In this document: one piece after another, positions 1-62,990 of the stretch | How positions within the stretch are numbered: the first letter of the stretch is position 1 | Layout: each line of letters opens with the position of its first letter | From: Eubacteriales bacterium | Lineage (GTDB): Bacteria; Bacillota; Clostridia; Oscillospirales; CAG-272 | Length of the DNA stretch: 62,990 nt | NCBI GenBank assembly: GCA_050309735.1 | Contig: JBNRMS010000030.1 | Location: 1-62,990 of the forward strand | Direction of reading: 5' to 3' | Translations under genes and position numbers: made by a program | Notes under the pieces: generated by a model | The model's database searches: none | What the model was told of the DNA's origin: nothing | What the model saw: only the letters and a program-made list of their open reading frames with translations

Positions 1-2061
1 ATTATTTTCAAGTATACTGTAATAATAAATCGGTAGCGCAGACCAGCCGTGGCAGAGGCTGCCCGCGCCCCCAAAATCGGCCTCGCCCTTGATTGTCTCC
101 CAGGCGGCGGTCGCTCCGCGTGAGAGCATATAGCCGTAAACGCGGTCAAGCTCGGCAAGAATCGCGCCTGCATATTTTTCGCGGTCTTGGGCGAGCAGTG
201 CGTCAAAGCGGAAGCAATTCATGCTAAGCGTGTTTGGAATGCTCGCATATCCGAAGTTGTCCTCTCCGTTTGAGACAAGCAGCCGCAATATGCGGCTTTT
301 ATCAAGCCCTTCGGCGGCCGAGCATAAAAGACAGACCGAATTTGTCAGCACGCTGTATTCGCCGCGTCGCCTATCGTCATATGACTCAAAGAGCAGCGTT
401 TCCGAGTTGAAGAATCTCTCTCTCACCGCCTGCGCAACCGCCGCGGCGGCGCCGGCATAGCGCTTGCTATCCTCTGCATATCCGAGCAACGCCGAGATTG
501 AAGACATGGCAGAGAGGCCGAGCGAGAAAAATGCGTTTAGCGGCGCCTCATATCCGGGGTTATCCTCCTTCATCTTGCCGCTCATACCGGGCGACCACTC
601 ATAAAAATTCCAACAGCCAAGAAAGCTCAAAATAAGCCCGGTCTTGTCAATCCGCGACAAGAAAAGCTCAATAAGCCGCAAGAGCATCGGATACAGCTCC
701 TTGGCAAGCGTCATGTCACCCGAATAATCGGTATATTCCTTCACCTGTATAAAATACATAAGCGAGAAAAAGGGGATGGGATAGTCAAGCCCGGCGGGAT
801 AGCAGAGCGACAGAAGGCCGTCAGAACGCACTCCCTTTGAAATCAAATAAAGCGAGGCGCGCGGGAAGATATATTCGCCGAAAGCATAATAACCTGCGAG
901 CATTTGGTTGCGCGAGTCCATTGTGTATAGAGCCTGCTCGCGCCAGGGGCAGTCCTCGTAATGTTCGTGCATACACTGGCGAAGCGTGTTAACGCACATA
1001 TCATAAATCTCGGAGCGCAGCCTATCCTTCCCCTTGTATTCATTAACCGAAACCCGATACATAGTCGGTCTTATCCCGAGATAATTAATCACAATTCTGT
1101 CGGCCGGCACAAAAAGCTGAAGATATCGGCAGCCAAAGCGCCGGAATGTGTTAAGATATTCATTCCTCCCGCCCTTGCTCCGGTATTCTGCGCTGAAGTT
1201 TCGCACCGCAGTGCGGCATCTGCCGTCGGTTATGTGCTCGCCATAGCCTATGTCAATTGAATAAATCCCGTCAATCTCGATATCAAAATCAAGAAAGCCG
1301 GCAGTTATGCTCAAAAGGTCGGTTATAATATAAATCCCGTCGCGCCCCGGCTCTTTTGTGATTGTGAGAGGAAAGGAGGTCAAGGGGGGCTCGGCCTCTG
1401 TCAGTTCGGCGTCGCGCATTCTGATCTCGGGGGGCGCGGCGGAGTCCTTATATGAAAACGAGCCGTATTTCACAGGCACTGACGGCATACGCGGCATAAG
1501 GTCGAGCTTTTTTATCGGCCTGAGATGAAAATCCCGCGATATGTCGCCAACCACTCTACTCTCCTCAAACCCCTCCCGACCGCCAGTTATAAAACCGTCG
1601 TAACCGGTCATGTCATAGCTGTATGTAAATCCGAGCTGAACCGAAATATTTCGGCAACCGCCCGAGATATAGTCGCGCGAGAGCCTTGAGAGAGTCTTAT
1701 CTGACGAGGCGGCAACCACCCTCCCCGAGCATATCACCTCAAATATCAGCCCCGCCTCGCCCTTTATGTATGTCTGGGAGTCGCGGCCGTAATACCATAC
1801 TACTATTACAAGTCTGTTCTCCCCGTCTCTTACAAGGCCGCCAATATCAATCTCGTCATAGACCTTATAGGAGGGATAGTCAGCGTATTGCCCGAAGGCG
1901 GCCAGCTCCCCGTTTAGATATGCGGTATAGTTTGAGTCGCACGCAATTCTAAGACGGCAGTCCTTACCCGCTCTGCAGGTGAAATTGCAGAGAAAGTCGG
2001 CATATTCGTCGGCGCTGGCAGCCGAGTTGCGCCAAATCCAGTTAGACTCTTCAAAAACCAT
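1..2061 (-). CDS. Glycoside hydrolase, alpha-L-rhamnosidase (GH78)-like; 3' end runs off the left edge of the window
   Basis: The minus-strand frame is open from ATG at 2061-2059 (GAAGGGAAAAGAGAG just upstream) down to base 1 with no stop, so it is absent from the supplied ORF track. My own translation starts MVFEESNWIWRNSAASADEYADFLCNF. It contains RLRIACDSNYTAYLNGELAAFGQYADYPSYKVYDEIDI (rhamnosidase N-terminal domain pattern), and later DCPWREQALYTMDSRNQ and CHGWSALPIYYY (six-hairpin catalytic domain pattern). Confidence 0.7.
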   Translation of the reverse strand, partial: MVFEESNWIWRNSAASADEYADFLCNFTCRAGKDCRLRIACDSNYTAYLNGELAAFGQYADYPSYKVYDEIDIGGLVRDGENRLVIVVWYYGRDSQTYIKGEAGLIFEVICSGRVVAASSDKTLSRLSRDYISGGCRNISVQLGFTYSYDMTGYDGFITGGREGFEESRVVGDISRDFHLRPIKKLDLMPRMPSVPVKYGSFSYKDSAAPPEIRMRDAELTEAEPPLTSFPLTITKEPGRDGIYIITDLLSITAGFLDFDIEIDGIYSIDIGYGEHITDGRCRTAVRNFSAEYRSKGGRNEYLNTFRRFGCRYLQLFVPADRIVINYLGIRPTMYRVSVNEYKGKDRLRSEIYDMCVNTLRQCMHEHYEDCPWREQALYTMDSRNQMLAGYYAFGEYIFPRASLYLISKGVRSDGLLSLCYPAGLDYPIPFFSLMYFIQVKEYTDYSGDMTLAKELYPMLLRLIELFLSRIDKTGLILSFLGCWNFYEWSPGMSGKMKEDNPGYEAPLNAFFSLGLSAMSSISALLGYAEDSKRYAGAAAAVAQAVRERFFNSETLLFESYDDRRRGEYSVLTNSVCLLCSAAEGLDKSRILRLLVSNGEDNFGYASIPNTLSMNCFRFDALLAQDREKYAGAILAELDRVYGYMLSRGATAAWETIKGEADFGGAGSLCHGWSALPIYYYSILENN

Positions 2062-2107
2062 CTCTCTTTTCCCTTCTTTTTTATAAATATTGAAAATTTT
2101 TTATTTC

Positions 2108-2247
2108 TATGGTATAATATACACATTAGCAGGTTTCGAAGAAACCTGCGATGTCGCAACGGCGAGGTAGCGCCCGGGAGATATTCACTTGCGACTATGG
2201 TATAATATATGCACTGGCAGCTTTTGCAAAAAGCTGCGATGTCGCAA
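2108..2247 (+). repeat. Dispersed repeat family 1, tandem copies A1 (full) and A2 (5' half)
   Basis: Both units start TATGGTATAAT (TGnTATAAT at 2110-2118 and 2198-2206). Each is followed by a 9-bp stem/3-nt loop hairpin (2129-2149 GCAGGTTTCgaaGAAACCTGC; 2217-2237 GCAGCTTTTgcaAAAAGCTGC) and then GATGTCGCAA. Unit A1 continues to GGGAGATATTCACTTGCGACTATG. Related copies lie at 34497(+), 35526(-), 40159(+) and 48104(-). Confidence 0.85.
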
Positions 2248-2306
2248 AAATAAAACAGCGTATGGAAAATTCGACTAACATAAATATAAGCAAGGGGGTG
2301 CTCTAA

Positions 2307-2711
2307 ATGAAGATTTACGCGTCGGCCGAAAATTATCTTGAAGCGATACTGGTTCTGCAAAAACGCGGAGAAGTCCGCTCGATTGATGTCGCCCGTCAGC
2401 TTGGGTTCTCGAAGCCCAGCGTCAGCGTGGCGATGAAACAGCTCAAGGAAAACGGCTATATCGAGATGGCGCGCGGCGGGAAAATCACGCTCACCGACAC
2501 CGGGCTTGAGATTGCCTCACAGATTTACGAGCGCCACACACTGCTTACCAATGTGCTGATGAGCCTTGGGGTTGACGAGGAAACAGCCAAAGAAGACGCC
2601 TGCCGAATCGAGCATGATTTGAGCAGCAAATCATTTGAAATGATAAAAAAGCACGTCGCAGAGTGCGGCAAGGCAAAGAAAACTGCCGAAAAAGCCGAGG
2701 ATAATAGTTAA
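2307..2711 (+). CDS. DtxR/MntR-family metal-dependent transcriptional repressor
   Basis: 134-aa ORF. The N-terminus MKIYASAENYLEAILVLQKRGEVRSIDVARQLGFSKPSVSVAMKQLKENGYI matches the winged-helix plus dimerisation layout of DtxR/MntR regulators. AAGGGGG lies 8 nt upstream of the ATG. Confidence 0.85.
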   Translation: MKIYASAENYLEAILVLQKRGEVRSIDVARQLGFSKPSVSVAMKQLKENGYIEMARGGKITLTDTGLEIASQIYERHTLLTNVLMSLGVDEETAKEDACRIEHDLSSKSFEMIKKHVAECGKAKKTAEKAEDNS

Positions 2712-2738
2712 CCGGGGTGAATTTGCCCCGGTTTTTTA
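2710..2738. terminator. Bidirectional intrinsic terminator between the regulator gene and folD
   Basis: AACCGGGG-tgaatttg-CCCCGGTT followed by TTTTT, with an A-rich left flank. It sits between convergent genes. Confidence 0.75.
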
Positions 2739-2750
2739 TGTGATTTTCGA

Positions 2751-3611
2751 TCAGTCATCCGTTCTGAGGCTGAGCTTTGCCGCGGCGAGCGTGTTTTTTA
2801 GCAGCATTGTAATAGTCATCGGGCCGACGCCGCCGGGAACGGGAGATATATAGGAAGCGACATTTTTAACACCTTCAAAATCAACGTCTCCGGCAAGCTT
2901 GCCATCGGGAAGTCGGTTAATGCCAACATCAATAACAACGGCGCCCGGCTTTACCATGTCTGCGCGAATAATCCCGGGAAGGCCGACGGCGGCAACCAGT
3001 ATATCTGCGCGGCGGCAGACCTCTCCTAGGTTTTTTGTTCTGCTGTGACAGATTGTCACAGTTCCGTTAGCCTCAAGAAGGAGCATCGCCATCGGCTTGC
3101 CGACTATATTTGACCGCCCGACCACAACACACTCCTTGCCCTCCACCGAAATCGCGCTATAATCAAGCATCGCCATAACGCCGGCCGGCGTGCAGGGCAA
3201 AAACCTGTACTCACCCGACATTATAAGCCCGGTGTTATAGGGATTGAAGGCATCAACGTCTTTTTTGGGGTCGATGGCGAGTATCACCTCTTTTGGGTCA
3301 AGGTGGTCGGGAAGCGGAAACTGAACGAGAATTCCGTGAATCCGCGGGTTATTGTTCAGCAGTGCAATAGTTGAGAGCAGCGCCTCCCGCTCAATCCCTC
3401 CGGGCAGCTCTATCACCTCCGAATAAAACCCCGCCTCAAGAGAGGCTCGTTTTTTATTTCTTACATAAACCCGCGAGGCGGGGTCGTCGCCCACAATAAT
3501 AACCGCCAGCCCCGGCACAACGCCGCACCGCTCCGAAAACTCGGCCGCCTCGGCGGCTATTTTTTTTCGCATCTCGCCCGATATCTCTCTGCCGTCAATT
3601 ATCATCGCCAC
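2751..3611 (-). CDS. folD: Bifunctional methylenetetrahydrofolate dehydrogenase/methenyl-THF cyclohydrolase
   Basis: 286 aa. Contains ASRVYVRNKKRA, GILVQFPLP, PCTPAGVM, VVGRSNIVGKPMAMLL and PVPGGVGPMT, which are hallmark FolD segments. Confidence 0.95.
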   Translation of the reverse strand: MAMIIDGREISGEMRKKIAAEAAEFSERCGVVPGLAVIIVGDDPASRVYVRNKKRASLEAGFYSEVIELPGGIEREALLSTIALLNNNPRIHGILVQFPLPDHLDPKEVILAIDPKKDVDAFNPYNTGLIMSGEYRFLPCTPAGVMAMLDYSAISVEGKECVVVGRSNIVGKPMAMLLLEANGTVTICHSRTKNLGEVCRRADILVAAVGLPGIIRADMVKPGAVVIDVGINRLPDGKLAGDVDFEGVKNVASYISPVPGGVGPMTITMLLKNTLAAAKLSLRTDD

Positions 3612-4656
3612 TCGACTTGTCCTCCGTTTTGTCGATTTCTTCGGTTAGATTTTGTTGGTCTTCATTCGCGCTCTCACCCAGATTGCCAGAAGCCTTCACG
3701 CCGCCCACAGCGTCGTTCTTGTTCTCAGTTACCCTCTTTTTAAAACCGGGATAGACCGGCTCATAGTCCATTCGCTCATATGCGGCCTTCTTTGCCAGAA
3801 TAAACCCGCGCAAGAGCAGCCCCCCTCCGATAAGGAAGCAGCAGAAGCCCACAACCTGAGACACCCGGAAAACGCCGACATACAGGCTATCGGTTCGCAG
3901 CCCTTCAATGAACATCCGCCCAAATCCATACCAGGTGATATACATAAGAAAGACCTGACCGTCGAATTTCTTCTTTTTATATAAAAGGTTTATAATTATG
4001 AAGCCAATAAGATTCCAGAGCGATTCATAAAGAAAGGTAGGATGAAAATAATGCATCACCGACGAACTCTCGATATTGGGAAGCACACCCATACGCAGGG
4101 TATAAAGCAGGCTTCCCTCGGTAACCTCGTATCCATAAGCCTCGCCGTTAACAAAATTTCCCCAGCGCCCGAGTATCTGACCTATCATAACTCCGGGACC
4201 GATGGCGTCGAGCGCCTTCTGTGGCTTTATCTTCTTCTTGCGGCAGACAAGCCAGACGGCAAGCGCGCCGCCGATTATCGCACCGTAAATAGCAATTCCA
4301 CCATTCCAAATCCCGATAAGGCTAACAAAGGTCTTCCATACATTAACCACTGCCGCCTCGCCAACCCCTTCTTTTACAACAAAATTCGAGATTCCGTATG
4401 TCAAAACATAGTAAATCCGCGCGCCTACAACGCCCGCGATAATTGCAAAAATCCCCATGTCAAGAAGGTCGTCAAGGATTATCCCCTCGTCGCGCGCGCG
4501 GCGCGCCGCGTAGATAATGGCAAGCATTATACCTACAGTGATGAGAATGCCGTACCAGCGCACCTCTATCTGTTTACCGAACAGCCTGAAGGCAAGCGCC
4601 ACCTCATTCATGGTAAACTCATCTATCCCGATTCCCGGGAAGGATACAGTCGTCAT
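3595..4656 (-). CDS. lgt: Prolipoprotein diacylglyceryl transferase with acidic C-terminal tail
   Basis: 353 aa, multi-pass. Contains VRWYGILITVGI, GRWGNFVNGEAYG and HPTFLYESLWNLIGF, typical of Lgt. It overlaps the folD start by 17 nt. Confidence 0.9.
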   Translation of the reverse strand: MTTVSFPGIGIDEFTMNEVALAFRLFGKQIEVRWYGILITVGIMLAIIYAARRARDEGIILDDLLDMGIFAIIAGVVGARIYYVLTYGISNFVVKEGVGEAAVVNVWKTFVSLIGIWNGGIAIYGAIIGGALAVWLVCRKKKIKPQKALDAIGPGVMIGQILGRWGNFVNGEAYGYEVTEGSLLYTLRMGVLPNIESSSVMHYFHPTFLYESLWNLIGFIIINLLYKKKKFDGQVFLMYITWYGFGRMFIEGLRTDSLYVGVFRVSQVVGFCCFLIGGGLLLRGFILAKKAAYERMDYEPVYPGFKKRVTENKNDAVGGVKASGNLGESANEDQQNLTEEIDKTEDKSSGDDN

Positions 4657-4657
4657 A

Positions 4658-5980
4658 TCATTCTTTTCCTTTCATTTCGGTGTTTTTATCCGAGGAAATC
4701 GGAGAAACGACAGACAGCGCAAAGGCCTCTCCAACAAAATATTTCCTCAAAAGCCTCTCGGCCTCGGTCACAGTAAGATGCGAGACAACACGCCCGTCCT
4801 CAAAAATATCAAGATCCCAAAAAGCGCAGCCGATAAGCGAATTGGCGATATCTTCTGTCGAATCGTAGCGCGCGATTATGTCTGCGAGCAGAACCCGCCG
4901 GCACCTCTCAAAATCTGCCGGGTCGATTCCCTCCTTGCAGAGCTTCTCTATATATTCCCTCACTCTTGAGTAAACCTCTTCGGGCCGCTCGGACGAACCC
5001 GAAACTATCACATGAGAATAATTTTCAGAATAATCATGGTTGTATAAAAAGGGTGAGGGCATAAGCCCGTCGTCATAAATAGCATTATATAGGTCGCCAG
5101 ACGAAGCAAAAATCATCCGGCAAAGAATCCTCAGCGTTAAATGCAGAGCGCGCCGCCCGGCAGGTTGGGGCGAGATATCGGCCCCCTTTATTCCAATGCA
5201 AAAAATCGGCTTTGAAACCTGCCGCTCAGCATAGCTCAACTCGCGGTGGACACCCTTCGGCTCGGAGGGTGTATATACCGCCGGCCGAGCCATAGGCTCT
5301 TGCGCGGCAATCTCGCGGGCAACAATCCCGGCAACCTCTGCCGGGTCAACCCGCCCGCAGACAATGCTCACCATGTTCGCCGCCCCGTAAAAAGCGCGAT
5401 GGCAGGAATAGAGCAGCTCGGGCGTTATGCTGAGGATGGACTCGACGCTGCCGCAAACCTTGTTTTTCACCGGGTGAGTGCTGTACATCACTTCGAGCAA
5501 ATTAAGGTAGCAAACGTCGTCGGGATCATCGTCATACATCGCTATCTCCTGAGAGATTATTCCCTGCTCCTTTTTCACAGTTTGGTCGGTAAAATACGGG
5601 TGGGTGACCATGTGAAGCAGCTCGCGATATGCATCCCTGAAATTATCGGTGCAGTTGAAAAGATATACCGTTCTGTCATGCGAGGTGTAGGCATTTGCCT
5701 CGGCGCCCAGCGCAGCAAAGCGCTCGAAAGAATCGCTCCCGTCCTCATTTGTGAACATTTTATGCTCGAGAAAATGGGCCGTTCCGTCGGGAATTGTGAG
5801 AGAATCCTCTTCGCCAAGACGAATAACGGTATCACACGAGCCGTATTTCAGTGCCACAAGCGCATATGTGTTTGTCATATCCTTCGGGAAAACATAAGTC
5901 ACGGGGCGGCCGGCAATTTTTATCCGGCAATATCTCTCGCCAAGCTCAAAAGACTCAAACCATTCAATATCATAGTTCAT
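4658..5980 (-). CDS. M16 (pitrilysin/insulinase) family zinc peptidase, catalytic-type subunit
   Basis: 440 aa with an intact inverted zinc motif HFLEH (GTAHFLEHKMF). It is adjacent to a second M16-like gene. Confidence 0.85.
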   Translation of the reverse strand: MNYDIEWFESFELGERYCRIKIAGRPVTYVFPKDMTNTYALVALKYGSCDTVIRLGEEDSLTIPDGTAHFLEHKMFTNEDGSDSFERFAALGAEANAYTSHDRTVYLFNCTDNFRDAYRELLHMVTHPYFTDQTVKKEQGIISQEIAMYDDDPDDVCYLNLLEVMYSTHPVKNKVCGSVESILSITPELLYSCHRAFYGAANMVSIVCGRVDPAEVAGIVAREIAAQEPMARPAVYTPSEPKGVHRELSYAERQVSKPIFCIGIKGADISPQPAGRRALHLTLRILCRMIFASSGDLYNAIYDDGLMPSPFLYNHDYSENYSHVIVSGSSERPEEVYSRVREYIEKLCKEGIDPADFERCRRVLLADIIARYDSTEDIANSLIGCAFWDLDIFEDGRVVSHLTVTEAERLLRKYFVGEAFALSVVSPISSDKNTEMKGKE

Positions 5981-5983
5981 AAA

Positions 5984-7270
5984 TCAAGCCTCCTCCCCAC
6001 CCTCTCCGGCAAGAAAATAAAGCGCCCTCGGCTCAACCAATTGAGCCGCCCTCGCAACATCGGCTATGCTAACCTCGCCTACTCTTTTAACAAAGCGCTC
6101 GGCCGAGCAATCGAGCCCGAGCGAGGCGCGCCCGAAGCAGAAGGAGAGAATAGAATAGGGGCTGTCTTCAATCTGCCGGTAGCTGTTTTTCATTGAGAGG
6201 AGCGCCGAGTCAAGCTCGGTTTGCGTTATTCTGCCCTTTTGCATATCATCGAGCTGCGAGAGAATTTCGGCTCGGGCAGCCTCTTTGGCAGAGCCGTCTA
6301 TCCCGCTTGATACATATATTATCCCCTTGTAATTCTCATAATAAGAGCCGCAATAATAGCATAGCGATAGGCGCTCGCGCAGATTCACAAAGAGTTTTGA
6401 GGAGGGCGAACCCCCGAAAATCTCGGAAAAAAGACACATAGCGTAGTATTCGGGAGTGTCGGACATAACCACTTGGCCGGCGGTAAAGCCCATCACAAGC
6501 TTTCCCTGCGTCACCGGCATCCTTAATTCTTTCTCTACAATCGGCCCCGGTTGAGTAGCTCTTATGTCAGGCGCGGGTCTTGAGGAGCGGCAGGCTTCTG
6601 TGGGCGGGAAGGCATCGGCGAGCACTTCCGCCACCTCGGCTCCGTCTTTTGCGCCGACATAGAAAAAATTAATATGCGAGCTCTCTCTCACCTTATGCCA
6701 GCGCTCGGTAAGTCTCCCTGCCGTCACCTCGGCTATATGCTCCTCGGTAACGCTGAAGCCGTATGGCTCGCCGCTACAAACAAGCTCGCGCGCTCGGTTT
6801 ATCGCGTAGAGCGAGGTGTTGTTTATCTCTGATTTTATTTTATCTATCTGCGAGTTTTTGGCAAGCCTCACCTCACTCTCACGCAAAAGCCCTCCGGGGT
6901 CGGTTGCCGGGCGGTGCCAGATGTCTGAGAGCAGCTCGACAACCCCGCGAAAAATTGAAAAATCACAGCTCACCGCCCCCTCGTCAAGGAAGTCGGCAAG
7001 ATATCCCACAACAAGGCTGTCGCCGTAATACCCCCCGCTCATGCCGATTCTCGCGGCGTAAAGCTCCTCAAGTCTTCTTTTCACTCGGGCATTTGTCGGA
7101 TAGCGCTCCACCCCGCGCAGAAGAACACCCGGAAAAAGCAGGTCGAGCGGTGTGCATTCATGATTAATTGGCAAGACAAGCGACATCGACAAAAGATTTT
7201 TCTTGAATTTATCGGTCTTTATCGCCCATAGCGTTGCCGAGTTTGATATTTCTATCTTCAGAGGCTCCAT
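5984..7270 (-). CDS. M16-family peptidase-like partner lacking the HxxEH motif
   Basis: The ORF is 5984-7297. I prefer the ATG at 7270 (MEPLKIEISN). I could find no HxxEH motif. The two-gene M16 arrangement is common in Firmicutes. The start is uncertain, and either start overlaps the tadA 3' end. Confidence 0.7.
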   Translation of the reverse strand: MEPLKIEISNSATLWAIKTDKFKKNLLSMSLVLPINHECTPLDLLFPGVLLRGVERYPTNARVKRRLEELYAARIGMSGGYYGDSLVVGYLADFLDEGAVSCDFSIFRGVVELLSDIWHRPATDPGGLLRESEVRLAKNSQIDKIKSEINNTSLYAINRARELVCSGEPYGFSVTEEHIAEVTAGRLTERWHKVRESSHINFFYVGAKDGAEVAEVLADAFPPTEACRSSRPAPDIRATQPGPIVEKELRMPVTQGKLVMGFTAGQVVMSDTPEYYAMCLFSEIFGGSPSSKLFVNLRERLSLCYYCGSYYENYKGIIYVSSGIDGSAKEAARAEILSQLDDMQKGRITQTELDSALLSMKNSYRQIEDSPYSILSFCFGRASLGLDCSAERFVKRVGEVSIADVARAAQLVEPRALYFLAGEGGEEA

Positions 7271-7763
7271 TGTTTTCCCCAATCTGATTATTCTCATTTA
7301 AAGGCGCTCCCGCCCGGCCGCGCTTGCGGCGAAAAAACTCCTGTAAAAGCTCGCGGCACTCGCTGCCGAGCACACCACCGCAAACCTCGTATTTATGGTT
7401 GAGCCCTATCGAATTGACATCGACGGCACTCCCAAGTGCGCCAAAGCGAATATCGCTCGCTCCGTACACAACTCTGTCAAGCCGCGCGTTCACAGCGGCG
7501 CCGGCACACATAACGCAGGGCTCAAGCGTGACATAAAGCTCGCAGCCAAATAGCCGCCAGCCACCTCGCGCCCGGCAGGCCTCGCTTATCGCAAGCAGCT
7601 CGGCATGAGCGGTCGCACATCTGTCGCTCTCGCGCCGATTATGAGCCGCGGCGATTATTCTGCCGTCGTAAACCACCACTGCGCCTACCGGAACCTCGCC
7701 AACCTCGGCGGCTCGCCGCGCCAATTTAAGCGCTGCTGCCATGAATTTTTCGTCTTTTATCAT
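7209..7763 (-). CDS. tadA: tRNA-specific adenosine deaminase
   Basis: 184 aa. Contains the CDA-fold motifs HAELLAI and PCVMCAGA, and VPVGAVVV near the N-terminus. Confidence 0.9.
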   Translation of the reverse strand: MIKDEKFMAAALKLARRAAEVGEVPVGAVVVYDGRIIAAAHNRRESDRCATAHAELLAISEACRARGGWRLFGCELYVTLEPCVMCAGAAVNARLDRVVYGASDIRFGALGSAVDVNSIGLNHKYEVCGGVLGSECRELLQEFFRRKRGRAGAPLNENNQIGENNGASEDRNIKLGNAMGDKDR

Positions 7764-8752
7764 AGCAATGAGGCAAACAGTATCATAAGCAGCATTAAGC
7801 CGCCCGATATGCAGGTGAAAACTATTATAGTCGGCGAGAAAAAGAGCCTTGCTGCCCTTCCCTCTTCGAGAGGTTTTTCGATATAGTCCTCATCGGCCTC
7901 AAAGATGACGCCAAAGCCGCTCTCCGAGAAATCTCTCTTCTTTTTCTTCCTGTCAAGAACAAGCAGAATTATCGCGCTGATTATTCCAAGCGCGAACACA
8001 GCGGCCTCAATATATGTTACCGCCAGAGCCGCCGCTCTTCCGGCAAGCCGGTCATACAGCAGCAGCTCTATGACAGACATAAGATTATTGGTAAAATGAA
8101 GAAGAACACATCCCCATATCGAGCGCGTGCGGACATAAATAAATCCGAGTACAATCCCGGCTACAAACGTGTAGAGAAGCTGTCCGGCATTTTGGTGCAT
8201 TAAAGCGAAAAGCGCGGCACTTGCCACTATCGCGGTGGTCTTACCGTAGGGGAGCAGATTTGTCAGTATAACGCCGCGGAAGAGAAATTCCTCGGCGAAG
8301 GCCGGAACTATCGCCGTTCCGATAAAGGCAAGAATGAGGAGATAGTTTTCGCTGAGGTCTATGGTCATAATCTCCTCGGTATATTTTGAATAATTGAAAA
8401 ACTCCATTAAATAGCTGTTAACATATGCCGCCGCGAGCACAACAGCAAGACCCGCGAGAAGCATAAGCGGTAAGGAAGCGCCGAGTCTTATCTCGGTCAT
8501 AACCCTCTCGGTGCGGTTTTTATTGCTTATCATATAGAAAAAACCGGCGGGAAAGAGGAAGGAGAAAAGATATATGCCCTCATTAAAAATCTGGTTAACT
8601 ATTTCAGCGCTTTTCTCATCCATCAGGCGAGAGGTGATCATTCCCACAACAAATGTTGCCGAGCTAAGTGTATAAAAAAGCGATACAAAAAGCAGCATTA
8701 CGGCGCCGACGCGCAGCATGGTGTTGCGATAATCCTTTTCAACATGGTTCAT
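7760..8752 (-). CDS. CPBP-family intramembrane glutamic endopeptidase (CAAX protease/Abi-like)
   Basis: 330 aa, multi-pass. Contains the motifs EEFLFRG, FALMHQN and HFTNN. Confidence 0.85.
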   Translation of the reverse strand: MNHVEKDYRNTMLRVGAVMLLFVSLFYTLSSATFVVGMITSRLMDEKSAEIVNQIFNEGIYLFSFLFPAGFFYMISNKNRTERVMTEIRLGASLPLMLLAGLAVVLAAAYVNSYLMEFFNYSKYTEEIMTIDLSENYLLILAFIGTAIVPAFAEEFLFRGVILTNLLPYGKTTAIVASAALFALMHQNAGQLLYTFVAGIVLGFIYVRTRSIWGCVLLHFTNNLMSVIELLLYDRLAGRAAALAVTYIEAAVFALGIISAIILLVLDRKKKKRDFSESGFGVIFEADEDYIEKPLEEGRAARLFFSPTIIVFTCISGGLMLLMILFASLL

Positions 8753-8896
8753 TTTGTCGGCATTCCTTTCTCGCGCATGATTCGGGCTCTTGGCTTTATC
8801 TGTTATAATATTGATAATATTATAATCCCATATATATCATTTGTCAATACAAGGGTTGTGCGAGATTTTTCGGCGCTCCCTTTTAAGGTGCAGAAG

Positions 8897-8930
8897 AGGG
8901 GCGCGCAATATTGCGCGCCCCGGCTTTTTT
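8897..8930 (-). terminator. GC-rich perfect hairpin at the end of the feo operon
   Basis: GGGGCGCGCAATATTGCGCGCCCC is a perfect palindrome directly after the stop of the small Cys-rich ORF. The clean T-run is on the plus-strand side and only TCTTCT is on the minus side, so the direction of action is uncertain. Confidence 0.45.
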
Positions 8931-9105
8931 ATTGGTTATTCTCATGGCAACTCCCCGACATCGGGCAACTGCCGCACCCCGAGCTACAGGAAGTGTTGCC
9001 TTTTTTCTTTTTCTTAATCATAGAAACCACAACAAGCGCCACTATGGCAACTAAAAGAGCGCTTATAATAAGCGTAGCCAGATTGGCAACCAGCCATGCA
9101 AGCAT
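8929..9105 (-). CDS. FeoB-associated Cys-rich small membrane protein (58 aa), not in the ORF track
   Basis: My own translation: AAGGAGG, then 8 nt, then ATG. The product is MLAWLVANLATLIISALLVAIVALVVVSMIKKKKKGNTSCSSGCGSCPMSGSCHENNQ*. That is one TM helix, a lysine patch and a Cys-rich tail, located 45 nt downstream of the feoB stop. Confidence 0.8.
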   Translation of the reverse strand: MLAWLVANLATLIISALLVAIVALVVVSMIKKKKKGNTSCSSGCGSCPMSGSCHENNQ

Positions 9106-9150
9106 AATAAGTACCTCCTTATTGCTTGGTTTATATTGGTTTATATATGT

Positions 9151-11586
9151 TTAAACCTTTAATTGTGTTTTTGTTTTGCTTTTCGTGTCAGTAATTTTCA
9201 TTTCTTTATAGGGTCTGAACAGCATATAAACAATAGCTGCCACAACCACAAGTGCCGCTATAACGCCCGGTATGCTTGCCCCGCCGATGAAGATAAGTCC
9301 TATCTGATAGACAGCCATCGACACGGCATAGGCAAACACCGTCTGATAACCTATCGCAAACCACGTCCACTTTGCACTGTTCATCTCGCGCCTGATAGCG
9401 CCGATTGCCGCAAAGCAGGGGGCGCATAGCAGGTTGAACAGGAGGAAGGAGTAAGCCGAGAGCGGAGTGAATACCTCGCGCATCCTTGCCCAGATTTGCC
9501 AGCCGTTTTCGGCAACCTCATCGAGGCCGCCGAAGAGAACTCCGAATGTGCTGACGACATTTTCCTTTGCAATAAGGCCGGTAAAGGTTGCCACCGCTCC
9601 CTGCCAGGTTCCCCAGCCAAGAGGTGCGAAAATCCAGCCTATTGCTCCGCCGATTGTTGCGAGTATCGAATTGTTAAGGTTTTCAACCATGCCGAAGCTG
9701 CCATTTTCAACTCCGAATCCCTGAAGGAACCAAAGAATTATAGCCGAGAGCAGGATTATTGTTCCCGCCTTCTTGATAAATGACCACCCCCGCTCCCACA
9801 TTGAGCGGAAAAGATTGCTCACAGTCGGCCAGTGATAGGGCGGAAGCTCCATTACGAAGGGAGCCGGCTCGCCGGCAAAGGGTTTTGTTTTCTTTAGCAT
9901 AATGCCCGATACGATAATCGCCGCGATTCCTATGAAATAAGCGCTTGGAGCCACCCACCATGCGCCGCCGAACAGTGCGCCGGCGATAAGACCGATAATC
10001 GGCAGCTTGGCGCCGCAGGGCATAAAGGATGTGGTCATAATCGTCATTCTTCTGTCGCGCTCGCTCTCAATTGTGCGCGAGGCCATAATTCCGGGAACGC
10101 TGCATCCGGTTCCGATAAGCATCGGAATAAAGGACTTGCCCGATAGCCCGAGCTTGCGGAAGATTCTGTCCATCACAAAAGCAATTCTTGCCATATATCC
10201 GCAGGCCTCAAGGAAGGCAAGCAGGAGGAAGAGCACCAGCATCTGAGGCACAAATCCGAGAACCGAGCCAACACCCCCGATAATCGCTTCAAGAATCAGG
10301 CTGTTGAGCCAGTCGGCTGTGCCTGCCGATTCAAGCCCTCCCCCGACAAGCGCCGGAATCCCCGCAACCCAAACACCAAACTCAGCCGGGTCGGGCTCTT
10401 CTATATCGACAACCTTCATATAGGAGGTATAGTCGACATCTATCTGCCCTTCAGGGTTACCCTCGTCGTCGTATAAAACAGCAACAGTCTTAAGGTCGGT
10501 TGCCTCGGTCGGCTCAAGCCCTGCGTCCCCGGCCGCCACCTCAAATGCTTTCTTGATGGCGCCCGGATTAGCATATTCCTCGGCGGCTTGCTCGTATGCA
10601 GCTCGGCCTATACCGAATAAGTGCCAGCCATCGCCAAACAGGCCGTCGTTTGCCCAGTCGGTAGCCCATGTGCCGACAGTCGTAACCGATATAAAGTACA
10701 CAATAAACATCACCGCCGCGAAAACCGGCAGCGCCGCCCAGCGGTTTGTAACCACTCGGTCAATCCTGTCGGAGGCCGACATTTTCCCGGTATGTTTTTT
10801 CTTATAGCAGCCCTTTATTATAGACGAGATATATATGTATCTTTCGTTTGTTATAATGCTCTCGGCGTCATCGTCAAATTCGGCCTCAACAGCCCCGATA
10901 TCGCTCTCGATATGCCCAAGAACTTCATCGCTGAGTTTAAGTCCTGCGAGCACCTGCTCGTCTCGCTCGAATATTTTGATGGCATACCACCTCTGCCGCT
11001 CGACCGGCATACTGTGAACCGCGGCCTCCTCAATATGAGCCAGCGCGTGCTCAACCACACCCGAAAACTTGTGCATGGGAATTGTTTTCGCAGCCCTTGC
11101 CGCCTCGAGCGCCGCTTCTGCCGCCTCAAAAACTCCGGTTCCGCGGAGGGCAGAGATTTCGACGACCCGGCAGCCGAGTTGGCGCGAGAGCTCTCCGATA
11201 TTTATCTTGTCGCCCCGTTTTAACACCACGTCCATCATGTTGACGGCTACGACGAGCGGAATTCCAAGCTCGGTCAATTGCGTGGTCAGATATAGGTTGC
11301 GCTCAAGGTTTGTGCCGTCGACGATATTGAGTATCGCGTCAGGCCGCTCGCCAACCAAATAGTTTCTCGCCACAACCTCCTCAAGTGTGTAGGGTGAGAG
11401 CGAGTAAATCCCCGGCAGATCGGTGATAATCACGTCTGTATGCTTTTTTAGTCTGCCCTCTTTCTTCTCAACTGTGACTCCCGGCCAGTTCCCGACGAAC
11501 TGATTTGCGCCCGTCAGCGCGTTAAAGAGTGTCGTCTTTCCGCTGTTCGGGTTGCCGGCTAACGCTATTCTGATTTCTTTACTCAT
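9151..11586 (-). CDS. feoB: Ferrous iron transporter B
   Basis: 811 aa. It has an N-terminal G domain (IALAGNPNSGKTTLFNALTG, DLPGIYSL) followed by a large polytopic permease. AGGAGA RBS. Confidence 0.95.
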   Translation of the reverse strand: MSKEIRIALAGNPNSGKTTLFNALTGANQFVGNWPGVTVEKKEGRLKKHTDVIITDLPGIYSLSPYTLEEVVARNYLVGERPDAILNIVDGTNLERNLYLTTQLTELGIPLVVAVNMMDVVLKRGDKINIGELSRQLGCRVVEISALRGTGVFEAAEAALEAARAAKTIPMHKFSGVVEHALAHIEEAAVHSMPVERQRWYAIKIFERDEQVLAGLKLSDEVLGHIESDIGAVEAEFDDDAESIITNERYIYISSIIKGCYKKKHTGKMSASDRIDRVVTNRWAALPVFAAVMFIVYFISVTTVGTWATDWANDGLFGDGWHLFGIGRAAYEQAAEEYANPGAIKKAFEVAAGDAGLEPTEATDLKTVAVLYDDEGNPEGQIDVDYTSYMKVVDIEEPDPAEFGVWVAGIPALVGGGLESAGTADWLNSLILEAIIGGVGSVLGFVPQMLVLFLLLAFLEACGYMARIAFVMDRIFRKLGLSGKSFIPMLIGTGCSVPGIMASRTIESERDRRMTIMTTSFMPCGAKLPIIGLIAGALFGGAWWVAPSAYFIGIAAIIVSGIMLKKTKPFAGEPAPFVMELPPYHWPTVSNLFRSMWERGWSFIKKAGTIILLSAIILWFLQGFGVENGSFGMVENLNNSILATIGGAIGWIFAPLGWGTWQGAVATFTGLIAKENVVSTFGVLFGGLDEVAENGWQIWARMREVFTPLSAYSFLLFNLLCAPCFAAIGAIRREMNSAKWTWFAIGYQTVFAYAVSMAVYQIGLIFIGGASIPGVIAALVVVAAIVYMLFRPYKEMKITDTKSKTKTQLKV

Positions 11587-11602
11587 AAAACAATCTCCTA
11601 CT

Positions 11603-11622
11603 GGGTTAGTCTTGGCTAACCC
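11603..11622. promoter_or_regulatory. Candidate metalloregulator operator (8-4-8 inverted repeat) just upstream of the feoB RBS
   Basis: GGGTTAGT-cttg-GCTAACCC. It has the same half-site core (GGTTAG/CTAACC) and spacing as the site at 12253-12272. Confidence 0.45.
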
Positions 11623-11705
11623 CTGACCCTAAAAAACAGGGCTATCCCCTTTCAGATAATAAAAATCTATTTGCAGCTCGCATCTGTTTGCCCGAGAAGG
11701 CCGAA

Positions 11706-11927
11706 TTATTCGACCTCTATCATCTCGGCATCAGCCTTGCGGATTGAGAGTTCATACCCGCGCACTGTCACCTCGACAGGATCGCCCAGCGGAGCCAGCT
11801 TGCGAATATACACTTCGGCGCCCCTTGTAATGCCCATATCCATAATCCTGCGCCTTGTCGCGCCCTCGCCGTGCAGTTTAACAACCTTCACAGTCTGGCC
11901 TACCTTCGCATCCCTTAGCGTGTTCAT
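11706..11927 (-). CDS. feoA: FeoA-family protein
   Basis: 73 aa, SH3-like FeoA pattern (VKVVKLHGEGATRRRIMDMGITRGAEVYI...PLGDPVEV). Confidence 0.9.
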   Translation of the reverse strand: MNTLRDAKVGQTVKVVKLHGEGATRRRIMDMGITRGAEVYIRKLAPLGDPVEVTVRGYELSIRKADAEMIEVE

Positions 11928-11957
11928 TATCTATTTCTCTCCCTCGTAATAATATAT

Positions 11958-12170
11958 TCAGATCATTATTTTTCCGGCCATTCCCCGACTGATGGCCACG
12001 CGCGAATCCTTTATGCTGACAATCAGATTCCCGCCCATCGACGAAATAATCTTAACCCGCCCCCCGGGAACAAACCCAAGGCTCTCAAGGTGCCGTTTTA
12101 TCCCGTGTCCTCCGGTCACCCGCTTTATTACATTTTCCTCGCCGATATTCGCAAAGGTCAACGGCATCAT
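11958..12170 (-). CDS. feoA: FeoA-family protein (second copy)
   Basis: 70 aa (IKRVTGGHGIKRHLESLGFVPGGRVKII...GGNLIVSIKDSRVAI). Confidence 0.85.
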   Translation of the reverse strand: MMPLTFANIGEENVIKRVTGGHGIKRHLESLGFVPGGRVKIISSMGGNLIVSIKDSRVAISRGMAGKIMI

Positions 12171-12252
12171 AATAATCCCTTCTTTTTATTTTACATCCTT
12201 AGTTAATCAAGCATCGCAAGCTGCACATTAATAAGCCCGCGTGGTTTGATAC

Positions 12253-12272
12253 AGGTTAGCCTCAGCTAACCT
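12253..12272. promoter_or_regulatory. Candidate metalloregulator operator overlapping the predicted feo transcription start
   Basis: AGGTTAGC-ctca-GCTAACCT is a perfect 8-4-8 inverted repeat beginning 5 nt downstream of the -10 box. The half-site core equals the DtxR/IdeR-box core AGGTTAG. Confidence 0.5.
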
Positions 12273-12277
12273 ATGTA

Positions 12278-12306
12278 ATATTACCACTTTTCCTTTTGAT
12301 TGTCAA
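12278..12306 (-). promoter_or_regulatory. Sigma-A type promoter of the feoA-feoA-feoB operon
   Basis: The minus strand reads TTGACA, 17 nt, TAATAT. Confidence 0.7.
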
Positions 12307-12470
12307 CAGTAAAATCATGATTTCATGCAAATTCAGCAGTTTTATTAAAAGTGTATTATTTATGGCCAATCCGTATGTGATAATTAAATAATATGCCGGT
12401 CTTTATCGGATGTTTTATGGAAACTTCAACCCGATTCAAGCAAAAAAATAAAATATTTCGGATTTTCCCC

Positions 12471-12499
12471 TTGATAATCGTGTGTGTTTGTGGTAGAAT
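12471..12499 (+). promoter_or_regulatory. Promoter of tRNA-Arg(CCG)
   Basis: TTGATA, 17 nt (ending TGg), TAGAAT. The tRNA starts 19 nt downstream. Confidence 0.7.
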
Positions 12500-12517
12500 T
12501 GTAGAACCGGTCAATAT

Positions 12518-12594
12518 CTGCCCGTGGCGCAGCTGGATAGCGTGCAAGACTCCGACTCTTGAGGCCACAGGTTCGAATCCTGTCGGGCAGGCCA
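12518..12594 (+). tRNA. tRNA-Arg (anticodon CCG)
   Basis: Hand-folded cloverleaf: acceptor CTGCCCG/CGGGCAG, D arm GCGC..GCGT, anticodon stem CAAGA/TCTTG with loop CTCCGAC, T arm ACAGG-TTCGAAT-CCTGT, and an encoded CCA. Confidence 0.9.
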
Positions 12595-12596
12595 AA

Positions 12597-12640
12597 GCAT
12601 AACCCTCGGGGGGGAGTCCCCGAGGGTTATGCTCTTATAT
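12597..12640 (+). terminator. Hairpin terminator after tRNA-Arg
   Basis: GCATAACCCTCGGGG-loop-CCCCGAGGGTTATGC followed by TCTTATAT (weak U-tract). Confidence 0.6.
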
Positions 12641-12743
12641 ACCGGGCACGGACATTCAAATCATTTTAGCCGTGTGTTAATTCTTAAATCAGACCCACAA
12701 CTAAATCGCGCTCTTACCCACAAGGCAAGAGCGCGATTTTATT

Positions 12744-13439
12744 TTACACAAAAAACTTTTTGTGCAGCGACTCGCGCAGCGGCTTGACAAGCGCGATTAC
12801 AATCAGCATCACCCCAATCATAAACAGCGCGATAAAGGGATAGGGCGACCAGATCAGACTGTCACGCACGCCGAATGTGGTGTTTATTAATATCTCGATT
12901 CCGACTGTGTATGCGCCTGTGAGTATCGAAGCGCCGCTCCAAATATAGAGATATCCGCGGCGCAGATAATAAGAGAGCACCACGACCATTGAGGTGATAA
13001 AGGCGGCGCCGGCGGTGATGGGCAGGGCAAAAGGGAGAAACCAGCTTCCGCCCAGACTTAAATTTATATAAAACAGATAAACCGCCACCGCGGCGAAGGC
13101 CGAGGGAACAAAGACGGCGGGTGTCGGACGCCGAAACCAGCTCGGCAAAACCATTATTACATAAAGAAGAATCAGCGCCCCGGTCACAAGACCCGACCAG
13201 AAGATTTGCCCGTCAAGATTCCATTCGCAGATAAGGCAGATTGCAGCAACGGTCATAAGGAGAACCGAGATTATGAAAAGCACCCCCCGAGGGCTCATCG
13301 CCTCTGTGGGCTTTTCAAAAGGAGGATATGGTCGATCTGCAGCCGGGCGGTCGATGTCGGGGTGGTATGCTTTGGTGCCGCACAGAGGGCATTTCACCTC
13401 GCTGTCAGACAGCTTCACTCCGCATTTTGCACAGTACAT
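12744..13439 (-). CDS. Zinc-ribbon domain membrane protein
   Basis: 231 aa. N-terminal CxxC...CxxC (MYCAKCGVKLSDSEVKCPLCG) followed by about five hydrophobic helices. Confidence 0.75.
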   Translation of the reverse strand: MYCAKCGVKLSDSEVKCPLCGTKAYHPDIDRPAADRPYPPFEKPTEAMSPRGVLFIISVLLMTVAAICLICEWNLDGQIFWSGLVTGALILLYVIMVLPSWFRRPTPAVFVPSAFAAVAVYLFYINLSLGGSWFLPFALPITAGAAFITSMVVVLSYYLRRGYLYIWSGASILTGAYTVGIEILINTTFGVRDSLIWSPYPFIALFMIGVMLIVIALVKPLRESLHKKFFV

Positions 13440-13597
13440 TTGCTTTTATCCTTTCTTGTGGTTTTCGCTGGGGGAGATTTTCTTGTTACAATATTATCTT
13501 TAGTCTTTTTTTAATAGAACGCGGCATTCTTTCCTTCGTTCGCATAAAAAATCACATCTAAAGAAACGCGCTTGCCACGCACTCGCAAAAAACGACC

Positions 13598-15829
13598 CTA
13601 CCTCTGATTGCTCTCAACCTTCACCGCAATATTGCGCTCTCGCAGAACCTCATAAAAGCGAGATTCAAGCTGGGGTTCTTTTGTGTCACGAATGAAGTTT
13701 ACATAGAGGGTATCGCCGTATGAGAGGACTCCGCAGTTGTAGGGAGCGGTCGATTGAACCGCAAGCACAAAGTCAAGCCGCTCGACTTGATCCTTCATCT
13801 CCTCGGGAAGACTTATCGGGCCGAGATTTGAGAGCGATAGCATTGATTTGCGCTCGCCGATAAGGGCGAAAACGGCTTTCATCACAAGGTTTTTAACAAA
13901 AAGCGGCATGATTTTGAGAAAGGGCGACTGCTCGTCGCGCACATTGGCAGAGATTCGGCTCGCCATGCTTTTTGGCGTGATATCAAGCCCCATTTGATGG
14001 TGAACTATCTTGCATATTTCCTCAAATGTGTATTCGCCGTGGCGCGGGTCAACGCCGCAGGTCGCATAAAACACGAAATTCCGCAGGGTTTGGCTCGGGA
14101 ACATCTTGCGCAGATTAACAGGTATGAGAACCTTTACAAATTTTTGGCGGCGCCGGCTGATTGATTTCTCGTCCTGCAGGGCGATTCCCGCCTTGATTAT
14201 CGCTGCGGCGAGATAGGCCGTAATTGTCACCTTGCAGGATCTTGCCGCCGCCATAACCTCGGAGACATCAAGCATAAAGGTGGTGGCGTGCTGAAACCCG
14301 TCTGTCTCGGGAGTGCCGACCGGCCGGAAAGAGCTTTTCTCGCGCCTGCTCATTCTCACCGGGCTGATGTTTTTGGGGAAGCAGTCCTCAAGCTCCTCAT
14401 CTGAGGGCGGCTCAAGCCTGTCGAGAATGCCATGCGTGTTTGGTATACGAAGATTATACTTTTGAGTGAGATATTCGGCAATAAGGGTTTTGAGAAAGAC
14501 AAGCCCGCCGTTTCCATCGGTCACCGCGTGGAAGAATTCAGCCGCCACCCGCTTCTTATAAACCAGCACCCGGAAGGCGCATTTGCGTATATCATCAAAG
14601 GGCATACGCGACAAGGGGTAGCTTTTCTCATCAAGTATTTTTGGCGCGTGCGGAATTTCCTCAAGATAATACCAAAAAAGTCCACGACGCAGCCTTACTG
14701 CAATCGAGGGAAAGCGCCGAACCGTCACATCGAGTGCCGCCTGAAGGATTTCACGGTCAATCTCCTCGCGCAGGGTTGCCGAGAGACGAAAAACATTGCT
14801 CCAGCGCCGTGTAGCCGAGGCGGGGTAGATTTTCGCCGCATTGTCAAGCTTCATCCACCTGAGTTTGCGCTCCGAATCGGCCGGCAGCACCGAGCCGATA
14901 AATTCGTTTATTATATCAAAATCGGGCGTATTTTGCTCAAGCCCGTAAAGCAGATACGAGTGCCACATTCCCGGTCTGACATAGAGGCGGCTCTCCGCCC
15001 CGCTCTCAAGAAGGCGCTTGTGCATTTCGGCAGCGTCATCAAGCATTATCTCATCGCCGCCGACAAATATCAAGGAGGGCGGCATCCCCGAAAGATCGCC
15101 GAACAGAGGCGAAACATAGGGATTGTCTTTCTCGGTGGGGGCGCCCTTGGGCAGCTCCTGCTTCTTTTTGCCGCCCGTCCTCACAAGGTCGGGCCGCCGG
15201 CCGGTGTAGCAGTCGGCAAAGAAGCGCAGGCGCTCGGCAAGCATTGATGGGTCGGCCTTAAGGTTAGCTTTATATGAGGCGCCCGATAGAGTGAGGTCTG
15301 TCCACGGAGAGATGGGAATAAGCCCTGCCGGGAGCGGAAGTTTCAGTTCTTTTAATTTCAGGCAGAGCGAAAAAACAAGCCCGCCTCCTGCGCTCTCGCC
15401 GGCGAGTATAATTTGTTTTGAGCTGTAACCCGACTCAAGCAAAAAGCGATAGGACTCAAGCGCGTCCTCAAGCGCCGCCGGATAGGGATTCTCGGGAGCC
15501 AGGCGATACGCCGCGCATAAAACCCGCATCCCTGAGGACGAGGACAAGACAGACGCAAATCCCTTAGCGTAGTCAAGCGTCCCGCAGGTGTAGCCGCCGC
15601 CGTGCAAATAAAGTATCACACCCGTGCGAACCTCATCGCGAGGAAGAATCCAAGCCGCTTCAAATTTCTCAAAGGGCCTGTCCTGCGCGACAACGCTGCG
15701 GCGCTTGACATTAAACATCAGCTTCCCGAGCCTGTCCTGCCCGCTACGCGCAAACTCAAGAGGGCTGTTCTGCACAAAAGGGCGCATAAGCTCAAGCTGC
15801 GCGCGGAGAATTTTTGTTGTAAGCTTCAT
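13598..15829 (-). CDS. Fusion protein: alpha/beta-hydrolase fold-3 esterase (N) plus HxxxD-type acyltransferase/condensation-like domain (C)
   Basis: 743 aa. The N-terminal half has HGGGY (oxyanion hole), GESAGG (nucleophile elbow) and MWHSY. The C-terminal half has KLDNAAKIYPA and HAVTDGNG (an HxxxDG motif as in alcohol acetyltransferase, WS/DGAT and NRPS C domains). AAAGGAG RBS. Confidence 0.75.
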   Translation of the reverse strand: MKLTTKILRAQLELMRPFVQNSPLEFARSGQDRLGKLMFNVKRRSVVAQDRPFEKFEAAWILPRDEVRTGVILYLHGGGYTCGTLDYAKGFASVLSSSSGMRVLCAAYRLAPENPYPAALEDALESYRFLLESGYSSKQIILAGESAGGGLVFSLCLKLKELKLPLPAGLIPISPWTDLTLSGASYKANLKADPSMLAERLRFFADCYTGRRPDLVRTGGKKKQELPKGAPTEKDNPYVSPLFGDLSGMPPSLIFVGGDEIMLDDAAEMHKRLLESGAESRLYVRPGMWHSYLLYGLEQNTPDFDIINEFIGSVLPADSERKLRWMKLDNAAKIYPASATRRWSNVFRLSATLREEIDREILQAALDVTVRRFPSIAVRLRRGLFWYYLEEIPHAPKILDEKSYPLSRMPFDDIRKCAFRVLVYKKRVAAEFFHAVTDGNGGLVFLKTLIAEYLTQKYNLRIPNTHGILDRLEPPSDEELEDCFPKNISPVRMSRREKSSFRPVGTPETDGFQHATTFMLDVSEVMAAARSCKVTITAYLAAAIIKAGIALQDEKSISRRRQKFVKVLIPVNLRKMFPSQTLRNFVFYATCGVDPRHGEYTFEEICKIVHHQMGLDITPKSMASRISANVRDEQSPFLKIMPLFVKNLVMKAVFALIGERKSMLSLSNLGPISLPEEMKDQVERLDFVLAVQSTAPYNCGVLSYGDTLYVNFIRDTKEPQLESRFYEVLRERNIAVKVESNQR

Positions 15830-15929
15830 ATCGGGGGTTCACTCCTTTCTGCGGGGGTGCGAGAATTGTGCCGGGGTTAGGCAGAGGGAACTTCACAAGA
15901 GAAGTTCCCCCGGTCTTCCCACTCTAACC

Positions 15930-16727
15930 TTATGCTAAATATTTCTCGCGGAGCCGCAAAAGCTCATAATCCGAGAGACGAAGACCGTCGCGCAAAAATC
16001 CCTCTGTGCCGCCGTATGTGTCGTCAAGGGTGTCGAAAGCGGTCTGAAGATATTCTGCTCTGGCGGTGAGAAGGTTATTCAAAGTTCTTGCGGCGTGAAC
16101 GCTCCGCGCAAGAATGCAGACAATCGCGAAAATAAACTTATTTTTAATACGGAAATACTTATTTGAGCGAAGGTAATCCTTCATTATGTCCTCCCGGCTG
16201 ACCCCGAGCGCCATAAGTATCGCCGCTGCGCCGAAGCCTGCTCTATCCTTGCCCTGTGTGCAGTGCCACAGAATAGCACCGTCAACCTTATCATCAATAA
16301 GGAGCTTGAGCAATTTGCTATATGCCTCAAGCGCGCGCGGAGTGGTGACCATCTTGCGATAGGATTCCTTGAGATAGCTTCTTGCTCCGCCCTCGGTGTT
16401 CATTATCTGATTGAGCAGTATCCGACGGTTGCTTCTGGTTACCGCGGGGTTTTCGCGGTCGGAAAGCGCCGAGAGGTCGTGGTATTCAATGCCTTTGACA
16501 AGGATGTCGGGATTTTCGGTCTGCTCGGAATCGCTGCGAAGATCGGCAACAGCACGAATTCCATAACGGTTTTTCAGCTTTGCCGCGTCTTTTGTCTTAA
16601 GTTTTGATATATGCCCGCTGCGATAGAGCAGGCCGTGGCGAACCGACAAACCGTCAGCCGTCGGTATCCCCCCGAGTTCGCGGAAATTAGCGACTCTTTT
16701 TGGTTTTTTTCTTTTGAATATAATCAT
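15930..16727 (-). CDS. Protein-tyrosine phosphatase family protein
   Basis: 265 aa with the CX5R P-loop HCTQGKDRAG. Confidence 0.85.
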   Translation of the reverse strand: MIIFKRKKPKRVANFRELGGIPTADGLSVRHGLLYRSGHISKLKTKDAAKLKNRYGIRAVADLRSDSEQTENPDILVKGIEYHDLSALSDRENPAVTRSNRRILLNQIMNTEGGARSYLKESYRKMVTTPRALEAYSKLLKLLIDDKVDGAILWHCTQGKDRAGFGAAAILMALGVSREDIMKDYLRSNKYFRIKNKFIFAIVCILARSVHAARTLNNLLTARAEYLQTAFDTLDDTYGGTEGFLRDGLRLSDYELLRLREKYLA

Positions 16728-16761
16728 AAATACTGACCTCCCTTGGGTAACAAATCAACTT

Positions 16762-18120
16762 TTATCGGTTCTGCGCTCCTTTTCGGCTCATGCCATCGCG
16801 CAGCATTTTGAAAACTTTAAGCGGCGTGGGCGGATTCCCCCGGTAAAAGGACATCATCTCATAAATCCTGCCCGCAACAATTACGCCTAAAAAGGCAAGG
16901 GCGGCGACAAGAATTACAGAGACAGCCCCCTCAAGGTACGATATCTCACCGGTCATCGCGCGTCCGGGCGTCACCATTATTGCTGTAAACGGGAAATATA
17001 TCAGCCATTTTTCGCTCGACACCATGCTCCCGGACGAACCCGCCATAATAGAAAGCAGGAAAGACGCGACAACTGTCAGCGCGAAAATCGTGTTTGTCGA
17101 GGAGAGGTCCTCGGGCTTTGACGCCATAGACCCACCAAGGGCTGCAAGCGAGCAGTAAAGCAGGAAGCCGACCGCAATCATAAGGAGCGCAATGGCAATC
17201 CCGCCCGGGCTGAACATCGCACCGATGCCGCTGATAAGGCCAAGAACGCCTTCAATCTCGGGGCTGACCGAGCCAAAGAAGTGCGGAAGAGCCGCGATGC
17301 CAAGCCTGATGCCGCCGACAAGAGCCGCAATCCAAACAGTAATCTGCAAGAGAGGTGCTGCCGCCGCAGCAAGCACCTTGCCGAGTATCATAGCGGCGGG
17401 TTTAACAGACACAAGGAAAAAGTCCATCAGCCGCGAGGTTTTCTCAAGTATCACCGAAGACGCCGCCGACTGACCGTAAAACATGATAAGCATATACATA
17501 ATCAAAATCATGACATACGACACGGCCATGCTCATGTTTCGCCGCAGCGCGTCGTCGTTGTCGGTACCGATGTCCGAGGGCTTGGCGACATTTGTAGTCA
17601 CCGGAGCGGCGAGCCAGGAGAGCGACTCGGGATCTATTCCCGAGCGCCTTATCAGCTCGGCGCGAAAAGCAATAAAGATATGGCCGCTGAACTCTGATAG
17701 CTCGGCGCCCGATATCTCCGAGTGCTCAGGCGTGACAATCTCAATGCGATACTGCCCGTCGGCGTCGGTTATAACCAGTAAAAGGTCGTATTCGCCAAGC
17801 TCGCCCAGCGCGTCTGCAGCCGAGCCCTCCGCAGGCAGGTATTCAATGCCCGAGAAAAGCTCCGAGCCGCCAGAAAGCCAGCTTGTGTCGCCAAATTCAC
17901 CGGTTTCATCACTGAGTGTTACCCGCCTGACCAAAGATTCGGTAAGCGGAGCGTCTGTGTCGTAGTCTGAATTCACCGCAAAGAGCAGTGCGATTGTTCC
18001 GACGAAAAGAAGAAGTGCCACAGTAACCGTCAGCGCAAGATAGGCTTTTGATCTTAATTGGCGGCCGAGCGAAAAGGAGAAAACCGTTCGCCAGCCGGTG
18101 AAATATCTTCTTTTTTTCAT
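16762..18120 (-). CDS. ABC-2 type transporter permease
   Basis: 452 aa. One N-terminal TM, a large extracytoplasmic domain, then a cluster of about 5 TM helices. Its start overlaps the upstream permease stop by 4 nt. Confidence 0.8.
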   Translation of the reverse strand: MKKRRYFTGWRTVFSFSLGRQLRSKAYLALTVTVALLLFVGTIALLFAVNSDYDTDAPLTESLVRRVTLSDETGEFGDTSWLSGGSELFSGIEYLPAEGSAADALGELGEYDLLLVITDADGQYRIEIVTPEHSEISGAELSEFSGHIFIAFRAELIRRSGIDPESLSWLAAPVTTNVAKPSDIGTDNDDALRRNMSMAVSYVMILIMYMLIMFYGQSAASSVILEKTSRLMDFFLVSVKPAAMILGKVLAAAAAPLLQITVWIAALVGGIRLGIAALPHFFGSVSPEIEGVLGLISGIGAMFSPGGIAIALLMIAVGFLLYCSLAALGGSMASKPEDLSSTNTIFALTVVASFLLSIMAGSSGSMVSSEKWLIYFPFTAIMVTPGRAMTGEISYLEGAVSVILVAALAFLGVIVAGRIYEMMSFYRGNPPTPLKVFKMLRDGMSRKGAQNR

Positions 18121-19439
18121 GCTCCCGCCCCCTTTCTCGACTCACGTGCAATCCGGAAGAGTTGCCTGAGCTTTATCCGGTTTCCGCGATAGATTATAAG
18201 AGCGCCGTACACCCGAGCGCCAAAGGCCGAGGTGGCGATTATCACAACAATTTGAAGCGCCCAGGACAGACAGAGCAGCGGGAAACCGATCACGCCCGAT
18301 GCAAAACTGATAGGAGCCGTGAATATCGAAATAAAGGGGAGAAGCGAGCAGACAATAAGGAGGGTGCGGCTGCCGATAATGGCTGTGAAAATCGCAGACA
18401 TATATCCGCCGAGCGCCAAAAGAGTCACAATAGTATTTGCCGGGCCCATATCCTCCATCGACGAGCAGGTTGCCCCCGCAATCCCGCCAAGGATTGAGAA
18501 GGCGAGATATCCGAGAAGTATTGAAAAAACAAATACAATAACAAGGAGAACTCCCGCTCCCGCAAAGGAAATATTTATTCCGGCCGCGGCGAGCATTTCG
18601 GTCGAGAGCGACATCCCCATAAAGCGGTTTGCAATGACTGAGGACAGCCCCGCCCCCGTGAAAAGCACAAGCATCGAAACTATCATAAAGCACATAGTGG
18701 CGAGTATCTTGCCGAGTATCAGCGCCAGCGGCCGCACGCTGACCATGAGCAGCTCAACAAGCTTTGAGGCCTTCTCCTCGGCTATCGAGCGCACAATATA
18801 GGTCGTTGAAAACATGACAAGCACCATCACTATCAGCGAATATGCATATGAAATCATTAGATAGGATCCGTTGCCGGGTAGGGTGACGCTGCCGAGAAAT
18901 TCATTGGCGTCGACAGTGCCCACTGTGAAGGGCGCGAGCGCCGTTCCCAGCTGTTCCTCGCTCACCCCAAGCGCGCGGCAGCGCGCGGCGGTAAGTGCCG
19001 ACGAGAGAGCGTTCCCAAGCAGAAAGGTTGAGTAGTGATTGACGCCCGACTCCTCGCCCGTGTAGGTTGTAATCGAGTATGAGCCGTAATCATCGGGTTC
19101 GACAAGGAGCGCCGCCCGGTATGGATCTCCCTCAAGCCACGCGAAAACTCCCTCAAATTCGCTCTCGGTTATAGTTATATCTATGTCTGAGAGCTCGTCT
19201 GAAAAGCCTGCGATGTCATTTTCGTCAAGCACAAAGCCGCTCCGGTTCATCACTCGCAACTCTCCGGCATTAAAACCGGTCGAGTTCACCCCTCCCATTG
19301 AGCTTGCCATTATCAGAGTGGAAGCCACCGAGAGGACGAGCATTGTCACGAGCATTGATATTGTCGATTTGCTCTTGAGATACTGGGCAAGAGTGAAAGA
19401 AAAGACCTTGCCGGTTCCGATGAAATCACTCTTTCTCAT
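18117..19439 (-). CDS. ABC-2 type transporter permease (paralogue)
   Basis: Same architecture as the 16762-18120 permease. I prefer the ATG at 19439 (MRKSDFIGTGKVF), which overlaps the ATPase stop by 14 nt. The track start at 19496 would lie deep inside the ATPase gene. Confidence 0.8.
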   Translation of the reverse strand: MRKSDFIGTGKVFSFTLAQYLKSKSTISMLVTMLVLSVASTLIMASSMGGVNSTGFNAGELRVMNRSGFVLDENDIAGFSDELSDIDITITESEFEGVFAWLEGDPYRAALLVEPDDYGSYSITTYTGEESGVNHYSTFLLGNALSSALTAARCRALGVSEEQLGTALAPFTVGTVDANEFLGSVTLPGNGSYLMISYAYSLIVMVLVMFSTTYIVRSIAEEKASKLVELLMVSVRPLALILGKILATMCFMIVSMLVLFTGAGLSSVIANRFMGMSLSTEMLAAAGINISFAGAGVLLVIVFVFSILLGYLAFSILGGIAGATCSSMEDMGPANTIVTLLALGGYMSAIFTAIIGSRTLLIVCSLLPFISIFTAPISFASGVIGFPLLCLSWALQIVVIIATSAFGARVYGALIIYRGNRIKLRQLFRIARESRKGAGA

Positions 19440-20409
19440 GTGTCTGCCCCACCTTCTCGACGAAGATTTCGTGCAGCGACGGCTCGCGCAGGTCAAACCG
19501 AATAACGCTTATCCCGTTCGAAATCAGCTCGCCGAGCAGCTTGTTTGCCTGCTCCTCGCCGCTCACCTTAATATTATATTCAAATTCCTTCTCTCCGACA
19601 AGCAGCGCGCCCGAGGCGTCGATAAAGGGCTTTATGTCGCGCTCGGTTTTGAGCAGGAGATTAACGCGGCCATAGCTCCGCTTGATATCATTCAGATTTC
19701 CCTGAAGGACTGTTTTTGCGCGGTCAAGTATAGTTATGTCGGTGCAGAATTCCTCAACGGTGTGCATCTGATGGCTCGACATAATTAGGTATTTGCCCTT
19801 TGCGATCTCGCTGCGGATGATTTTTTTGAAAAGGTCGGTGTTTACCGGGTCAAGCCCCGAGAGAGGTTCGTCAAGTATTATCAGCTCGGGGTCGGGCAAG
19901 AGCGCCGTCATAAGCTGAATTTTCTGTTGGTTTCCCTTTGAGAGCTGGTCGGGTTTCTTTGAGGGTAGAGAAATCATCGACGGTTGCCCGCCCCCCGACA
20001 TCCCCGAAAAAAGCGAGCGGCGCGCGGGCCTTGTCGGATAAAGGTATTCGTCGACCTCAAGACGCCCTGACCAGTGGCGGATACGCCTTTTGGCCTCGGC
20101 TCGGTCAACCCCGCGAAGCTCAGCAAAATAGATAAGCTGGTCAAGAAGGGTATATTTCGGGTATAGCCCGCGCTCCTCGGCAAGATAACCGACGTTTACC
20201 GTTGTGGTATCGAGCGGCGCGCCGTTCCAGCTAACCTCTCCTCCGTCGCGCGAGAGCATTCCGAGCATCATGCGCAGCGCCGTTGTTTTGCCCGCTCCGT
20301 TGGTTCCGAGCAGGGCGTAAACCCCCGGCTTTTTCATTTCAAAATTCAGATTGTCTACAACTGTCTTTGAGCCGTATTTTTTTGAAAGACGCGAAACCAC
20401 AAGACTCAT
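19426..20409 (-). CDS. ABC transporter ATP-binding protein (NatA-like) with an insertion before the signature motif
   Basis: Walker A GTNGAGKTT, signature LSKGNQQK, Walker B LIILDEP. I prefer the ATG at 20409 (MSLVVSRLSKKYG), preceded by AAGGAAG. Confidence 0.9.
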   Translation of the reverse strand: MSLVVSRLSKKYGSKTVVDNLNFEMKKPGVYALLGTNGAGKTTALRMMLGMLSRDGGEVSWNGAPLDTTTVNVGYLAEERGLYPKYTLLDQLIYFAELRGVDRAEAKRRIRHWSGRLEVDEYLYPTRPARRSLFSGMSGGGQPSMISLPSKKPDQLSKGNQQKIQLMTALLPDPELIILDEPLSGLDPVNTDLFKKIIRSEIAKGKYLIMSSHQMHTVEEFCTDITILDRAKTVLQGNLNDIKRSYGRVNLLLKTERDIKPFIDASGALLVGEKEFEYNIKVSGEEQANKLLGELISNGISVIRFDLREPSLHEIFVEKVGQTHEKE

Positions 20410-20569
20410 TATATTTTCTTCCTTTCGGCCATACATGGAATTAAATGTACACCATATATGATAACATATTAAAAATAAAAAATCAAGTTAAATATTTACC
20501 GCTTATCCCTTGAATGCGCGGGGGAGACATGATAAAATAAGGCAACATTAAATTACGGGGGTGTTTTAG

Positions 20570-21397
20570 ATGAACGACCAAAAGCAAGCAGACTGTCGCC
20601 TGCGCCTTATGAGCTTCAACATATGGGGCAATTGCCCAAAAGGCACCACAATCTCAAACCGCGACGACCTTGAGGCCGAGGTGATACTCAGATACCTGCC
20701 CGACGCCGTTGGTATGCAGGAGTGTTCGCCCAAAATGAGAGCCGAGGAGGTAAATATCAGCCGCCTGCTCGAGCGAGAATACACCGAGGTTCCGGTAGTC
20801 GCCACAAACGAGAAAAAGAACAACTACACGCCGATTTTTTACCGGCCGGCAACCCTTAATCTCCTTGACTTTGGCTGGAAATATTACGCCGGCCCCAACG
20901 ACAGCGGCTCGAAAACCATCACCTGGGCGCTTTTTGAGACAAAAGAAAGTGAAAAGCGCTTTTTGATGCTGAACACGCATTTCTATTGGACGGGCAACGA
21001 ACTGGGACGCGCCGCAAGAGTGTCGAATACCGGCGAGATGCTCACACTCACCGTTGAGCTGCGCGAAAAGTATCCCTATCCGGTATTTTTCGTCGGAGAT
21101 TTCAACTGCAATTCCGACTCTGTTCCGCTTGAGGTAATGCGCAAATTCGGGCTTATCGAAAGCAGATACGCCGCACACCAGGGTTCGCCCTGGCGCTCGC
21201 ACCACGCATATCCGAAATTTAATTTTGAACTGCTTCGCTTCGGAGAGGGAACGCACCCGACCGACGAGCACGCGAGAAGTATCGACCATATATTCTCGCT
21301 GGGCGATCTTGTAACCGAGAGCTTTGTCACCGTCGTCGACGAGGAGGCGCTCGACGCAAGCGACCACTGCCCGATTTTCGCCGATTTTGTGATTTGA
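20570..21397 (+). CDS. Endonuclease/exonuclease/phosphatase (EEP) family protein
   Basis: 275 aa. Contains LRLMSFNIWG, GMQE, GDFN and SDHCPIFADF, the typical EEP catalytic segments. Confidence 0.85.
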   Translation: MNDQKQADCRLRLMSFNIWGNCPKGTTISNRDDLEAEVILRYLPDAVGMQECSPKMRAEEVNISRLLEREYTEVPVVATNEKKNNYTPIFYRPATLNLLDFGWKYYAGPNDSGSKTITWALFETKESEKRFLMLNTHFYWTGNELGRAARVSNTGEMLTLTVELREKYPYPVFFVGDFNCNSDSVPLEVMRKFGLIESRYAAHQGSPWRSHHAYPKFNFELLRFGEGTHPTDEHARSIDHIFSLGDLVTESFVTVVDEEALDASDHCPIFADFVI

Positions 21398-21467
21398 CAT
21401 AAATGTCGTCCAAATTCCCGGTCAGCCGCTGTTTTATTGAGGAAAAATTCTCGGCATACTTGAAAGG

Positions 21468-22838
21468 ATGGTCATATCAGTGAAGCCTAATATTGTTTTT
21501 ATTTTTTCGGATCAGCACCGTGCATTTGATTGCGGTTTTATGGGGAGCGCAAACGCAAAAACGCCTAACCTTGACCGGCTCGCGGCGGGGGGAGCGCTCT
21601 TTCGCAACGCCTATTCAAACTGTCCGGTCTGCGTGCCGGCAAGGGGAACCCTGCTCACCGGTCTTTATCCACTAAGGCACGGCGCAGCCGCCAATGACAT
21701 ACCGATAAGGCAAAACCAGAGCATCGCCCATATACTCGGCGACGCCGGTTACGACACTGCCTACATAGGAAAGTGGCATTTGGGCGGAATCCCCCGCAAG
21801 AAATTTATAACCGAGGAAAACCGACTTGGCTTTCGCTTCTGGAGGGGCTGCAATTGTAACCACAATTATCTGAAGGCCTATTATGACGACGAGAGCAACA
21901 CAAGGCACGAGATTGAGGGCTATGAGCCGATAGCCCAAACCAACATGGCGCTTGAATTCATCGAAGAACGAGGTGACGATAAGCCCTTTGCCCTCTTTAT
22001 ATGTTACGGCACGCCTCACGACCCCTACACACGCCTGCCCGAGGGCGAGCTTGAGCGCGAGGCCGAAGGAAAGATAGAGCTGCGAGCCAACATCGAGCCT
22101 TCGCGCGAGGGGAAATACGATGAGAAAAAACTGCGCCGCCAGTACACAGGCTATCTTGCGCACATAAGACTGCTTGACGAGCAGATAGGTCGGGTGATGG
22201 CGCTTCTCGAGGAGAGAGGCATTGCCGAAAATACAATTGTGGTATATACAAGTGACCACGGAGATATGCTCGGCAGTCACGGCTATACCAAAAAGCAATG
22301 GTTTTACGAGGAGAGTGTGCATATCCCCTTAATCGTCTCGCACCCGGCAAAAATCAAGCCCGGCGCTCGGGAGCAGCTTATCAGCCTTGTTGATATCGCG
22401 CCCACGCTTGCGGGATATCTTAATCTTTCCTTTAGAAAAGAGGTCGACGGAGCAGACCTCTCAAATGTGCTGACCGATCCCTCCGCAAAGGGGATTGATT
22501 CGGTCTATCTCTTTAATATCATCCCGTGCCATCAGGCGTGGAACCGGGAAATACGCTCATGGCGCGCCGTGGTAACCGATGATCTATATATGCTTGCCAC
22601 CGAGGAGGACGGGCAGGTTATATTCATGAGCGACCTGAAATCAGACCCGTTACAGACAAACGACCTCTCTGAAAATGAAGATCTAAGAGAGAAGCGGAGC
22701 GAGCTCTGCGAGATTCTCGCGGCGCACGTTGAGAGAAACGACGGCTATATGCCCTGGGAGGAAATTGTAAAGGAGCATGGCCTGCTTGAGGACTGGAACG
22801 CAAGCCAAATTCATTTCGGATATCCGACAATAGAATAA
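21468..22838 (+). CDS. Cys-type sulfatase
   Basis: 456 aa. Contains PNIVFIFSDQHR, the formylglycine site C-V-P-A-R-G-T-L-L-T-G, and GKWHLGG. Confidence 0.9.
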   Translation: MVISVKPNIVFIFSDQHRAFDCGFMGSANAKTPNLDRLAAGGALFRNAYSNCPVCVPARGTLLTGLYPLRHGAAANDIPIRQNQSIAHILGDAGYDTAYIGKWHLGGIPRKKFITEENRLGFRFWRGCNCNHNYLKAYYDDESNTRHEIEGYEPIAQTNMALEFIEERGDDKPFALFICYGTPHDPYTRLPEGELEREAEGKIELRANIEPSREGKYDEKKLRRQYTGYLAHIRLLDEQIGRVMALLEERGIAENTIVVYTSDHGDMLGSHGYTKKQWFYEESVHIPLIVSHPAKIKPGAREQLISLVDIAPTLAGYLNLSFRKEVDGADLSNVLTDPSAKGIDSVYLFNIIPCHQAWNREIRSWRAVVTDDLYMLATEEDGQVIFMSDLKSDPLQTNDLSENEDLREKRSELCEILAAHVERNDGYMPWEEIVKEHGLLEDWNASQIHFGYPTIE

Positions 22839-22872
22839 ATATTGAATAGATATAGAATAGAAAAAACAAAGG

Positions 22873-22915
22873 GCGCCGGGTGGAACTTTCTCCGAAAGTT
22901 CCACCCGGCGTTTCC
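22873..22915. terminator. Bidirectional terminator between the sulfatase and the oxidoreductase gene
   Basis: CGCCGGGTGGAACTTT-ctccg-AAAGTTCCACCCGGCG is flanked by an A-run on the left and TTTCC on the right, between convergent genes. Confidence 0.7.
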
Positions 22916-22956
22916 TGAGTACACTATTATTTTAATCGGAGATTGGCATTATAGCA

Positions 22957-24135
22957 TTAAATCTTCGGAATCTCAATCTCAATTTCTCTCCCCAGCGCGG
23001 CCGACTTAGCAATACCATCGATTATCGCCTGATTGTAGAGAATCTCAGAGGAAGGAACGGGCGCGGGCGCACCGGTCTTTACGGCATCAAGGAAGGTGCG
23101 GATTTTAAGTTCGAAAAGGCCTTTTTTCATGGTGATAATCGGCACTGTTGTTTCAACCTGCCGTCCGCAGACCTCATGGTAGATCTTCATCGGTCCGCCG
23201 ACACTGCCGTTCCAGCACTCGGTTGAGGGGATGCGAAGGCCGCCCTCGGTGCCGAGAATTATTGTGTCTCCGGGGGTGTCAAGATTCATTGCCCAGGCGA
23301 TTCTGAAGTCGAGAATAATGTCGCCCTCAAGCCTGATAAAGGCCGCGGCGAAATCGTCGACACTGAATGCCTTTGAATATTCCGCGCGTTTATTTTCTCT
23401 GTATCCGCTGTAGTTCGGGCTGCGTCCGAAAAAGGACGAGGTGTACCCGGTAACAGTCAGGGGCTTCGGGTAACCTACTGCATTCATCACCATATCAAGC
23501 GAATAGCAGCCTATGTCGCCGAGCGCACCGATACCGGCCGTTTTATCGTCGATAAAGGTTGTTCCATACGGTGTCGGGATTCCTCGACGGCGTCCACCGC
23601 CGGTCTGTATGTAGTAAACCTTTCCAAGCTCGCCCGATTCGACTATTTTCTTAATCATTTTCATATTCTCGTCAAGGCGGGGTTGGAAGCCTATCGAGAG
23701 CACCTTCCCGCTCTTGCGCTCGGCCCTCATCACGTCAACCGCCTCATCAAGCGTAACCGTGAAAGGCTTTTCAAGCAGAACGTTGACCCCCCGCTCAAGC
23801 GCGTATATCGTGGGGGCGGCATGCTGGCGGTTGTAGGTGCAGATGCTCACGGCGTCGAGCTTGAGCGACTTGTCGTCGAGCATTTCCTTATGCGAGGCGT
23901 AGTCGGTGATCACACCCTCTACACCATGTTTTGCAAAAAAGGCGGCTGCCTTGCCGGGTATTAAATCGGCACCGGCCACTATTTCAACATCGGGCTGAGC
24001 CAGATATGCCTTTATATGCGCGTCGGCTATCCAGCCGCAGCCGATAATGCCGATTCTCAGCTTCTTGTCTGCGCTCACCTTTTGGATTGTCTGATCTTCC
24101 TTGAAGGCGTTAAGGATTGCGTCATCTTTCCCCAT
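22957..24135 (-). CDS. Gfo/Idh/MocA family oxidoreductase
   Basis: 392 aa. N-terminal Rossmann segment LRIGIIGCGWIADAHIKAY, and the EKP motif (LLEKPF). Confidence 0.85.
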   Translation of the reverse strand: MGKDDAILNAFKEDQTIQKVSADKKLRIGIIGCGWIADAHIKAYLAQPDVEIVAGADLIPGKAAAFFAKHGVEGVITDYASHKEMLDDKSLKLDAVSICTYNRQHAAPTIYALERGVNVLLEKPFTVTLDEAVDVMRAERKSGKVLSIGFQPRLDENMKMIKKIVESGELGKVYYIQTGGGRRRGIPTPYGTTFIDDKTAGIGALGDIGCYSLDMVMNAVGYPKPLTVTGYTSSFFGRSPNYSGYRENKRAEYSKAFSVDDFAAAFIRLEGDIILDFRIAWAMNLDTPGDTIILGTEGGLRIPSTECWNGSVGGPMKIYHEVCGRQVETTVPIITMKKGLFELKIRTFLDAVKTGAPAPVPSSEILYNQAIIDGIAKSAALGREIEIEIPKI

Positions 24136-24154
24136 TTTTATATTTCCTCCTCGT

Positions 24155-24970
24155 TTATTCGTTGATAGTTTTAAGATAATCTATACTCACCTTGATGCAC
24201 TCAAGGGGTGACAGCCCCATGCTCGGGCTGTCAAGCTCCACGACAAGCCACTCAACCTTTGCGTCGACCGCCGCCCCAAGAATTGCCGGAATATCCTGCA
24301 AGCCCTTGCCGAGCGGACGATACTCAAAGCCGACGGGGCGGGCGGGGGGCTTTGTGTCATCACCTATCAATTCGTATGCCGCGCCCGATCTGTCGCCCCA
24401 GAAGTCCTTAAGGTGAAGAACCGGCACTCTGCCCGAATACTTTCTGACATAATCGGCCGGATTCACACCGGCAACATTCACCCAGCAGGTGTCAATCTGG
24501 GCGCCGAGCAGATTCTCGGGAACAGTTTCATACATTATGTCAAGCCCGTATTTCCCGCCGATACGGATAAATTCAAAGTCGTGGTTGTGATAGAGCAGGC
24601 CGATTCCAAGCGAGGCGGCCGCCTTTGCTATCACTTCGATAAAGCCGAGTACATAGGGGAAGCTTGGCGAGCCGGGGCGCGCGTCGGCGCCGAGGTGTGG
24701 GATTGCGACGTATTTGCAACCTATCTCGGCATAGAGCGAGAGAGTTCCCACGGGGTTTTTTAGCAGTTCGGAATAGGGCACATGAGCCGAAATCGGCACA
24801 AGGTCAAGCTCGCGACAGAATGCACCCACCTCTGCGGCCGAATGGTTATGAAGTCCGGCAAACTCAACCCCGTCGTAACCCATCTCCTTGACTTTCTCAA
24901 GCGTGCCGCGAAAGTCGACTTTTGCGTCATCTCTCACAGAATAGAGCTGAACGGCAATCGGAAAAGACAT
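24155..24970 (-). CDS. Sugar phosphate isomerase/epimerase (xylose isomerase-like TIM barrel)
   Basis: 271 aa. Contains GYDGVEF and YHNHDFEF, typical of AP-endonuclease-2/xylose-isomerase-like TIM barrels. It is co-transcribed with the oxidoreductase (19-nt gap). Confidence 0.8.
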   Translation of the reverse strand: MSFPIAVQLYSVRDDAKVDFRGTLEKVKEMGYDGVEFAGLHNHSAAEVGAFCRELDLVPISAHVPYSELLKNPVGTLSLYAEIGCKYVAIPHLGADARPGSPSFPYVLGFIEVIAKAAASLGIGLLYHNHDFEFIRIGGKYGLDIMYETVPENLLGAQIDTCWVNVAGVNPADYVRKYSGRVPVLHLKDFWGDRSGAAYELIGDDTKPPARPVGFEYRPLGKGLQDIPAILGAAVDAKVEWLVVELDSPSMGLSPLECIKVSIDYLKTINE

Positions 24971-25040
24971 ATGATATACCTCCTGAATGTTTTATATAAG
25001 CTTATCTATGATTTTTTAAATAATAAAATCAAAAAACACA

Positions 25041-26858
25041 TCAGCTCTTTATCTGCCTTTTGTTGAAGGAGAGATAGGAAAGAGCAATGAGCAGCGCAGT
25101 AAATACAATCAGAACTACAGAGCCGACAACTACGCTAAGTTTCGCGCCCGCGCCATAGAGATATGACGTGCCCGACATGATAAGACCGCTGAAGCTGCCG
25201 CCGTAATAGCTCAGCGGATTGATTATCAGCGAATTCAAATCGTTATAAGGCAGCGGGGTATATTCGAGGAAACCCACATACTGTCGCACCTCACCTGACT
25301 GCAGGAGCATAACCGAAATGGCAGAAGCTATGCCAAAGAGGGTGTTGAGTATTAGCGAGAGGGCTATTGAGAGAGCCGACTTTCGCGTGAGCACCGAGAA
25401 CAGGAATGCGAATGCAAAGACAAGGAAGGCGGGCAGTGCCGCGAGGACAAGGACTCTGAGCGCCGTGAGCATTGCCGGCAGGCGAACCACACTGTCACCG
25501 ACAAGGACAAGGTCGGGCGTGAGAATATCGGTTACCCCGTTTATTATAATGTTAATGACAAACAGAAGGAAAACCGAGACAAGCATCAGGGCAAACGACC
25601 AAAAGGCGGCGGCCGTCAGCTTTGAGGTCAGAATCTTCCAGCGCTTTTTGGGTCGGATTAAGAGCAGGCGGATAGAGCCCGAGGAAAACTCGCCCGACAC
25701 AATAGTTCCGGCTAAAATTATCATAAATATGCGGATATAGCCAATCGACGAGATAATCGCGCTCTGCCAGGAAAGTTTGGCCGATTTTTCAAGCGAATAT
25801 GGGGTTGGAATTTCATTATCAAGGCTGTAATTGAGAATTGCTAGGGCATCGTCCGAGGCCTTGATTTTCGCCTCGGTTTCGGCCACATAGTCGTCATAAG
25901 AACCCCAGTTCTCGGCATGTAGGCTCTTTGGCCTTATAACAAGACCCATCCGCTCTTCAAGAACCGAGTTTGCCAGAATTGTCACGGTTCTGTATCGCCA
26001 GTCTTTTTGGTCGACATTGGCCGCGACAAGATAATCAGCAAGCCGAACCTTTTCGGCCAGGCACTCAACCCGCAGCTCTGCTGTGGCGTAGCCGTATTTC
26101 AGCTCGTCGCTATCCGGTTCAATTTTGAGCTGAAGCTCATAATCTTTTAGCATCGCTTCTGCCTCGGCATATTCAACCCGGAGGCCGGCCGCATAGGCCG
26201 CAAGCCGTCCGCTGAAGTCTGTGTTGATTATCTCGGCTTCAAGCGAGCTTACATGCCCCTTTATATAGTCGTAATAGTCCTTGTGCGTGATATCGACCGG
26301 GGTGAGAGAGCCGTCTTCTTCGATGCGCATATACTTGCCGGTCTTCAAATCAAAAAGATAGTCCTCCTCGCTCCCCATATACATAAAGTAATACTTGAAG
26401 CTTGACTGATCGATAACATCAATGTCAAACCCTTCCTCGGCAAGCAGTCTGACGGCCTCGGCGCGGAGTTTTGCGTCGCGGTATCTGTTGTAATACGTAT
26501 CATATTTCCATGAGCCGATAAGCTCTCTGTCTATAAAGAATTTTATAACGCTTGCCTCTGTCTCGTAATAATAGGCCTCGGCAAGGTCTATCCCTGATGC
26601 GCCCTCATATTCGCGATAACTCTGGGCAACTTCAAGATAGTGCTCATACTGCTGCTCAGCTCCGTAATAATATCCGGAGCCAAACGATAGGAGCCGGTTC
26701 GCGACATAGGTAAGAATCGGTATCATCACAATTATAACGGCGAGGATGATGACAATAACCCGATTTGAGGTCTGGCTCCAAATTTTTATGCTTTCGTTTT
26801 TGAAAAGTCGGTTTTTCATTATTTTTGTGCTTTTGTTTTTGAAAAGTCGGTTTTTCAT
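25041..26858 (-). CDS. ABC-2 type permease with large extracytoplasmic domain
   Basis: 605 aa. N-terminal TM, a soluble segment of about 330 aa, and a C-terminal bundle of about 5 TM helices. Its ATG overlaps the ATPase stop (ATGA). Confidence 0.75.
   Translation of the reverse strand: MKNRLFKNKSTKIMKNRLFKNESIKIWSQTSNRVIVIILAVIIVMIPILTYVANRLLSFGSGYYYGAEQQYEHYLEVAQSYREYEGASGIDLAEAYYYETEASVIKFFIDRELIGSWKYDTYYNRYRDAKLRAEAVRLLAEEGFDIDVIDQSSFKYYFMYMGSEEDYLFDLKTGKYMRIEEDGSLTPVDITHKDYYDYIKGHVSSLEAEIINTDFSGRLAAYAAGLRVEYAEAEAMLKDYELQLKIEPDSDELKYGYATAELRVECLAEKVRLADYLVAANVDQKDWRYRTVTILANSVLEERMGLVIRPKSLHAENWGSYDDYVAETEAKIKASDDALAILNYSLDNEIPTPYSLEKSAKLSWQSAIISSIGYIRIFMIILAGTIVSGEFSSGSIRLLLIRPKKRWKILTSKLTAAAFWSFALMLVSVFLLFVINIIINGVTDILTPDLVLVGDSVVRLPAMLTALRVLVLAALPAFLVFAFAFLFSVLTRKSALSIALSLILNTLFGIASAISVMLLQSGEVRQYVGFLEYTPLPYNDLNSLIINPLSYYGGSFSGLIMSGTSYLYGAGAKLSVVVGSVVLIVFTALLIALSYLSFNKRQIKS
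26781..26858. repeat. 39-bp tandem duplication covering the start codon of the permease gene
   Basis: 26781-26819 and 26820-26858 differ at only 3-4 positions. Both units contain ATGAAAAACCGACTTTTCAAAAAC (minus strand), giving MKNRLFKNKSTKI-MKNRLFKNESIKI. Confidence 0.9.
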
Positions 26859-27799
26859 TTAGCCTCACCTCCCGGAGCCGAATAGCCCCGCGTCATCTCA
26901 AGGAAAGCGTCCTCAAGTGTTCGCTTGACAGGTATCACCGAAATTACCCCCGCGTCTCCCATGGCAAGCAGCTTTATCACGCCGGGCAGGTCGGCCTCGG
27001 GCAGGGTCAGCCTGATTTTGCCGTCGGCCTTGTGGTGTTCTATTCCCGCCTCGGCAAGTATTCGCATAGCAATCTCGCCGTCAACAAGGGTAAGGTCGCA
27101 CGCAATCTCGCCTCGGGCGCTCGCGCGGTGAAGCTCCTCCATCGTTCTGATTCCGACAAGCGAGCCTCGGTCGATAACGGCAATTTTGTCACACATAAGC
27201 TCTATCTCGGCGAGCAGATGGCTTGAAACAAAGACAGCCGTCCCCTCATTCCTTGAGAGTGATTTGAGTATATCGCGCAGCTCCTTAATTCCCGCCGGGT
27301 CGAGTCCGTTTGTCGGCTCATCAAGGACAAGCAGCCGAGGGCGATTTAGAAGAGCCTGAGCCACACCAAGACGCTGCTTCATACCGAGCGAATATTTTGA
27401 TATCTTGTCGTTTATGCGCTCCTTAAGGCCGACCAAATCAACCAGCTCATCAACCCGACTTTCGGGAATATTGTCATACATACGGCGGTACTGGTCAAGA
27501 TTCTGCCGCCCGGTCAGATAGGAATACATCTCGGGGTTTTCGATAATTCCCCCGACATGTGCAATAGCAGCCTCAAAGTCGGTTACAATATTGTGGCCGC
27601 AGACATAAATCTCGCCATAATCAATCCTGAGAAGGCCGAGTATCAGCTTAATTGTTGTGGTTTTTCCCGAGCCGTTAGGGCCGAGAAAGCCGAATATCTC
27701 GCCGGGATATATGTCAAAATCAATATTGTGAAGTATCGGTCTTGCGCCGAGCGATTTTGACAGGTTTCTCACGCTCAGCACCGGCGCGGTGTTTTCCAT
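26855..27799 (-). CDS. ABC transporter ATP-binding protein
   Basis: Walker A GPNGSGKTT, signature YSLGMKQR, Walker B LLVLDEP. I prefer the ATG at 27799 (MENTAPVLSVRNL), with AGGAGA 8 nt upstream. Confidence 0.9.
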   Translation of the reverse strand: MENTAPVLSVRNLSKSLGARPILHNIDFDIYPGEIFGFLGPNGSGKTTTIKLILGLLRIDYGEIYVCGHNIVTDFEAAIAHVGGIIENPEMYSYLTGRQNLDQYRRMYDNIPESRVDELVDLVGLKERINDKISKYSLGMKQRLGVAQALLNRPRLLVLDEPTNGLDPAGIKELRDILKSLSRNEGTAVFVSSHLLAEIELMCDKIAVIDRGSLVGIRTMEELHRASARGEIACDLTLVDGEIAMRILAEAGIEHHKADGKIRLTLPEADLPGVIKLLAMGDAGVISVIPVKRTLEDAFLEMTRGYSAPGGEAK

Positions 27800-27822
27800 A
27801 AACAATTCTCCTCTTAAAAAAT

Positions 27823-28908
27823 TTAGACAACCACAAATCCCGACACATCGCCCGGCACGCGTCGGCACAGGGTAAGGCGAGAGGTGTGGAGGCTCTCGGG
27901 TGCGGGAGTGCGGCCGTTGTAGGACATATAGAAATATCCGTCACCGAATGAATACATCCCGGTCTGCCCCATCGGGTATGTCAGTCCGCGAATGCCGCTC
28001 GCCTGGTGGAGCGCGCCCTCATCTTTCAGGGTCAGAAGCAGCCCTCGCTCTCCCCCTCTGCCGCGAAGCTCGCCCTCTTTTGGCGCGGCCGCGCCGTCGA
28101 TAATGTACATCGGATAGTTGGGGAATTTTGGCTTCTTACCGATATATACTGCGGCATACCAGTCGCCTGTGAAGGCATCGTACTCAAGATTCTGTATTCC
28201 CCATGTGGTGTTTCCTGTATATATAAAATACTTCCGGTCGTGCGCCGGCCCCGAATGATGGGGCTGACCCTGAAGGAGCGGACGCTCATAAGCCGAAAAT
28301 TTGCGCCAGTCAAAACAGAGGAGTATATTGTGGTCGTTTGAGGCTCGAGCGGGGTCGCCGTAAATCCCGTAGGCTATCATCAGCATATCCTCCCCCCCGC
28401 TCTTGCCGAAATCGGGGCCGAAGGAAAGACCGTCAACACCCGAACAACCGTAGCGGTGGGGCTTCCCGTCCGGGTCGGTTGAGGTATAGTCGGCAACAAC
28501 CTCGCCAAGATATATCGAGGTCATGATTCCGTCGCGCTCGGCGTCCATACCGACCCGGTCAATCTTATCGACATCGAATATCGCGATATAGAAGGCCTCT
28601 TCCTTGGCAATCTCGCGGCCGGTGCTCTTCATTATGCCCTTGCCTATTGCGTCGTGCTTGAGCTCAAGCGAACCGTAAACCCGACCGTCCGAATCATTAA
28701 AGTCTATACAGCCAAGATGACCGAGAAGCCCTTCGACACTGCCGACGATATTGCCCATAAGGTCTGTTTTTACAAGAACGGTAGTAAAGGAAAAATAGAC
28801 ATATTTGCCCGCCGTATCAAGCGCAACTCCCTGAACATGGCCGTTTTTCCACTTTCCCCCGTCGATCACGCGGGGAAATATCTTTTTATCCGACATTGTT
28901 TTTATCAA
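27823..28908 (-). CDS. Conserved-looking hypothetical protein, no family recognised
   Basis: 361-aa uninterrupted ORF in an operon-like array with the ABC pair and the M14-like gene. It has no signal peptide or TM by eye and no motif I can name. Confidence 0.6.
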   Translation of the reverse strand: MIKTMSDKKIFPRVIDGGKWKNGHVQGVALDTAGKYVYFSFTTVLVKTDLMGNIVGSVEGLLGHLGCIDFNDSDGRVYGSLELKHDAIGKGIMKSTGREIAKEEAFYIAIFDVDKIDRVGMDAERDGIMTSIYLGEVVADYTSTDPDGKPHRYGCSGVDGLSFGPDFGKSGGEDMLMIAYGIYGDPARASNDHNILLCFDWRKFSAYERPLLQGQPHHSGPAHDRKYFIYTGNTTWGIQNLEYDAFTGDWYAAVYIGKKPKFPNYPMYIIDGAAAPKEGELRGRGGERGLLLTLKDEGALHQASGIRGLTYPMGQTGMYSFGDGYFYMSYNGRTPAPESLHTSRLTLCRRVPGDVSGFVVV

Positions 28909-28949
28909 TCCCTTCGATATAAAATTTTATTTTTGCAGCCCCCGGCCTG

Positions 28950-30011
28950 TCAGACAGTTCCGGAAGAAAGATAATCGCGTATCGCCCTGCCGAAGGCGCG
29001 GCCGAAGGCCGTTGCGTTTTCCTCGGTAAACTCCGATCCAGCAAACCCAAAATAGGGGGTTTCAAAGGTTATTGAGGTTTTCAGGCTTGAGTTTTTGAGG
29101 AAATGATTTTTGAAGTTCGGGGTCTGGCTGCTGTTCCAGCCGGCGCCGGCGCCCGCGTCGTGAGTAGCGTCATACGACATGGGCAGCCCGCTCGATGCCT
29201 TTATCAGAAGGTTGCAGAAACGCTCCTGCCAGGCGTTGTCATCTGTGTTTGAGCGAGCGACAAAGGGGAAATCGCTCCGTCTCCCGCCCAGATGGTCGGG
29301 CGCATGGAAATCAAAGGCCGCCGCAACCTTAAGCTCCATAATCTTCCGGCAGACATCGTATATCGGGGCGTCGGTGTAGTCGCGGTTGTGGTCGTGGGGA
29401 GCGCGGTTCTTGCCCTGGTCGCCCTCGATAACGCCGTCAAGATCAACAAAGGGAATGGTGAGCACCCGATATCCCTTTGGCATCTCCTCAGAAAACTCGC
29501 AAAGGATGCCCTCAATCATGTAATTCCCGGGCGACTCGCAGGCGTGGTGCCGCGCGGTCATAAGAATAATATCCTCTCCCTCTCCCATCTCATAGGCGTA
29601 TATCACTCTCCCCTTTGGCGAGGTGGCAAAGGGGAATTTTTTCATACCGAGCCGGGCAGCAAGGCTGTCGTGCCGGTCGGTTGAATAGTACATATCGTGC
29701 GCGAAATATACAAGATTTTCATCTTGGCCGAAGGTGTATGTAAAAGACTCGGTTCCGTCCTCATACACATGCCGCGAGCCGCTCCAGTTCCATCTCAAAA
29801 GATCATGGCTCACCGCTCCGCCCCAGTAACCGACTCGTTTTTTCTCGTCAAACCGGAAGGTAATTGTTCTGCCGCCGGCACCGCGCACGCAAAACGCCCA
29901 ATAAAACCAGTCGCCTTTTGTGTCGCGCAACTCGTTTTTCAGAACAACCGTGTCGCCCTCAATTTTAATAACCCGAATATTACCGCCCGGGAAGCTGGTT
30001 GATATCTCCAT
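28950..30011 (-). CDS. M14-family metallocarboxypeptidase-like protein (cytosolic carboxypeptidase-like, with N-terminal beta-sandwich domain)
   Basis: Zn motif HHACE (HxxE) in LMTARHHACESPGNY. VDLDGVIEGDQGKNRAPHDHNRDY resembles the PDG...R...G.DLNR segment. The N-terminal FPGGNIRVIKIEGDTVVLKNELRDTKGDWFYWAFCVRG resembles the M14 N-domain. I prefer the ATG at 30011 (GGAAGG RBS). Confidence 0.7.
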   Translation of the reverse strand: MEISTSFPGGNIRVIKIEGDTVVLKNELRDTKGDWFYWAFCVRGAGGRTITFRFDEKKRVGYWGGAVSHDLLRWNWSGSRHVYEDGTESFTYTFGQDENLVYFAHDMYYSTDRHDSLAARLGMKKFPFATSPKGRVIYAYEMGEGEDIILMTARHHACESPGNYMIEGILCEFSEEMPKGYRVLTIPFVDLDGVIEGDQGKNRAPHDHNRDYTDAPIYDVCRKIMELKVAAAFDFHAPDHLGGRRSDFPFVARSNTDDNAWQERFCNLLIKASSGLPMSYDATHDAGAGAGWNSSQTPNFKNHFLKNSSLKTSITFETPYFGFAGSEFTEENATAFGRAFGRAIRDYLSSGTV

Positions 30012-30175
30012 AAAATTAGCCTTCCATTTATTTTTAATTATTACTCCGATCATTATACAATATTTTCTATTAAATTTCAATCTATTTAAGCATTATAAAT
30101 ATTAATTTTAGCCGGTGCGCAAAAAAGCGCACCGGCTCACTACAAAGACAAAGAGAGCAGTCTCTCGCCTTGACC

Positions 30176-32620
30176 CTAATATCCCGCAATCCTGACAATC
30201 ACTACCGACAGGTCATCTTGGCTGCCATGGCTTCCGGCGCGGCCTATAATTTTATTTGCCATGCGCGAGAGATCGTCCTCCCATTCGTGGGATAGCAAAT
30301 CAGCCAACCAGCCTCCCTCTCTCCTCTGCTCAACCACGCCGCACGCGTCGGCAACGCCGTCGCTCACCATGACAATAATATCGCCCTCGCAAAGCTCAAG
30401 TCTTGTTATCTGCGCGTCAAGCGCGCTCAATATGCCGATAGGCACAGTTTGAGAGTGAAGACGAAAAATATCGCCCGAGCGGCGGATGTAGGTCGGCGCC
30501 GCCCCGCTTTTGATAAGCGACGCATCGCCACTGATAAGGTCAATCTCAAGGAGGTCAACCGTGGCCGAACATTCAATATCCCGCGCCCCGCCGCGCGAGC
30601 GGAGCACGCCGTTGAGCATACGCAGGGCGGTAGTAATCCTGTTTCCGGCCATAAGCATTTTTTCAAGAAAAAGAGAGCTGACACCCGAACTGAAAGCGGC
30701 GGCTCCTCCGGTTCCCATGCCGTCGCTGATAAGAGCGTAAAAGTAATCACGGCAAGTTTCAAACATAACCACGCTGTCGCCGCAAACCCCGTCGGGAGAG
30801 TCGGCAGCCGCGGCCGTCTGGCAGACCCGCTCGACAGAATAGCGGCGGCGGGTGCTCAGTGTCATTGCAAGGCGCCCCTCCTTTTTTTTGCTTGAAAATT
30901 CAAAGAGAGGATCCTCAAGCGCCGAACCGGTTACCTCCTCAAGGCTCCGGCGGAGCACATCAACATCACACCTCGCGCTCCGAGGCTCAATTCCCCGAGC
31001 CGAGATATATTTTCTCCTGCTCCCCCAAACATACAGCACCTCGGGCTCTATCCCGAGCCGACCGAGCGCTGCCGCCACCCTCTCCTCGATGGCGTCCGAG
31101 CGGTTGTATTCCTCGCGCTGCTCGGCAACGGCGTCGGCAAGAATGCGCGATATGGCGTCATAATCAAGCGCGAAGAGACTTATTTTTTCACTCCTGAATA
31201 CCGCCTCGGTGAGCGACGCGCACCCCGCGTTTATCTCCGCGATAATATCCTTAATGCTATTGCATCGCCTCTTTATCTGCTCTGGCACGCAGCCGACATC
31301 GGCTCGCCCCTTTTCGTGCAATTCGGCGCAGATCCTTGCCACCATGTCAAGCGAAGAACCATATTCAAGATTCCAGCAGATTTCCCGCCTGACACAGCCG
31401 GCGCAGGATTTATCAAAAATCCTGTCGCAGATGCGCCGAAGGTCGATTATTCCCGGCCTGCGAAGCCTGTCGCTTAGGTTATAGAAGACCTCGGAGAGCG
31501 CCGCGAAACTCTCGGAGACGGCGCTCAGCCTCTCCTCGTCTGATTTGATTCGGCTCTTTGCCCACTCGGCCTCGGCTCTAAAGACTTCTTCGCGCCCCAC
31601 CGCCGTCTCGGCGGCAGAGAGAGCATCGCCGATAAGTCCGGCTCGCTCGGCGCCGCAAAAGGCTGCGGCCGCAAGCAGAAGGGCGGGGAGAAGTCGGGTC
31701 AATGAGTCGATTCCATCTATATAAATTCCCCACATCATCCCCCCGGCAAAAGCAGCCGAGGCCGCAAGAGTGGGCGACAGACCGCAGAGCATTCCCTCGG
31801 CTATCGCGGCAAGGACAAAAAGAGGAGCGTAAACCGGGTCGCAGGCAATTCCCAGCACAAGGCCTGCCGAAGCACCGGCTAAAATTCCGTGGCGCCGGCA
31901 GATAAGCAGTGTCATAAAAAATGCTCCGAAAACGGCCGCCGATATCCCCATTATATTGATATCCCTTGCCGCATAGCATATTCCGGCCATAAGCGCCGCC
32001 CCTCCCGCAAGGTAGCACGCGTCAAACTTTGTCTTGCCCTCCTGCCCGCCGAGATATCCGGCAAACAACCACACAAAGGCAGGAGACGCAACAATGGCAA
32101 AAATCGCCCCAAAAAGATCGTAATAGCGATACCCGCCAACAATTATAGCATAAAGACTGATAATAAATGCAGAGACAGAGGCCGCCGTCATCCGCAGGCT
32201 CACACTCTCGTTAAACAAGCGCAGGCGCAGCGCCTTGAGCCGGGCGCCCGGCGGCGGGGCCGGCTCGTCCATGTCAGCGGTATCTATAAATATCCGGGTG
32301 ACAACCCGCAGCAGCAGGGCTATTATATATACACCTATGTAGACAGACGGATAGGGCGCGGCAGGATATGCCGAGGCGATAAGACCACCTAATATAAAAG
32401 GAATTTTCGCCCCCGAGGCACAAAGCAGCGCCACGCCGAGCGGATAGCTGCCAAAGAAAAGCCGGCAACTGCCGAGCAGATAGGCAACCCCCGCATATGC
32501 AAGTCCGCGTATCCCCTCGTCGACCAAAATCTTTCGGCTCACCCCAAAGAAAGAGAAATGCCTTCCCTCTCTCCCGCCGAACGCTTGTCCGCGCGGATTG
32601 TATTTTCTTTCTTCCTGCAT
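30176..32620 (-). CDS. spoIIE: Stage II sporulation protein E (membrane PP2C phosphatase)
   Basis: 814 aa. About 10 N-terminal TM helices, a central regulatory region, and a C-terminal PP2C domain (LISDGMGTGGAAAFSS, VMVSDGV). Confidence 0.9.
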   Translation of the reverse strand: MQEERKYNPRGQAFGGREGRHFSFFGVSRKILVDEGIRGLAYAGVAYLLGSCRLFFGSYPLGVALLCASGAKIPFILGGLIASAYPAAPYPSVYIGVYIIALLLRVVTRIFIDTADMDEPAPPPGARLKALRLRLFNESVSLRMTAASVSAFIISLYAIIVGGYRYYDLFGAIFAIVASPAFVWLFAGYLGGQEGKTKFDACYLAGGAALMAGICYAARDINIMGISAAVFGAFFMTLLICRRHGILAGASAGLVLGIACDPVYAPLFVLAAIAEGMLCGLSPTLAASAAFAGGMMWGIYIDGIDSLTRLLPALLLAAAAFCGAERAGLIGDALSAAETAVGREEVFRAEAEWAKSRIKSDEERLSAVSESFAALSEVFYNLSDRLRRPGIIDLRRICDRIFDKSCAGCVRREICWNLEYGSSLDMVARICAELHEKGRADVGCVPEQIKRRCNSIKDIIAEINAGCASLTEAVFRSEKISLFALDYDAISRILADAVAEQREEYNRSDAIEERVAAALGRLGIEPEVLYVWGSRRKYISARGIEPRSARCDVDVLRRSLEEVTGSALEDPLFEFSSKKKEGRLAMTLSTRRRYSVERVCQTAAAADSPDGVCGDSVVMFETCRDYFYALISDGMGTGGAAAFSSGVSSLFLEKMLMAGNRITTALRMLNGVLRSRGGARDIECSATVDLLEIDLISGDASLIKSGAAPTYIRRSGDIFRLHSQTVPIGILSALDAQITRLELCEGDIIVMVSDGVADACGVVEQRREGGWLADLLSHEWEDDLSRMANKIIGRAGSHGSQDDLSVVIVRIAGY

Positions 32621-33002
32621 TTTTGACCTCCGTATTAATCTTCACGCCGTCTTGGATTATAATAATATAACAAAAAGGTTATAAAACCGGTCGGAAAAAA
32701 GCAGGCGGCTTGTGAAGTATCAAGGCGGGCAATCGCGCGAAATGTCCGCGTTTGCTGTTTTGAGGGCTTAGGCAAGTATTTTAAAAGTCGCTTGAGCATC
32801 ATAATGGTATTATATGTTAAATTTTATCGAACGATTTTTAAATTTATAAATTAATATTTGAATCACCCCCTTCCTTTTTATGTGTTAGTATGCTAAAATA
32901 TATCCACGGTCAATTTTTTGGGAAAGATTTTTCCTTGTTAATGCTGAAATATATGCAATTTAATTTTATCAGGTCGCCCCCAGGCGGTGAGGAAGGAGAT
33001 AT

Positions 33003-33479
33003 ATGGATTCGATCATAAAATGCTGTTTTACCGGTCACCGCTCAATATCCTATCGAAATATGTTGAAGCTTGACGCACTGCTTGATGAAACCATCCGCGC
33101 ACTCGCCGCCGGAGGTGTTCGGGTTTTCCGTACCGGGGGGGCGATAGGCTTTGACACTCTGGCGGCGATGAAAATTCTCGACCTTCGCGATGAGCTTGGT
33201 ATAGAGCTTGAGCTGATATTGCCCTGCCGGGATCAAACGCGGGGCTGGAGCGCGCGCGATAAAAAATATTACAATTTTATTCTTGCTTCCTGCGACCGCT
33301 CATTCTACATAAGCGACAGATATACACGCGACTGTATGCTCGAACGCGACCGCAAGCTTGTTGAGGGTTGCGTCCGTTGCGTCGCCTATTGCATCAAAAG
33401 TTCTGGTGGAACAGCCTATACAATGGCGTATGCCCTTCAGAATGGTATTAATGTAATCAACCTTGCCGAGTATATATGA
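33003..33479 (+). CDS. SLOG-fold DUF1273 (YpsA-like) protein
   Basis: 158 aa. CCFTGHR near the N-terminus, GGAIGFDTLAA, and GGTAYTMAYA. GGAAGGAG RBS. Confidence 0.8.
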   Translation: MDSIIKCCFTGHRSISYRNMLKLDALLDETIRALAAGGVRVFRTGGAIGFDTLAAMKILDLRDELGIELELILPCRDQTRGWSARDKKYYNFILASCDRSFYISDRYTRDCMLERDRKLVEGCVRCVAYCIKSSGGTAYTMAYALQNGINVINLAEYI

Positions 33480-33490
33480 CGGTGATGCGA

Positions 33491-33539
33491 AAAGGCCTCC
33501 GGGAGCTTCCACATGGAATCTCCCGGAGGCCTTTTTTTC
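33491..33539. terminator. Bidirectional intrinsic terminator
   Basis: AAAGGCCTCCGGGAG-14 nt-CTCCCGGAGGCCTTT followed by TTTTT, between convergent genes. Confidence 0.85.
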
Positions 33540-33561
33540 TTTCTTTCTTTCTTTCTGTCAC

Positions 33562-34329
33562 TCATCCCTCATACACATCGTCAATATTCAGCGATGCGAT
33601 GGCGGTTTGGTCGAAATAATCAAGGGGATTGACATGGACACCCGCGATAGTCATTTCGAGGTGGAGGTGCGGCTCCTCGGCTATCTCTATCATGGCGCTG
33701 TTTCCAACCGAGCCGATAAGCTGACCGGCGCGGACGCTCACACCCTCGGCAATGCCCTCGGCAGGCGCAGGACCAAGATTACGATAGATTGTATAGGTGT
33801 CGTTACCGTGTTTGATTGAGATGCAGTAACCCATTTTCACATCCTCCCAAACCTGCGCGATGACACCGTCTGCCGCCGCGTAGACCGGTGCGTTTTCCTC
33901 GGTGGCGATATCAATGCCGAGGTGGACGCGGTAATCTCTCATTGTCAGCGACCAGACCTGGAGGGCCTCGTCATGGAAGGCCGAGAGCACTCCGCCGCAG
34001 GGGAGAACCAGGGCCGGCACCGTGTCGCCCACATTGGCGGCGTCGGTGTCCTCGGGGCTGTTAACACTGGGTGTTGCCGTAGTTGTCGGCGTGTTTGTGA
34101 CGGGGGGAGTGGTTGTTTCGGGGACTTTGGTGGTGATTGGCGAGTGGCTCTCGGTTACGCCCGAGGTTACCGGACCGGTGTCGGTATCACCCGATCTTTT
34201 TTTTGCCCTGTTCGCAGCAACTGTTATAGCGATTATAACCGCAAGAGCAACGAGCAGTGTAACGGCAGTGATGTAAACGGCACGGTTGGGCTTGAGTTTC
34301 TTGAAAAAGCTTGATAATTTGTTATCCAT
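33562..34329 (-). CDS. Membrane-anchored M23 (LytM-type) metallopeptidase
   Basis: 255 aa. N-terminal TM, a Thr/Pro-rich linker, and the M23 motifs HLGIDIA and PHLHLEM. The architecture resembles SpoIIQ-type proteins, but I cannot assign that. Confidence 0.85.
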   Translation of the reverse strand: MDNKLSSFFKKLKPNRAVYITAVTLLVALAVIIAITVAANRAKKRSGDTDTGPVTSGVTESHSPITTKVPETTTPPVTNTPTTTATPSVNSPEDTDAANVGDTVPALVLPCGGVLSAFHDEALQVWSLTMRDYRVHLGIDIATEENAPVYAAADGVIAQVWEDVKMGYCISIKHGNDTYTIYRNLGPAPAEGIAEGVSVRAGQLIGSVGNSAMIEIAEEPHLHLEMTIAGVHVNPLDYFDQTAIASLNIDDVYEG

Positions 34330-34496
34330 ACTTTTACGCTCCTTTGAAGGTTTTCAATCTTTATTTTTGCCCTTCTTAGCCTGTTTATTCAGAAGCTGTA
34401 AAAATATATTAGAAATATTTCCTTAAAATATGACATTTGATGGGGGCGGTGGATATTTAATTTCATAGAAAATTATATTGTAAAATGTCGTTTTAA

Positions 34497-34602
34497 TGAT
34501 ATAATATGTACATTGGCAGGTTTCAGAGAAACCTGCAATGTCGCAAAGGTGAGGTAGGGCATGGGAGAGATTCACTTACGAATATGAATATACGCATTGG
34601 CA
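34497..34602 (+). repeat. Dispersed repeat family 1, copy B
   Basis: TGATATAAT (34497-34505), ATGTACATTGGCAG, hairpin 34516-34536 GCAGGTTTCagaGAAACCTGC, AATGTCGCAA, GGTGAGGTAGGGCATGGGAGAGATTCACTTACGAATATG, then a partial restart ATATACGCATTGGCA. Confidence 0.85.
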
Positions 34603-34636
34603 CTCGGTCAACAGAAAGGCATGGTCGACATTACAT

Positions 34637-35506
34637 ATGAGATTATTGGCAAAAAAATCAACACTCTTTTTCTTTATCGTTCTTAAGGGCGCTCTTGTCG
34701 GCATGGCGGGGATAATGCCCGGCATAAGCGGCGGCGTTTTTATGCTCGTTTTCGGCTTTTACGAACCCTTCATGGAGGTGCTGTCAAAACCAAAAACAGG
34801 GCTTGCGCGGCACTGGCGGCTTATCCTCCCGTTTGTCACCGGCGTGGCGGTCGGATTCTGGATTACGGCGGTTTTCCTCTCTCAAATCTTCTCGGGATTT
34901 GAGAAAGAGTCTACCTGTCTTTTTGCCGGGATAGTGGCGGGGATGTTCCCCTCAATGTTCCGAGATGCCAACAAAAAAGGCCGGCTTCCCGGCTCGCGCA
35001 CCGCGCTTTTCACGGGCACATTTTTTATGCTTGCCCTGCTTCTCTTTCTCCGGTTCGGAACCGGAATAGAGGTCGAGCCGAATGCCGGATGGTATATTTT
35101 CAGCGGCATTCTGTGGGGGCTTTCGATGATAATCCCCGGGCTGAATTCAACCTCGCTACTGCTTTTTATGGGGCTTTACATATCGATGACCCGGGGGCTT
35201 AGCAGACTTGAGATGCCGGTCTTAATACCCTGGCTTATCGGAATCGCGCTGGCTCTTCTTGTTTTCTCGCGCGGGGTCGGCTTTGTTTTTGGAAGGTACT
35301 ACAGTATCGCTATGCACGCAATAATCGGCACGGTGCTTGCCTCCACGATAATGATAATCCCGCTTGAATACGAGGACGCGGGGCAGCTTATATTGTGCGC
35401 CTTCCTTGCGCTCCTCGGCGTACTCTTGGCCGTCGGACTTGACTGGATTGACAGAATAATGCGCGTGAAATATTTAGCCGCAGGCGGCCAGAAAGAAAAT
35501 TTGTAG
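34637..35506 (+). CDS. DUF368-family polytopic membrane protein (family recently linked to undecaprenyl-phosphate recycling)
   Basis: 289 aa, about 8 TM. GIMPGISGGVFMLVFGFYE and IIPGLNSTSLLLFMGLY resemble the duplicated DUF368 signature. Confidence 0.75.
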   Translation: MRLLAKKSTLFFFIVLKGALVGMAGIMPGISGGVFMLVFGFYEPFMEVLSKPKTGLARHWRLILPFVTGVAVGFWITAVFLSQIFSGFEKESTCLFAGIVAGMFPSMFRDANKKGRLPGSRTALFTGTFFMLALLLFLRFGTGIEVEPNAGWYIFSGILWGLSMIIPGLNSTSLLLFMGLYISMTRGLSRLEMPVLIPWLIGIALALLVFSRGVGFVFGRYYSIAMHAIIGTVLASTIMIIPLEYEDAGQLILCAFLALLGVLLAVGLDWIDRIMRVKYLAAGGQKENL

Positions 35507-35525
35507 TTTATTTATTTATATAATA

Positions 35526-35630
35526 ACATAGTCGCAAGTGAATTTCTCCCATGTGTTTCTTCTCTTTTGCGACATCGCAGCTTTTTGCAAAAGCTGCCAA
35601 TGTGTATATTTAATAATAATGTGTATATTT
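35526..35630 (-). repeat. Dispersed repeat family 1, copy C (inverted relative to copy B)
   Basis: The reverse complement reads AAATATACACATTGGCAGCTTTTGCAAAAAGCTGCGATGTCGCAAAAGAGAAGAAACACATGGGAGAAATTCACTTGCGACTATG. The hairpin is at 35577-35597. The 5' AAATATACACATT segment is duplicated. Confidence 0.85.
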
Positions 35631-35641
35631 AATAATTTAAT

Positions 35642-35690
35642 AAATGGATAGCTTTCGGGGCATTTCCCAAAAAGCTATCCATTTAATTTA
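35642..35690. terminator. Bidirectional terminator between the DUF368 gene region and the DMT gene
   Basis: AAATGGATAGCTTT-loop-AAAGCTATCCATTT is flanked by A/T runs. Confidence 0.7.
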
Positions 35691-35713
35691 TTTAATTTAA
35701 TTTTTTGTTGCTT

Positions 35714-36655
35714 TTATTTCTTATTCTTAGCTCTCCTGCCGAACACTCTTGCCGGAAGCTGAGCCAGCACAACGGCGACAAGCATCAAAGCGCAGCCGAA
35801 ATATTCCCGCCCCTGCATCTTTTCCCGAAGGAAAATCGCCCCGGCAACAGCGGCAAAAAGCGATTCAAGGCTGAGAACAAGTGCAACGACAGTCGGGTTT
35901 GAGTCTTTTTGCGCGAGCATCTGAAGGGTATAGGCAACGCCGCTCGAAAATATACCGATATAAAGAAGCTGCCAGAAGCAGGCCATAATTCCCGATGCCG
36001 TTGGCTGCTCGAATAGCAGCATAAGGATTCCAGACTCGATTCCCATTATAAAAAATTGCGCGAACGACAGTGTAATTCCGTCAATATATTTTGTAAAATG
36101 GTCTATTATCAAAATATGAATTGAGAAAACAAAGGCGCAAAGGATAACATAAAGGTCGCCGGTCGACAAGAAAAAGCTCTCGTCTATGCAAAGAAAATAA
36201 AGTCCCGTCGCAGCAAGCGCCACGCTGCCCAAAACGACGAAAGGCACCTTTTTCCGGAGAAAAATCCCGAGTATCGGAACTATAACAATATAGAGCGCGG
36301 TGATAAATCCGGCCTTCCCGGCCGAGGTTTCGGCCATCCCGCGCTGCTGCAAGCTTGAGGCAAGAGTTAGCATACTGCCGCAGAGCAGTCCGCCAAGGAT
36401 AAGCTTGACCCGGTACTTCTTTGTATCAGCCTCACCGCCGGCCACGCCCGACGGCGCATTTTTTCTGCGCTTCTTAATAATATTTATTACGATGAGCACA
36501 AGCCCGAGAAAGGCAATCGCAATGGCGGCTCTGACGGCATTGAAGGTAAAAGGCCCGATATGCTCGGCTATAACGCTCTGAGCCGCGAAAGCCGTTCCCC
36601 AAATGAGGGCGGCAATAAAGGGAAGGATTACTTGTCGTGTGTAACTGTGTTTCAT
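35714..36655 (-). CDS. DMT superfamily (EamA-like) transporter
   Basis: 313 aa, 10 predicted TM in two homologous halves. Confidence 0.8.
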   Translation of the reverse strand: MKHSYTRQVILPFIAALIWGTAFAAQSVIAEHIGPFTFNAVRAAIAIAFLGLVLIVINIIKKRRKNAPSGVAGGEADTKKYRVKLILGGLLCGSMLTLASSLQQRGMAETSAGKAGFITALYIVIVPILGIFLRKKVPFVVLGSVALAATGLYFLCIDESFFLSTGDLYVILCAFVFSIHILIIDHFTKYIDGITLSFAQFFIMGIESGILMLLFEQPTASGIMACFWQLLYIGIFSSGVAYTLQMLAQKDSNPTVVALVLSLESLFAAVAGAIFLREKMQGREYFGCALMLVAVVLAQLPARVFGRRAKNKK

Positions 36656-36941
36656 ATAAACCGCGCTTTCAGTGTTATCGCTATGTATTTCCGGTAGCCA
36701 AGTTTTGTGCCGGCAGCGTCACAACGCTCGGTGTTTGAAGAGACATTTGTTTTCTTAACAAACTATCGGTAAGGGCGAATGTATTTTACTCCGAACACTA
36801 TAACATAATATTTATTGAAAGTCAATGCACTGCTATTTTTTTGCGCCTCACTAAATAACGCTTGACAAAAACAGGCTTTTTGTGTACGATTAAACTGTTC
36901 GGGTAATTTGCCCGAAAAACTTATATGGAAGGAGCGGGACT

Positions 36942-38687
36942 ATGAAACTTTTTGATTACACCAAGGCAAGGCTCAGGGGAATATATGACGCCGTTGTGCG
37001 TTATTGGACGGTATTCCTGCTGCTCACGGCCGCCGCCGTATTGCGAGGCATATCAATCTCCAGTCAAGACAACTTTGAAAGGCATATCACGGCTCTTATT
37101 CTCGGCGCTTTCTGCTTCCTCCTTGCCCATGCGCTCGGCGAGAGATTCGGCAGAAGCCTTGCCGGGAGAGGCTCATATCTTCTTGCGGCGCTCATTGCAA
37201 CCGCCGCATATTATGTCTATCTTTTGAATGTCGAAAGTCTTGACGGCGCGGCAACATTAAGAACGACAACCCTTATCTTTGCGCTCTCAGCAGCCTTTAT
37301 ACTAACTCCCTCGTCCGGCGGGAAGGCCGATTTCAATGCCGTTTTCCTCAGTGTCTTCAAGGCCTTTTTCACCTCGCTATTCTTCTCGGGAATAATTTTT
37401 GGCGGCGTTTATCTGATTTTTATTGCTATCGACAACCTACTCGTGCGCCTTGACGGCGACATATACGCGCATATTGCCAATATTATCTGGGGCATTATCG
37501 CTCCTATGCTTATGCTCTCGCTGATTCCGGTATTTGGCGGCAGGGGGAGGAATGCCGCAAAGCTTGAGAAAGCAACCGGATACCCCAAATTCCTCGATAT
37601 CCTGCTCACCTATGTCCTCATCCCGCTCGCCTCGCTTTATACGCTTGTGCTTGTCATCTATATGGGTAAAACCATCGCCCTTCGCGACTGGCAAGACAAC
37701 CTGCTCGAACCGATGCTGCTTACCTATCTCATAGCGGTGCTCGTCATATATCTTTTGGTTAAGCGGCTCAAAAATGCTCCGGCTCGCTTTTTCGTGAGGC
37801 TTTTCCCGGCCTTTATCTCTGTTATAGCGGCCTTCCAGCTTGTCGCGTCGGTTATAAAGGCGTCAGACGAGGGGGTTGTGGCGGCGCGTTATAATGTTCT
37901 GCTGTTCAGTGTCTATTCGATTATTGTCGGCGCGCTCCTGTTCCTTAGGCCGGCCAAACCCAACGGTTATGTGGGGGCGCTTGCCGTCGCATTCGCGCTC
38001 ATAGCGGCGGCGCCGGTAATCGGTGCTTATGATGTTAGCATACGGAATCATATTGAAATGGTCGAGAATGTCCTCTTTGAGAACCAAATGCTCAGCGGCG
38101 GCGCGCTCACGCCAAAGTCAAATATCAGCGACCAGGATAAACAACGCCTTACCCGCACCATCTCATATCTTGACAGAGCGGGCGAGCTTGACCGGCTTGA
38201 GTTTCTGCCCGATGGCTTCTCGGCATATTCGGATTTTGAGAGAGTTTTCGGATTCGATCCATATGGCGAGGCGCATTTTAGCAAGGATTCAAAACATTAT
38301 TTAATAAGCGACAAAACCGTGATAAGCACCGCGGGATATGACTATTTCATCTCGTACTATCTCTATTTGCCGCAAAGAGGAAACACCACCTTAGCCGAGA
38401 TTGGCGGCGGTGAGTACACGCTCAGGCTCTCCGAGAAAAACGGGGGCGCTTCGATAACCCTCTCGGGCAAGGACGGACTTCTGCTTGAGGCGCCGCTGGG
38501 CGGCATCTATGACAAAATAAGCGAATATTCGTATGATAAGGAATATCTTGACGTTGACCGGCTTACCTTCGATTTTGAAAACGACGCGGCGAAAATACGC
38601 ATTGTGATGAAAAGCGTTTCGATCTACTCAAGCAAGGAGGAAAAGAATCTGAATGCCGATGTGTTTATACTTTTCGGGGTGAAATAA
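36942..38687 (+). CDS. Large polytopic membrane protein with C-terminal soluble domain (DUF4153-like)
   Basis: 581 aa. About 10 TM helices followed by a soluble tail of about 190 aa. GGAAGGAG RBS. The family assignment is from memory of the architecture only. Confidence 0.55.
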   Translation: MKLFDYTKARLRGIYDAVVRYWTVFLLLTAAAVLRGISISSQDNFERHITALILGAFCFLLAHALGERFGRSLAGRGSYLLAALIATAAYYVYLLNVESLDGAATLRTTTLIFALSAAFILTPSSGGKADFNAVFLSVFKAFFTSLFFSGIIFGGVYLIFIAIDNLLVRLDGDIYAHIANIIWGIIAPMLMLSLIPVFGGRGRNAAKLEKATGYPKFLDILLTYVLIPLASLYTLVLVIYMGKTIALRDWQDNLLEPMLLTYLIAVLVIYLLVKRLKNAPARFFVRLFPAFISVIAAFQLVASVIKASDEGVVAARYNVLLFSVYSIIVGALLFLRPAKPNGYVGALAVAFALIAAAPVIGAYDVSIRNHIEMVENVLFENQMLSGGALTPKSNISDQDKQRLTRTISYLDRAGELDRLEFLPDGFSAYSDFERVFGFDPYGEAHFSKDSKHYLISDKTVISTAGYDYFISYYLYLPQRGNTTLAEIGGGEYTLRLSEKNGGASITLSGKDGLLLEAPLGGIYDKISEYSYDKEYLDVDRLTFDFENDAAKIRIVMKSVSIYSSKEEKNLNADVFILFGVK

Positions 38688-38732
38688 CACCGAACTACAA
38701 TTAGGATGCCAAAAAATCCTTCAAAAGTTCTC

Positions 38733-38768
38733 GGGGGAAACTTCTAAAAAAGAAGTTTCCCCCTTTGT
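38733..38768 (+). terminator. Intrinsic terminator
   Basis: GGGGGAAACTTCT-aaaaa-AGAAGTTTCCCCC followed by TTTGTGT. Confidence 0.8.
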
Positions 38769-38828
38769 GTATTATCCAAGCCTTCCGGCGGCTCTGCATA
38801 ACATTTTATAAAAAACCAAAAAAAATTA

Positions 38829-38857
38829 TTGACATTTAATGTGAGATAGAATAAAAT
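38829..38857 (+). promoter_or_regulatory. Sigma-A type promoter of the FliB-like gene
   Basis: TTGACA, 17 nt, TAAAAT. Confidence 0.65.
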
Positions 38858-38912
38858 AATATCCGTGAAATTAAAGAGTTGAATATAAAATTTGTCTTCA
38901 GGAGAAACATAT

Positions 38913-40091
38913 TTGAGCCTGCATTCTTATCTCGTTCCAGACTATTATCCCGGTTTTAAGTGCAAGGGCGGGCAGTGTTCCCGCACCTGCTGCGCCGGCT
39001 GGCGCATAACTATTTCAATGAGAAAATATTTCGAGCTGCTCGGGATTAACTGCTCAAAAGAGCTGCGCGGGCGGCTCGACCGTGCCTTTTGCCTCTGCGA
39101 CAATCCAAGCCCCGAGAGATACGCTCAAATAGTGCCGGCCTGGAGCGGAAACTGCCCGGTGCAAACAGAAGACGGGCTCTGCGCGCTCCAGCTTGAATTG
39201 GGGGAGCGCGTTCTCACCGAGGCCTGCCGCTATTATCCGCGCGCTATGCGGAGCGAATATCGATATGAATGCTCGGCGGCAAACAGTTGCGAGGCGGTTG
39301 TTGAGCAGCTTCTTTTTCGCTCCGAGCCTATTTCCTTTCGGCGCAAGCGCCTTTTCTTTATGCGTGAGGACGACCCGACAAGCCTGCGCTTAACCGATAA
39401 GGCAAGGTATGTCAACGCGATTCGCGGCGCCGCCATACAAATTCTTCAGGACAGAAACCACCCCTTTTGCGATCGGATGATAAGGCTCGGCGCTTTTATT
39501 TCGGAACTATCCGAGGCGGGTGACGGCGGGCAAGCGGCAATCAAAAAAATTCTCGCCTCAATAAAAGCACAAAAACACCCACCTGATGATAATTATGCCG
39601 TTACAATCCTGCACTATCTGATCTCATGGTTTGAAGAGGCACGTCCCGAATCGGCGGCCTGCGAATATTTTATCAAGGCACAGACCCGCCTTGGCATTGA
39701 GGGTGCCGATGAGCTTGATGCGGCGGGAGCGGCTCTTGCCGCCGAGAAATACCGCCGCGCTCGAGACGAGTTCCGGGCTGACTATCCCGATTATGACACG
39801 ATGTCCGAGCAGATAATGGTCAACCACCTGTTTTATTCGGGCTTTCCCTTCTCGGGGCAGCTTGGCGGCCCCAATGATGAATATCTCTCCTTCTCGGCCG
39901 TCTATTCCTTTGTCCGATTGCTCACCGTTGCATGTCACAATGCGGGAGACCCCCCCGAGAAGATAACCGACATAATCGCCACCGCCTTCCGGCTTATCGA
40001 GCATTCGGGATTCGACCGCAACACGGCAATCCTGATGAAGCGAGCCGGCTGCAACACGCCCGAGCGCATAGCAGCGCTGCTCTTGATATAG
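38913..40091 (+). CDS. FliB-like Cys-rich protein (flagellin lysine-N-methylase family)
   Basis: PGFKCKGGQCSRTCCAGWRITI, GNCPVQTEDGLCALQLELGERVLTEACRYYPRA and SCEAVVEQLLF parallel the Cys-cluster layout of Salmonella FliB as I recall it. The likely start is TTG at 38913, 7 nt after AGGAGA. The track start at 38892 is also TTG. Confidence 0.65.
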   Translation: MSLHSYLVPDYYPGFKCKGGQCSRTCCAGWRITISMRKYFELLGINCSKELRGRLDRAFCLCDNPSPERYAQIVPAWSGNCPVQTEDGLCALQLELGERVLTEACRYYPRAMRSEYRYECSAANSCEAVVEQLLFRSEPISFRRKRLFFMREDDPTSLRLTDKARYVNAIRGAAIQILQDRNHPFCDRMIRLGAFISELSEAGDGGQAAIKKILASIKAQKHPPDDNYAVTILHYLISWFEEARPESAACEYFIKAQTRLGIEGADELDAAGAALAAEKYRRARDEFRADYPDYDTMSEQIMVNHLFYSGFPFSGQLGGPNDEYLSFSAVYSFVRLLTVACHNAGDPPEKITDIIATAFRLIEHSGFDRNTAILMKRAGCNTPERIAALLLI

Positions 40092-40158
40092 AGGAGACAG
40101 ACAAATCAGGTAGGATTCGGCGTTTAAACCGGAAGCAATCAAATAACTGTCGGCCTCG

Positions 40159-40185
40159 CATGGGAGAAATTCACTTGCGACTATG
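40159..40185 (+). repeat. Dispersed repeat family 1, copy D (3' half only)
   Basis: CATGGGAGAAATTCACTTGCGACTATG is identical to the 3' segment of copy C. It lies between convergent genes. Confidence 0.75.
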
Positions 40186-40196
40186 ATACTTCAGCT

Positions 40197-41297
40197 TTAT
40201 TGCCCCTTCTCCCCTCTTCCCTCCCTGCCCCCGCCGAGCAGACGGACAAGAAGACGCAGGACAACGGAACGTGAGTTTTTGTCAAGACCGCGGAAGGCTT
40301 TCATTATCTGATTGAAGTTTTTGAGCCTGGCACCGTCAAGATCGGTAAGGGTGCGGGCGCCGGTCGAGTCGATGACAGTAAAGAGGATTTCGGCGAATTT
40401 TTCCTTTTCCTCGTCGCTCATCGAATAAACCCAGCTTCGTAAGGCCTCCTCGCTGTGCCGGCTGAATCTCGATCTCTCCTCAAGATAAACAAAGCGCGGC
40501 CCCAGCACCTTCCAAGAGAGCGGGTCATGCTGCAATATTGCGCTCTCGCCGCTCTTTATTATCTGACAGACCGGGCTTTGTTCGAGTATTGAGCCGACAA
40601 TTGACGACTGAGGCACAAATGTGATAATCCGGTCGGCGACGGCGGTATAGGAAGGCTCGCTGATTACATCGGGGAGGAAGCCGGGGCCATCGTTATTGTA
40701 AACCCGAATTATGCGCGAGCGTATTTCCTCGCTGCAGTGCGACGCCGCCCACATGGCGATATTACCCCCCTTTGAATGCCCGCCGATATATATCCCACCC
40801 TCTCGACAAGCGGCAGCCTTGGCGAGATAGCCTTCGGAATAGACATGAGCCGGTATCGGCGTCTTAAATCCGATACGAAGATCCTCCTTCCACCCGACAA
40901 TTGTGTCATCTGTGCCGCGATATGCAACATAAATTTGGTTCCCGGGTAGAAGATATGTCAGAGCGGCAAACTGCATTTCATTGTCCTCATCGACAATATT
41001 CACAAAGCCGACAAGGCCTATATCGCAAAAGCGCGGGCAGGCGGCGGCCTTTTTCGCCATATCTATAATATTGGAGGGAATGAGAACGCCGAGATAATCC
41101 CTTCCATCCGAGAGAACTGAGAATTTCTTCATCGCATCTCCGAAAGAAACAGGCTCATCATCATGTCCGGGCGGCACAATTCCCGAAAAATCAACAAAGG
41201 CCGTCATCGCAAATATTATATTGTCAACCTCATTAAGAGGCGAGCCGCAAAGCGTGACATCGCCCCTCCAGGCGATATAATCGATTACATTACTCAC
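40197..41297 (-). CDS. Mbeg1-like (DUF2974) alpha/beta-hydrolase, lipase-like
   Basis: 366 aa. YVAYRGTDDTIVGWKEDL, and the nucleophile elbow GGHSKGGN. GTG start. Confidence 0.75.
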   Translation of the reverse strand: MSNVIDYIAWRGDVTLCGSPLNEVDNIIFAMTAFVDFSGIVPPGHDDEPVSFGDAMKKFSVLSDGRDYLGVLIPSNIIDMAKKAAACPRFCDIGLVGFVNIVDEDNEMQFAALTYLLPGNQIYVAYRGTDDTIVGWKEDLRIGFKTPIPAHVYSEGYLAKAAACREGGIYIGGHSKGGNIAMWAASHCSEEIRSRIIRVYNNDGPGFLPDVISEPSYTAVADRIITFVPQSSIVGSILEQSPVCQIIKSGESAILQHDPLSWKVLGPRFVYLEERSRFSRHSEEALRSWVYSMSDEEKEKFAEILFTVIDSTGARTLTDLDGARLKNFNQIMKAFRGLDKNSRSVVLRLLVRLLGGGREGRGEKGQ

Positions 41298-41306
41298 GGC
41301 AATCCC

Positions 41307-41582
41307 TCAATTCTCATATCCTTGACCGAGCACCGCGACAACAAAGAGCGGATAGCGGCCTGACAATCTGATATAAAAACAGGGGCGGACAAGCGAGTAG
41401 AGAGCTTCACCGTCAAGGGCGAGCGATATAGTGCCGGCGACGTCGGCGTCGGTCATTTGTTGGTCGTCCGAGGTGTCTGCAGAGCCGCCCGGGCTCGCGC
41501 ACGAGACAAGGACGAGCAGTTGAAATAAAAGGAATAAAATCAGAGCCAGCGATAAAATTTTTGCTTTTTGTGTTTTTATCAT
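41307..41582 (-). CDS. Small putative lipoprotein
   Basis: 91 aa. Signal peptide with lipobox LVSC (MIKTQKAKILSLALILFLLFQLLVLVSCAS). Confidence 0.65.
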   Translation of the reverse strand: MIKTQKAKILSLALILFLLFQLLVLVSCASPGGSADTSDDQQMTDADVAGTISLALDGEALYSLVRPCFYIRLSGRYPLFVVAVLGQGYEN

Positions 41583-41617
41583 TAAAAAAACCGCCTTAAA
41601 AATAATATCTCATTATA

Positions 41618-41646
41618 ATTATATCAAGCGGGCGAATTGGTGTCAA
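41618..41646 (-). promoter_or_regulatory. Sigma-A type promoter of the lipoprotein/Mbeg1-like operon
   Basis: The minus strand reads TTGACA, 17 nt, TATAAT (consensus in both hexamers). Confidence 0.75.
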
Positions 41647-41719
41647 GAAGGAAGACAGCCCTTGACACGATGTTCCGTATCAAGAGCTGTCATTCTTGGT
41701 TGCCCAAAAGCGGGCATAT

Positions 41720-41797
41720 TGGGGTGAGATATGGGAATCGAACCCACGGCCTTCAGGGCCACAACCTGACGCGCTAACCAACTGCGCTAATCCCACC
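41720..41797 (-). tRNA. tRNA-His (anticodon GTG) with encoded G-1
   Basis: The reverse complement is G-GTGGGAT-TA-GCGC-AGTTGGTTA-GCGC-G-TCAGG-TTGTGGC-CCTGA-AGGCC-GTGGG-TTCGATT-CCCAT-ATCTCAC-C-CCA. The extra 5' G opposite C73 is the His identity feature. Confidence 0.9.
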
Positions 41798-41823
41798 ATA
41801 ATGCCGGGGATTCTTCCCCGACA

Positions 41824-41900
41824 TGGCGTGCCTTGGGGGATTCGAACCCTCGACCTACTGCTTAGAAGGCAGTTGCTCTATCCATCTGAGCTAAAGGCAC
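41824..41900 (-). tRNA. tRNA-Arg (anticodon TCT)
   Basis: The reverse complement is GTGCCTT-TA-GCTC-AGATGGATA-GAGC-A-ACTGC-CTTCTAA-GCAGT-AGGTC-GAGGG-TTCGAAT-CCCCC-AAGGCAC-G-CCA. There is one A.C mismatch in the T stem. Confidence 0.85.
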
Positions 41901-41920
41901 AAATAGCAGTGAATATTTAA

Positions 41921-41987
41921 CGGTGAACAATGAACATTGAATAATCAACAGTTCATTGTTCACCGCGCGTTTTGAGGAAAAACGCGC
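41921..41987 (-). other. Two consecutive strong stem-loops in the tRNA-Gly/tRNA-Arg spacer
   Basis: 15-bp perfect stem CGGTGAACAATGAAC/GTTCATTGTTCACCG (41921-41965, 15-nt loop), immediately followed by the 9-bp stem GCGCGTTTT/AAAACGCGC (41966-41987). Confidence 0.8.
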
Positions 41988-41992
41988 ATATC

Positions 41993-42066
<74 letters not shown>

Positions 42067-42095
42067 GCATACACTTGCAGTAAAACCGCTTAAAT

Positions 42096-42124
42096 ATGAT
42101 ATCACACTTCTTCTTTCTTGTCAA
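42096..42124 (-). promoter_or_regulatory. Promoter of the tRNA-Gly/Arg/His cluster
   Basis: The minus strand reads TTGACA, 17 nt, TATCAT, about 30 nt upstream of tRNA-Gly. Confidence 0.7.
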
Positions 42125-42170
42125 TAGTTTTTTAAAATAATCCGACTTAAGGTGTATTTTGCAAAAAGTC

Positions 42171-42200
42171 TTGATATCGGGCGGCATTGTATGGTAGAAT
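42171..42200 (+). promoter_or_regulatory. Promoter of yqeG-like gene
   Basis: TTGATA, 18 nt (ending TGg), TAGAAT. It has the same shape as the tRNA-Arg(CCG) promoter. Confidence 0.6.
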
Positions 42201-42249
42201 AACTGTAAATTAATCTCACCCCTTCCCGGCCCACAAAAGGAGGCGACAC

Positions 42250-42747
42250 ATGGCTATCTCTCTCGTCCCAGACATGATTTTTGAAAAATACAGCGACCTC
42301 ACCCCCGAATTTCTTGAATCCGAGGGAGTGTCGGCGCTGCTTATCGATATAGACAATACACTTGCTCCCTATGAGCAGCCCGAACCGGACGAGGAAAATA
42401 TCCTCTGGCTCAGAAGGCTCCGGGAGGCGGGGGTAGCCTGCGCCCTTGTTTCAAACAACAATCGCGAGCGTGTCGAGCTTTTCTCGCGCGGGCTTGGTAT
42501 CCCGGCATATGCCGGCTGCGGCAAGCCCCGAAAAAAGCATCTGCTCGCCGCGCTCACCGCCATCAGAGCCGCGCCCGATAGGGCGGCAATCCTTGGCGAC
42601 CAAATATTCACCGACTGCCTCGCCGCGCGGCGAGTCGGCATGAAGGCATATATCGTTCCGCCTATAAAAGACAAGAAAACTCTCTTTTTCCGCTTTAAAC
42701 GGCTGCTTGAAAAGCCCTTTTTAAAAGATAATGCCCTCAAAAGGTGA
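42250..42747 (+). CDS. yqeG: YqeG-family HAD-IIIA phosphatase
   Basis: 165 aa. LLIDIDNTL (DxDxT nucleophile motif), VSNN, GDQIFTD. AAAGGAGG RBS. Confidence 0.8.
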   Translation: MAISLVPDMIFEKYSDLTPEFLESEGVSALLIDIDNTLAPYEQPEPDEENILWLRRLREAGVACALVSNNNRERVELFSRGLGIPAYAGCGKPRKKHLLAALTAIRAAPDRAAILGDQIFTDCLAARRVGMKAYIVPPIKDKKTLFFRFKRLLEKPFLKDNALKR

Positions 42748-42844
42748 GAGTTGTGCCTTTGCCGCACTTATTGGCGGCGGCGACTGGGCAGGCGCCGAAT
42801 CGGCACATCTCTCACAACAATCAGAAAGGACATGGTAGTAAAAA

Positions 42845-43699
42845 ATGAGCAATCCAATATTCGGACCCGCCGGAAACAGCGATTCCTTCTACGCCGAAGG
42901 AAACAAGTCAACGCATCAGGCACCGGCATGGCTGCACGCGCGCGGCCTTGGAGCATATGAATACCAGGCCGGCAACGGACTTACCGCCGGGGAGGCAACA
43001 CTGACACGCATCGGCGAAGAGGCGCGTAAACACGGCATAAAAATGTCGCTGCACACCCCCTATTATATCTCGCTCTCGGGCGTTGATCCTGAAAAAAGAC
43101 TGAAAAGTATTACCTATATCACTCAGTCGCTGCGCGCCGCCGAGTTTCTCGGAGCAGATATAATAGTCATCCACACCGGCTCGGCCGCGAAAATCAGCCG
43201 CGCCGAGGCGCTCGCGCTGGCGCGCGACACGCTTGAGAGAACGCTCGGGGAGGTTGGCGACACTAAAATCCGGCTCGGACTCGAAACAATGGGCAAGGTC
43301 AACCAGCTCGGCACGCTCGAAGAAGTGATAGAGCTGTGCCAAATCTCGCCCGCCCTTGTTCCGGTCGTCGATTTCGGGCATCTCAATGCCCGGGCGGTCG
43401 GCGGGCAGTTTCCTGATGTCGACAGCTACCGCCGGATATTCGACAGAATCGCCGCAGCGCTCGGAGACGACATCGCAAAAAATCTGCATTGCCATTTCTC
43501 AAAGATCGAGTACACCCGCGCCGGAGAGCGCCGCCACCTGACCTTTGCCGACACACAGTTCGGCCCCGACTTCCACCCTTTAGCAGAGGCGATAGTCGGA
43601 GAGGGTCTCTCGCCCCGCATAATCTGTGAGTCTGACGGCACAATGGCCGAGGATGCGCTCGAAATGCAGGAAATATGCCGCGGTCTTATGGCAAAATAA
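42845..43699 (+). CDS. TIM-barrel protein of the endonuclease IV/AP-endonuclease 2 family
   Basis: 284 aa. GAYEYQ, SLHTPYYISL, IVIHTG, LGLETMG, DFGHLNA and HCHFS match the spacing of metal ligands in Nfo-like barrels. The function is not certain. Confidence 0.6.
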   Translation: MSNPIFGPAGNSDSFYAEGNKSTHQAPAWLHARGLGAYEYQAGNGLTAGEATLTRIGEEARKHGIKMSLHTPYYISLSGVDPEKRLKSITYITQSLRAAEFLGADIIVIHTGSAAKISRAEALALARDTLERTLGEVGDTKIRLGLETMGKVNQLGTLEEVIELCQISPALVPVVDFGHLNARAVGGQFPDVDSYRRIFDRIAAALGDDIAKNLHCHFSKIEYTRAGERRHLTFADTQFGPDFHPLAEAIVGEGLSPRIICESDGTMAEDALEMQEICRGLMAK

Positions 43700-43715
43700 A
43701 CAAAAGTCTATTTGA

Positions 43716-43732
43716 GCCGCCCTTCGGGCGGC
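43716..43732 (+). promoter_or_regulatory. GC hairpin plus SD leader module (family 2, copy R5)
   Basis: GCCGCC-cttcg-GGCGGC is immediately followed by ATGGGGG, then TTAAT and ATG of the aminopeptidase gene. Confidence 0.6.
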
Positions 43733-43744
43733 ATGGGGGTTAAT

Positions 43745-44821
43745 ATGACACATCTTGAAAAACTCAAAAGCCGGCTCGGCGGAGCCAATCCCGACGCTGT
43801 GATAGTTTCGTCCTATGTGAACCGGCGCTATCTCTCGGGCTTCTCCTTCTCCGACGGATATCTCTTGCTCACACGCGAAAAATGCTATCTTATAACAGAT
43901 TTTCGATATACCGAGGCCGCCACGCTTAGCGCAGACCGCGGGCTTATCGTCACAGCGCCGGCCGGCGGGATTCCGGCTTTCATTGCCGAGGCGCTTGCCG
44001 AGAACGGCTGCCGGTCAGTCGCTTTTGAGGAGGCGACCCTCTCTTATTCGTCCTTTGAGGAACTGCGCGATGCCCTCCCCGGGGTTGAGCTTATCCCGGG
44101 CGGCTCGGCGATTATCGACGGCCTGCGCGAGATAAAGGATGAGAGCGAGCAAAAAAAGATCGCCGCGGCGCAGAATATCACAGACGACGCCTTCGAGCAT
44201 ATTCTAAAATTTATCAAGCCCGGAATGACCGAGCGCGAGCTCGCGCTTGAGCTTGAGTTTTTCATGAGGAGAGCCGGCGCCGAGGGAGCGGCCTTTGAAA
44301 TTATCGCCGTGTCGGGGAGCGCATCATCAATGCCGCACGGCACCCCGCGAAACACACCGCTTGAGCCCGGCTTCCTTACACTTGATTTCGGCGCCCGGGT
44401 GGAGGGATATTGCTCCGACATGACCCGCACGGTAGTCCTCGGCCGCGCCGACAACGAGATGAAACGACTTTACAACACCACTCTCACCGCCCAGCTTGCC
44501 GCGCTAAAGGCTATACATGAGGGTGCCGATTGCCGCTCGGTAGACCGTGTCGCGCGCGACATAATATATAGCGCCGGATACGAGGGCTGTTTCGGCCACG
44601 GGCTCGGCCACGGGGTCGGGATGTATATTCATGAGGCGCCCCGCCTCTCAGGCAGAGCACCGGAGCGAGCGCGTCTTGCGGCAGGTCATATTGTAACAGT
44701 TGAGCCGGGGATTTATATCGCCGGGAAATACGGCTGCCGGATTGAGGATATGGTGGCAGTAACGGCGGAGGGCATTCATAATTTCACTCGCAGTCCAAAG
44801 GATTTGATTGAATTGTTTTAG
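43745..44821 (+). CDS. Xaa-Pro aminopeptidase (M24B, aminopeptidase P family)
   Basis: Contains HGLGHGVGMYIHE and VEPGIY. I prefer the start at 43745 (MTHLEKLKS), after GGGGG. In-frame upstream ATGs exist at 43733 and 43712. Confidence 0.85.
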   Translation: MTHLEKLKSRLGGANPDAVIVSSYVNRRYLSGFSFSDGYLLLTREKCYLITDFRYTEAATLSADRGLIVTAPAGGIPAFIAEALAENGCRSVAFEEATLSYSSFEELRDALPGVELIPGGSAIIDGLREIKDESEQKKIAAAQNITDDAFEHILKFIKPGMTERELALELEFFMRRAGAEGAAFEIIAVSGSASSMPHGTPRNTPLEPGFLTLDFGARVEGYCSDMTRTVVLGRADNEMKRLYNTTLTAQLAALKAIHEGADCRSVDRVARDIIYSAGYEGCFGHGLGHGVGMYIHEAPRLSGRAPERARLAAGHIVTVEPGIYIAGKYGCRIEDMVAVTAEGIHNFTRSPKDLIELF

Positions 44822-44845
44822 CTTTATGCTAAACACTATTAAATC

Positions 44846-44883
44846 ATTAAGTCAATGAGGGGGCTGGTGTTAAGTTCAATGTT
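44846..44883 (+). repeat. Left copy of an inverted repeat pair (compact form)
   Basis: ATTAAGTCAATGAGGGGG plus CTGGTGTTAAGTTCAATGTT. The 20-mer at 44864-44883 is the perfect reverse complement of 52268-52287. The 16-mer at 44846-44861 matches the reverse complement of 52426-52441 at 14 of 16 positions. Confidence 0.85.
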
Positions 44884-44982
44884 TTAATGAGGCAATAGCC
44901 CAAGTTCCGGGCAATTCAATCTTCCCTCTCCACCGGCAAGAGCCTCTTGTTTATTGCAGCTCCCGCGCATGGCATTGAATCC

Positions 44983-45027
44983 CGACAAAACAATTCGGAG
45001 GGAGCTTTTCATAAAGCTCCCCCGAAT
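44983..45027 (-). terminator. Intrinsic terminator downstream of the Tudor-like gene
   Basis: The minus strand reads TTCGGGGGAGCTTT-atga-AAAGCTCCCTCCGAA followed by TTGTTTTGTC. Confidence 0.7.
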
Positions 45028-45103
45028 CTATCTTGTCATTCATAATTAACCGAATATCTATACTCCTGCAGCCTGCTCTTCCTCGGGTGTTTCCTCGTCC
45101 TTA

Positions 45104-45469
45104 TCAATTTTTTTTAACCCTTAGCTTTTCGGCTCTTTTTCTTGAATAGGCCATCGCCTTTTTGCGCATGGCGATAAGATTTTTTTCATGTTCGCGCCGC
45201 GCGTTTATTGCCTCAAGACGTTCTTTTTCATATCTTGCCACTTCTTCCTCGGCTTGCTTTTGGATTTTTTTGATCCTGCTCTCTATTTCGGTCTGACATT
45301 TTTTGTCCTCATACGCCAAGTATTTAGAAAAAGCATCGGGATAAACAAATGTCTTTTCGCCCACCTCCGGGTCGTCGAACAACACCTTTATGTATTTTTC
45401 ATTACTTGACTGTATAACCCCTCGTCCCCATACGATATGATTCACAATGCAGTCTGACATATCTATCAC
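45104..45469 (-). CDS. Small Tudor-like domain plus coiled-coil protein
   Basis: 121 aa. The N-terminus HIVWGRGVIQSSNEKYIKVLFDDPEVGEKTFVYPDAF resembles the PcrA/UvrD C-terminal Tudor-like (DUF3553-type) pattern. The C-terminal half is charged and heptad-like. Confidence 0.55.
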   Translation of the reverse strand: MIDMSDCIVNHIVWGRGVIQSSNEKYIKVLFDDPEVGEKTFVYPDAFSKYLAYEDKKCQTEIESRIKKIQKQAEEEVARYEKERLEAINARREHEKNLIAMRKKAMAYSRKRAEKLRVKKN

Positions 45470-45603
45470 CTAACCTTTCCCTAGGGCAAGCGCATGGCGA
45501 CTTGCCCGTGTCCGGGCAGCTTTAACTAAAGCCGGCACGGCTTCTTGCCCGGAATAATCTTTTTTCCGACGGCGAATCTTAATTTATCGATTTCCCAGCC
45601 CCC

Positions 45604-46167
45604 TTATAAAGATTTCTGCTCGCCTTTTTCCTTCTTGATTTTTTCTATTTTTTCGTCTATATAATCTAAAACCTCACTTTTGTCAATTCCAAGCGCGTAA
45701 GAAAACTCATCGGTGATTAATTTCTCGGCCGCCGCAAGAACTCGTGTGTCATTAGCGTAAAGCTTCCGGCGCGCCGCTTCAAGCTCTGCCTTATATTCCT
45801 TTAAAACTTTATAAATCCAAATAATATCCGAGCAAACCCCCGAGTCGAAAAGCTTATCGAAATATTCGCCGCGCTCTTTTATGTCTTCAATCCAAGCATT
45901 CCCGGAGTTCACTGCGTCTGTTATCGCCTGGTCGGCTTTATCGGGCGAGAGCACGCACCTGAGCGAAGACGATATATCTTTGGTGTCTACCGGCAGATAT
46001 ATAACCGCACTCTGGTCGTATACCGAGCGCATAACATAATACATCCTCTCGCCAATGCCGCAGAAGTTTTCCTCTCTTATGTCTCCAATCTTGTATATAC
46101 CGTTATTCCTATATACAATAATCTCACCTATGTTGCGGTCAGGGATTATGGCGTTCAATCCTTCCAT
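45604..46167 (-). CDS. CarD/CdnL/TRCF-RID family protein
   Basis: 187 aa. The N-terminus GEIIVYRNNGIYKIGDIREENFCGIGERMYYVM matches the CarD-type RNAP-interacting Tudor-like domain pattern. GGAGGA RBS. Confidence 0.7.
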   Translation of the reverse strand: MEGLNAIIPDRNIGEIIVYRNNGIYKIGDIREENFCGIGERMYYVMRSVYDQSAVIYLPVDTKDISSSLRCVLSPDKADQAITDAVNSGNAWIEDIKERGEYFDKLFDSGVCSDIIWIYKVLKEYKAELEAARRKLYANDTRVLAAAEKLITDEFSYALGIDKSEVLDYIDEKIEKIKKEKGEQKSL

Positions 46168-46699
46168 GGCATATGTCCTCCGTAATATTTTAACGCTATC
46201 TGCTTCTGCCTGTCGGCGTCAAGGCTTAAAAGGCGCTTTCTCCAACCGGCTTTGGGGTCTGCCTGCCGGGTATCCAAAGGGAGGCCGGTGTCCGATTTTT
46301 TAATCTCGGGATTCGGCTCCTTCTGTATTTTGCTGAGCATAAAGAAATTATCCTTTCCGCGGGACACGCGTGTTTTTGTGCCGCACGGCGGCTGTTTCTC
46401 AGAATATCGCGCGCTCTCTCAAAAGATAAAATGGCGCGCACCCCCCTGCCACGAACCTTCAGATTGCGTTTTCTATATATATTATATCACATTTTTTAAT
46501 TTATTTATATGGGCATTTTGAATAAATAAATAAATAATAGACGCCATAGGTATCAGTAAATCGTTCATTATGCCAAAAACGACTGCAAAATTGCCATTTT
46601 ATGGTGGGAGAGCGCTGCGCAAAAATATCACAAATTCAAATAACCAATTCTCCCACACTATGCCCTTCGCGCTCCGAGGCATCATTCAAGAGAGGCTCT

Positions 46700-46762
46700 T
46701 TATTAAAAGCCGCGGCTCATCGCGAGGGTGAGCGCTTACGCCTGCGTTCGGATGAGCCGCGC
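46700..46762 (-). terminator. Probable terminator of proA
   Basis: GCGGCTCATC...GATGAGCCGC 10-bp stem with a large loop. The minus strand continues GGCTTTTAATAAAG. Confidence 0.5.
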
Positions 46763-46795
46763 TTAAATTTATACTTTTTGAGTTTTTCGGTCTGT

Positions 46796-48034
46796 TTAAC
46801 GAATATGCCCGTCGCCGCCGACTCTGTACTGAACCGTCGTCAGCGCCTCAAGCCCAAAGGGACCGCGAGCATGCAGCTTCTGGGTCGAGATTCCTATCTC
46901 GGCTCCCATTCCGAAAACGCCTCCGTCTGTAAAGCGGGTAGAGGCATTATGGTAGAGCGCTGCCGCGTCAACATTTGACATGAAATAATCAACCGCCCCG
47001 GCGTCGGCCGCAACAATGGCCTCGCTGTGCTTTGTTCCGTATTTATTTATATGAGCAACGGCCTCTGCAACGCCCGACACAGTCTTTATCGCTATGATGC
47101 AATCGTTGTACTCGGTGGCATAGTCCTCCTCGGTTGCGCGGCGCGCTCCCGGGACATACCGAAGGCTCTCCTCCGACGCCCGCAGCTCAACTCCCCTCTC
47201 GCCAAGCGCCGCCGCCGCCGCCGGCAGAAGGGTCGGGGCTATGGCGCTGTCGCACAGCAGCTTTTCGGCGGCATTGCAGACAGATGGACGCGAGGTCTTG
47301 GCGTTTACAATAATTTTCACCGCCATATCAAGGTCGGCGCTTGAGTGGACATACACATGGCAGTTTCCCGCTCCGGTTTCGATAACCGGAACCTTTGAGT
47401 TGTCAACCACCTTGCGAATAAGCCCTGCTCCGCCGCGCGGGATAATCAGATCAATATATCCGGCCAGTGTTATGAGAACATCGACGCTCTGGCGCGAGGT
47501 GTCTGTTATGAGATTGACCGCTTCGCGCACTCCGTATGGTGCTATGGCGTCCTTTATGACTTTAACTATTGCAATATTCGAGTTTATAGCCTCGCGCCCG
47601 CCGCGCAGCACAACCGCGTTTCCACTTTTAAGGCAGAGAACCGCCGCATCGAGCGTGACATTGGGTCGCGCCTCGTAAATCATCGCTATAACCCCGAGGG
47701 GCACGCGCTGCTTTACCACGCGAAGGCCGTTTGGCCGTATATCCTCGGACACCGCCCCGAGCGGGTCGGGCAGATTTGCGACTTCAATCACCGCATCGGC
47801 CGCGTCCTCAAGTCTTGCTTCGGTAAGCGTTAAGCGGTCGAGCATTGCCGATGTGATTCCGGCGCGCTTTGCCGCTTCTATGTCAAGCGCGTTTGCAGCA
47901 AGAATTTCGGCTTTGTTGGCTCTGACGGCCGACGATATCGCCCGCAGTATTGTGTCGCGCGCCGACGCGTCAACAAGTGCGGGGAGCGATTCCCTCGCAG
48001 AGATGCAGATTTTTATAAGATCTTCGCGGTTCAT
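46796..48034 (-). CDS. proA: Gamma-glutamyl phosphate reductase
   Basis: Typical ProA segments: IPRGGAGLI, ETGAGNCHVYV, CNAAEKLL, HSEAIV, ASTRFTDGG. I prefer the ATG at 48034 (MNREDLIKIC), with GGAGG 6 nt upstream. The longer track ORF (to 48151) runs through repeat copy E. Confidence 0.9.
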   Translation of the reverse strand: MNREDLIKICISARESLPALVDASARDTILRAISSAVRANKAEILAANALDIEAAKRAGITSAMLDRLTLTEARLEDAADAVIEVANLPDPLGAVSEDIRPNGLRVVKQRVPLGVIAMIYEARPNVTLDAAVLCLKSGNAVVLRGGREAINSNIAIVKVIKDAIAPYGVREAVNLITDTSRQSVDVLITLAGYIDLIIPRGGAGLIRKVVDNSKVPVIETGAGNCHVYVHSSADLDMAVKIIVNAKTSRPSVCNAAEKLLCDSAIAPTLLPAAAAALGERGVELRASEESLRYVPGARRATEEDYATEYNDCIIAIKTVSGVAEAVAHINKYGTKHSEAIVAADAGAVDYFMSNVDAAALYHNASTRFTDGGVFGMGAEIGISTQKLHARGPFGLEALTTVQYRVGGDGHIR

Positions 48035-48103
48035 AATTACCTCCGGGCATAATTTTATATTTATCTGTTGCAATAAAGCTTGTTTTATATTAAAATATAT
48101 AAT

Positions 48104-48160
48104 GTGCCTCTTGCGGCAGCAGCTTTCTGCGAGCGCTGCCAATGTACACATTATACCATA
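48104..48160 (-). repeat. Dispersed repeat family 1, copy E (5' half, divergent)
   Basis: The reverse complement is TATGGTATAATGTGTACATTGGCAGCGCTCGCAGAAAGCTGCTGCCGCAAGAGGCAC. The TGGTATAAT box at 48150-48158 faces proA. Confidence 0.7.
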
Positions 48161-48233
48161 CTTTTTATAATATTGGAAGGGGCGCGCCGAAATTTTCTGA
48201 AGCCGCTATTTTTAAAATTTAAGGAGACAAAGA

Positions 48234-48992
48234 ATGAAGATAGGTTTTTTAGGTTACGGAAACCTTGCCCGTGCGCTTGACGCCGGAATTAAAAAGGAGC
48301 AAATCCTCCCGGCGGGGGATATATATGTCTGTGCAAATAATGAGGCCGCTCTCACGGCAGCCCGTGCCGCCGGACACCCGATCGCGGCCGATATAAAAGA
48401 GCTTTTTGCGCTGTGCGATATTGTTGTTATTCTCATAAAGCCCGCCGTTTTCCGCTCAATGAAGCCTCTTTTGTCAGGTCTTGACACGCGCGGCCGCCGT
48501 GTGATAAGCGGGATGGCGGCAGTTCACACCGGCGAGCTGTCCCAGGTTTTCGGCTGCCCGGTGCTTCGGGTTATGCCAACGCTTGCCGCCGCCCATTCGA
48601 AAGGACCGCTCGGATATTCCGGGGGCGCAGGATTTGAGGATATAATCCCCGCTCTCTCCCGCATGGGCGACGCCGTCTGTCTTGACGACGATATGCTCGA
48701 CAGACTGACGGTCGCAGCCTCCTGCGGCCTTGGATTTGCGGCGCATATAATGGATGCCTACCGCGCCGAATGTATAAAACACGGCTTCTCGCCCGAGGAT
48801 TCCAACCTCATCGCCCGAAGCATATTCTCCTATCCCGCCGATTTGGCAACCGGAAGTCTGTCGGAGCTTGTCGACCGGGTTGCTACAAAGGGCGGGGCGA
48901 CAGAGGCAGGCATACTTGCCATGGATCAACATCTGAGGTCAGCCCTTGCAGCCGCCTTTGCTGCGGCAGGCGAGCGGGCAAGGCCGAATTGA
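48234..48992 (+). CDS. proC: Pyrroline-5-carboxylate reductase
   Basis: 252 aa. Rossmann segment MKIGFLGYGNLARAL, and the C-terminal TKGGATEAG motif. Confidence 0.85.
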   Translation: MKIGFLGYGNLARALDAGIKKEQILPAGDIYVCANNEAALTAARAAGHPIAADIKELFALCDIVVILIKPAVFRSMKPLLSGLDTRGRRVISGMAAVHTGELSQVFGCPVLRVMPTLAAAHSKGPLGYSGGAGFEDIIPALSRMGDAVCLDDDMLDRLTVAASCGLGFAAHIMDAYRAECIKHGFSPEDSNLIARSIFSYPADLATGSLSELVDRVATKGGATEAGILAMDQHLRSALAAAFAAAGERARPN

Positions 48993-49041
48993 CAGAAATG
49001 CATGAGTTACAGTAACCAAAGACAAATATTTTTCAAAGCCG

Positions 49042-49070
49042 TTGACATTTTCCTGTTTGTGTGATATAAT
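49042..49070 (+). promoter_or_regulatory. Promoter of the L-box/dap operon
   Basis: TTGACA, 17 nt, TATAAT (both hexamers consensus). Confidence 0.8.
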
Positions 49071-49081
49071 GCAATAAAATA

Positions 49082-49246
49082 TAAGGTAGAGGCGCGACGC
49101 AGCATAAGCGCGCGGCACACATGGGGTCAGAGCAAGACCGCCGTGCCGCGAGAAGGGCTGCTCGCCGAAGGGGATCATGCTAAAGGTCGCCCTGGGCAAA
49201 CGGAGAATATCCGTTTGACTGTCGCCATACGGCGGAGAGCTATCGA
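49082..49246 (+). promoter_or_regulatory. Lysine riboswitch (L-box) aptamer
   Basis: GGTAGAGGCGCGAC..., GCTCGCCGAAGGGG, TGACTGTCGCC and GGAGAGCTATC parallel the conserved cores of the B. subtilis lysC leader (AGAGGTGC, GTCGCCGAAG, GGCTGTCA). It lies directly upstream of lysine-pathway genes. Confidence 0.85.
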
Positions 49247-49303
49247 AATAATGCTATTGCATTTGTAAATTTTATATATTTATATGCCGTAATATTATTT
49301 CTG

Positions 49304-49342
49304 AAGATAGCTGCCACCCGGCGGCTATCTTTTCTTATTTTT
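49304..49342 (+). terminator. Riboswitch expression-platform terminator
   Basis: AAGATAGCTGCC-accc-GGCGGCTATCTT followed by TTCTTATTTTT. AGCTATC at 49238-49244 can alternatively pair with GATAGCT at 49306-49312 (anti-terminator). Confidence 0.8.
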
Positions 49343-49368
49343 GAAAATAATATTATATGGAGGATATA

Positions 49369-50259
49369 ATGAAACTCAAAAATCCAATCTTCACCGGCGC
49401 CGCCACCGCCCTTGTCACCCCACTCACACCCCGGGGGGTTGATTACGAAAACTTCGGCAAGCTTATTAACTGGCAGATAGCTTCGGGTATCGACGCGCTT
49501 GTCATATGCGGAACCACCGGCGAGTCCTCAACCCTCTCGGATGAGGAGCACCGCGAGGTGCTCGCTTTTGCCGCGAGAGTCGCGGGCGGGCGAGTTCCCC
49601 TCATTGCCGGAACCGGCTCTAATGACACCGCCTATGCGATTGATCTGACAAAGCATGCCTGCGAACTGGGATATGATGCCATGCTGATTGTCTCGCCTTA
49701 TTACAACAAGGCCACTCAGAAAGGACTTGTCGCCTCCTTTACCGCCATTGCCGATGCAAGCACAAAGCCCTGCATTGTCTACAATGTCCCCTCGCGCACC
49801 GGCGTCAACATCGAGCCGGCCACATACCTTGCGCTCGCCGAGCACCCGCGGATAAACGCCATAAAAGAAGCTAACTCCAATATCTCAAAAATTGTCGAGA
49901 CAATGGCTCTTGTCCGGGATAAGCTCGATCTTTATTCGGGAAACGATGACCAAATCACCCCCCTTCTCTCGGTCGGCGCCATGGGGGTAATCTCGGTTGT
50001 CTCAAACCTTATCCCACATGAGACAAGTGAGATCTGCCGCAGATTTTTTGCCGGCAACGTTGCCGGGAGCGCCGAGATGCAATTTAAATATCTCCCGCTC
50101 ATCAACGACCTTTTCTGCGAGGTTAATCCGATTCCGGTCAAGGCAGCGATGGCGGCGATGGGATATTGCGAGAACTATCTGCGCCTGCCCCTGACTCCGA
50201 TGGAGGAGCCGCACATGGAAGCAATGCTCTCAAAAATGCGCGCGCTCGGACTTATATGA
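49369..50259 (+). CDS. dapA: 4-hydroxy-tetrahydrodipicolinate synthase
   Basis: Contains TALVTPL, CGTTGES, YYNK and YNVPSRTG. I prefer the ATG at 49369, with GGAGGA 7 nt upstream. Confidence 0.95.
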   Translation: MKLKNPIFTGAATALVTPLTPRGVDYENFGKLINWQIASGIDALVICGTTGESSTLSDEEHREVLAFAARVAGGRVPLIAGTGSNDTAYAIDLTKHACELGYDAMLIVSPYYNKATQKGLVASFTAIADASTKPCIVYNVPSRTGVNIEPATYLALAEHPRINAIKEANSNISKIVETMALVRDKLDLYSGNDDQITPLLSVGAMGVISVVSNLIPHETSEICRRFFAGNVAGSAEMQFKYLPLINDLFCEVNPIPVKAAMAAMGYCENYLRLPLTPMEEPHMEAMLSKMRALGLI

Positions 50260-50322
50260 AAAATCGCCGCGATAAGCACGGCAATATGAAATATATAATA
50301 TATTAAAGAATGGACAAAGCTT

Positions 50323-51060
50323 ATGAAAATTATAATCAACGGCGCAGGGGGCAGAATGGGCTCCGAGCTGCTCCGAATGATAGAGGCCGACACAAGATTT
50401 GAGCTGGCTGCCGCCGTCGACCGCGTTTTTGACGGCAAAGAGGATAAAAAATATGCCCGCCTTGCCGACGTCACCGATAAGGCAGACTGCATTATCGACT
50501 TCTCTCACCACACCACCGCCGCCGAGGTTGCCGGCTTTGCCGTCCGTCACACCCTGCCCCTTGTAATCGCAACCACCGGGCAGACCCCCGAGGAGCTTGC
50601 CATAATACGTGAGGCGGCAAGCTCTGTTCCGCTTCTTATCTCGGGTAATATGTCGCTCGGGGTGGCAACACTTTGCGAGCTGGTAAAGACGGCGGCAAAG
50701 GTTTTTCCCAATGCAGACATTGAAATTGTCGAGAAGCATCACAATCAAAAGCTTGACGTACCCAGCGGCACCGCCCTCATGCTTGCCGACAGCGCAAGAT
50801 CTGTCAGACGCGAGGCCGTCTTCCTTGTCGGGCGACACGAAAACGGCCGGCGGGCAAAAGACGAAATAGGTATTCACTCGCTCCGCATGGGCAGCGTGGT
50901 CGGCGAGCATGAGGTTATAATCAGCACAGACACGCAGACCCTCTCGCTCAAACACACCGCCCACAGCCGCGCACTTTTCGCAGAGGGTGCTCTCACGGCC
51001 GCACTTTTTGTCGCCGGCAAGGCGCCGGGACTTTACGCTGTTCAGGATATGTTTGTGTAA
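50323..51060 (+). CDS. dapB: 4-hydroxy-tetrahydrodipicolinate reductase
   Basis: 245 aa. Contains INGAGGRMG, ATTG and EKHHNQKLDVPSGTA. Confidence 0.95.
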   Translation: MKIIINGAGGRMGSELLRMIEADTRFELAAAVDRVFDGKEDKKYARLADVTDKADCIIDFSHHTTAAEVAGFAVRHTLPLVIATTGQTPEELAIIREAASSVPLLISGNMSLGVATLCELVKTAAKVFPNADIEIVEKHHNQKLDVPSGTALMLADSARSVRREAVFLVGRHENGRRAKDEIGIHSLRMGSVVGEHEVIISTDTQTLSLKHTAHSRALFAEGALTAALFVAGKAPGLYAVQDMFV

Positions 51061-51177
51061 GCAAAAGATAAGACAACGGCCACCATATCGAAAATCCAAA
51101 AACGCCGCACCCGATAAGGCGCGACATTAGCGAAAAGCTTAATAGATTTATTCTCCCAAACAAAGGGCGGGCTTTGT

Positions 51178-51209
51178 GATTGTTCGGTCTCGGCCGAGCC
51201 CGAACAATC
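51178..51209. other. 32-nt near-perfect palindrome between dapB and ddh
   Basis: GATTGTTCGGTCTCGG|CCGAGCCCGAACAATC (one mismatch). There is no adjacent U-tract. Confidence 0.8.
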
Positions 51210-51241
51210 CTTGCAGCACACAGAAAGGAAATATCATAAAT

Positions 51242-52216
51242 ATGAATATAGCAATTGTAGGTTACGGTAATCTCGGACGCGGCGTTGAAGCTGCGGCAAA
51301 GAAAAATCCCGATATGAATCTTGTCGCTGTTTTTACCCGCAGGCCTCCCGAATCTCTTAAATTATCAACACCCGGTATACCGGTTCGCCCGCTCGCCGAC
51401 GCAAAAAAATACAAAAACGACATTGATGTTATGATAATCTGCGGAGGCAGCGCGTCCGACCTGCCCATAATCACCCCCGCGCTCGCAGAAGACTTTAATG
51501 TTGTCGACAGCTTTGACACGCACGCAAAAATCAACGAGCACTTCAGAAAAGTCGACGCGGCGGCTCTCTCGGGCAACCGCACGGCTATAATTTCAATCGG
51601 CTGGGATCCCGGACTTTTTTCGGTGAACAGACTATATATGTCCTCGGTGCTGCCCGACGGGCGCGACTATACCTTCTGGGGGCGCGGGGTCAGTCAGGGT
51701 CACTCAGACGCTATCCGCCGCATCGAGGGAGTGCTCGACGCGCGCCAATACACCGTTCCCTCGCCCGAGGCGATGAGGGCGGTGAGAGAAGGCAAAAACC
51801 CCGAACTCACAACCCGCCAGAAGCACACGCGCGAGTGTTTTGTCGCCGCGGCGCCCGGTGCAGACCTTGCAAAAATCGAGCAAGAAATCAAGACAATGCC
51901 TGATTATTTTGCCGATTATGACACGACGGTGACATTTATCAGCATGGACGAGATGAAGAAAAGCCACGCCTCCCTGCCCCACGGCGGCTCGGTTATCCGC
52001 TCGGGTACAACCTCTGACCGAGCAACGCATACTATGGAATTCAGCCTCTCGCTTGACTCAAATCCCGAATTCACCGCGAGCGTCCTCTGCGCCTTTGCGC
52101 GGGCGGCCTTTACGCTCTCGTCAAAGGGTGATTACGGCTGCAAAACAATTTTTGATATCCCCCCGGCTCTTCTCTCTTGCCGCCCGGCCGAAGAATTGCG
52201 CGCAACCATGCTTTAG
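51242..52216 (+). CDS. ddh: meso-Diaminopimelate D-dehydrogenase
   Basis: MNIAIVGYGNLGRGVE, GWDPGLFS, SQGHSDAIRRIEGV, MPDYF and PHGG align closely with Corynebacterium Ddh as I recall it. I prefer the ATG at 51242. Confidence 0.93.
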   Translation: MNIAIVGYGNLGRGVEAAAKKNPDMNLVAVFTRRPPESLKLSTPGIPVRPLADAKKYKNDIDVMIICGGSASDLPIITPALAEDFNVVDSFDTHAKINEHFRKVDAAALSGNRTAIISIGWDPGLFSVNRLYMSSVLPDGRDYTFWGRGVSQGHSDAIRRIEGVLDARQYTVPSPEAMRAVREGKNPELTTRQKHTRECFVAAAPGADLAKIEQEIKTMPDYFADYDTTVTFISMDEMKKSHASLPHGGSVIRSGTTSDRATHTMEFSLSLDSNPEFTASVLCAFARAAFTLSSKGDYGCKTIFDIPPALLSCRPAEELRATML

Positions 52217-52267
52217 CAATGAGGCTACCCGGCATTTTCACCCGTGCTAATACTATTACCTTATTAT

Positions 52268-52441
52268 AACATTGAACTTAACACCAGATTGCCTCACCCC
52301 GACCGCGGATAGGGACGTGGAGCCCGGCCGGGGTCGGCGCACCATGTTCTAAACTAAGCTGTGCCAAACGTTCCAAAAGCTTTTGAGGGGGGGGAAACTT
52401 TTTGAAAAAAGTTCCCCCGTTGCATCCCTCATTAGCTTAAT
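52268..52441 (-). repeat. Right copy of the inverted repeat pair, split by a 138-nt insert
   Basis: AACATTGAACTTAACACCAG (52268-52287) and CCCTCATTAGCTTAAT (52426-52441) are the reverse complements of the two adjacent arms at 44846-44883. Here they are separated by 52288-52425. Confidence 0.8.
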
Positions 52442-52466
52442 ATCTTAATTGGTATTTAGCTCCGGG

Positions 52467-52865
52467 TCAACAGCCATAAATATCGGTTATTTTCTCAATG
52501 GCGCCGGGGATGCCCGAGCAGATTGAGGACATGGCGTCGCAGTATCTGTCGTAGAGTTTCTCGGATAGCTCCTCGTTCTCGTCAAGGACGAGCATTGCCG
52601 CGATATAGAGCGAGGCAGGTTTTGCAAATCGCCTTGTAAGCGGAAAAACCGAGGCGAGTTCAATCATAACAGCGCTGTATGCAGGCTGCTTGTCAAGCGA
52701 GCCTGCGCTCCGGCAGAGGGTGTCGAGCGCCCCCGCCTCGGAGCAAAAAGCCGCAAGAAGATATGGGGCGCGTTCGGCATAGTCGCCGGTGCCCTCGTTC
52801 TCTCTCTCTCCGATAAGGGCAAGCGCGGCTTCGTATATCTCGGTGCAGATTATTTCATTTTCCAT
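52467..52865 (-). CDS. Phage-cassette small protein (possible head-completion/adaptor protein)
   Basis: 132-aa ORF immediately after the capsid-like gene, which is the position of head-completion genes in P22-like orders. I recognise no motif. Confidence 0.5.
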   Translation of the reverse strand: MENEIICTEIYEAALALIGERENEGTGDYAERAPYLLAAFCSEAGALDTLCRSAGSLDKQPAYSAVMIELASVFPLTRRFAKPASLYIAAMLVLDENEELSEKLYDRYCDAMSSICSGIPGAIEKITDIYGC

Positions 52866-52868
52866 GTT

Positions 52869-52919
52869 TTCTCCACGCCGCCCAGAGGCGGCTAATTAAA
52901 TTTTTGTAATTTTCGGCGG
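52869..52919 (-). repeat. Family 2 intergenic element, copy R1
   Basis: The minus strand reads CCGCCGAAAATTACAAAAATTTAATTAGCCGCCtctgGGCGGCGTGGAGAAAAC, then ATG of the 132-aa gene. Confidence 0.8.
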
Positions 52920-52958
52920 GGAGCCGGGGGCTCTGCCCCCGGACATCCTTTTTTTGAT

Positions 52959-53795
52959 TTACGACTCGGCAATGCCGAGATTGAGCAGCACCAACTCGTC
53001 AGAATAGACGATCTTTGCACCATATAAGTGCAGACCTTTAACGGCATCTGCAAAGCGCTTCTCGGGGCGATATGCGCTGATTTCGGAGAGCTGCTCGGCA
53101 AAGGCAATCGCGCGCTTTGTGCGTGCAAGGCACTTATAGTAGGTCACATCTGAAACCTCAGCCGAGGCGATATTATTCGACACGAATATCCTGCAGCCGC
53201 CGATGCTGCCGATGCATCCCTTCTCAAGCGCCTCGCGGTTGTCGGTTGAGAGATCCATTTTCGCCTTTAGAATCAGAGACGCTATTTGAGGTGAAACTTC
53301 GATTACAATGTCGTCGGCGTCCGACACGTTTTTGGTGAAAAGCGTGGTGCGCGCGTCGATTATATGACCGATAACATTGCTTGTGGTGGTCGCATCCTCT
53401 GTTATGGTGGTGCCGGCGTCCGAGTAGAGCGAGTAGACATAGGTGTCGGCGGTGTTGGCAAGAGCGTTTGCCGCTATCCTCATCGCCTCGTTCATCAGCT
53501 TGGGAGTGCATTGGGCGCGGTCGATGTCGTCAATCTGGAAATTGAAGGCCTTTGCCTGATCAATAAGCAGACTGCGTGTGCTGTCCGAGAGGGCCTGAGG
53601 GGCGGTCATGTCGGTGTCCTTGGTGTAGTCAAAAACATTGACGGCACCTACGCCGACAATATTAACCACCGAACCCTTTTCCTTGATGTCGCCCTCGAAG
53701 TCGCGGTTGCAGTGCTTGACCGCGATATACTTCTTGTCGAGCTGTGTGTAGAGGTTTTCGCTCCAGACTGTGGGAATAAAATTTGAAATAGCCAT
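52959..53795 (-). CDS. Phage major capsid protein-like (HK97-fold family suspected)
   Basis: 278 aa. The N-terminus MAISNFIPTVWSENLYTQLDKKYIAVKHCNRDFEGDIKEKGSVVNIV matches the pattern I associate with short Firmicute-phage coat proteins annotated as P22-coat/gp5-like. It follows a scaffold-like gene. Confidence 0.65.
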   Translation of the reverse strand: MAISNFIPTVWSENLYTQLDKKYIAVKHCNRDFEGDIKEKGSVVNIVGVGAVNVFDYTKDTDMTAPQALSDSTRSLLIDQAKAFNFQIDDIDRAQCTPKLMNEAMRIAANALANTADTYVYSLYSDAGTTITEDATTTSNVIGHIIDARTTLFTKNVSDADDIVIEVSPQIASLILKAKMDLSTDNREALEKGCIGSIGGCRIFVSNNIASAEVSDVTYYKCLARTKRAIAFAEQLSEISAYRPEKRFADAVKGLHLYGAKIVYSDELVLLNLGIAES

Positions 53796-53816
53796 GATTT
53801 TTCTTCCTTTCTTTAT

Positions 53817-54368
53817 TTAGCTCCATGATTTCATGGAGTCTATTATCTTTGTGTAATTTTCTCTTACCTCCGAGGCGCTCATTGAGCGAACCTCGTTCGG
53901 CGTGAAAAACCCCGTCTTCCCCCGGCCGTCAAGACATCCCGAGGAATTCTCGCTGTTCTTTACGTTTATTTCGGCGGCTCTCTTGCGGCGCGCCCTGTCA
54001 TAGGCATAGGCCGCCGCCAGGGGCACGCCGCTCCTCACCGACTCCCAGACCTCACCCGGCAGCGAACCGAGCTCCTCTCCCGGAAAAACCTCGGTGAATT
54101 CGGCAATCTCGCGCGACATTCGCTCGAAATATCGATTCTGCTCATCAAGCCGAGAGCGCAGGCCTTCAAGCTCGGCGCGAAGAATCGCGAGCTCATCGGC
54201 GGGATCTGCGGGGGTTTGGGATTGGGCAGGATTCCCATTATCTGTTCCGGCCTCGTCCCCAGCCTCGGGTTCGTCCTCTGTTCCACCCTCGTCCTCGACC
54301 TCGGGCGATTTATCGTCGGTTGGTAAATCCTCAAGGAGCAACTCATCTTCTCTTATTTCGATTGGCAT
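53817..54368 (-). CDS. Phage scaffolding protein-like
   Basis: 183 aa. Very acidic N-terminus (EDEGGTEDEPEAGDEAGTD) and a coiled segment LAILRAELEGLRSRLDEQNRYFERM. It is located between the portal and capsid genes. Confidence 0.6.
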   Translation of the reverse strand: MPIEIREDELLLEDLPTDDKSPEVEDEGGTEDEPEAGDEAGTDNGNPAQSQTPADPADELAILRAELEGLRSRLDEQNRYFERMSREIAEFTEVFPGEELGSLPGEVWESVRSGVPLAAAYAYDRARRKRAAEINVKNSENSSGCLDGRGKTGFFTPNEVRSMSASEVRENYTKIIDSMKSWS

Positions 54369-54372
54369 TTCC

Positions 54373-55941
54373 TCACCCTCCTCGCTCAGACATTTTCTTT
54401 TGCCTTATCTCTTCAAGCAGTGCGTCGCGATCGGTAAGCACTCCGGCAGGCAGCCTTTCTATGTACTGCTCGGGGGTTATATGCCCGCCGTCAAGCAGGC
54501 GGTTGAGCATACTAAGCGTGCCCGCTGCGCCGTAACGCGAGATTTCGCCGACATCGACCCGCGCCCTTATCAGAGCACCTCTCAGACTGCTAAGGTCAAC
54601 GCGCTCGGCGCGCTCCTCGCCCCCCTCGACGAAGGGTACGAGGCGTTGGTCGGGATAATAAGCGCACATCATATCGGCCCATATATTCGCAAGATCCTCT
54701 ATGCACTGAAAGTAACTCCGGCGAACCTGCTCGAGCGGGATTCTTGCCGCCTCCTGAAGTGCGAGTATCGCGCTGGTATTTGTTGCCTCGCCGTCTCCGA
54801 GAGCGCTCTCTGTCGCCCCCATCATCTCTTTGGTCATTCGCGCGGCAAGCTCTATGAGTTCGAGATATCCCTCCTGCATCTGCCCTACGCCAACGACCGA
54901 CACGGCGTCTGAAACGTTTGTTCCGCCGAGCGCAGCTATCGCCTCCCCCACCCCGTTTGTCCACTCGGGAATGCGCGACTTGTCGTAGATTACCTTCGAG
55001 AAGGCAGTGTCGGTCATATGCTTCATAACCATCGCAAAGGCGCGATTGATAAACTTTTGATTCGGAATCATCCCGCTTATCGGCGAGGTTCCGTGAAAAC
55101 TGTTCTTGGTCGGAAACCAGTTGAAATAGGCTACCGGATATAAGGTCAGGTCGGTTCTCTGCCGGCGAATCACCGCGCCCTGCACAGACTTTTCGAAACA
55201 GACCTTCCCGTCCTCGCGCCAGAATTTTATTAAGCATGTTGCCTTCCTTTCGCTATAGTGCTCGTCGATACTCCCGAGTTCATATCTGGCCATATCTCCC
55301 GATTGATTATCCCCGCCGTCATCGGGCTGGATTTTCTTTATCATCTCGGCAGAAGCGCCATATTTTCTTGCCTCCTCGCAGAGCGCCTCAACCCTCTCAC
55401 GCCCCGAAATTATGATATAATCCTGAGACTGGATGTCCGCGCGATTAACGTCGGCGACAAAAAGGTTCACATTGTCGATAACCTCGGTTGCGATGTCGCC
55501 GGTAAAGTCGCGTCCGGCCGAGGCCGACGGATCCCACCAGCAAAAGAGCACTCCGTCTCCGCTTATCGCGGCGTCGGTCAGGAGCGAATAGAGCTTTCGG
55601 TCAAGTTTCGCACGTTCCCAGCGGTAGGCGGCATTTCTTGTCATCGCACCGACCGCCCGCCCTATCGCCGCTGCAGCCGCCGGGTCTCTGACAAAGGGCA
55701 GATTTTCGTCGTTGTACGAGAGCGAGATGTCACCCGAGAAAACAGTGCAGACAAGATAGTCGATAATTCGGCGGATTATGTTGAAGACGGGTTTGGGGAG
55801 ATCGGTGTTTTCGGCTCCGTACCACTGATTTCCGCGGTAGAATCGCTCGTTCTGTCGCACCGTCTCAAAAAGCCCGATTCTGCGCTTGTATTCAAGCCCC
55901 TCCTCATACTGCCGCCATGCTTTAGTTTTGAATTTTTTCAT
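54373..55941 (-). CDS. Phage portal protein-like
   Basis: 522 aa. The N-terminus KAWRQYEEGLEYKRRIGLFETVRQNERFYRGNQW is a pattern I associate with portal proteins. Its size and its position before the scaffold gene fit. Confidence 0.65.
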   Translation of the reverse strand: MKKFKTKAWRQYEEGLEYKRRIGLFETVRQNERFYRGNQWYGAENTDLPKPVFNIIRRIIDYLVCTVFSGDISLSYNDENLPFVRDPAAAAAIGRAVGAMTRNAAYRWERAKLDRKLYSLLTDAAISGDGVLFCWWDPSASAGRDFTGDIATEVIDNVNLFVADVNRADIQSQDYIIISGRERVEALCEEARKYGASAEMIKKIQPDDGGDNQSGDMARYELGSIDEHYSERKATCLIKFWREDGKVCFEKSVQGAVIRRQRTDLTLYPVAYFNWFPTKNSFHGTSPISGMIPNQKFINRAFAMVMKHMTDTAFSKVIYDKSRIPEWTNGVGEAIAALGGTNVSDAVSVVGVGQMQEGYLELIELAARMTKEMMGATESALGDGEATNTSAILALQEAARIPLEQVRRSYFQCIEDLANIWADMMCAYYPDQRLVPFVEGGEERAERVDLSSLRGALIRARVDVGEISRYGAAGTLSMLNRLLDGGHITPEQYIERLPAGVLTDRDALLEEIRQKKMSERGG

Positions 55942-55944
55942 TTA

Positions 55945-55996
55945 TCCCCCATGCCGCCCGAAGGGCGGCTAATTAGATTTTGGAATTTTCGGCGGC
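55945..55996 (-). repeat. Family 2 intergenic element, copy R2
   Basis: The minus strand reads GCCGCCGAAAATTCCAAAATCTAATTAGCCGCCcttcgGGCGGCATGGGGGATAA, then ATG of the portal gene. Confidence 0.85.
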
Positions 55997-56088
55997 TTTG
56001 CCGCAAAAGTGGGGCAGGGTCCCACTTTTAGAAAATTCGTGTGTGAAACAGCAAGACTCAAAATTTATGAATGTAATGCTTTCACACG

Positions 56089-56140
56089 ATCCCCCATGCC
56101 GCCATCGGCGGCTTATATAATTTTGAATTTTTCGGCAGCC
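56089..56140 (-). repeat. Family 2 intergenic element, copy R3 (no gene directly downstream)
   Basis: The minus strand reads CTGCCGAAAAATTCAAAATTATATAAGCCGCCgatGGCGGCATGGGGGATC. It begins 6 nt after the stop of the 580-aa gene. Confidence 0.8.
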
Positions 56141-56145
56141 GCTCC

Positions 56146-57885
56146 TTATTTGCTTGCCGTCAGCGCAAGTCCGAATATCCGCTGGCGGCCCTCCCCGCGC
56201 GCCGATATGCGATAGCCGACATAATCAAGCCTGCCGGTCGACACCCGCGCCTCATGGCAGCCGATTTGATCTTGGGTCGAAAAGTGACTTTTGGTCAGCT
56301 CGCCAAAGCTTATCTCGGCACGATTGCCCGACGGGTCGCGAAGGCTCACCGATATTCCGCTCCCCGTTGCCGTCATGCGTATTCGTTTAACTCTTTTCCG
56401 GCTGCCCGGGAGGCTCATATCGCTATATCCGCTCGTATAATCAGCGACAATTTCGCAGCCATCGTCAAGATACTCATTCTCGCCGAAAAGGTATATGCCC
56501 GAGGCCGCCGAGAAACCGGCCTTGTCGCCGTAGGTAAAATAAATCTCGCCCGGTATTTGGGTGAAGCAATACCACTTGTTTATCCGCCAGTTGTAGACAA
56601 ACACCCTCCCCCCGGGGTCGGTCGGATTGCCAATCCAGATTTCGTTTTTCTCGCGGAAATTGTGTATTACCGAGTTTGAGCGGAAATCAAAGTCGATGAG
56701 GTCGCACAGCGGCGCCGAGATATCAACCGCGCTGCTCTCGTCTCTCTGGTCGGTGTTGTCGGTCCAGCGGTAGATTCCGCCCCGACTGACCGTCACCGGA
56801 TCATTATCACAGAGCACCACCCCGCCAAGGCAGCCCACTCCCGAGTTTATCGGGCGGACCGGCGTGTCCTGATAGGAATTCTCCGAGAGGTCTGTCATTC
56901 TTGCGTCGTCTGCGGTAAATAGAAGTAGCCTGTCATAGTGCCGGCAGACCGAGGTAACCTCAGCGCCCCCGGCAGCGACAAGGAAATCATAACCGACCGG
57001 AAAATAGAGCGCCCCCGAGTCGGGGATGACCGCCCGCGAGGCTTCAACATCAGGACCGCTGACATACTTTGACCTGAACACCCTTGATTTGTCGAGCCCG
57101 CCAAAGCAAAATACGCTTGTGTCATATTTCCCACCGTAAACCGCCGCGCCGACAGAGGACGCGAGCGTCGACCGCAGTGTATATGAGGTTCCGATATCAA
57201 GACAGACCTCGATCACGCTGCCCATTGAAGCCGTCGAGCCCAGATTCAGCGTTGTGCCAATGAGGCTGTATCCGCTCGTTTTTGGAACTCCGTTGATAAT
57301 GAGGCTCTCGACAGCTTCAGCCGCAATGCCGGTTGAGATATTTGCGGTCGATGTCGTTGTGAGCTTGTAGGTTATCCTGATGTAGCGCGACAATTGGTTT
57401 AAGGGCTCATTAATCTCTCCCCCGCTGTGAAGCCAATCGCGCCCGTAGAGCGGAACATATCCGCTAACCGGCCAAACTCCGGCACGGGTGCAGCGATAAA
57501 CATCTCCTCCGTCGATAAGGTAAAGCCTGTCTTCAAGGAGGAAAAAGCAGGCTGTGCCCGACTGTGTGCCAACGCCCCCTATCGGGGTGCTTGCCGCTTC
57601 TTCGGGATCGGTCAGATAAACGGTGTCTCCCGCCAACACGACAAGCGATGGTGCGCCCTCAAGCTCTCCCGACCACAGGGCGCGAACCTTTTGCGGGAGG
57701 TCGAGCGCGCGATAGTATCCGCAGCGCTTCTCAAGCGAGCCGTCGGGAAGTATCCTGAAGTTTCTGATATTCTCGGCCACACTCCCGTCACCGATAGGGC
57801 TTGTGCGGTCGATTCCGCCGAAGGAGCTGACCAAAAAAGAGGCCGCCGCACTCCCGGGTTTGTTTTTAATTTTAATATTTGCCAT
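56146..57885 (-). CDS. Large beta-rich phage-cassette protein of unknown role (virion structural protein suspected)
   Basis: The ORF is 56146-57942 (TTG). I prefer the ATG at 57885 (MANIKIKNKPG), with GAAAGG upstream. It is Gly/Ser/Thr/Val/Tyr-rich with short strand-like repeats (FRILPDGSLEKRCGY, LYLIDGGDVY, GGIYRWTD). I recognise no enzymatic motif. Confidence 0.6.
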   Translation of the reverse strand: MANIKIKNKPGSAAASFLVSSFGGIDRTSPIGDGSVAENIRNFRILPDGSLEKRCGYYRALDLPQKVRALWSGELEGAPSLVVLAGDTVYLTDPEEAASTPIGGVGTQSGTACFFLLEDRLYLIDGGDVYRCTRAGVWPVSGYVPLYGRDWLHSGGEINEPLNQLSRYIRITYKLTTTSTANISTGIAAEAVESLIINGVPKTSGYSLIGTTLNLGSTASMGSVIEVCLDIGTSYTLRSTLASSVGAAVYGGKYDTSVFCFGGLDKSRVFRSKYVSGPDVEASRAVIPDSGALYFPVGYDFLVAAGGAEVTSVCRHYDRLLLFTADDARMTDLSENSYQDTPVRPINSGVGCLGGVVLCDNDPVTVSRGGIYRWTDNTDQRDESSAVDISAPLCDLIDFDFRSNSVIHNFREKNEIWIGNPTDPGGRVFVYNWRINKWYCFTQIPGEIYFTYGDKAGFSAASGIYLFGENEYLDDGCEIVADYTSGYSDMSLPGSRKRVKRIRMTATGSGISVSLRDPSGNRAEISFGELTKSHFSTQDQIGCHEARVSTGRLDYVGYRISARGEGRQRIFGLALTASK

Positions 57886-57945
57886 ATAGAACCATGCCTT
57901 TCTGTCACCGCAGGCCTGCGGGACGGTAGGGTACAGGCACAATCA

Positions 57946-59370
57946 TCAGATATCGTAGATGCTTGTCGCGCGTCTGAAGGTAAAATGCTCGCTCGGCTCG
58001 GGCGGCTGCGCCCGGCTCATGACAGCATAGCGCAGCGCCTCGGGCGCGTGGGTCAATGCGTGGGGTTCGCCGGCCGCATCCTCGGGTCGGTCGGGATTGC
58101 AGAGCAGCGATTGCATTGAATTAATGAGGTTCGTACAGGGGTATGAGATTCGCAGCGCCGGGCGGCAGAGCTCGCCGCTCGGCGAGGCCTCGGACGCTGA
58201 TATCGCGCCGGCGAGATACTCGCGCACCTGCCGCCAGCCCGGGATTCTGCGATTGTCTGCCGGGCGCATGGGAGGCATACCTGCCACCGCCTGCATCACC
58301 TCGGCGCCGCTTTTGCCGCTGTCCTGCCTTCTGTTCCAGAGGTCGGGCGAGGCAACGACATATTCGGCATATTCGCCGCCCATCATGCGCACAACCCGCT
58401 CAGCCGCCTCGCTTAAGGTCAGTCCCGGAGCTGAAATCTCTCGGATAACCCACAAGTTCGAGGATGCGTCAACCCCGAGGAGCAGCGCCGCCAACATATC
58501 AAAGCCATAGTCCAGTGCAACAAAGCGCCTTATGTTATTTGGGATAACAGCCGCCGGTGCGGTTTCCCTGCCTCGGGACCCCGCGCCGAATACATGAACA
58601 GACTCGTCAAATTCAGCAAAAAACTGCCCCTCGAAAATGTCCCACCTGCCATGCAGCCAGGCATCTCTAAGGCGGGCGGGCAGCGACTCCAGCTGCCGCT
58701 CATACTCGGGGTCGGCGCGCCGCAGCGCCTCGTTGTCATAAACTCTGGCAGGGATAAAGGCGTAATCCTCGGGATGCTCGCCCGGATGATATCTCCGGTC
58801 GATAAAGAGCCGCTTGACCCACGCGTGTCCGATTCCGCCGGGGTTACAGGTCAGGTAGATACGGCGGGGATAATCCCCGACGCCGCGGAGCGAGGCCTTA
58901 ATTAATGAGTACTGATATTCGCTCAGTTGCGTTGCCTCGTCGATGGCGATAATGTCGTATTCCTGCCCCTGATAGCGCAGGGCGTCCCGGTCGCATGAGC
59001 AGTAGCCAAGGTCTATTGTGCTGTCGCCGGGGACAATCAGCCTTTTTTCGCCCTCGCGATACTCAAGAAGAGCCTGATATTCGCGCAGCATGGGGAGCAC
59101 ATGATTGGTTTTCAGCTCGGGATACGAACGGCGCACAAGCAGGCAGTGTATTCCGGGATAGCGCAGACAAAGCCCAATAAGCTTGCGCCGCAGCGCCCAA
59201 GACTTCCCCCCGCCCCTCGCTCCGCCGTATGCGGTATAGCGCGCTCTTGATTCAAAGAAAAGCCGCTGTTTTTCATTCGGCACCCCCGAAATCAGTAGCA
59301 CCCCGCTCCTTTTCTCCCCCGAACTCTTGTGAGCCATATCAAATCCCTTCCTGTCCTTAATGCCATGCAA
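57946..59370 (-). CDS. Phage terminase large subunit
   Basis: 474 aa. Walker A YGGARGGGKSW, Walker B/coupling YDIIAIDEAT, and a C-terminal nuclease-sized domain. Confidence 0.85.
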   Translation of the reverse strand: MHGIKDRKGFDMAHKSSGEKRSGVLLISGVPNEKQRLFFESRARYTAYGGARGGGKSWALRRKLIGLCLRYPGIHCLLVRRSYPELKTNHVLPMLREYQALLEYREGEKRLIVPGDSTIDLGYCSCDRDALRYQGQEYDIIAIDEATQLSEYQYSLIKASLRGVGDYPRRIYLTCNPGGIGHAWVKRLFIDRRYHPGEHPEDYAFIPARVYDNEALRRADPEYERQLESLPARLRDAWLHGRWDIFEGQFFAEFDESVHVFGAGSRGRETAPAAVIPNNIRRFVALDYGFDMLAALLLGVDASSNLWVIREISAPGLTLSEAAERVVRMMGGEYAEYVVASPDLWNRRQDSGKSGAEVMQAVAGMPPMRPADNRRIPGWRQVREYLAGAISASEASPSGELCRPALRISYPCTNLINSMQSLLCNPDRPEDAAGEPHALTHAPEALRYAVMSRAQPPEPSEHFTFRRATSIYDI

Positions 59371-59390
59371 TTCCCGGCTCTTAGCGTTTT

Positions 59391-59891
59391 CTACTCGCCA
59401 TCGGCCATAATGTCGTGTTCAAACACGAGCCTCAGCTCGCCCGCGTCGCCCTCGGTTTTTTTGTCCGACCGAGCCTCGGAGTATCCGAGCCGAATTTTGA
59501 GATAGGCACCGATCAGGGTCGGAGCGATTTCAGAGTTGAGCGCCTCGTCCTCGAAGGCGGCCGAGATGCACCCTGTCTCCTCGGGATAAAGCTCGGTTAG
59601 TTCCAGATATTTTCTCGCGCTGATGCCAAGATAGCGGCAGAAACCCGCAATATTCGGAAAGCGCCCGCTCTCCCCCTTTTCGCCTCGCTTGCCTGATTTT
59701 CGCTCGCTGCCGGCCTTTTCCGGTATGCCGCCCTCGACCCTCGCTTTCTCGCCCCTGCCCTGACTATCGCACATAGCAAAACCCTTTCGGCAGTCAATAA
59801 TATACTGCTGTGCAAGAAGAAAAAGGTCGGCTCCCGAATACTTGCTCTCAAGCTTGTCTCTCCCCTTCTCTCCCCTTTTCTTATCCTCCAT
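59391..59891 (-). CDS. Phage terminase small subunit-like
   Basis: 166 aa. FPNIAGFCRYLGISARKYLEL resembles the HTH segment of small terminases. It lies immediately upstream of the large terminase gene. The N-terminal half is low-complexity and Lys/Gly/Glu-rich. Confidence 0.6.
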   Translation of the reverse strand: MEDKKRGEKGRDKLESKYSGADLFLLAQQYIIDCRKGFAMCDSQGRGEKARVEGGIPEKAGSERKSGKRGEKGESGRFPNIAGFCRYLGISARKYLELTELYPEETGCISAAFEDEALNSEIAPTLIGAYLKIRLGYSEARSDKKTEGDAGELRLVFEHDIMADGE

Positions 59892-60000
59892 TCATATCAA
59901 CACCTCCCTTGTTTGCCTGTACCGCCATGAGTATATAAAAAAAAAGAGTGCCACAGGATGTCATCCCGTGACGCTCAGTGCCAAGATTTAAAAATAACAC

Positions 60001-60038
60001 AAAAAATCAAAAAAGGGGGCTCGCTCAAGAAGCCCCCA
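60001..60038 (-). terminator. Intrinsic terminator of the Mrp-family gene
   Basis: The minus strand reads GGGGGCT-tcttgagcg-AGCCCCC followed by TTTTTGATTTTTT. Confidence 0.85.
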
Positions 60039-60078
60039 ATATTTGATTTATAAATTTATAAGGCAATATAAACGCTTT

Positions 60079-60909
60079 TCAATTGAATTTTGGAACAATC
60101 TCCGAGACAAGCCCATCAAGCCAATCGCCGTCAAACAACTCTATCATGCCTCTGTCGCAGGCTCCGGCAAGCTTTTGATTGATGGGAATCTTGGCAACAT
60201 TCGCCACACCGTGTTTTTTCGCAATTTCATCAATTTGGCTCTCGCCATAAATTTTGTGCCGCTCCCCGCACTTCCCGCAATCAAAATACGACATATTTTC
60301 CACAATGCCAAGCACCGGTATTTTCATCATCTCGGCCATTTTCACCGCCTTCTCTACTATCATCGACACCAATTCCTGCGGCGAGGTGACCACAATAATC
60401 CCGTCAACGGGTATGGATTGAAATATAGTCAGCGGAACGTCACCCGTTCCGGGCGGGCAGTCGATAAGCATCAGATCAACGCCGCTCCAGACCACGTCCG
60501 ACCAAAACTGTTTGACCGTTCCCGCAATCACAGGGCCACGCCAGACCACAGGGTCGGTGTCGTCGGGCAGAAGCAGGTTTATAGACATGGCGGCAATGCC
60601 GGTTTTGGTCATCACCGGAAAGATTCCCCGCTCGTCGCCCACCGCCTTTTCCCTGATTCCGAATATCCTCGGAATTGAGGGCCCGGTGATGTCGGCGTCA
60701 AGTATCGCGGTTTCAAAGCCCTCGCGCCGGGCGAGGACGGCAAGCATCGAGGTCACAAGTGATTTGCCCACTCCCCCCTTGCCGCTCACCACGGCAATAA
60801 CCTTCTTTACTTCCGAATACCGATTAGCCGGTGCAAGAAGGCTCTCGGTTTTGCGGTCGGAACAGCTTTGTCCGCATTTGCTGCAATCGTGTGTGCATTG
60901 GTCGCTCAT
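60079..60909 (-). CDS. Mrp/NBP35-family iron-sulfur cluster carrier ATPase
   Basis: 276 aa. N-terminal Cys cluster CTHDCSKCGQSC, deviant Walker A SGKGGVGKS, and CPPGTGD. Confidence 0.9.
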   Translation of the reverse strand: MSDQCTHDCSKCGQSCSDRKTESLLAPANRYSEVKKVIAVVSGKGGVGKSLVTSMLAVLARREGFETAILDADITGPSIPRIFGIREKAVGDERGIFPVMTKTGIAAMSINLLLPDDTDPVVWRGPVIAGTVKQFWSDVVWSGVDLMLIDCPPGTGDVPLTIFQSIPVDGIIVVTSPQELVSMIVEKAVKMAEMMKIPVLGIVENMSYFDCGKCGERHKIYGESQIDEIAKKHGVANVAKIPINQKLAGACDRGMIELFDGDWLDGLVSEIVPKFN

Positions 60910-60944
60910 TTAATTTTTCTCCTGTGTCATAATAATTTTATTTG

Positions 60945-61463
60945 TCATAAGGTTTTCACTCTGAATCTCCATAGCCGCTCCCTGTCCTCCTGGCTGGCAT
61001 ATCCGATTCCAACGCGCGGGAGAGCTATATATTCGGGGCGCGGCGCGCCGTCGTCCTCAATCCAAAGCCCGTGCTCGGGGTCAAGCGGCAGGCGGTTGTG
61101 CGCGCGGGTGATTCCGATATGCCGGGTAGTCCTCCCCGGGCCGTCAAATCCCTCAATCCCCCTTATCAGCACCGCCTCGGGATGCCCCTCGGGGCCGGTC
61201 ACAAAGTTTAAAAGATCATACATCCCGTAGCAGAGATAGACATACGTCACGCCGCCGGGAGAATAAAGCACGTCGGTTCTCGGCGTTCGCCCTCGGTGAG
61301 CGTGACAGGCAGTGTCGCTCTCGCCGTAATAGCACTCGGTTTCGGTGATCCGCAAGCGAAAAGTCTCTCCCGTCTGTACGTTTTCCCGGCAGAGCAGTTT
61401 GCCCAGCAGGTCGGGCGCAAGGTTCGGGGCGCTGTCCATGAAATATTCACGTTCAAGTATCAT
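60945..61463 (-). CDS. DNA-3-methyladenine glycosylase (Mpg/AAG family)
   Basis: 172 aa. Contains LAPDLLGKLL, ITETECY, ACHA and GVTYVYLCYGMY. Confidence 0.85.
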   Translation of the reverse strand: MILEREYFMDSAPNLAPDLLGKLLCRENVQTGETFRLRITETECYYGESDTACHAHRGRTPRTDVLYSPGGVTYVYLCYGMYDLLNFVTGPEGHPEAVLIRGIEGFDGPGRTTRHIGITRAHNRLPLDPEHGLWIEDDGAPRPEYIALPRVGIGYASQEDRERLWRFRVKTL

Positions 61464-61766
61464 TTTATCTCCGTTGTTTCACATTCTCACCCGCCCTGCC
61501 GTCATTTGTTTGTGAGGGTCGGGCGGGTGTGTGTCTTAAATTTTTATGCGGTTATCTTCACTAATAATTATGAACCGTTTATAGAATTTAAAACATAGAG
61601 CAGAACCGGCACCCTCCCCTTCGCGTCGGGCTTATAAAGGCTCGGGCTGTAACCGAAGTTCCGCAGGGTTGATCAGAGCAGCAGGTTTTGCTCTCGGCAA
61701 GGCCGCATATCGCAGCCTGAAACTGCAATCAAAAGAGGAGCCCCCTCGGACAGCGAACATACCAAG

Positions 61767-62702
61767 CTATAACCTGATTCCTTTTACCCGTATAAATTCT
61801 TCAACTTCGGCGGCGGTCGGCAAAGATGAATAGGCCCCCGCCCGACTAACCGTCAGCGCACCGGCTATATTGCCAAGTCTACCTGCTCGCTCAACATCGC
61901 CCGAGCTCAGATATTCGAGAGTGAAGGCGGCGGTGAAGGCGTCTCCGGCAGCGGTGGTGTCGACCGCCTTAACATCATAAGCCGGAACGCAATGATAATA
62001 AAGTCCGTCATAAATATAAGCGCCCCGCCCGCCAAGTTTAATAACATAATAATGTGCATTGACTATCTTGGAAAGTGCAATGGCAGCCCTCAGGCAATTT
62101 TCGGGCGAATTTGGCGAGATTCCGGTGAAAATCTCGGTTTCGGTTTCATTTGGCGAAAAGACCTCAAGGTGAGGCAGCCTCGCAAGCGGAAAATATCGGC
62201 TGGCCGGACCCGCGTCTATGAAAATAGGTATATTCTTTTTGGCAGCGGCATTTGCCGCGTAAATAACAGCCTCCGGATCTATCTCAAACTGCATAAAAAG
62301 AGCATCGGGATAGGAGATAAGCGCGTGGTCGATGTCGTCGGCCGTCATTTCCATATTGGCACCGGGATAGACGACAATGCGATTGACGCCGTTGTCCTCA
62401 ACCATAATCGCGGCAAGTCCTGTGGGAGCTTTTTTATCGTGAACTATAAAACGGGTGTCGATTCCTTCTTTTTCATAAAGGTTCTTGAGTATCGCTCCGT
62501 TAGCATCGCTGCCGACACGAGTGCAGAATATGCATTCTCCCCCAAGTCTCTGGATTGCCACAGCCGAATTAGCTCCCTTCCCGCCCGGCACAAAACGGTA
62601 TGAACCGCCGTCTATCACCGTCTGCCCCGCCGACGGAAGGGCGTGCATATTCATAACGAAATCCATATTGGCCGAACTAACCACAAGAATTCTCTTTTTC
62701 AT
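61767..62702 (-). CDS. rbsK: Ribokinase (PfkB family)
   Basis: Contains GGKGANSA and DTTAAGDAF. I prefer the ATG at 62702 (MKKRILVVSS), after GGGGG. In-frame upstream ATGs exist at 62714 and 62753. Confidence 0.75.
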   Translation of the reverse strand: MKKRILVVSSANMDFVMNMHALPSAGQTVIDGGSYRFVPGGKGANSAVAIQRLGGECIFCTRVGSDANGAILKNLYEKEGIDTRFIVHDKKAPTGLAAIMVEDNGVNRIVVYPGANMEMTADDIDHALISYPDALFMQFEIDPEAVIYAANAAAKKNIPIFIDAGPASRYFPLARLPHLEVFSPNETETEIFTGISPNSPENCLRAAIALSKIVNAHYYVIKLGGRGAYIYDGLYYHCVPAYDVKAVDTTAAGDAFTAAFTLEYLSSGDVERAGRLGNIAGALTVSRAGAYSSLPTAAEVEEFIRVKGIRL

Positions 62703-62714
62703 AATAACCCCCAT

Positions 62715-62729
62715 GCCGCCAATGGCGGC
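62715..62729 (-). promoter_or_regulatory. GC hairpin plus SD leader module (family 2 core, copy R4)
   Basis: The minus strand reads GCCGCC-att-GGCGGC, then ATGGGGG, then TTATT and ATG of the ribokinase gene. A TATAAT box lies about 15 nt upstream of the hairpin. Confidence 0.6.
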
Positions 62730-62855
62730 TCGACATCGATTCTTATTATACACAATTATATCTTAAAACCCACGGCAAATCAAGAATTGCGATGGATTTT
62801 TTGAAAAATGGGTAAAAAGTAGTCACAAAAAGCAAAAATTATTTTAAAAAAACCC

Positions 62856-62884
62856 TTGACAACGACAAAATGCTGTGGTAGAAT
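62856..62884 (+). promoter_or_regulatory. Strong promoter with rRNA-operon-like leader running off the right edge
   Basis: TTGACA, 17 nt (ending TGg), TAGAAT, followed by ...GGTCATTGAAAATTGAACAACACACATAGC... This resembles the pre-16S leaders of Firmicute rrn operons. No protein ORF follows. Confidence 0.6.
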
Positions 62885-62990
62885 AATCGGGCTGCCTGAA
62901 AACCGGCGGTGAAATCGGTCATTGAAAATTGAACAACACACATAGCGGAGAAATCCGCTGTGGCGAGACAAAGTACAAAGTAAGTAAGTA

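Follow-up and report, generated by a model that had tools for sequence, protein, structure and literature searches.

A dispersed and tandemly arranged hairpin repeat from an uncultured Clostridia lineage, with an extended -10 box in some of its copies

By bringing in promoters or signals of mRNA structure, small dispersed repeats can change the wiring of many genes simultaneously. The studied cases are the Correia, BOX and ERIC elements and, to our knowledge, almost all examples of such repeats come from cultured pathogens. Promoter-carrying repeats that have been described comprise Correia elements, ERIC, REPIN and the 'putative mobile promoters' (PMC3575422; PMC3049150). BOX elements of Streptococcus pneumoniae (boxA-boxB(n)-boxC) raise or lower the expression of downstream genes (PMC3049150), while Correia elements (CREE/NEMIS) of Neisseria act as functional promoters for neighbour genes and, when transcribed, form hairpins that affect mRNA processing (PMC2229807; PMC3575422). 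Putative mobile promoters were defined by Matus-Garcia, Nijveen & van Passel (2012) as sequences with at least 80% identity over at least 50 nt, located at -150 to -50 of non-paralogous genes (PMC3575422). Structure at the 5' end is also a known shield of Gram-positive mRNAs from 5'-end decay by RppH and RNase J. RppH of B. subtilis needs at least two and prefers at least three unpaired 5' nucleotides, the attack by RNase J depends on the 5' end, and 5'-terminal stem-loops block both RppH and 5'-end-dependent RNases (PMC3997798).

The stretch of DNA analysed here (62,990 nt, referred to as the window) comes from a spore-forming Clostridia bacterium, a member of an uncultured anaerobic-digester lineage, and has the make-up of an ordinary piece of chromosome. 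It encodes SpoIIE, proA/proC, dapA, FeoB, ABC transporters and a small phage-like head-gene cluster, and the best matches of its proA are MAGs labelled Clostridia or Clostridiales. Within this window a dispersed repeat family is present with six copies at five loci, all of them intergenic (5/5), compared to about 10% of the window being intergenic. The repeat unit measures 88-92 nt (84-92 nt when copy B is counted). A covariance model (R1), built from the four full units A-D and run unfiltered on both strands of the window, recovered exactly the six copies A-F and no other significant match. The 24-nt 3' motif GGGAGANATTCACTTGCGACTATG had four matches in the window against 0.00 expected from dinucleotide-preserving shuffles, and the 20-nt 5' motif TATAATATAYRCAYTGGCAG five against 0.02. 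The first-pass annotation had claimed six copies or part-copies, and at all six sites homologous sequence was indeed found, with motif counts and covariance model in agreement. The copies, together with the hairpin (P1) of copy A, are as follows:

2108-2199, plus strand: copy A, full 92-nt unit (110.4 bits with the covariance model; RNA fold z-score -3.09)
2123-2154, plus strand: hairpin P1 of copy A (RNAalifold consensus structure, pair counts)
2196-2279, plus strand: copy B, second tandem unit (75.7 bits over 2201-2279 with the covariance model; alignments)
34495-34586, plus strand: copy C, full unit (110.9 bits, covariance model)
34583-34602, plus strand: aborted start of a further unit behind copy C, TATGAATATACGCATTGGCA (sequence, alignment)
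35527-35618, minus strand: copy D, full unit (110.6 bits, covariance model)
40137-40185, plus strand: copy E, partial (28.4 bits, covariance model; exact 3'-motif match)
48078-48160, minus strand: copy F, decayed unit (29.8 bits, covariance model)

Three of the loci (A/B, C and F) are divergent intergenic regions and two (D and E) are convergent. Copies A and B form a head-to-tail pair with an 88-nt period and share a TATG at their junction; A is the first unit of this pair, which lies between a rhamnosidase-like gene (-) and a DtxR-like gene (+). Copy B had been taken for a part-copy at 2197-2247. It is a full unit, 2196-2279, with its TATAAT at 2201-2206 and P1 at 2211-2242 (arms GCAGCTTTT/AAAAGCTGC), whose 3' module has decayed and carries an 8-nt deletion according to the alignments; the predicted 5' leader of the DtxR-like gene, whose ATG is at 2307, consists largely of this copy. 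Copy C is situated in the divergent region upstream of a VCA0040-like (DUF368) gene, with TATAAT at 34500-34505 and P1 at 34510-34541, and the restart behind it diverges before reaching the hairpin. Copy D lies downstream of an EamA gene and of the terminator-like hairpin of that gene, with P1 at 35572-35603 and with its 5' 19 nt (ATTATTAAATATACACATT) duplicated in tandem at 35600-35637. Copy E has neither -10 box nor hairpin and consists of the 3' module only (secure part 40156-40185); it is possibly an internally deleted unit. Copy F is found in the proC/proA region, 109 nt upstream of the proA ATG (48034); its hairpin (48119-48139) has two broken pairs and its 3' part is unrecognisable.

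The gap between ATGTCGCAA and GGGAGA is constant at 16 nt in copies A, C and D, not 10-14 nt as first described. With a GC content of 37-48%, the units are more AT-rich than the window (52%) and its coding sequence (53%). They are non-coding: no ORF is conserved, and among metagenome contigs only about one copy in two has an internal ATG, for which reason a small-peptide reading was rejected. Inverted doublets of the unit were absent from the window.

Other features of the window were recorded alongside the repeat. The phage-like head genes occupy 52467-59891(-) amid housekeeping genes and include a capsid gene (52959-53795), a portal gene (54373-55941), a large terminase gene (57946-59370) and several ORFs with no Pfam match; tail or integrase genes were not found beside them in the window, and the genes may represent what is left of a prophage, a satellite or a cluster akin to a gene transfer agent. 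A second small repeat family is located at 43715-43746(+), 55941-55972(-), 52865-52895(-) and 62701-62732(-). It consists of a GC-rich hairpin, AGCCGCC(C)-loop-(G)GGCGGC, with a Shine-Dalgarno-like GGGGG/GGAGA directly behind it and then a start codon; the four genes concerned are unrelated (M24 peptidase, phage-like portal, a 132-aa ORF and a PfkB kinase). Stem length and loop vary between its copies with pairing kept, and two of them have a longer 62-nt stretch in common (52858-52919 and 55934-55995, 71% identical). Finally, two tandem 39-nt repeats, 95% identical, are situated at 26782-26859(+) at the 5' end of an ABC-2 permease ORF (25041-26858(-)), in the overlap of this ORF with the upstream ABC ATPase gene.

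The source organism is present in landfill, poultry-litter, sludge and digester metagenomes, and contigs of public runs from these sources were aligned on copy A. In run X1 the element was covered by 96-125 contigs, at a summed depth of about 1100 on the hairpin core versus 3-7 on the single-copy flanks, and the same depth pattern was obtained for runs X2, X3 and X6, the element depth being roughly 100-fold or more above that of the flanks. The number of distinct copies is at least several dozen and probably exceeds 100, an estimate that leans upwards since related strains in one sample all contribute to it. The outcome that had been named as telling against a repeat family, few or no further copies genome-wide, was not observed, as the metagenome contigs show dozens to more than 100. 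Along the unit, the summed depth in run X1 was about 200-400 over the TATAAT part, rose to about 1100 over the hairpin with ATGTCGCAA, fell to about 530 in the 16-nt variable segment and reached about 730 in the 3' module. This unevenness implies that many copies lack the box or have diverged there. The 16-nt internal segment was the most variable part of the unit among the metagenome contigs; a CRISPR-like array was rejected because this segment is homologous between copies and not spacer-like. Joints at which the sequence 'goes back 88', i.e. tandem units, were detected in X2, X3 and X6, and about half of the 5' ends in metagenome contigs were preceded by the 3' end of another unit, so tandem arrays are common. 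The array junction reads CTATG/GTATAAT, the slash marking the end of one unit. Independent assemblies break at the element. The repeat accounts for the interruption of this organism's short-read assemblies at intervals of roughly 10 kb, and covariance model R1 can be used to flag breaks caused by it.

In 42 kb of syntenic MAG DNA (L031 and L032, with proA 76% and 74% identical, respectively) the repeat was absent apart from one relic, compared to six copies in the 63-kb window. This relic, L031 21000-21089(-), is located about 190 nt upstream of an EamA gene and reads TTGACA-17-GATATAATATACACATTGGCtGG. It keeps TTGACA-17-TATAAT plus ATACACATTGGC, and its hairpin is decayed and unpaired, as expected if selection can keep the promoter part after the rest decays. 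Given its near-absence from relatives at 74-76% proA identity, the family is a recent lineage-specific expansion and not a regulatory RNA of ancient origin that goes with certain genes. A MAG with 94% proA identity is the single close relative, and its 2.9-kb contig stops at the very place of copy F. No close orthologue of the VCA0040-like protein is on record, and exact-protein look-ups for four other neighbouring genes returned no match. Logan contigs are unitigs that break inside the repeat, and no site polymorphism is readable from them.

Public collections gave no further trace of the family. The full-copy pattern had only two chance matches in GTDB genomes, and the 3' motif had 24 matches in JGI metagenome contigs, none of them with any other part of the element. 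Pattern scans of viral contigs yielded 0 matches and 1 chance match, and blastn against plasmids and phages found no match. From these searches it follows that the species, or at least the repeat, is absent from those collections. For a 983-aa concatenate of the open six-frame translations, 2735 word candidates in the protein collection left 0 matches at E<=10. The repeat family is previously undescribed.

The conserved structure of the unit is its hairpin. RNAalifold predicts P1 as a 14-bp stem made of a 5-bp lower stem, one bulged base and a 9-bp upper stem; in copy A the bulged base is the A at 2128, and the upper stem GCAGGTTTC/GAAACCTGC (2129-2149) closes a 3-nt loop. The first-pass annotation had described a 9-bp hairpin with a 3-nt loop, which captured the upper stem but was too short for the whole. 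In the four full units 98.2% of P1 cells are paired, a share that falls to 36-46% on shifting the 3' partners by 1-3 columns. Double changes that keep pairing are seen at two pairs (G-C to C-G and C-G to U-A), which bears out the compensatory changes reported earlier, i.e. GCAGGTTTC/GAAACCTGC in A and C versus GCAGCTTTT/AAAAGCTGC in B and D. Among the window copies the two covarying pairs are linked, which defines two subfamilies (A + C and B + D), and they count as few independent events. Across the more than 100 copies in metagenomes, 2137 C>T (11 contigs, X1) is paired with 2141 G>A (11 contigs), and 2145 C>G reaches 49%; the unequal frequencies require a minimum of three hairpin variants. 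In the loop, all three letters are free to vary among the metagenome contigs.

G-U pairs make the sense strand of P1 only 0-1.9 kcal/mol more stable than the antisense strand, so selection on structure could act on RNA or on single-stranded DNA, for instance in transposition. A further pairing, GTCGCAA with TTGCGAC, had also been proposed. It can form in A and D, but it is broken at two of seven positions in B and C and shows no compensatory change among the window copies, and it is not counted as a conserved helix. P1 is the sole convincing hairpin per unit, with no tight second hairpin near the 3' end. A terminator reading of the unit was rejected, as no T-run follows the sense-strand hairpin and the antisense 'terminator-like' sites are 5-bp stems; scans at copies A and C found no terminator after the unit. 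In the comparison to Rfam no model matched the repeat: only a lysine riboswitch and four tRNAs passed the gathering threshold in the window, and at E<=10 the region 2050-2320 produced just three junk matches of 12-19 bits. The lysine riboswitch (49079-49250(+), 77 bits) is located upstream of a dapA-like gene (49357-50259), near a diaminopimelate dehydrogenase gene (51176-52216).

The 5' part of the unit was inspected for promoter signals, and the best site was found at copy A:

2090-2118, plus strand: promoter-like site of copy A, 11/12 consensus matches plus TG

It is composed of TTGAAA (2090-2095, outside the element), a 17-nt spacer, TG at 2110-2111 and TATAAT at 2113-2118 inside the element, the extended -10 sequence being TGgTATAAT. 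The promoter scan of copy C gave TTGTAA-16-TGaTATAAT (10/12 plus TG), and copy F has an intact TGgTATAAT (TATAAT at 48150-48155) with no good -35. Of the six copies, only those upstream of genes (A, B, C and F) have TGnTATAAT intact; between convergent genes the -10 is degenerate in D (TTAAAT) and missing in E. With n=5 loci this link between an intact box and a position upstream of a gene is anecdotal, though suggestive. That intact boxes face a gene, which had been put forward as evidence, is uninformative, since in a divergent region either orientation meets a gene start. Genome-wide, only about 1/5 to 2/5 of the metagenome contig depth on the hairpin core also spans the TATAAT part; the family thus does not carry the box throughout, and most copies may lack a promoter.

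Two observations concern the genes beside these sites. In copy F, a TGTACA palindrome provides a -35-like hexamer on the opposite strand (48143-48171(+)), 17 nt from a TATAAT pointing at proC (consensus match only), and the decayed copy may contribute to both divergent promoters, proC and proA. For the VCA0040-like protein, the public gene call has 263 aa and starts about 26 codons downstream of the first ATG (34637-34715(+)); should this be the true start, copy C would be followed by a leader of about 200 nt instead of 125 nt.

RNA data were available as Logan contigs of metatranscriptomes, which are assembled, of unknown strand and of low depth (about 3.5). One of them covers the A/B array:

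2156-2319, strand unknown: metatranscriptome contig from run X17, exact over 164 nt

It takes in the 3' half of copy A, the whole of copy B, the unique leader and the opening 13 nt of the DtxR-like gene, and is the only X17 contig on the 21 kb of window compared, tRNA-like 31-mers aside; a second X17 contig holds another repeat copy inside an array. In run X23, which belongs to another study, just two contigs other than tRNA matched the 20 kb of window compared, both of them exact pieces of the A/B array, and other repeat copies are present in metatranscriptomes X24-X26. The A/B array is transcribed, DNA carry-over being possible. Its RNA appears relatively abundant, with the reservation that assembly favours multi-copy k-mers over single-copy genes; part of the X17 contig is nonetheless unique sequence. 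Since this contig begins upstream of the box of copy B, the RNA was not initiated at that box, and it plausibly began at the strong promoter of copy A or further upstream. The original idea of a promoter delivered together with a structured leader thus gains from the good extended -10 boxes at A and C and from the RNA reaching into the DtxR-like gene, and loses in that the box is not constant.

On balance we consider it probable that the family is a lineage-specific, high-copy, non-coding intergenic repeat of the BOX/REP/Correia kind, some copies of which have been taken over as promoter and 5' hairpin. The unit is found alone, as a part-copy or repeated head-to-tail every 88 nt, and its 14-bp hairpin core is kept pairable by selection on nucleic-acid structure, be it RNA or single-stranded DNA. 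Under this proposal the consensus extended -10 box (TGnTATAAT) at the 5' edge of the unit would act upstream of genes as a promoter of the sigma-70/SigA (housekeeping) type, with transcription predicted to start 6-9 nt downstream of the box, at the foot of the hairpin. For starts at these positions, folding predicts 0-4 unpaired 5' nucleotides. The mRNA would then begin with a terminal stem-loop preceded by 0-4 unpaired nucleotides, and given the needs of RppH and RNase J a stabilised leader is expected. Such copies would supply a promoter plus a putatively stabilising leader, whereas the copies in convergent regions have lost the box and look inert. Should this reading be confirmed, the family would offer promoter and stable 5' end in one compact natural module, with the hairpin exactly at the point where the transcript would begin.

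A serious though unlikely alternative is that of a selfish or neutral repeat, non-autonomously mobile or amplified by recombination, in which the box is merely an AT-rich end or target sequence, the hairpin is a single-stranded DNA mark for an IS200/IS605 TnpA or RAYT-type transposase, and effects on genes are incidental. The ends of the element speak partly for it. Terminal inverted repeats are lacking: the first 30 nt compared with the reverse complement of the last 30 nt gave a best local score of 4-5, a value equalled or exceeded by 69-100% of shuffles. The bulged hairpin is subterminal, 11-17 nt from the left TATG, and nearly as stable on either strand, and units abut at the constant CTATG/G with an exact 88-nt period. 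Hairpin-guided transposition by way of single strands, as in the IS200/IS605 or RAYT type, would be in keeping with the constant junction and with a bulged hairpin near the end; the arrays could instead be built by unequal recombination. Part-copies and decayed copies, the lack of the box in most of the genome-wide depth and the absence of the family from relatives at 74-76% proA identity are equally in line with a selfish repeat. Against it, none of the 57 window ORFs scanned matched transposase, integrase or Y1 nuclease (HUH-type, tyrosine) families. The right end offers no tight second hairpin; a 7-bp long-range pairing there is weak and does not hold in B and C. TATG at the 5' boundary is frequent but not universal, as some metagenome contigs join the element only at TATAAT or ATGG. 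Moreover, the box is a full extended -10 consensus, intact in the window only upstream of genes, and the array is present in RNA. As to the target-site duplication that flanks each copy of a classical MITE, (T/A)ATG occurs on both sides of A, B and C, where it is indistinguishable from element sequence without empty sites.

A bolder version of the favoured reading, in which the repeat would be an actively mobile promoter and 5'-stabiliser cassette that rewires many genes in the lineage, is in our view doubtful. Insertion next to TATG would be guided by the hairpin, through a Y1-transposase/RAYT or an undescribed mechanism, and the repeat's own target at the unit end would build the head-to-tail arrays.

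It is very improbable that the unit serves as a DNA-level protein-binding site, i.e. that its 21-nt perfect palindrome is bound by a dimeric regulator or a nucleoid-associated protein, operator-like or as a gyrase/IHF-binding REP, making up a regulon or a chromosome-structuring motif. The palindrome, at about +3 to +30 relative to the -10 box, does occupy a typical repressor position, and many intergenic copies exist. However, its half-sites change together and keep pairing (G-C to C-G, C-G to T-A), which is hairpin-like and not recognition-like, and on these compensatory changes the operator reading was rejected; the loop letters vary freely, the neighbour genes are functionally unrelated, and tandem arrays with decayed copies are ill-suited to a set of operators.

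A functional RNA family, either multi-copy trans-acting sRNA genes (an alternative already raised in the first-pass annotation) or a riboswitch/attenuator-type cis leader, would account for the promoter-like box, the conserved hairpin, the conserved GGGAGAAATTCAC segment and the presence in metatranscriptomes, but is likewise very improbable, given that the unit is followed by no terminator, matches no Rfam model, has a single supported helix (the second being broken with no compensation) and varies most in its 16-nt internal segment, that it exists in dozens to more than 100 copies including tandem and truncated, decayed ones, that orthologous genes in relatives lack it, and that the downstream genes have no common function.

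Among the described systems closest to the repeat are the 5'-terminal stem-loop mRNA stabilisers, represented by the ompA/papA leaders of E. coli and the aprE leader of B. subtilis. The repeat resembles them in placing a stable hairpin within 0-4 nt of the predicted 5' end; those are single-gene leaders, whereas here a repeated element is concerned and the stabilising effect is predicted. Elements derived from IS200/IS605 are recognised by subterminal hairpins at both ends, the lack of inverted repeats and insertion 3' of a fixed tetra- or pentanucleotide. Here inverted repeats are lacking and a hairpin lies near the left TATG, with the right end showing only the weak 7-bp pairing. The likeness to REP/REPIN-RAYT and other IS200/IS605-derived repeats consists in a short hairpin core kept by compensatory change, an intergenic location, a high copy number and the lack of terminal inverted repeats, and the constant adjoining TATG would fit hairpin-guided single-strand cleavage. 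REPs are, in contrast, 20-40 nt long and typically arranged as inverted pairs, and go with a cognate RAYT (Y1 transposase) gene that they flank, while the Clostridia units of 88-92 nt are head-to-tail, with one convincing hairpin each and no RAYT or TnpA in the window. Classical bacterial MITEs (Correia, RUP, ERIC type) share with the repeat a length below 200 bp, the non-coding nature, the multi-copy state and an AT content above that of the genome, but require the terminal inverted repeats that it lacks. The earlier suggestion of a MITE/REP-type repeat is thus right as to a true dispersed family, and fails on the terminal inverted repeats and on a unit and array unlike REP pairs.

Copies B and C fall within the definition of putative mobile promoters: B lies at -111 to -28 of the DtxR-like gene and C at -142 to -51 of the unrelated VCA0040-like gene, and each is 83% identical over 53 nt to copy A, with which, and not directly with each other, they were compared. 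That category is a catch-all with no mechanism; the Clostridia repeat goes beyond it in having a defined hairpin and tandem arrays, and in that some of its copies lie elsewhere than in front of genes. Correia elements are likewise repeats of about 100-150 nt with more than 100 copies, promoter donation and transcribed hairpins. They differ in their 24-26-bp terminal inverted repeats, TA target duplications and IHF site (PMC2229807), the hairpin of the Clostridia element being internal, short and not formed by the element ends. To BOX the likeness is architectural only, with no evident sequence relationship and a host of another class. Both are small, non-coding, intergenic and present in roughly 100 copies, with predicted stem-loops when transcribed and with modules that are present, absent or tandem, the array length of BOX varying between strains (PMC3049150). 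In BOX, however, an inner module is repeated, whereas here it is the whole 88-nt unit, which moreover carries a consensus extended -10 box. The repeat therefore represents a new family within the small dispersed repeats of bacteria, and not a new kind of system.

Follow-up and report, generated by a model that had tools for sequence, protein, structure and literature searches.

A conserved podovirus-type head-neck-packaging operon in Clostridia, candidate core of a GTA-like particle

The closest known system to the operon described here is FpGTA of Faecalibacterium prausnitzii, a podovirus-type cluster that yields 40-nm particles containing about 8.5 kb of host DNA and whose fibre and lysis functions are encoded by a second operon (PMC12946183, Nat Commun 2026). 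Like the present cassette, FpGTA is a chromosomal, non-replicating cluster from a gut member of the Oscillospirales, encodes TerS, TerL, a portal, a scaffold, a major capsid protein (MCP), an adaptor and a P22-gp10-like nozzle (the scaffold and the adaptor being putative in the cassette), and has no long tail, with fibre and lysis genes outside the core operon. The two systems differ in gene order, capsid family and TerS: FpGTA I comprises 10 ORFs in 10.5 kb and follows the P22 order, with the adaptor and nozzle after the MCP, whereas the 7 ORFs of the cassette span 7.4 kb and place the nozzle gene after TerL and before the portal gene. The annotation of the FpGTA MCP is N4-gp56 family, compared with Phage_capsid_4/phrog_267 in the cassette, and the FpGTA TerS reportedly has no DNA-binding domain, whereas an HTH is present in the cassette TerS, a GP3_package protein. 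The cassette has a predicted operator array, of which the available part of the FpGTA paper (PMC12946183) makes no mention; conversely, particles and packaged DNA have been shown for FpGTA, whereas those of the cassette are predicted.

Among isolated phages, the podoviruses Page, Pony and Palmer (Pagevirus) of Bacillus megaterium come closest to the portal (30% identity), the nozzle (24%, virion protein Page_15) and g7 (Page_12) of the cassette, and they share with P22 and with the cassette a P22-type assembly, that is, portal, scaffold, coat, adaptor and nozzle but no protease. Unlike the cassette, however, Pagevirus and P22 represent complete viruses, 40 kb in size, whose roughly 20 structural genes include tailspike, fibres, ejection proteins, holins and endolysin, none of which is found in the cassette. 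RcGTA of Rhodobacter capsulatus and other alphaproteobacterial GTAs are, like the cassette, vertically inherited, phage-derived head and packaging clusters that evolve under purifying selection and are devoid of integration or replication genes, but RcGTA comes from another bacterial phylum and is not known to be related in sequence to the cassette. RcGTA is siphovirus-like, its main cluster of 15 kb includes the tail genes, it has a prohead protease of the HK97 type, and its TerS is not known to have a DNA-binding domain; as proposed for the cassette, its accessory loci and activator are unlinked to the main cluster. The cf-PICIs are chromosomal as well, encode their own capsid and packaging proteins and rely on a factor supplied in trans, but have an integrase, regulatory and replication modules, att sites and helper tails, none of which was found for the cassette. 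Finally, late operons of Gram-positive phages are controlled by activators of the Ltr superfamily (RinA, ArpU, LtrA/Sigma70_r4, LtrB/DUF1492 and LtrC), whose specific site consists of two to four short direct repeats that precede terS (PMC3753634). The cassette resembles these late operons in the repeats upstream of terS and in the opening with terS, terL and portal genes; in the phages, however, the ltr gene lies immediately upstream and the operon runs on into tail and lysis genes, whereas the operon of the cassette ends after seven genes, and neither the 62,990-nt stretch of DNA analysed here (the window) nor any of 46 related loci yielded an ltr gene.

The earlier note on this DNA described seven co-directional, uninterrupted and tightly spaced ORFs on the minus strand at 52467-59891, and the coordinates and spacing hold (Table 1): from g1 to g7, the intergenic gaps are 20, 3, 204, 4, 21 and 93 nt, the second being 60 nt rather than 3 if g3 starts at the ATG at 57885, which is supported by homologues. 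The P22-like order proposed there does not strictly hold: P22 has TerS-TerL-portal-scaffold-coat-adaptor-nozzle, compared with TerS-TerL-nozzle-portal-scaffold-like-MCP-adaptor-position 132-aa protein in the cassette. The cassette indeed abuts housekeeping genes, namely ddh (DAPDH_C, E=2e-74), which is convergent with g7, and mrp (NUBPL-type ParA, E=5e-85); its GC3 is host-like, and no att-like repeats were found flanking it. All 44 large ORFs (at least 150 aa) scanned against Pfam elsewhere in the window are either housekeeping genes, including FolD, Lgt, FeoB, ABC transporters, SpoIIE, dapA/dapB and proA/proC, or have no Pfam match. As had been claimed, there is no integrase, repressor, replication, tail, holin or endolysin gene among these ORFs, and no integrase, replication, tail, fibre or lysis genes were found within 10 kb of the cassette in relatives.

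Table 1. Coordinates of the cassette genes and associated sequence elements
Feature	Position	Strand	Basis
g1, small terminase, P22 gp3 family	59391..59891	-	PF16677 family matches
g2, large terminase, ATPase + nuclease	57946..59370	-	Terminase_6N, phrog_979
g3, podovirus-type tail nozzle, T7 gp12 / P22 gp10 fold	56146..57885	-	AF2 model, Foldseek
g4, portal, P22/SU10 type	54373..55941	-	P22_portal, phrog_156
g5, scaffold-like, acidic N-terminus, coiled coil	53817..54368	-	position (putative scaffold function)
g6, major capsid protein, HK97 fold	52959..53795	-	Phage_capsid_4, phrog_267
g7, 132-aa all-helical protein, putative head-to-tail adaptor	52467..52865	-	position, distant homology
204-nt spacer with two copies of host-type intergenic element	55942..56145	-	repeat families D4, D5
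Operator array TGGCAC, CGTCAC, TGACAT, TGGCAC	59948..59983	-	exact 10-bp period; predicted activator site
-10 box TATACT	59930..59935	-	starts 18 nt after start of fourth hexamer
GC-rich hairpin CCGGGGGCAGAGCCCCCGG	52924..52942	-	directly 3' of MCP stop
Hairpin GGGGGAAC-TTTTTTCAAAAA-GTTTCCCCC	52389..52418	-	between g7 and ddh

Both terminase assignments of the earlier note are borne out. On its own, g1 matches GP3_package weakly (E=0.018), and 27 of the 35 members of its family match PF16677 (best 7.8e-10); with an N-terminal helix, a Lys/Glu-rich linker, an HTH (FPNIAGFCRYLGIS) and the conserved C-terminus FEHDI..DGE, this protein is, judging by sequence, a P22-gp3-type small terminase with a classic HTH. 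Its RBS, AGGGAGGTG, lies 9 nt 5' of the ATG. The large terminase matches Terminase_6N (E=6e-12) and phrog_979 (E=7e-41), and contains Walker A (GGARGGGKSW), Walker B (DIIAIDEAT), CNPGG and the nuclease motifs LDYGFD, ASPDLW and HAPEALRY; all of these are conserved in 43 species, and the Walker A/B and nuclease motifs are invariant across 43 homologues. The HTH retained by TerS, which FpGTA reportedly lacks, means that packaging may be directed to particular sites instead of being random. The portal-sized and capsid-like ORFs are likewise what they were taken for: g4 matches P22_portal (E=1.7e-13) and phrog_156 (E=2e-29), with homologues in more than 120 clusters at 60-95% identity, and g6 matches Phage_capsid_4 (E=2e-9) and phrog_267 (E=4e-50), shows 38-44% identity to the MCPs of three phages (AP45, D6E and phiCP26F), and does not match TIGR04387 (N4-gp56). 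The ORF g5 is located between the portal and MCP genes in all loci and shows a weak match to Page_5 (E=0.002), consistent with a scaffold function; a head protease gene is absent from the cassette.

The approximately 580-aa g3 protein has no match in Pfam, but a Foldseek search of the PDB with its AlphaFold (AF2) model (pLDDT 91.2, pTM 0.88) gives tail nozzle/muzzle chains of podovirus or crAss origin as each of the top 32 matches (E=1.5e-22 to 3e-11), with E=1e-22 to 1e-12 for the nozzles of Pa223, SU10, T7 (gp12) and P22 (gp10), so that, on the strength of the model, g3 is a podovirus tail nozzle. It is also the fastest evolving gene of the cassette, with a median pairwise identity of 32% compared with 56-65% for the portal, TerL and MCP. 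The all-helical g7 has no match among PDB sequences and profiles, and its single-sequence AF2 model is unreliable (pLDDT 50), but it is homologous to the ORF directly upstream of the nozzle gene in L049/L051/L072/L093-type clusters and to Page_12, which belongs to the Page tail module. The ORF at this position is named 'adaptor' by the authors of the FpGTA study (PMC12946183), and position and distant homology together make g7 a putative head-to-tail adaptor. The earlier suggestion of a minimal podovirus-like particle, with a nozzle and an adaptor, thus agrees with the Foldseek matches of g3 and the placement of the g7 family.

The seven genes are found in identical order in 46 GTDB species representatives, all seven being present in 35 and the remaining 11 loci being cut by contig ends or masked by N-runs; the carriers, mostly uncultured Clostridia, accordingly number at least 46 species. 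For every cassette gene, dN/dS is in the range of 0.04-0.39 in ten species pairs (0.09-0.34 for g1, 0.04-0.15 for g2, 0.04-0.14 for g4, 0.06-0.39 for g5 and 0.05-0.31 for g6), and none of the ORFs is truncated. At least 46 species carry the operon intact and under purifying selection, as a unit that the earlier note had proposed to look for in relatives. The divergences of the seven genes are mutually correlated (rho up to 0.82), and the identity of the portal correlates with that of neighbouring housekeeping genes (rho 0.43-0.95); 17 loci are flanked by PPTase and 10 by HPr kinase. Among the 46 species, the canonical cassette never lies inside a complete prophage, and the nearest isolated phages show 24-31% identity in the nozzle and portal and 44% in the MCP. 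The earlier view that the locus is neither a decaying nor a live prophage is supported.

Upstream of terS there is an array of four TGnnAC hexamers that ends 12 nt before the -10 box, with no recognisable -35 element. Arrays with a score of at least 12/16 are present upstream of g1 in 40 of the 42 canonical loci, whereas at a score of 14 or more, one partial duplicate is the sole array in 1.59 Mb of loci that does not lie upstream of g1; the window contains a single copy. The 18-nt register between the array and TAnAAT/TATACT is visible across the aligned upstream regions of the canonical loci, was counted by hand in seven of these including the window, and is the same in three phage late promoters. 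Hexamers 2-4 also form a hairpin in the clade of the window (-18.8 kcal/mol, z=-3.7). The same array is located, in 62 phage loci from IMG/VR, directly 3' of an activator-family gene, that is, after a sigma-70-region-4/DUF1492-like late-activator gene and before terS-terL-portal, which suggests that the array is the binding site of an Ltr-type (sigma-70 region 4/DUF1492-like) late activator. No activator homologue was detected in the window or the canonical loci, and neither an activator gene nor a second (fibre, lysis) locus was found in the 63-kb window and the 10-kb flanks in relatives. A phage-type late promoter without its activator gene makes the cassette resemble a GTA-like core that is switched on in trans.

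The array also occurs in a second context, in phage switch-like regions, beside an Xre-HTH coiled-coil regulator and a 51-aa ORF, which is not explained by a simple late-promoter model.

The explanation that best accommodates these observations, with a probability of roughly 0.6, is that the cassette is a domesticated podovirus-type head-neck-packaging operon, trans-activated, and the structural core of a GTA-like particle. Its parts would cover the assembly, filling and sealing of a short-tailed phage head, whereas attachment, lysis, replication and integration are not provided for. The seven genes would be transcribed as a single late operon from a promoter with a conserved architecture, in which the -10 box is combined with four predicted activator-binding hexamers at -60 to -25. 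The activator would be an Ltr-type late regulator encoded elsewhere and acting in trans, either a domesticated chromosomal gene or one supplied by a phage, resident or infecting, that shares the specificity class. Judging by family membership, the MCP, scaffold and portal would form a procapsid, which TerS and TerL, with their conserved catalytic motifs, would fill with double-stranded DNA by a headful mechanism; g7 and the nozzle would then dock on the portal and seal it, producing a stub-tailed particle. Receptor binding, DNA ejection and lysis would come from outside the operon, from a second locus (cf. FpGTA operon II) or a helper phage. Several points weigh against this explanation: the HTH of TerS, the second context of the array, the assignment of g7 by position and distant homology, and the failure to find an activator gene or a second locus in the 63-kb window and the 10-kb flanks of relatives. 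The cassette behaves as a domesticated, vertically inherited unit, and the evidence supports the view that the domesticated GTA-like machine and the minimal podovirus-like particle, proposed earlier as separate readings, are one and the same.

A possible, albeit less probable, scenario involves the same parts and differs in the controller and the beneficiary: the activator would not be a host gene but would come from a phage, infecting or induced, as its late activator, and the cassette would fire only in the late phase of the helper, build its own small capsids and use the lysis functions and perhaps the fibres of the helper. It would then act as a hitchhiker or a defence, either spreading host DNA or reducing the phage burst in that it competes for DNA or cuts it. 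The operator classes of the cassettes, TGGCAC and TGAGAC, are indeed those found beside activator genes in IMG/VR phage contigs, and Ltr proteins are specific for their cognate repeats, with repeat reporters firing only on prophage induction (PMC3753634). The functions absent from the cassette (activator, lysis and fibres) are exactly those that a helper would supply, and the hexamer variant shifts in concert between lineages, as expected if it tracks local phages. However, long vertical inheritance in 46 species would require compatible phages throughout, no helper was identified in any carrier genome, and the array-carrying phages have unrelated portals (SPP1-type, Phage_portal_3), so that fibre sharing is not obvious. 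Moreover, unlinked activators of phage origin are also used by GTAs, GafA of RcGTA being an example.

It is improbable that the array is instead a pac site bound by the HTH-bearing TerS, so that the first headful from 59983 would carry the 7.6-kb cassette, which would spread as a minimal virus-like element and enter by homologous recombination. The P22-gp3-type HTH of TerS fits such a role, as do the same-helix-face repeats beside terS, which resemble the TerS-binding boxes of SPP1, and the pac site of P22 is within gene 3. The distance from the array to the terminator, about 7.6 kb, is near the FpGTA headful, given as 8.4-8.9 kb in PMC12946183. Nevertheless, the exact 18-nt register of the array to the -10 box, in the hand-counted canonical loci as in the phage late promoters, is needed by a promoter but not by a pac site, and the phage arrays adjoin Ltr-type genes even where TerS belongs to another family, Terminase_2. 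TerS columns covary with the hexamer class no more strongly (top normalised MI 0.51) than those of the six remaining proteins (0.54-0.62), and only four canonical contigs are found in IMG/VR, none with terminal repeats.

A capsid-forming satellite of the cf-PICI kind, which would excise, replicate and borrow helper tails, had also been suggested, and capsid and packaging genes without long-tail genes are compatible with it. The dependence on a trans-acting factor survives from that suggestion, in the form of an activator site without an activator gene, but as a whole the satellite reading is very unlikely and largely refuted: there is no integrase, excisionase, primase/replicase or att repeat in the window and 46 relatives, the cassette encodes its own nozzle, so that a sipho- or myovirus tail is not needed, and it co-diverges with neighbouring genes. 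A prophage remnant, suggested by the local picture of phage genes between housekeeping genes, can be dismissed, both as a recent deletion derivative, given the same cassette in 46 species, the dN/dS values and the co-divergence with the flanks, and as a still-intact but functionless one, given that every complete locus has 7 of 7 genes intact, that all genes show dN/dS values far below 1, and that the catalytic motifs and promoter architecture are conserved.

The non-coding parts of the cassette contain several structured elements. The hairpin between g7 and ddh likely marks the end of the operon, and was missed by a simple terminator scan because it has no T-run. The hairpin that follows the MCP gene is possibly a partial terminator or an mRNA stabiliser that sets the MCP stoichiometry; a stem-loop or terminator is also annotated at the corresponding position in P22 and Page. 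Elsewhere, the median gap between g3 and g4 is 15 nt, which makes the 204-nt spacer a lineage-specific insertion. The intergenic element in and around this spacer, at 55934-55995 and 56080-56113, consists of a GCCGCC...GGCGGC hairpin followed by ATGGGGG as the RBS. A host intergenic element has colonised two intergenic spaces, which counts toward domestication, and a further copy is present at 62697-62730, ahead of rbsK.

The seven minus-strand genes between ddh and mrp form a cassette that is real, intact, conserved and under selection. The frames and coordinates proposed in the earlier note (see the table) are borne out, with no interruption in any gene. The most likely reading, to which a probability of roughly 0.6 can be given, is that the cassette encodes the structural core of a podovirus-type particle similar to a gene transfer agent (GTA), and that it would be expressed from a late promoter of the type recognized by Ltr, a superfamily of phage late activators, with the activator supplied in trans. 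A domesticated, GTA-like packaging machine was among the readings put forward in the earlier note, and it takes the first place on the strength of conservation in 46 species, purifying selection and co-divergence with the neighboring genes.

Coordinates of the cassette genes, the operator array and associated features (in the window unless a locus of another genome or phage contig is named)
Feature	Position	Strand	Remarks
g1, TerS	59391-59891	minus	
g2, TerL	57946-59370	minus	
g3, nozzle	56146-57885	minus	about 580 aa
g4, portal	54373-55941	minus	
g5, scaffold-like	53817-54368	minus	
g6, major capsid protein (MCP)	52959-53795	minus	
g7, putative adaptor	52467-52865	minus	132 aa
Operator array	59948-59983	minus	four TGnnAC hexamers
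Hairpin of hexamers 2-4	59936-59990	minus	10-bp stem, then T9
Terminator-like site	59972-59950		rejected as a separate element
GCCGCC/ATGGGGG element	52858-52919, 55934-55995, 56080-56113, 62697-62730	minus	CCGCCGAAAAWT.CAAAAT.., then GCCGCC-loop-GGCGGC hairpin, then ATGGGGG just 5' of start codon
Second repeat family	2107-2159, 2195-2247, 34494-34546, 35517-35610 (inverted), 48119-48159 (inverted); with 2171-2202, 34558-34589, 40157-40188		CTATGGTATAATAT (promoter-like), then CAGGTTTC..GAAACCTG hairpin, then ATGTCGCAA
35-nt inverted pair	44864-44898 and 52253-52287		CTGGTGTTAAGTTCAATGTTTTAATGAGGCAATAG; 91% complementary
CRISPR-DR29 match	58152-58195	plus	within TerL coding region
SpoIIE gene	30176-32620		
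Partial operator and promoter copy, L045	about 3520-3559	minus	adjoins tRNA-Gln gene
TGAGAC array, L116	2112-2147		phage switch-like region
TGAGAC array, L125	7351-7386	minus	phage switch-like region
TGAGAC array, L327	10285		phage switch-like region
TGAGAC arrays, L117, L130, L162, L165			phage switch-like regions
spoIIGA and sigE after cassette, L005	15193-16798		same strand as cassette
recX-recA next to cassette, L040	10418-11817		

The profile and structure searches that the earlier note proposed identify g2, g4 and g6 by profile, g1 through its family and g3 by Foldseek. The large terminase (Terminase_6N, E=6e-12; phrog_979, E=7e-41), a portal of the P22/SU10 type (P22_portal, E=1.7e-13) and the MCP (Phage_capsid_4, E=2e-9; phrog_267, E=4e-50; no match to TIGR04387) are readily recognized, and NCBIfam has no names for the five proteins that were scanned against it (g1, g3, g5, g6 and g7). 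Taken alone, g1 has only a weak match to GP3_package; PF16677 is matched by 27 of the 35 members of its family (best E=7.8e-10), and the family alignment displays the classic, conserved helix-turn-helix (HTH) of small terminases with the motif FPNxAGFCRYxGI. Homologues of g3, of which 81 were detected in Clostridia metagenome-assembled genomes, are all 550-615 aa long, and the AlphaFold model built from an alignment of 55 homologues (pLDDT 91.2, pTM 0.88) retrieves from the PDB, in the first 32 places, exclusively tail nozzle or muzzle chains of the podovirus or crAss type, including those of Pa223, SU10, cyanophage A4, T7 (gp12) and P22 (gp10), with E-values from 1.5e-22 to 3e-11 and TM-scores of 0.40-0.68. 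Given this resemblance of the predicted model, g3 is identified as a tail nozzle.

For g7, a profile search of PDB sequences gave no match, hhalign gave no significant alignment with P22 gp4 (Prob 0.26), and the single-sequence AF2 model (pLDDT 50) is unreliable and too poor for a structure search. In all related clusters of non-canonical organization, a homologue of g7 lies directly 5' of the nozzle gene; g7 is also homologous to Page_12, from the tail module of the Bacillus podophage Page, and in FpGTA, the GTA of Faecalibacterium, the ORF in this position was named an adaptor by the authors (PMC12946183); on these grounds, g7 can be considered a putative adaptor. Of the podovirus-like particle suggested in the earlier note, the 580-aa nozzle is thus supported by the model and the Foldseek matches, and the 132-aa adaptor is inferred from position and homology. 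The gene order, which that note described as P22-like, is TerS-TerL-nozzle-portal-scaffold-MCP-g7, whereas in P22 the adaptor and nozzle genes come after the coat gene. There is no head protease gene in the cassette, which fits assembly of the P22 type, where the scaffold leaves the procapsid intact.

Upstream of g1, the aligned loci share a conserved layout: four TGnnAC hexamers with an exact 10-bp period are followed by 12 nt, a -10 box (TAnAAT; TATACT in the window), about 7 nt, GCACAG, a ribosome-binding site (RBS) and the ATG, with no usable -35 element. Between the first base of the fourth hexamer and the -10 box, the register is 18 nt, as counted by hand in seven aligned loci. The hexamer variant is uniform inside a locus and depends on the lineage (TGGCAC, TGAGAC, TGGTAC, TGGGAC or TGTCAC). 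An array scoring at least 12 out of 16 is present upstream of g1 in 40 of 42 loci, and in 1.59 Mb of loci, arrays scoring at least 14 are found only in this position, with the exception of one partial duplicate in L045; the window contains a single one. Hexamers 2-4 fold, in the window and the relatives closest to it (L007-L010), into a hairpin followed by a T-run (-18.8 kcal/mol, z=-3.7), and the array of this clade doubles as an intrinsic-terminator-like structure located just downstream of the mrp terminator; the complementarity is absent in other clades.

Several other interpretations of this region were rejected. The terminator-like site is part of the operator array, though hairpin-forming in this clade; the sigma-54 reading of TGGCAC is contradicted by the lack of TTGC at N5 and by the occurrence of TGAGAC, TGGTAC or TGGGAC in other lineages; a Spo0A box does not agree with either the sequence or the spacing; and if the TTGACA-like stretch of the fourth repeat is taken as a standard -35 element, the spacer is only 13 nt. 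The duplicate in L045, a partial copy of operator and promoter, lies 4.4 kb upstream of the cassette, with no obvious gene after it, and is probably left over from a duplication.

Such arrays also occur outside the cassette. When public collections were searched for the pattern, TGGCAC and TGAGAC arrays recurred in IMG/VR phage contigs; in the scan of metagenomes, most of the matches were unrelated 10-bp satellites. Of the 205 matched loci, 62 have the array at -40 to +80 nt relative to the 3' end of a co-oriented gene, and all these genes encode members of one protein family. In the phage locus L239, the member of this family matches Sigma70_r4_2 (E=4e-4) and DUF1492 (E=0.015); terS (Terminase_2), terL and a portal gene of the SPP1 type come next, the arrangement in L288 is analogous, and the array architecture of the cassette is found in both these loci as well as in L204. 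This organization is the one known for the Ltr proteins, late activators of phages of Gram-positive bacteria: the ltr gene is found just 5' of terS, and directly after it come two to four direct repeats, which are necessary and sufficient for specific binding of the activator, without cross-reaction between Ltr families (PMC3753634). The cassette resembles the late operons of these phages in having short direct repeats 5' of terS, but the place directly 5' of the repeats, occupied by ltr in the phages, is taken by mrp. Because a family-specific HMM finds no homologue of the activator, either in the window or among the canonical loci (those of other genomes with the g1-g7 order), the cassette appears to possess a late promoter with a predicted activator site, the activator of which would have to act in trans.

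A variant of the favored reading, which is possible although we consider it doubtful, is that the activator comes from co-resident phages rather than from a domesticated host gene. The cassette would then be a vertically inherited, immobile late operon, orphaned from its activator and fired by that of any compatible infecting or induced phage, making its own nozzle-sealed capsids that exit through phage lysis. If so, it would function as a phage-triggered GTA and/or an anti-phage decoy, and could explain the GTA-like packaging of 4-10 kb described in several uncultured gut Clostridia that lack a known cluster (PMC12946183). An improbable alternative is that the array is a pac site bound by TerS, which would mediate self-packaging; the fixed register between the array and the -10 box fits a promoter better, and the covariation of TerS columns with the hexamer class is no greater than that of the columns of the other six proteins.

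In some phages, the TGAGAC array, in four to six copies with TATAAT, is located in switch-like regions: on one side is the divergent gene of a 155-167-aa Xre-HTH coiled-coil protein, on the other a 51-aa ORF that is conserved (M..NEKELINIIRNS.EPEKV...). The genes downstream code for Xre regulators, helicase, DNA polymerase or C5 methyltransferase, suggesting that here the array serves a second, early-looking promoter.

Among one genome per GTDB species, searched with an alignment of 14 nozzle sequences, 65 loci were detected, and the comparison of relatives envisaged in the earlier note reveals a cassette that is kept as a unit, with the same seven-gene order in 46 species representatives. All seven genes are present in 35 of these canonical loci, and the other 11 are incomplete because the contig ends there or, in L040, because N runs mask the sequence. 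The lengths of the genes are nearly constant, the median pairwise identity is 65% for TerL, 59% for MCP, 56% for the portal and only 32% for the nozzle, and the divergences among the seven genes correlate positively (rho up to 0.82). The dN/dS ratio, also proposed earlier as a check, was determined for ten of the closest species pairs (dS 0.10-3.6, some at or near saturation); it lies at 0.04-0.39 in each of the genes, which indicates purifying selection, and the Walker A, Walker B and nuclease motifs of TerL are invariant in 43 species. The GC and GC3 of the cassette are like those of the neighboring genes. Isolated phages are at best distantly related (Pagevirus podophages with 30% identity in the portal and 24% in the nozzle; AP45 and D6E with 44% in the MCP), the four canonical contigs in IMG/VR, the only ones there, have no terminal repeats, and an exact-sequence lookup of the window portal among the contigs on record gave no match.

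The borders of the cassette are formed by housekeeping genes, as claimed earlier, namely ddh and, 5' of the array, the gene for the Mrp/NUBPL-type ATPase. All other ORFs of at least 150 aa scanned in the window are of the housekeeping kind (for example, FolD, Lgt, M16 peptidases, TadA, FeoB, ABC transporters, sulfatase, SpoIIE, M23 peptidase, proA/proC and dapA/dapB) or have no Pfam match; at this resolution, the reported lack of integration, excision, replication, tail and lysis modules in the 63 kb stands. In other genomes, the flanks vary by lineage, yet are housekeeping and partly syntenic, with phosphopantetheinyl transferase recurring in 17 loci, HPr kinase in 10 and PrsA in 8, and with no recurring phage-like family. 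The identity of the portal correlates with that of the flanking genes (rho 0.43-0.95), which argues for inheritance by vertical co-divergence. In the window and the 10-kb flanks of the relatives, there are no tail, lysis or integrase genes beyond the cassette borders, nor an operon for baseplate, fiber, receptor-binding protein, holin and endolysin; fiber, receptor-binding and ejection genes were not found anywhere in the window. The lack of integration, excision and replication genes, again in the window and these flanks, is shared with GTAs, which are likewise phage-derived structural and packaging clusters in the chromosome, inherited vertically across species. GTA particles, produced under the control of the host, carry largely random host DNA in fragments too short for the genes that encode them and transfer it to recipient cells; with its HTH, the TerS of the cassette may make packaging more site-specific.

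A live prophage is not compatible with the absence of lysogeny, replication, tail and lysis modules from the window. The capsid-forming satellite that borrows helper tails, another suggestion of the earlier note, is very unlikely: such satellites, including capsid-forming phage-inducible chromosomal islands (PICIs), have an integrase, att sites and a module for replication and regulation, whereas none of these was found in the window or the flanks of the relatives, and no att-like repeats flank the cassette. A dead remnant, or decaying prophage, can be dismissed almost entirely given the intact genes, the purifying selection and the invariant TerL motifs.

The closest known system is FpGTA, described in 2026; its operon I (10.5 kb) contains ten ORFs, including a TerS in which no DNA-binding domain is evident, TerL, portal, an N4-gp56-family MCP, adaptor and P22-gp10-like nozzle, a separate second operon (5.5 kb) carries baseplate, fiber, receptor-binding, holin and endolysin genes, and the particles, 40 nm in size and tail-less in appearance, contain 8.4-8.9 kb of host DNA (PMC12946183). 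Compared by description, FpGTA and the cassette are alike in the part list, the chromosomal, non-mobile state and the podovirus-type neck, where the nozzle of the cassette is assigned by fold and the adaptor by position and homology. They differ in order (TerS-TerL-portal-(Prp-like)-MCP-x-adaptor-nozzle-..., about 10 ORFs, as deduced from accession numbers, against the seven of the cassette with the nozzle in third place), in the MCP family (N4-gp56 versus Phage_capsid_4/phrog_267) and in TerS (no recognizable DNA-binding domain versus GP3_package with a conserved HTH). The same source reports host-DNA packaging of the GTA type as common in gut Ruminococcaceae and Oscillospiraceae, with a cluster known only for Faecalibacterium, and 4-10 kb packaging in several uncultured gut Clostridia without a gene cluster (PMC12946183, Supplementary Data 1). 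A 2026 preprint describes GTA-like signals in Oscillospiraceae without candidate genes, and no paper on this seven-gene cassette or its operator was found in the literature.

The cassette thus represents a second, differently organized podovirus-type candidate for GTA-like packaging, in at least 46 species. With seven genes, it would be, to our knowledge, the smallest particle kit derived from a tailed phage, and its seven proteins are a minimal set of parts, tractable by experiment, for a capsid that would be filled with DNA and sealed. The 36-bp operator provides a regulatory handle with which the cognate activator can be searched for in carrier genomes and their phages. The cassette also makes it possible to ask if phage operons that were domesticated can remain under the command of phage late activators; if they can, GTAs, satellites and defense systems would be less sharply separated.

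The non-canonical loci encode nozzle homologues with 25-29% identity, in other gene arrangements. One type (L049, L072 and L093) has the P22 order, TerS-TerL-portal-scaffold-MCP-adaptor-nozzle, followed by a fiber-like protein, an amidase endolysin and a holin; this cluster (L093, together with L092-L104, L072 and L049) is highly conserved in Oscillospiraceae, with nozzles 64-75% identical across more than 120 clusters, and may be a GTA itself or a ubiquitous prophage. L093 comes from Flavonifractor plautii, which rules out its identification as FpGTA despite the similarity, and its exact proteins occur on at least 1000 contigs. Another type (L051, L054, L056 and L061) has the order portal-adaptor-nozzle-scaffold-MCP-fiber-endolysin and lacks a terminase gene in the 8 kb upstream, an arrangement that suggests split loci in another lineage. 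The fiber, lysis and accessory proteins of these clusters have no homologues in the window or the canonical loci, and thus, the canonical cassette is the reduced form within a larger group of podovirus-type clusters of Oscillospirales. L073 (GenBank MT836592.1, 9588 bp), an unannotated virome record from human feces labeled 'Bacteriophage sp.', has the order TerS-TerL-portal-scaffold-MCP-123aa-203aa-642aa, with 37% identity to the window in the MCP and 28% in the portal, and may be a fragment of a small podovirus-like genome or a packaged GTA-like cluster.

The GCCGCC/ATGGGGG element, probably the 'family 2 intergenic element' of the earlier note, occurs 5' of g7, 5' of the ribokinase gene rbsK and 5' of the portal gene, where the 204-nt spacer holds one more copy; its insertion before the portal gene accounts for this spacer. 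It has the appearance of a hairpin/RBS module from host 5'-UTRs, or else of a small mobile repeat which has spread into the cassette, and its presence is another sign of long residence in the host. The second repeat family, with at least five intergenic copies, some in tandem, may be a shared promoter with a leader or a MITE-like element. Both members of the 35-nt inverted pair lie where two convergent genes end; one of them, around which Rfam gives no match, is between ddh and g7. Rfam produced nothing credible over positions 52000-60200; the weak CRISPR-DR29 match (26 bits against a gathering score of 39, E=0.031) is most likely due to chance.

The carriers of the cassette are spore-formers, as seen from the SpoIIE gene in the window. 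In L005, the cassette is followed by spoIIGA and sigE, and in L040, it abuts recX-recA; both neighborhoods are probably coincidental.
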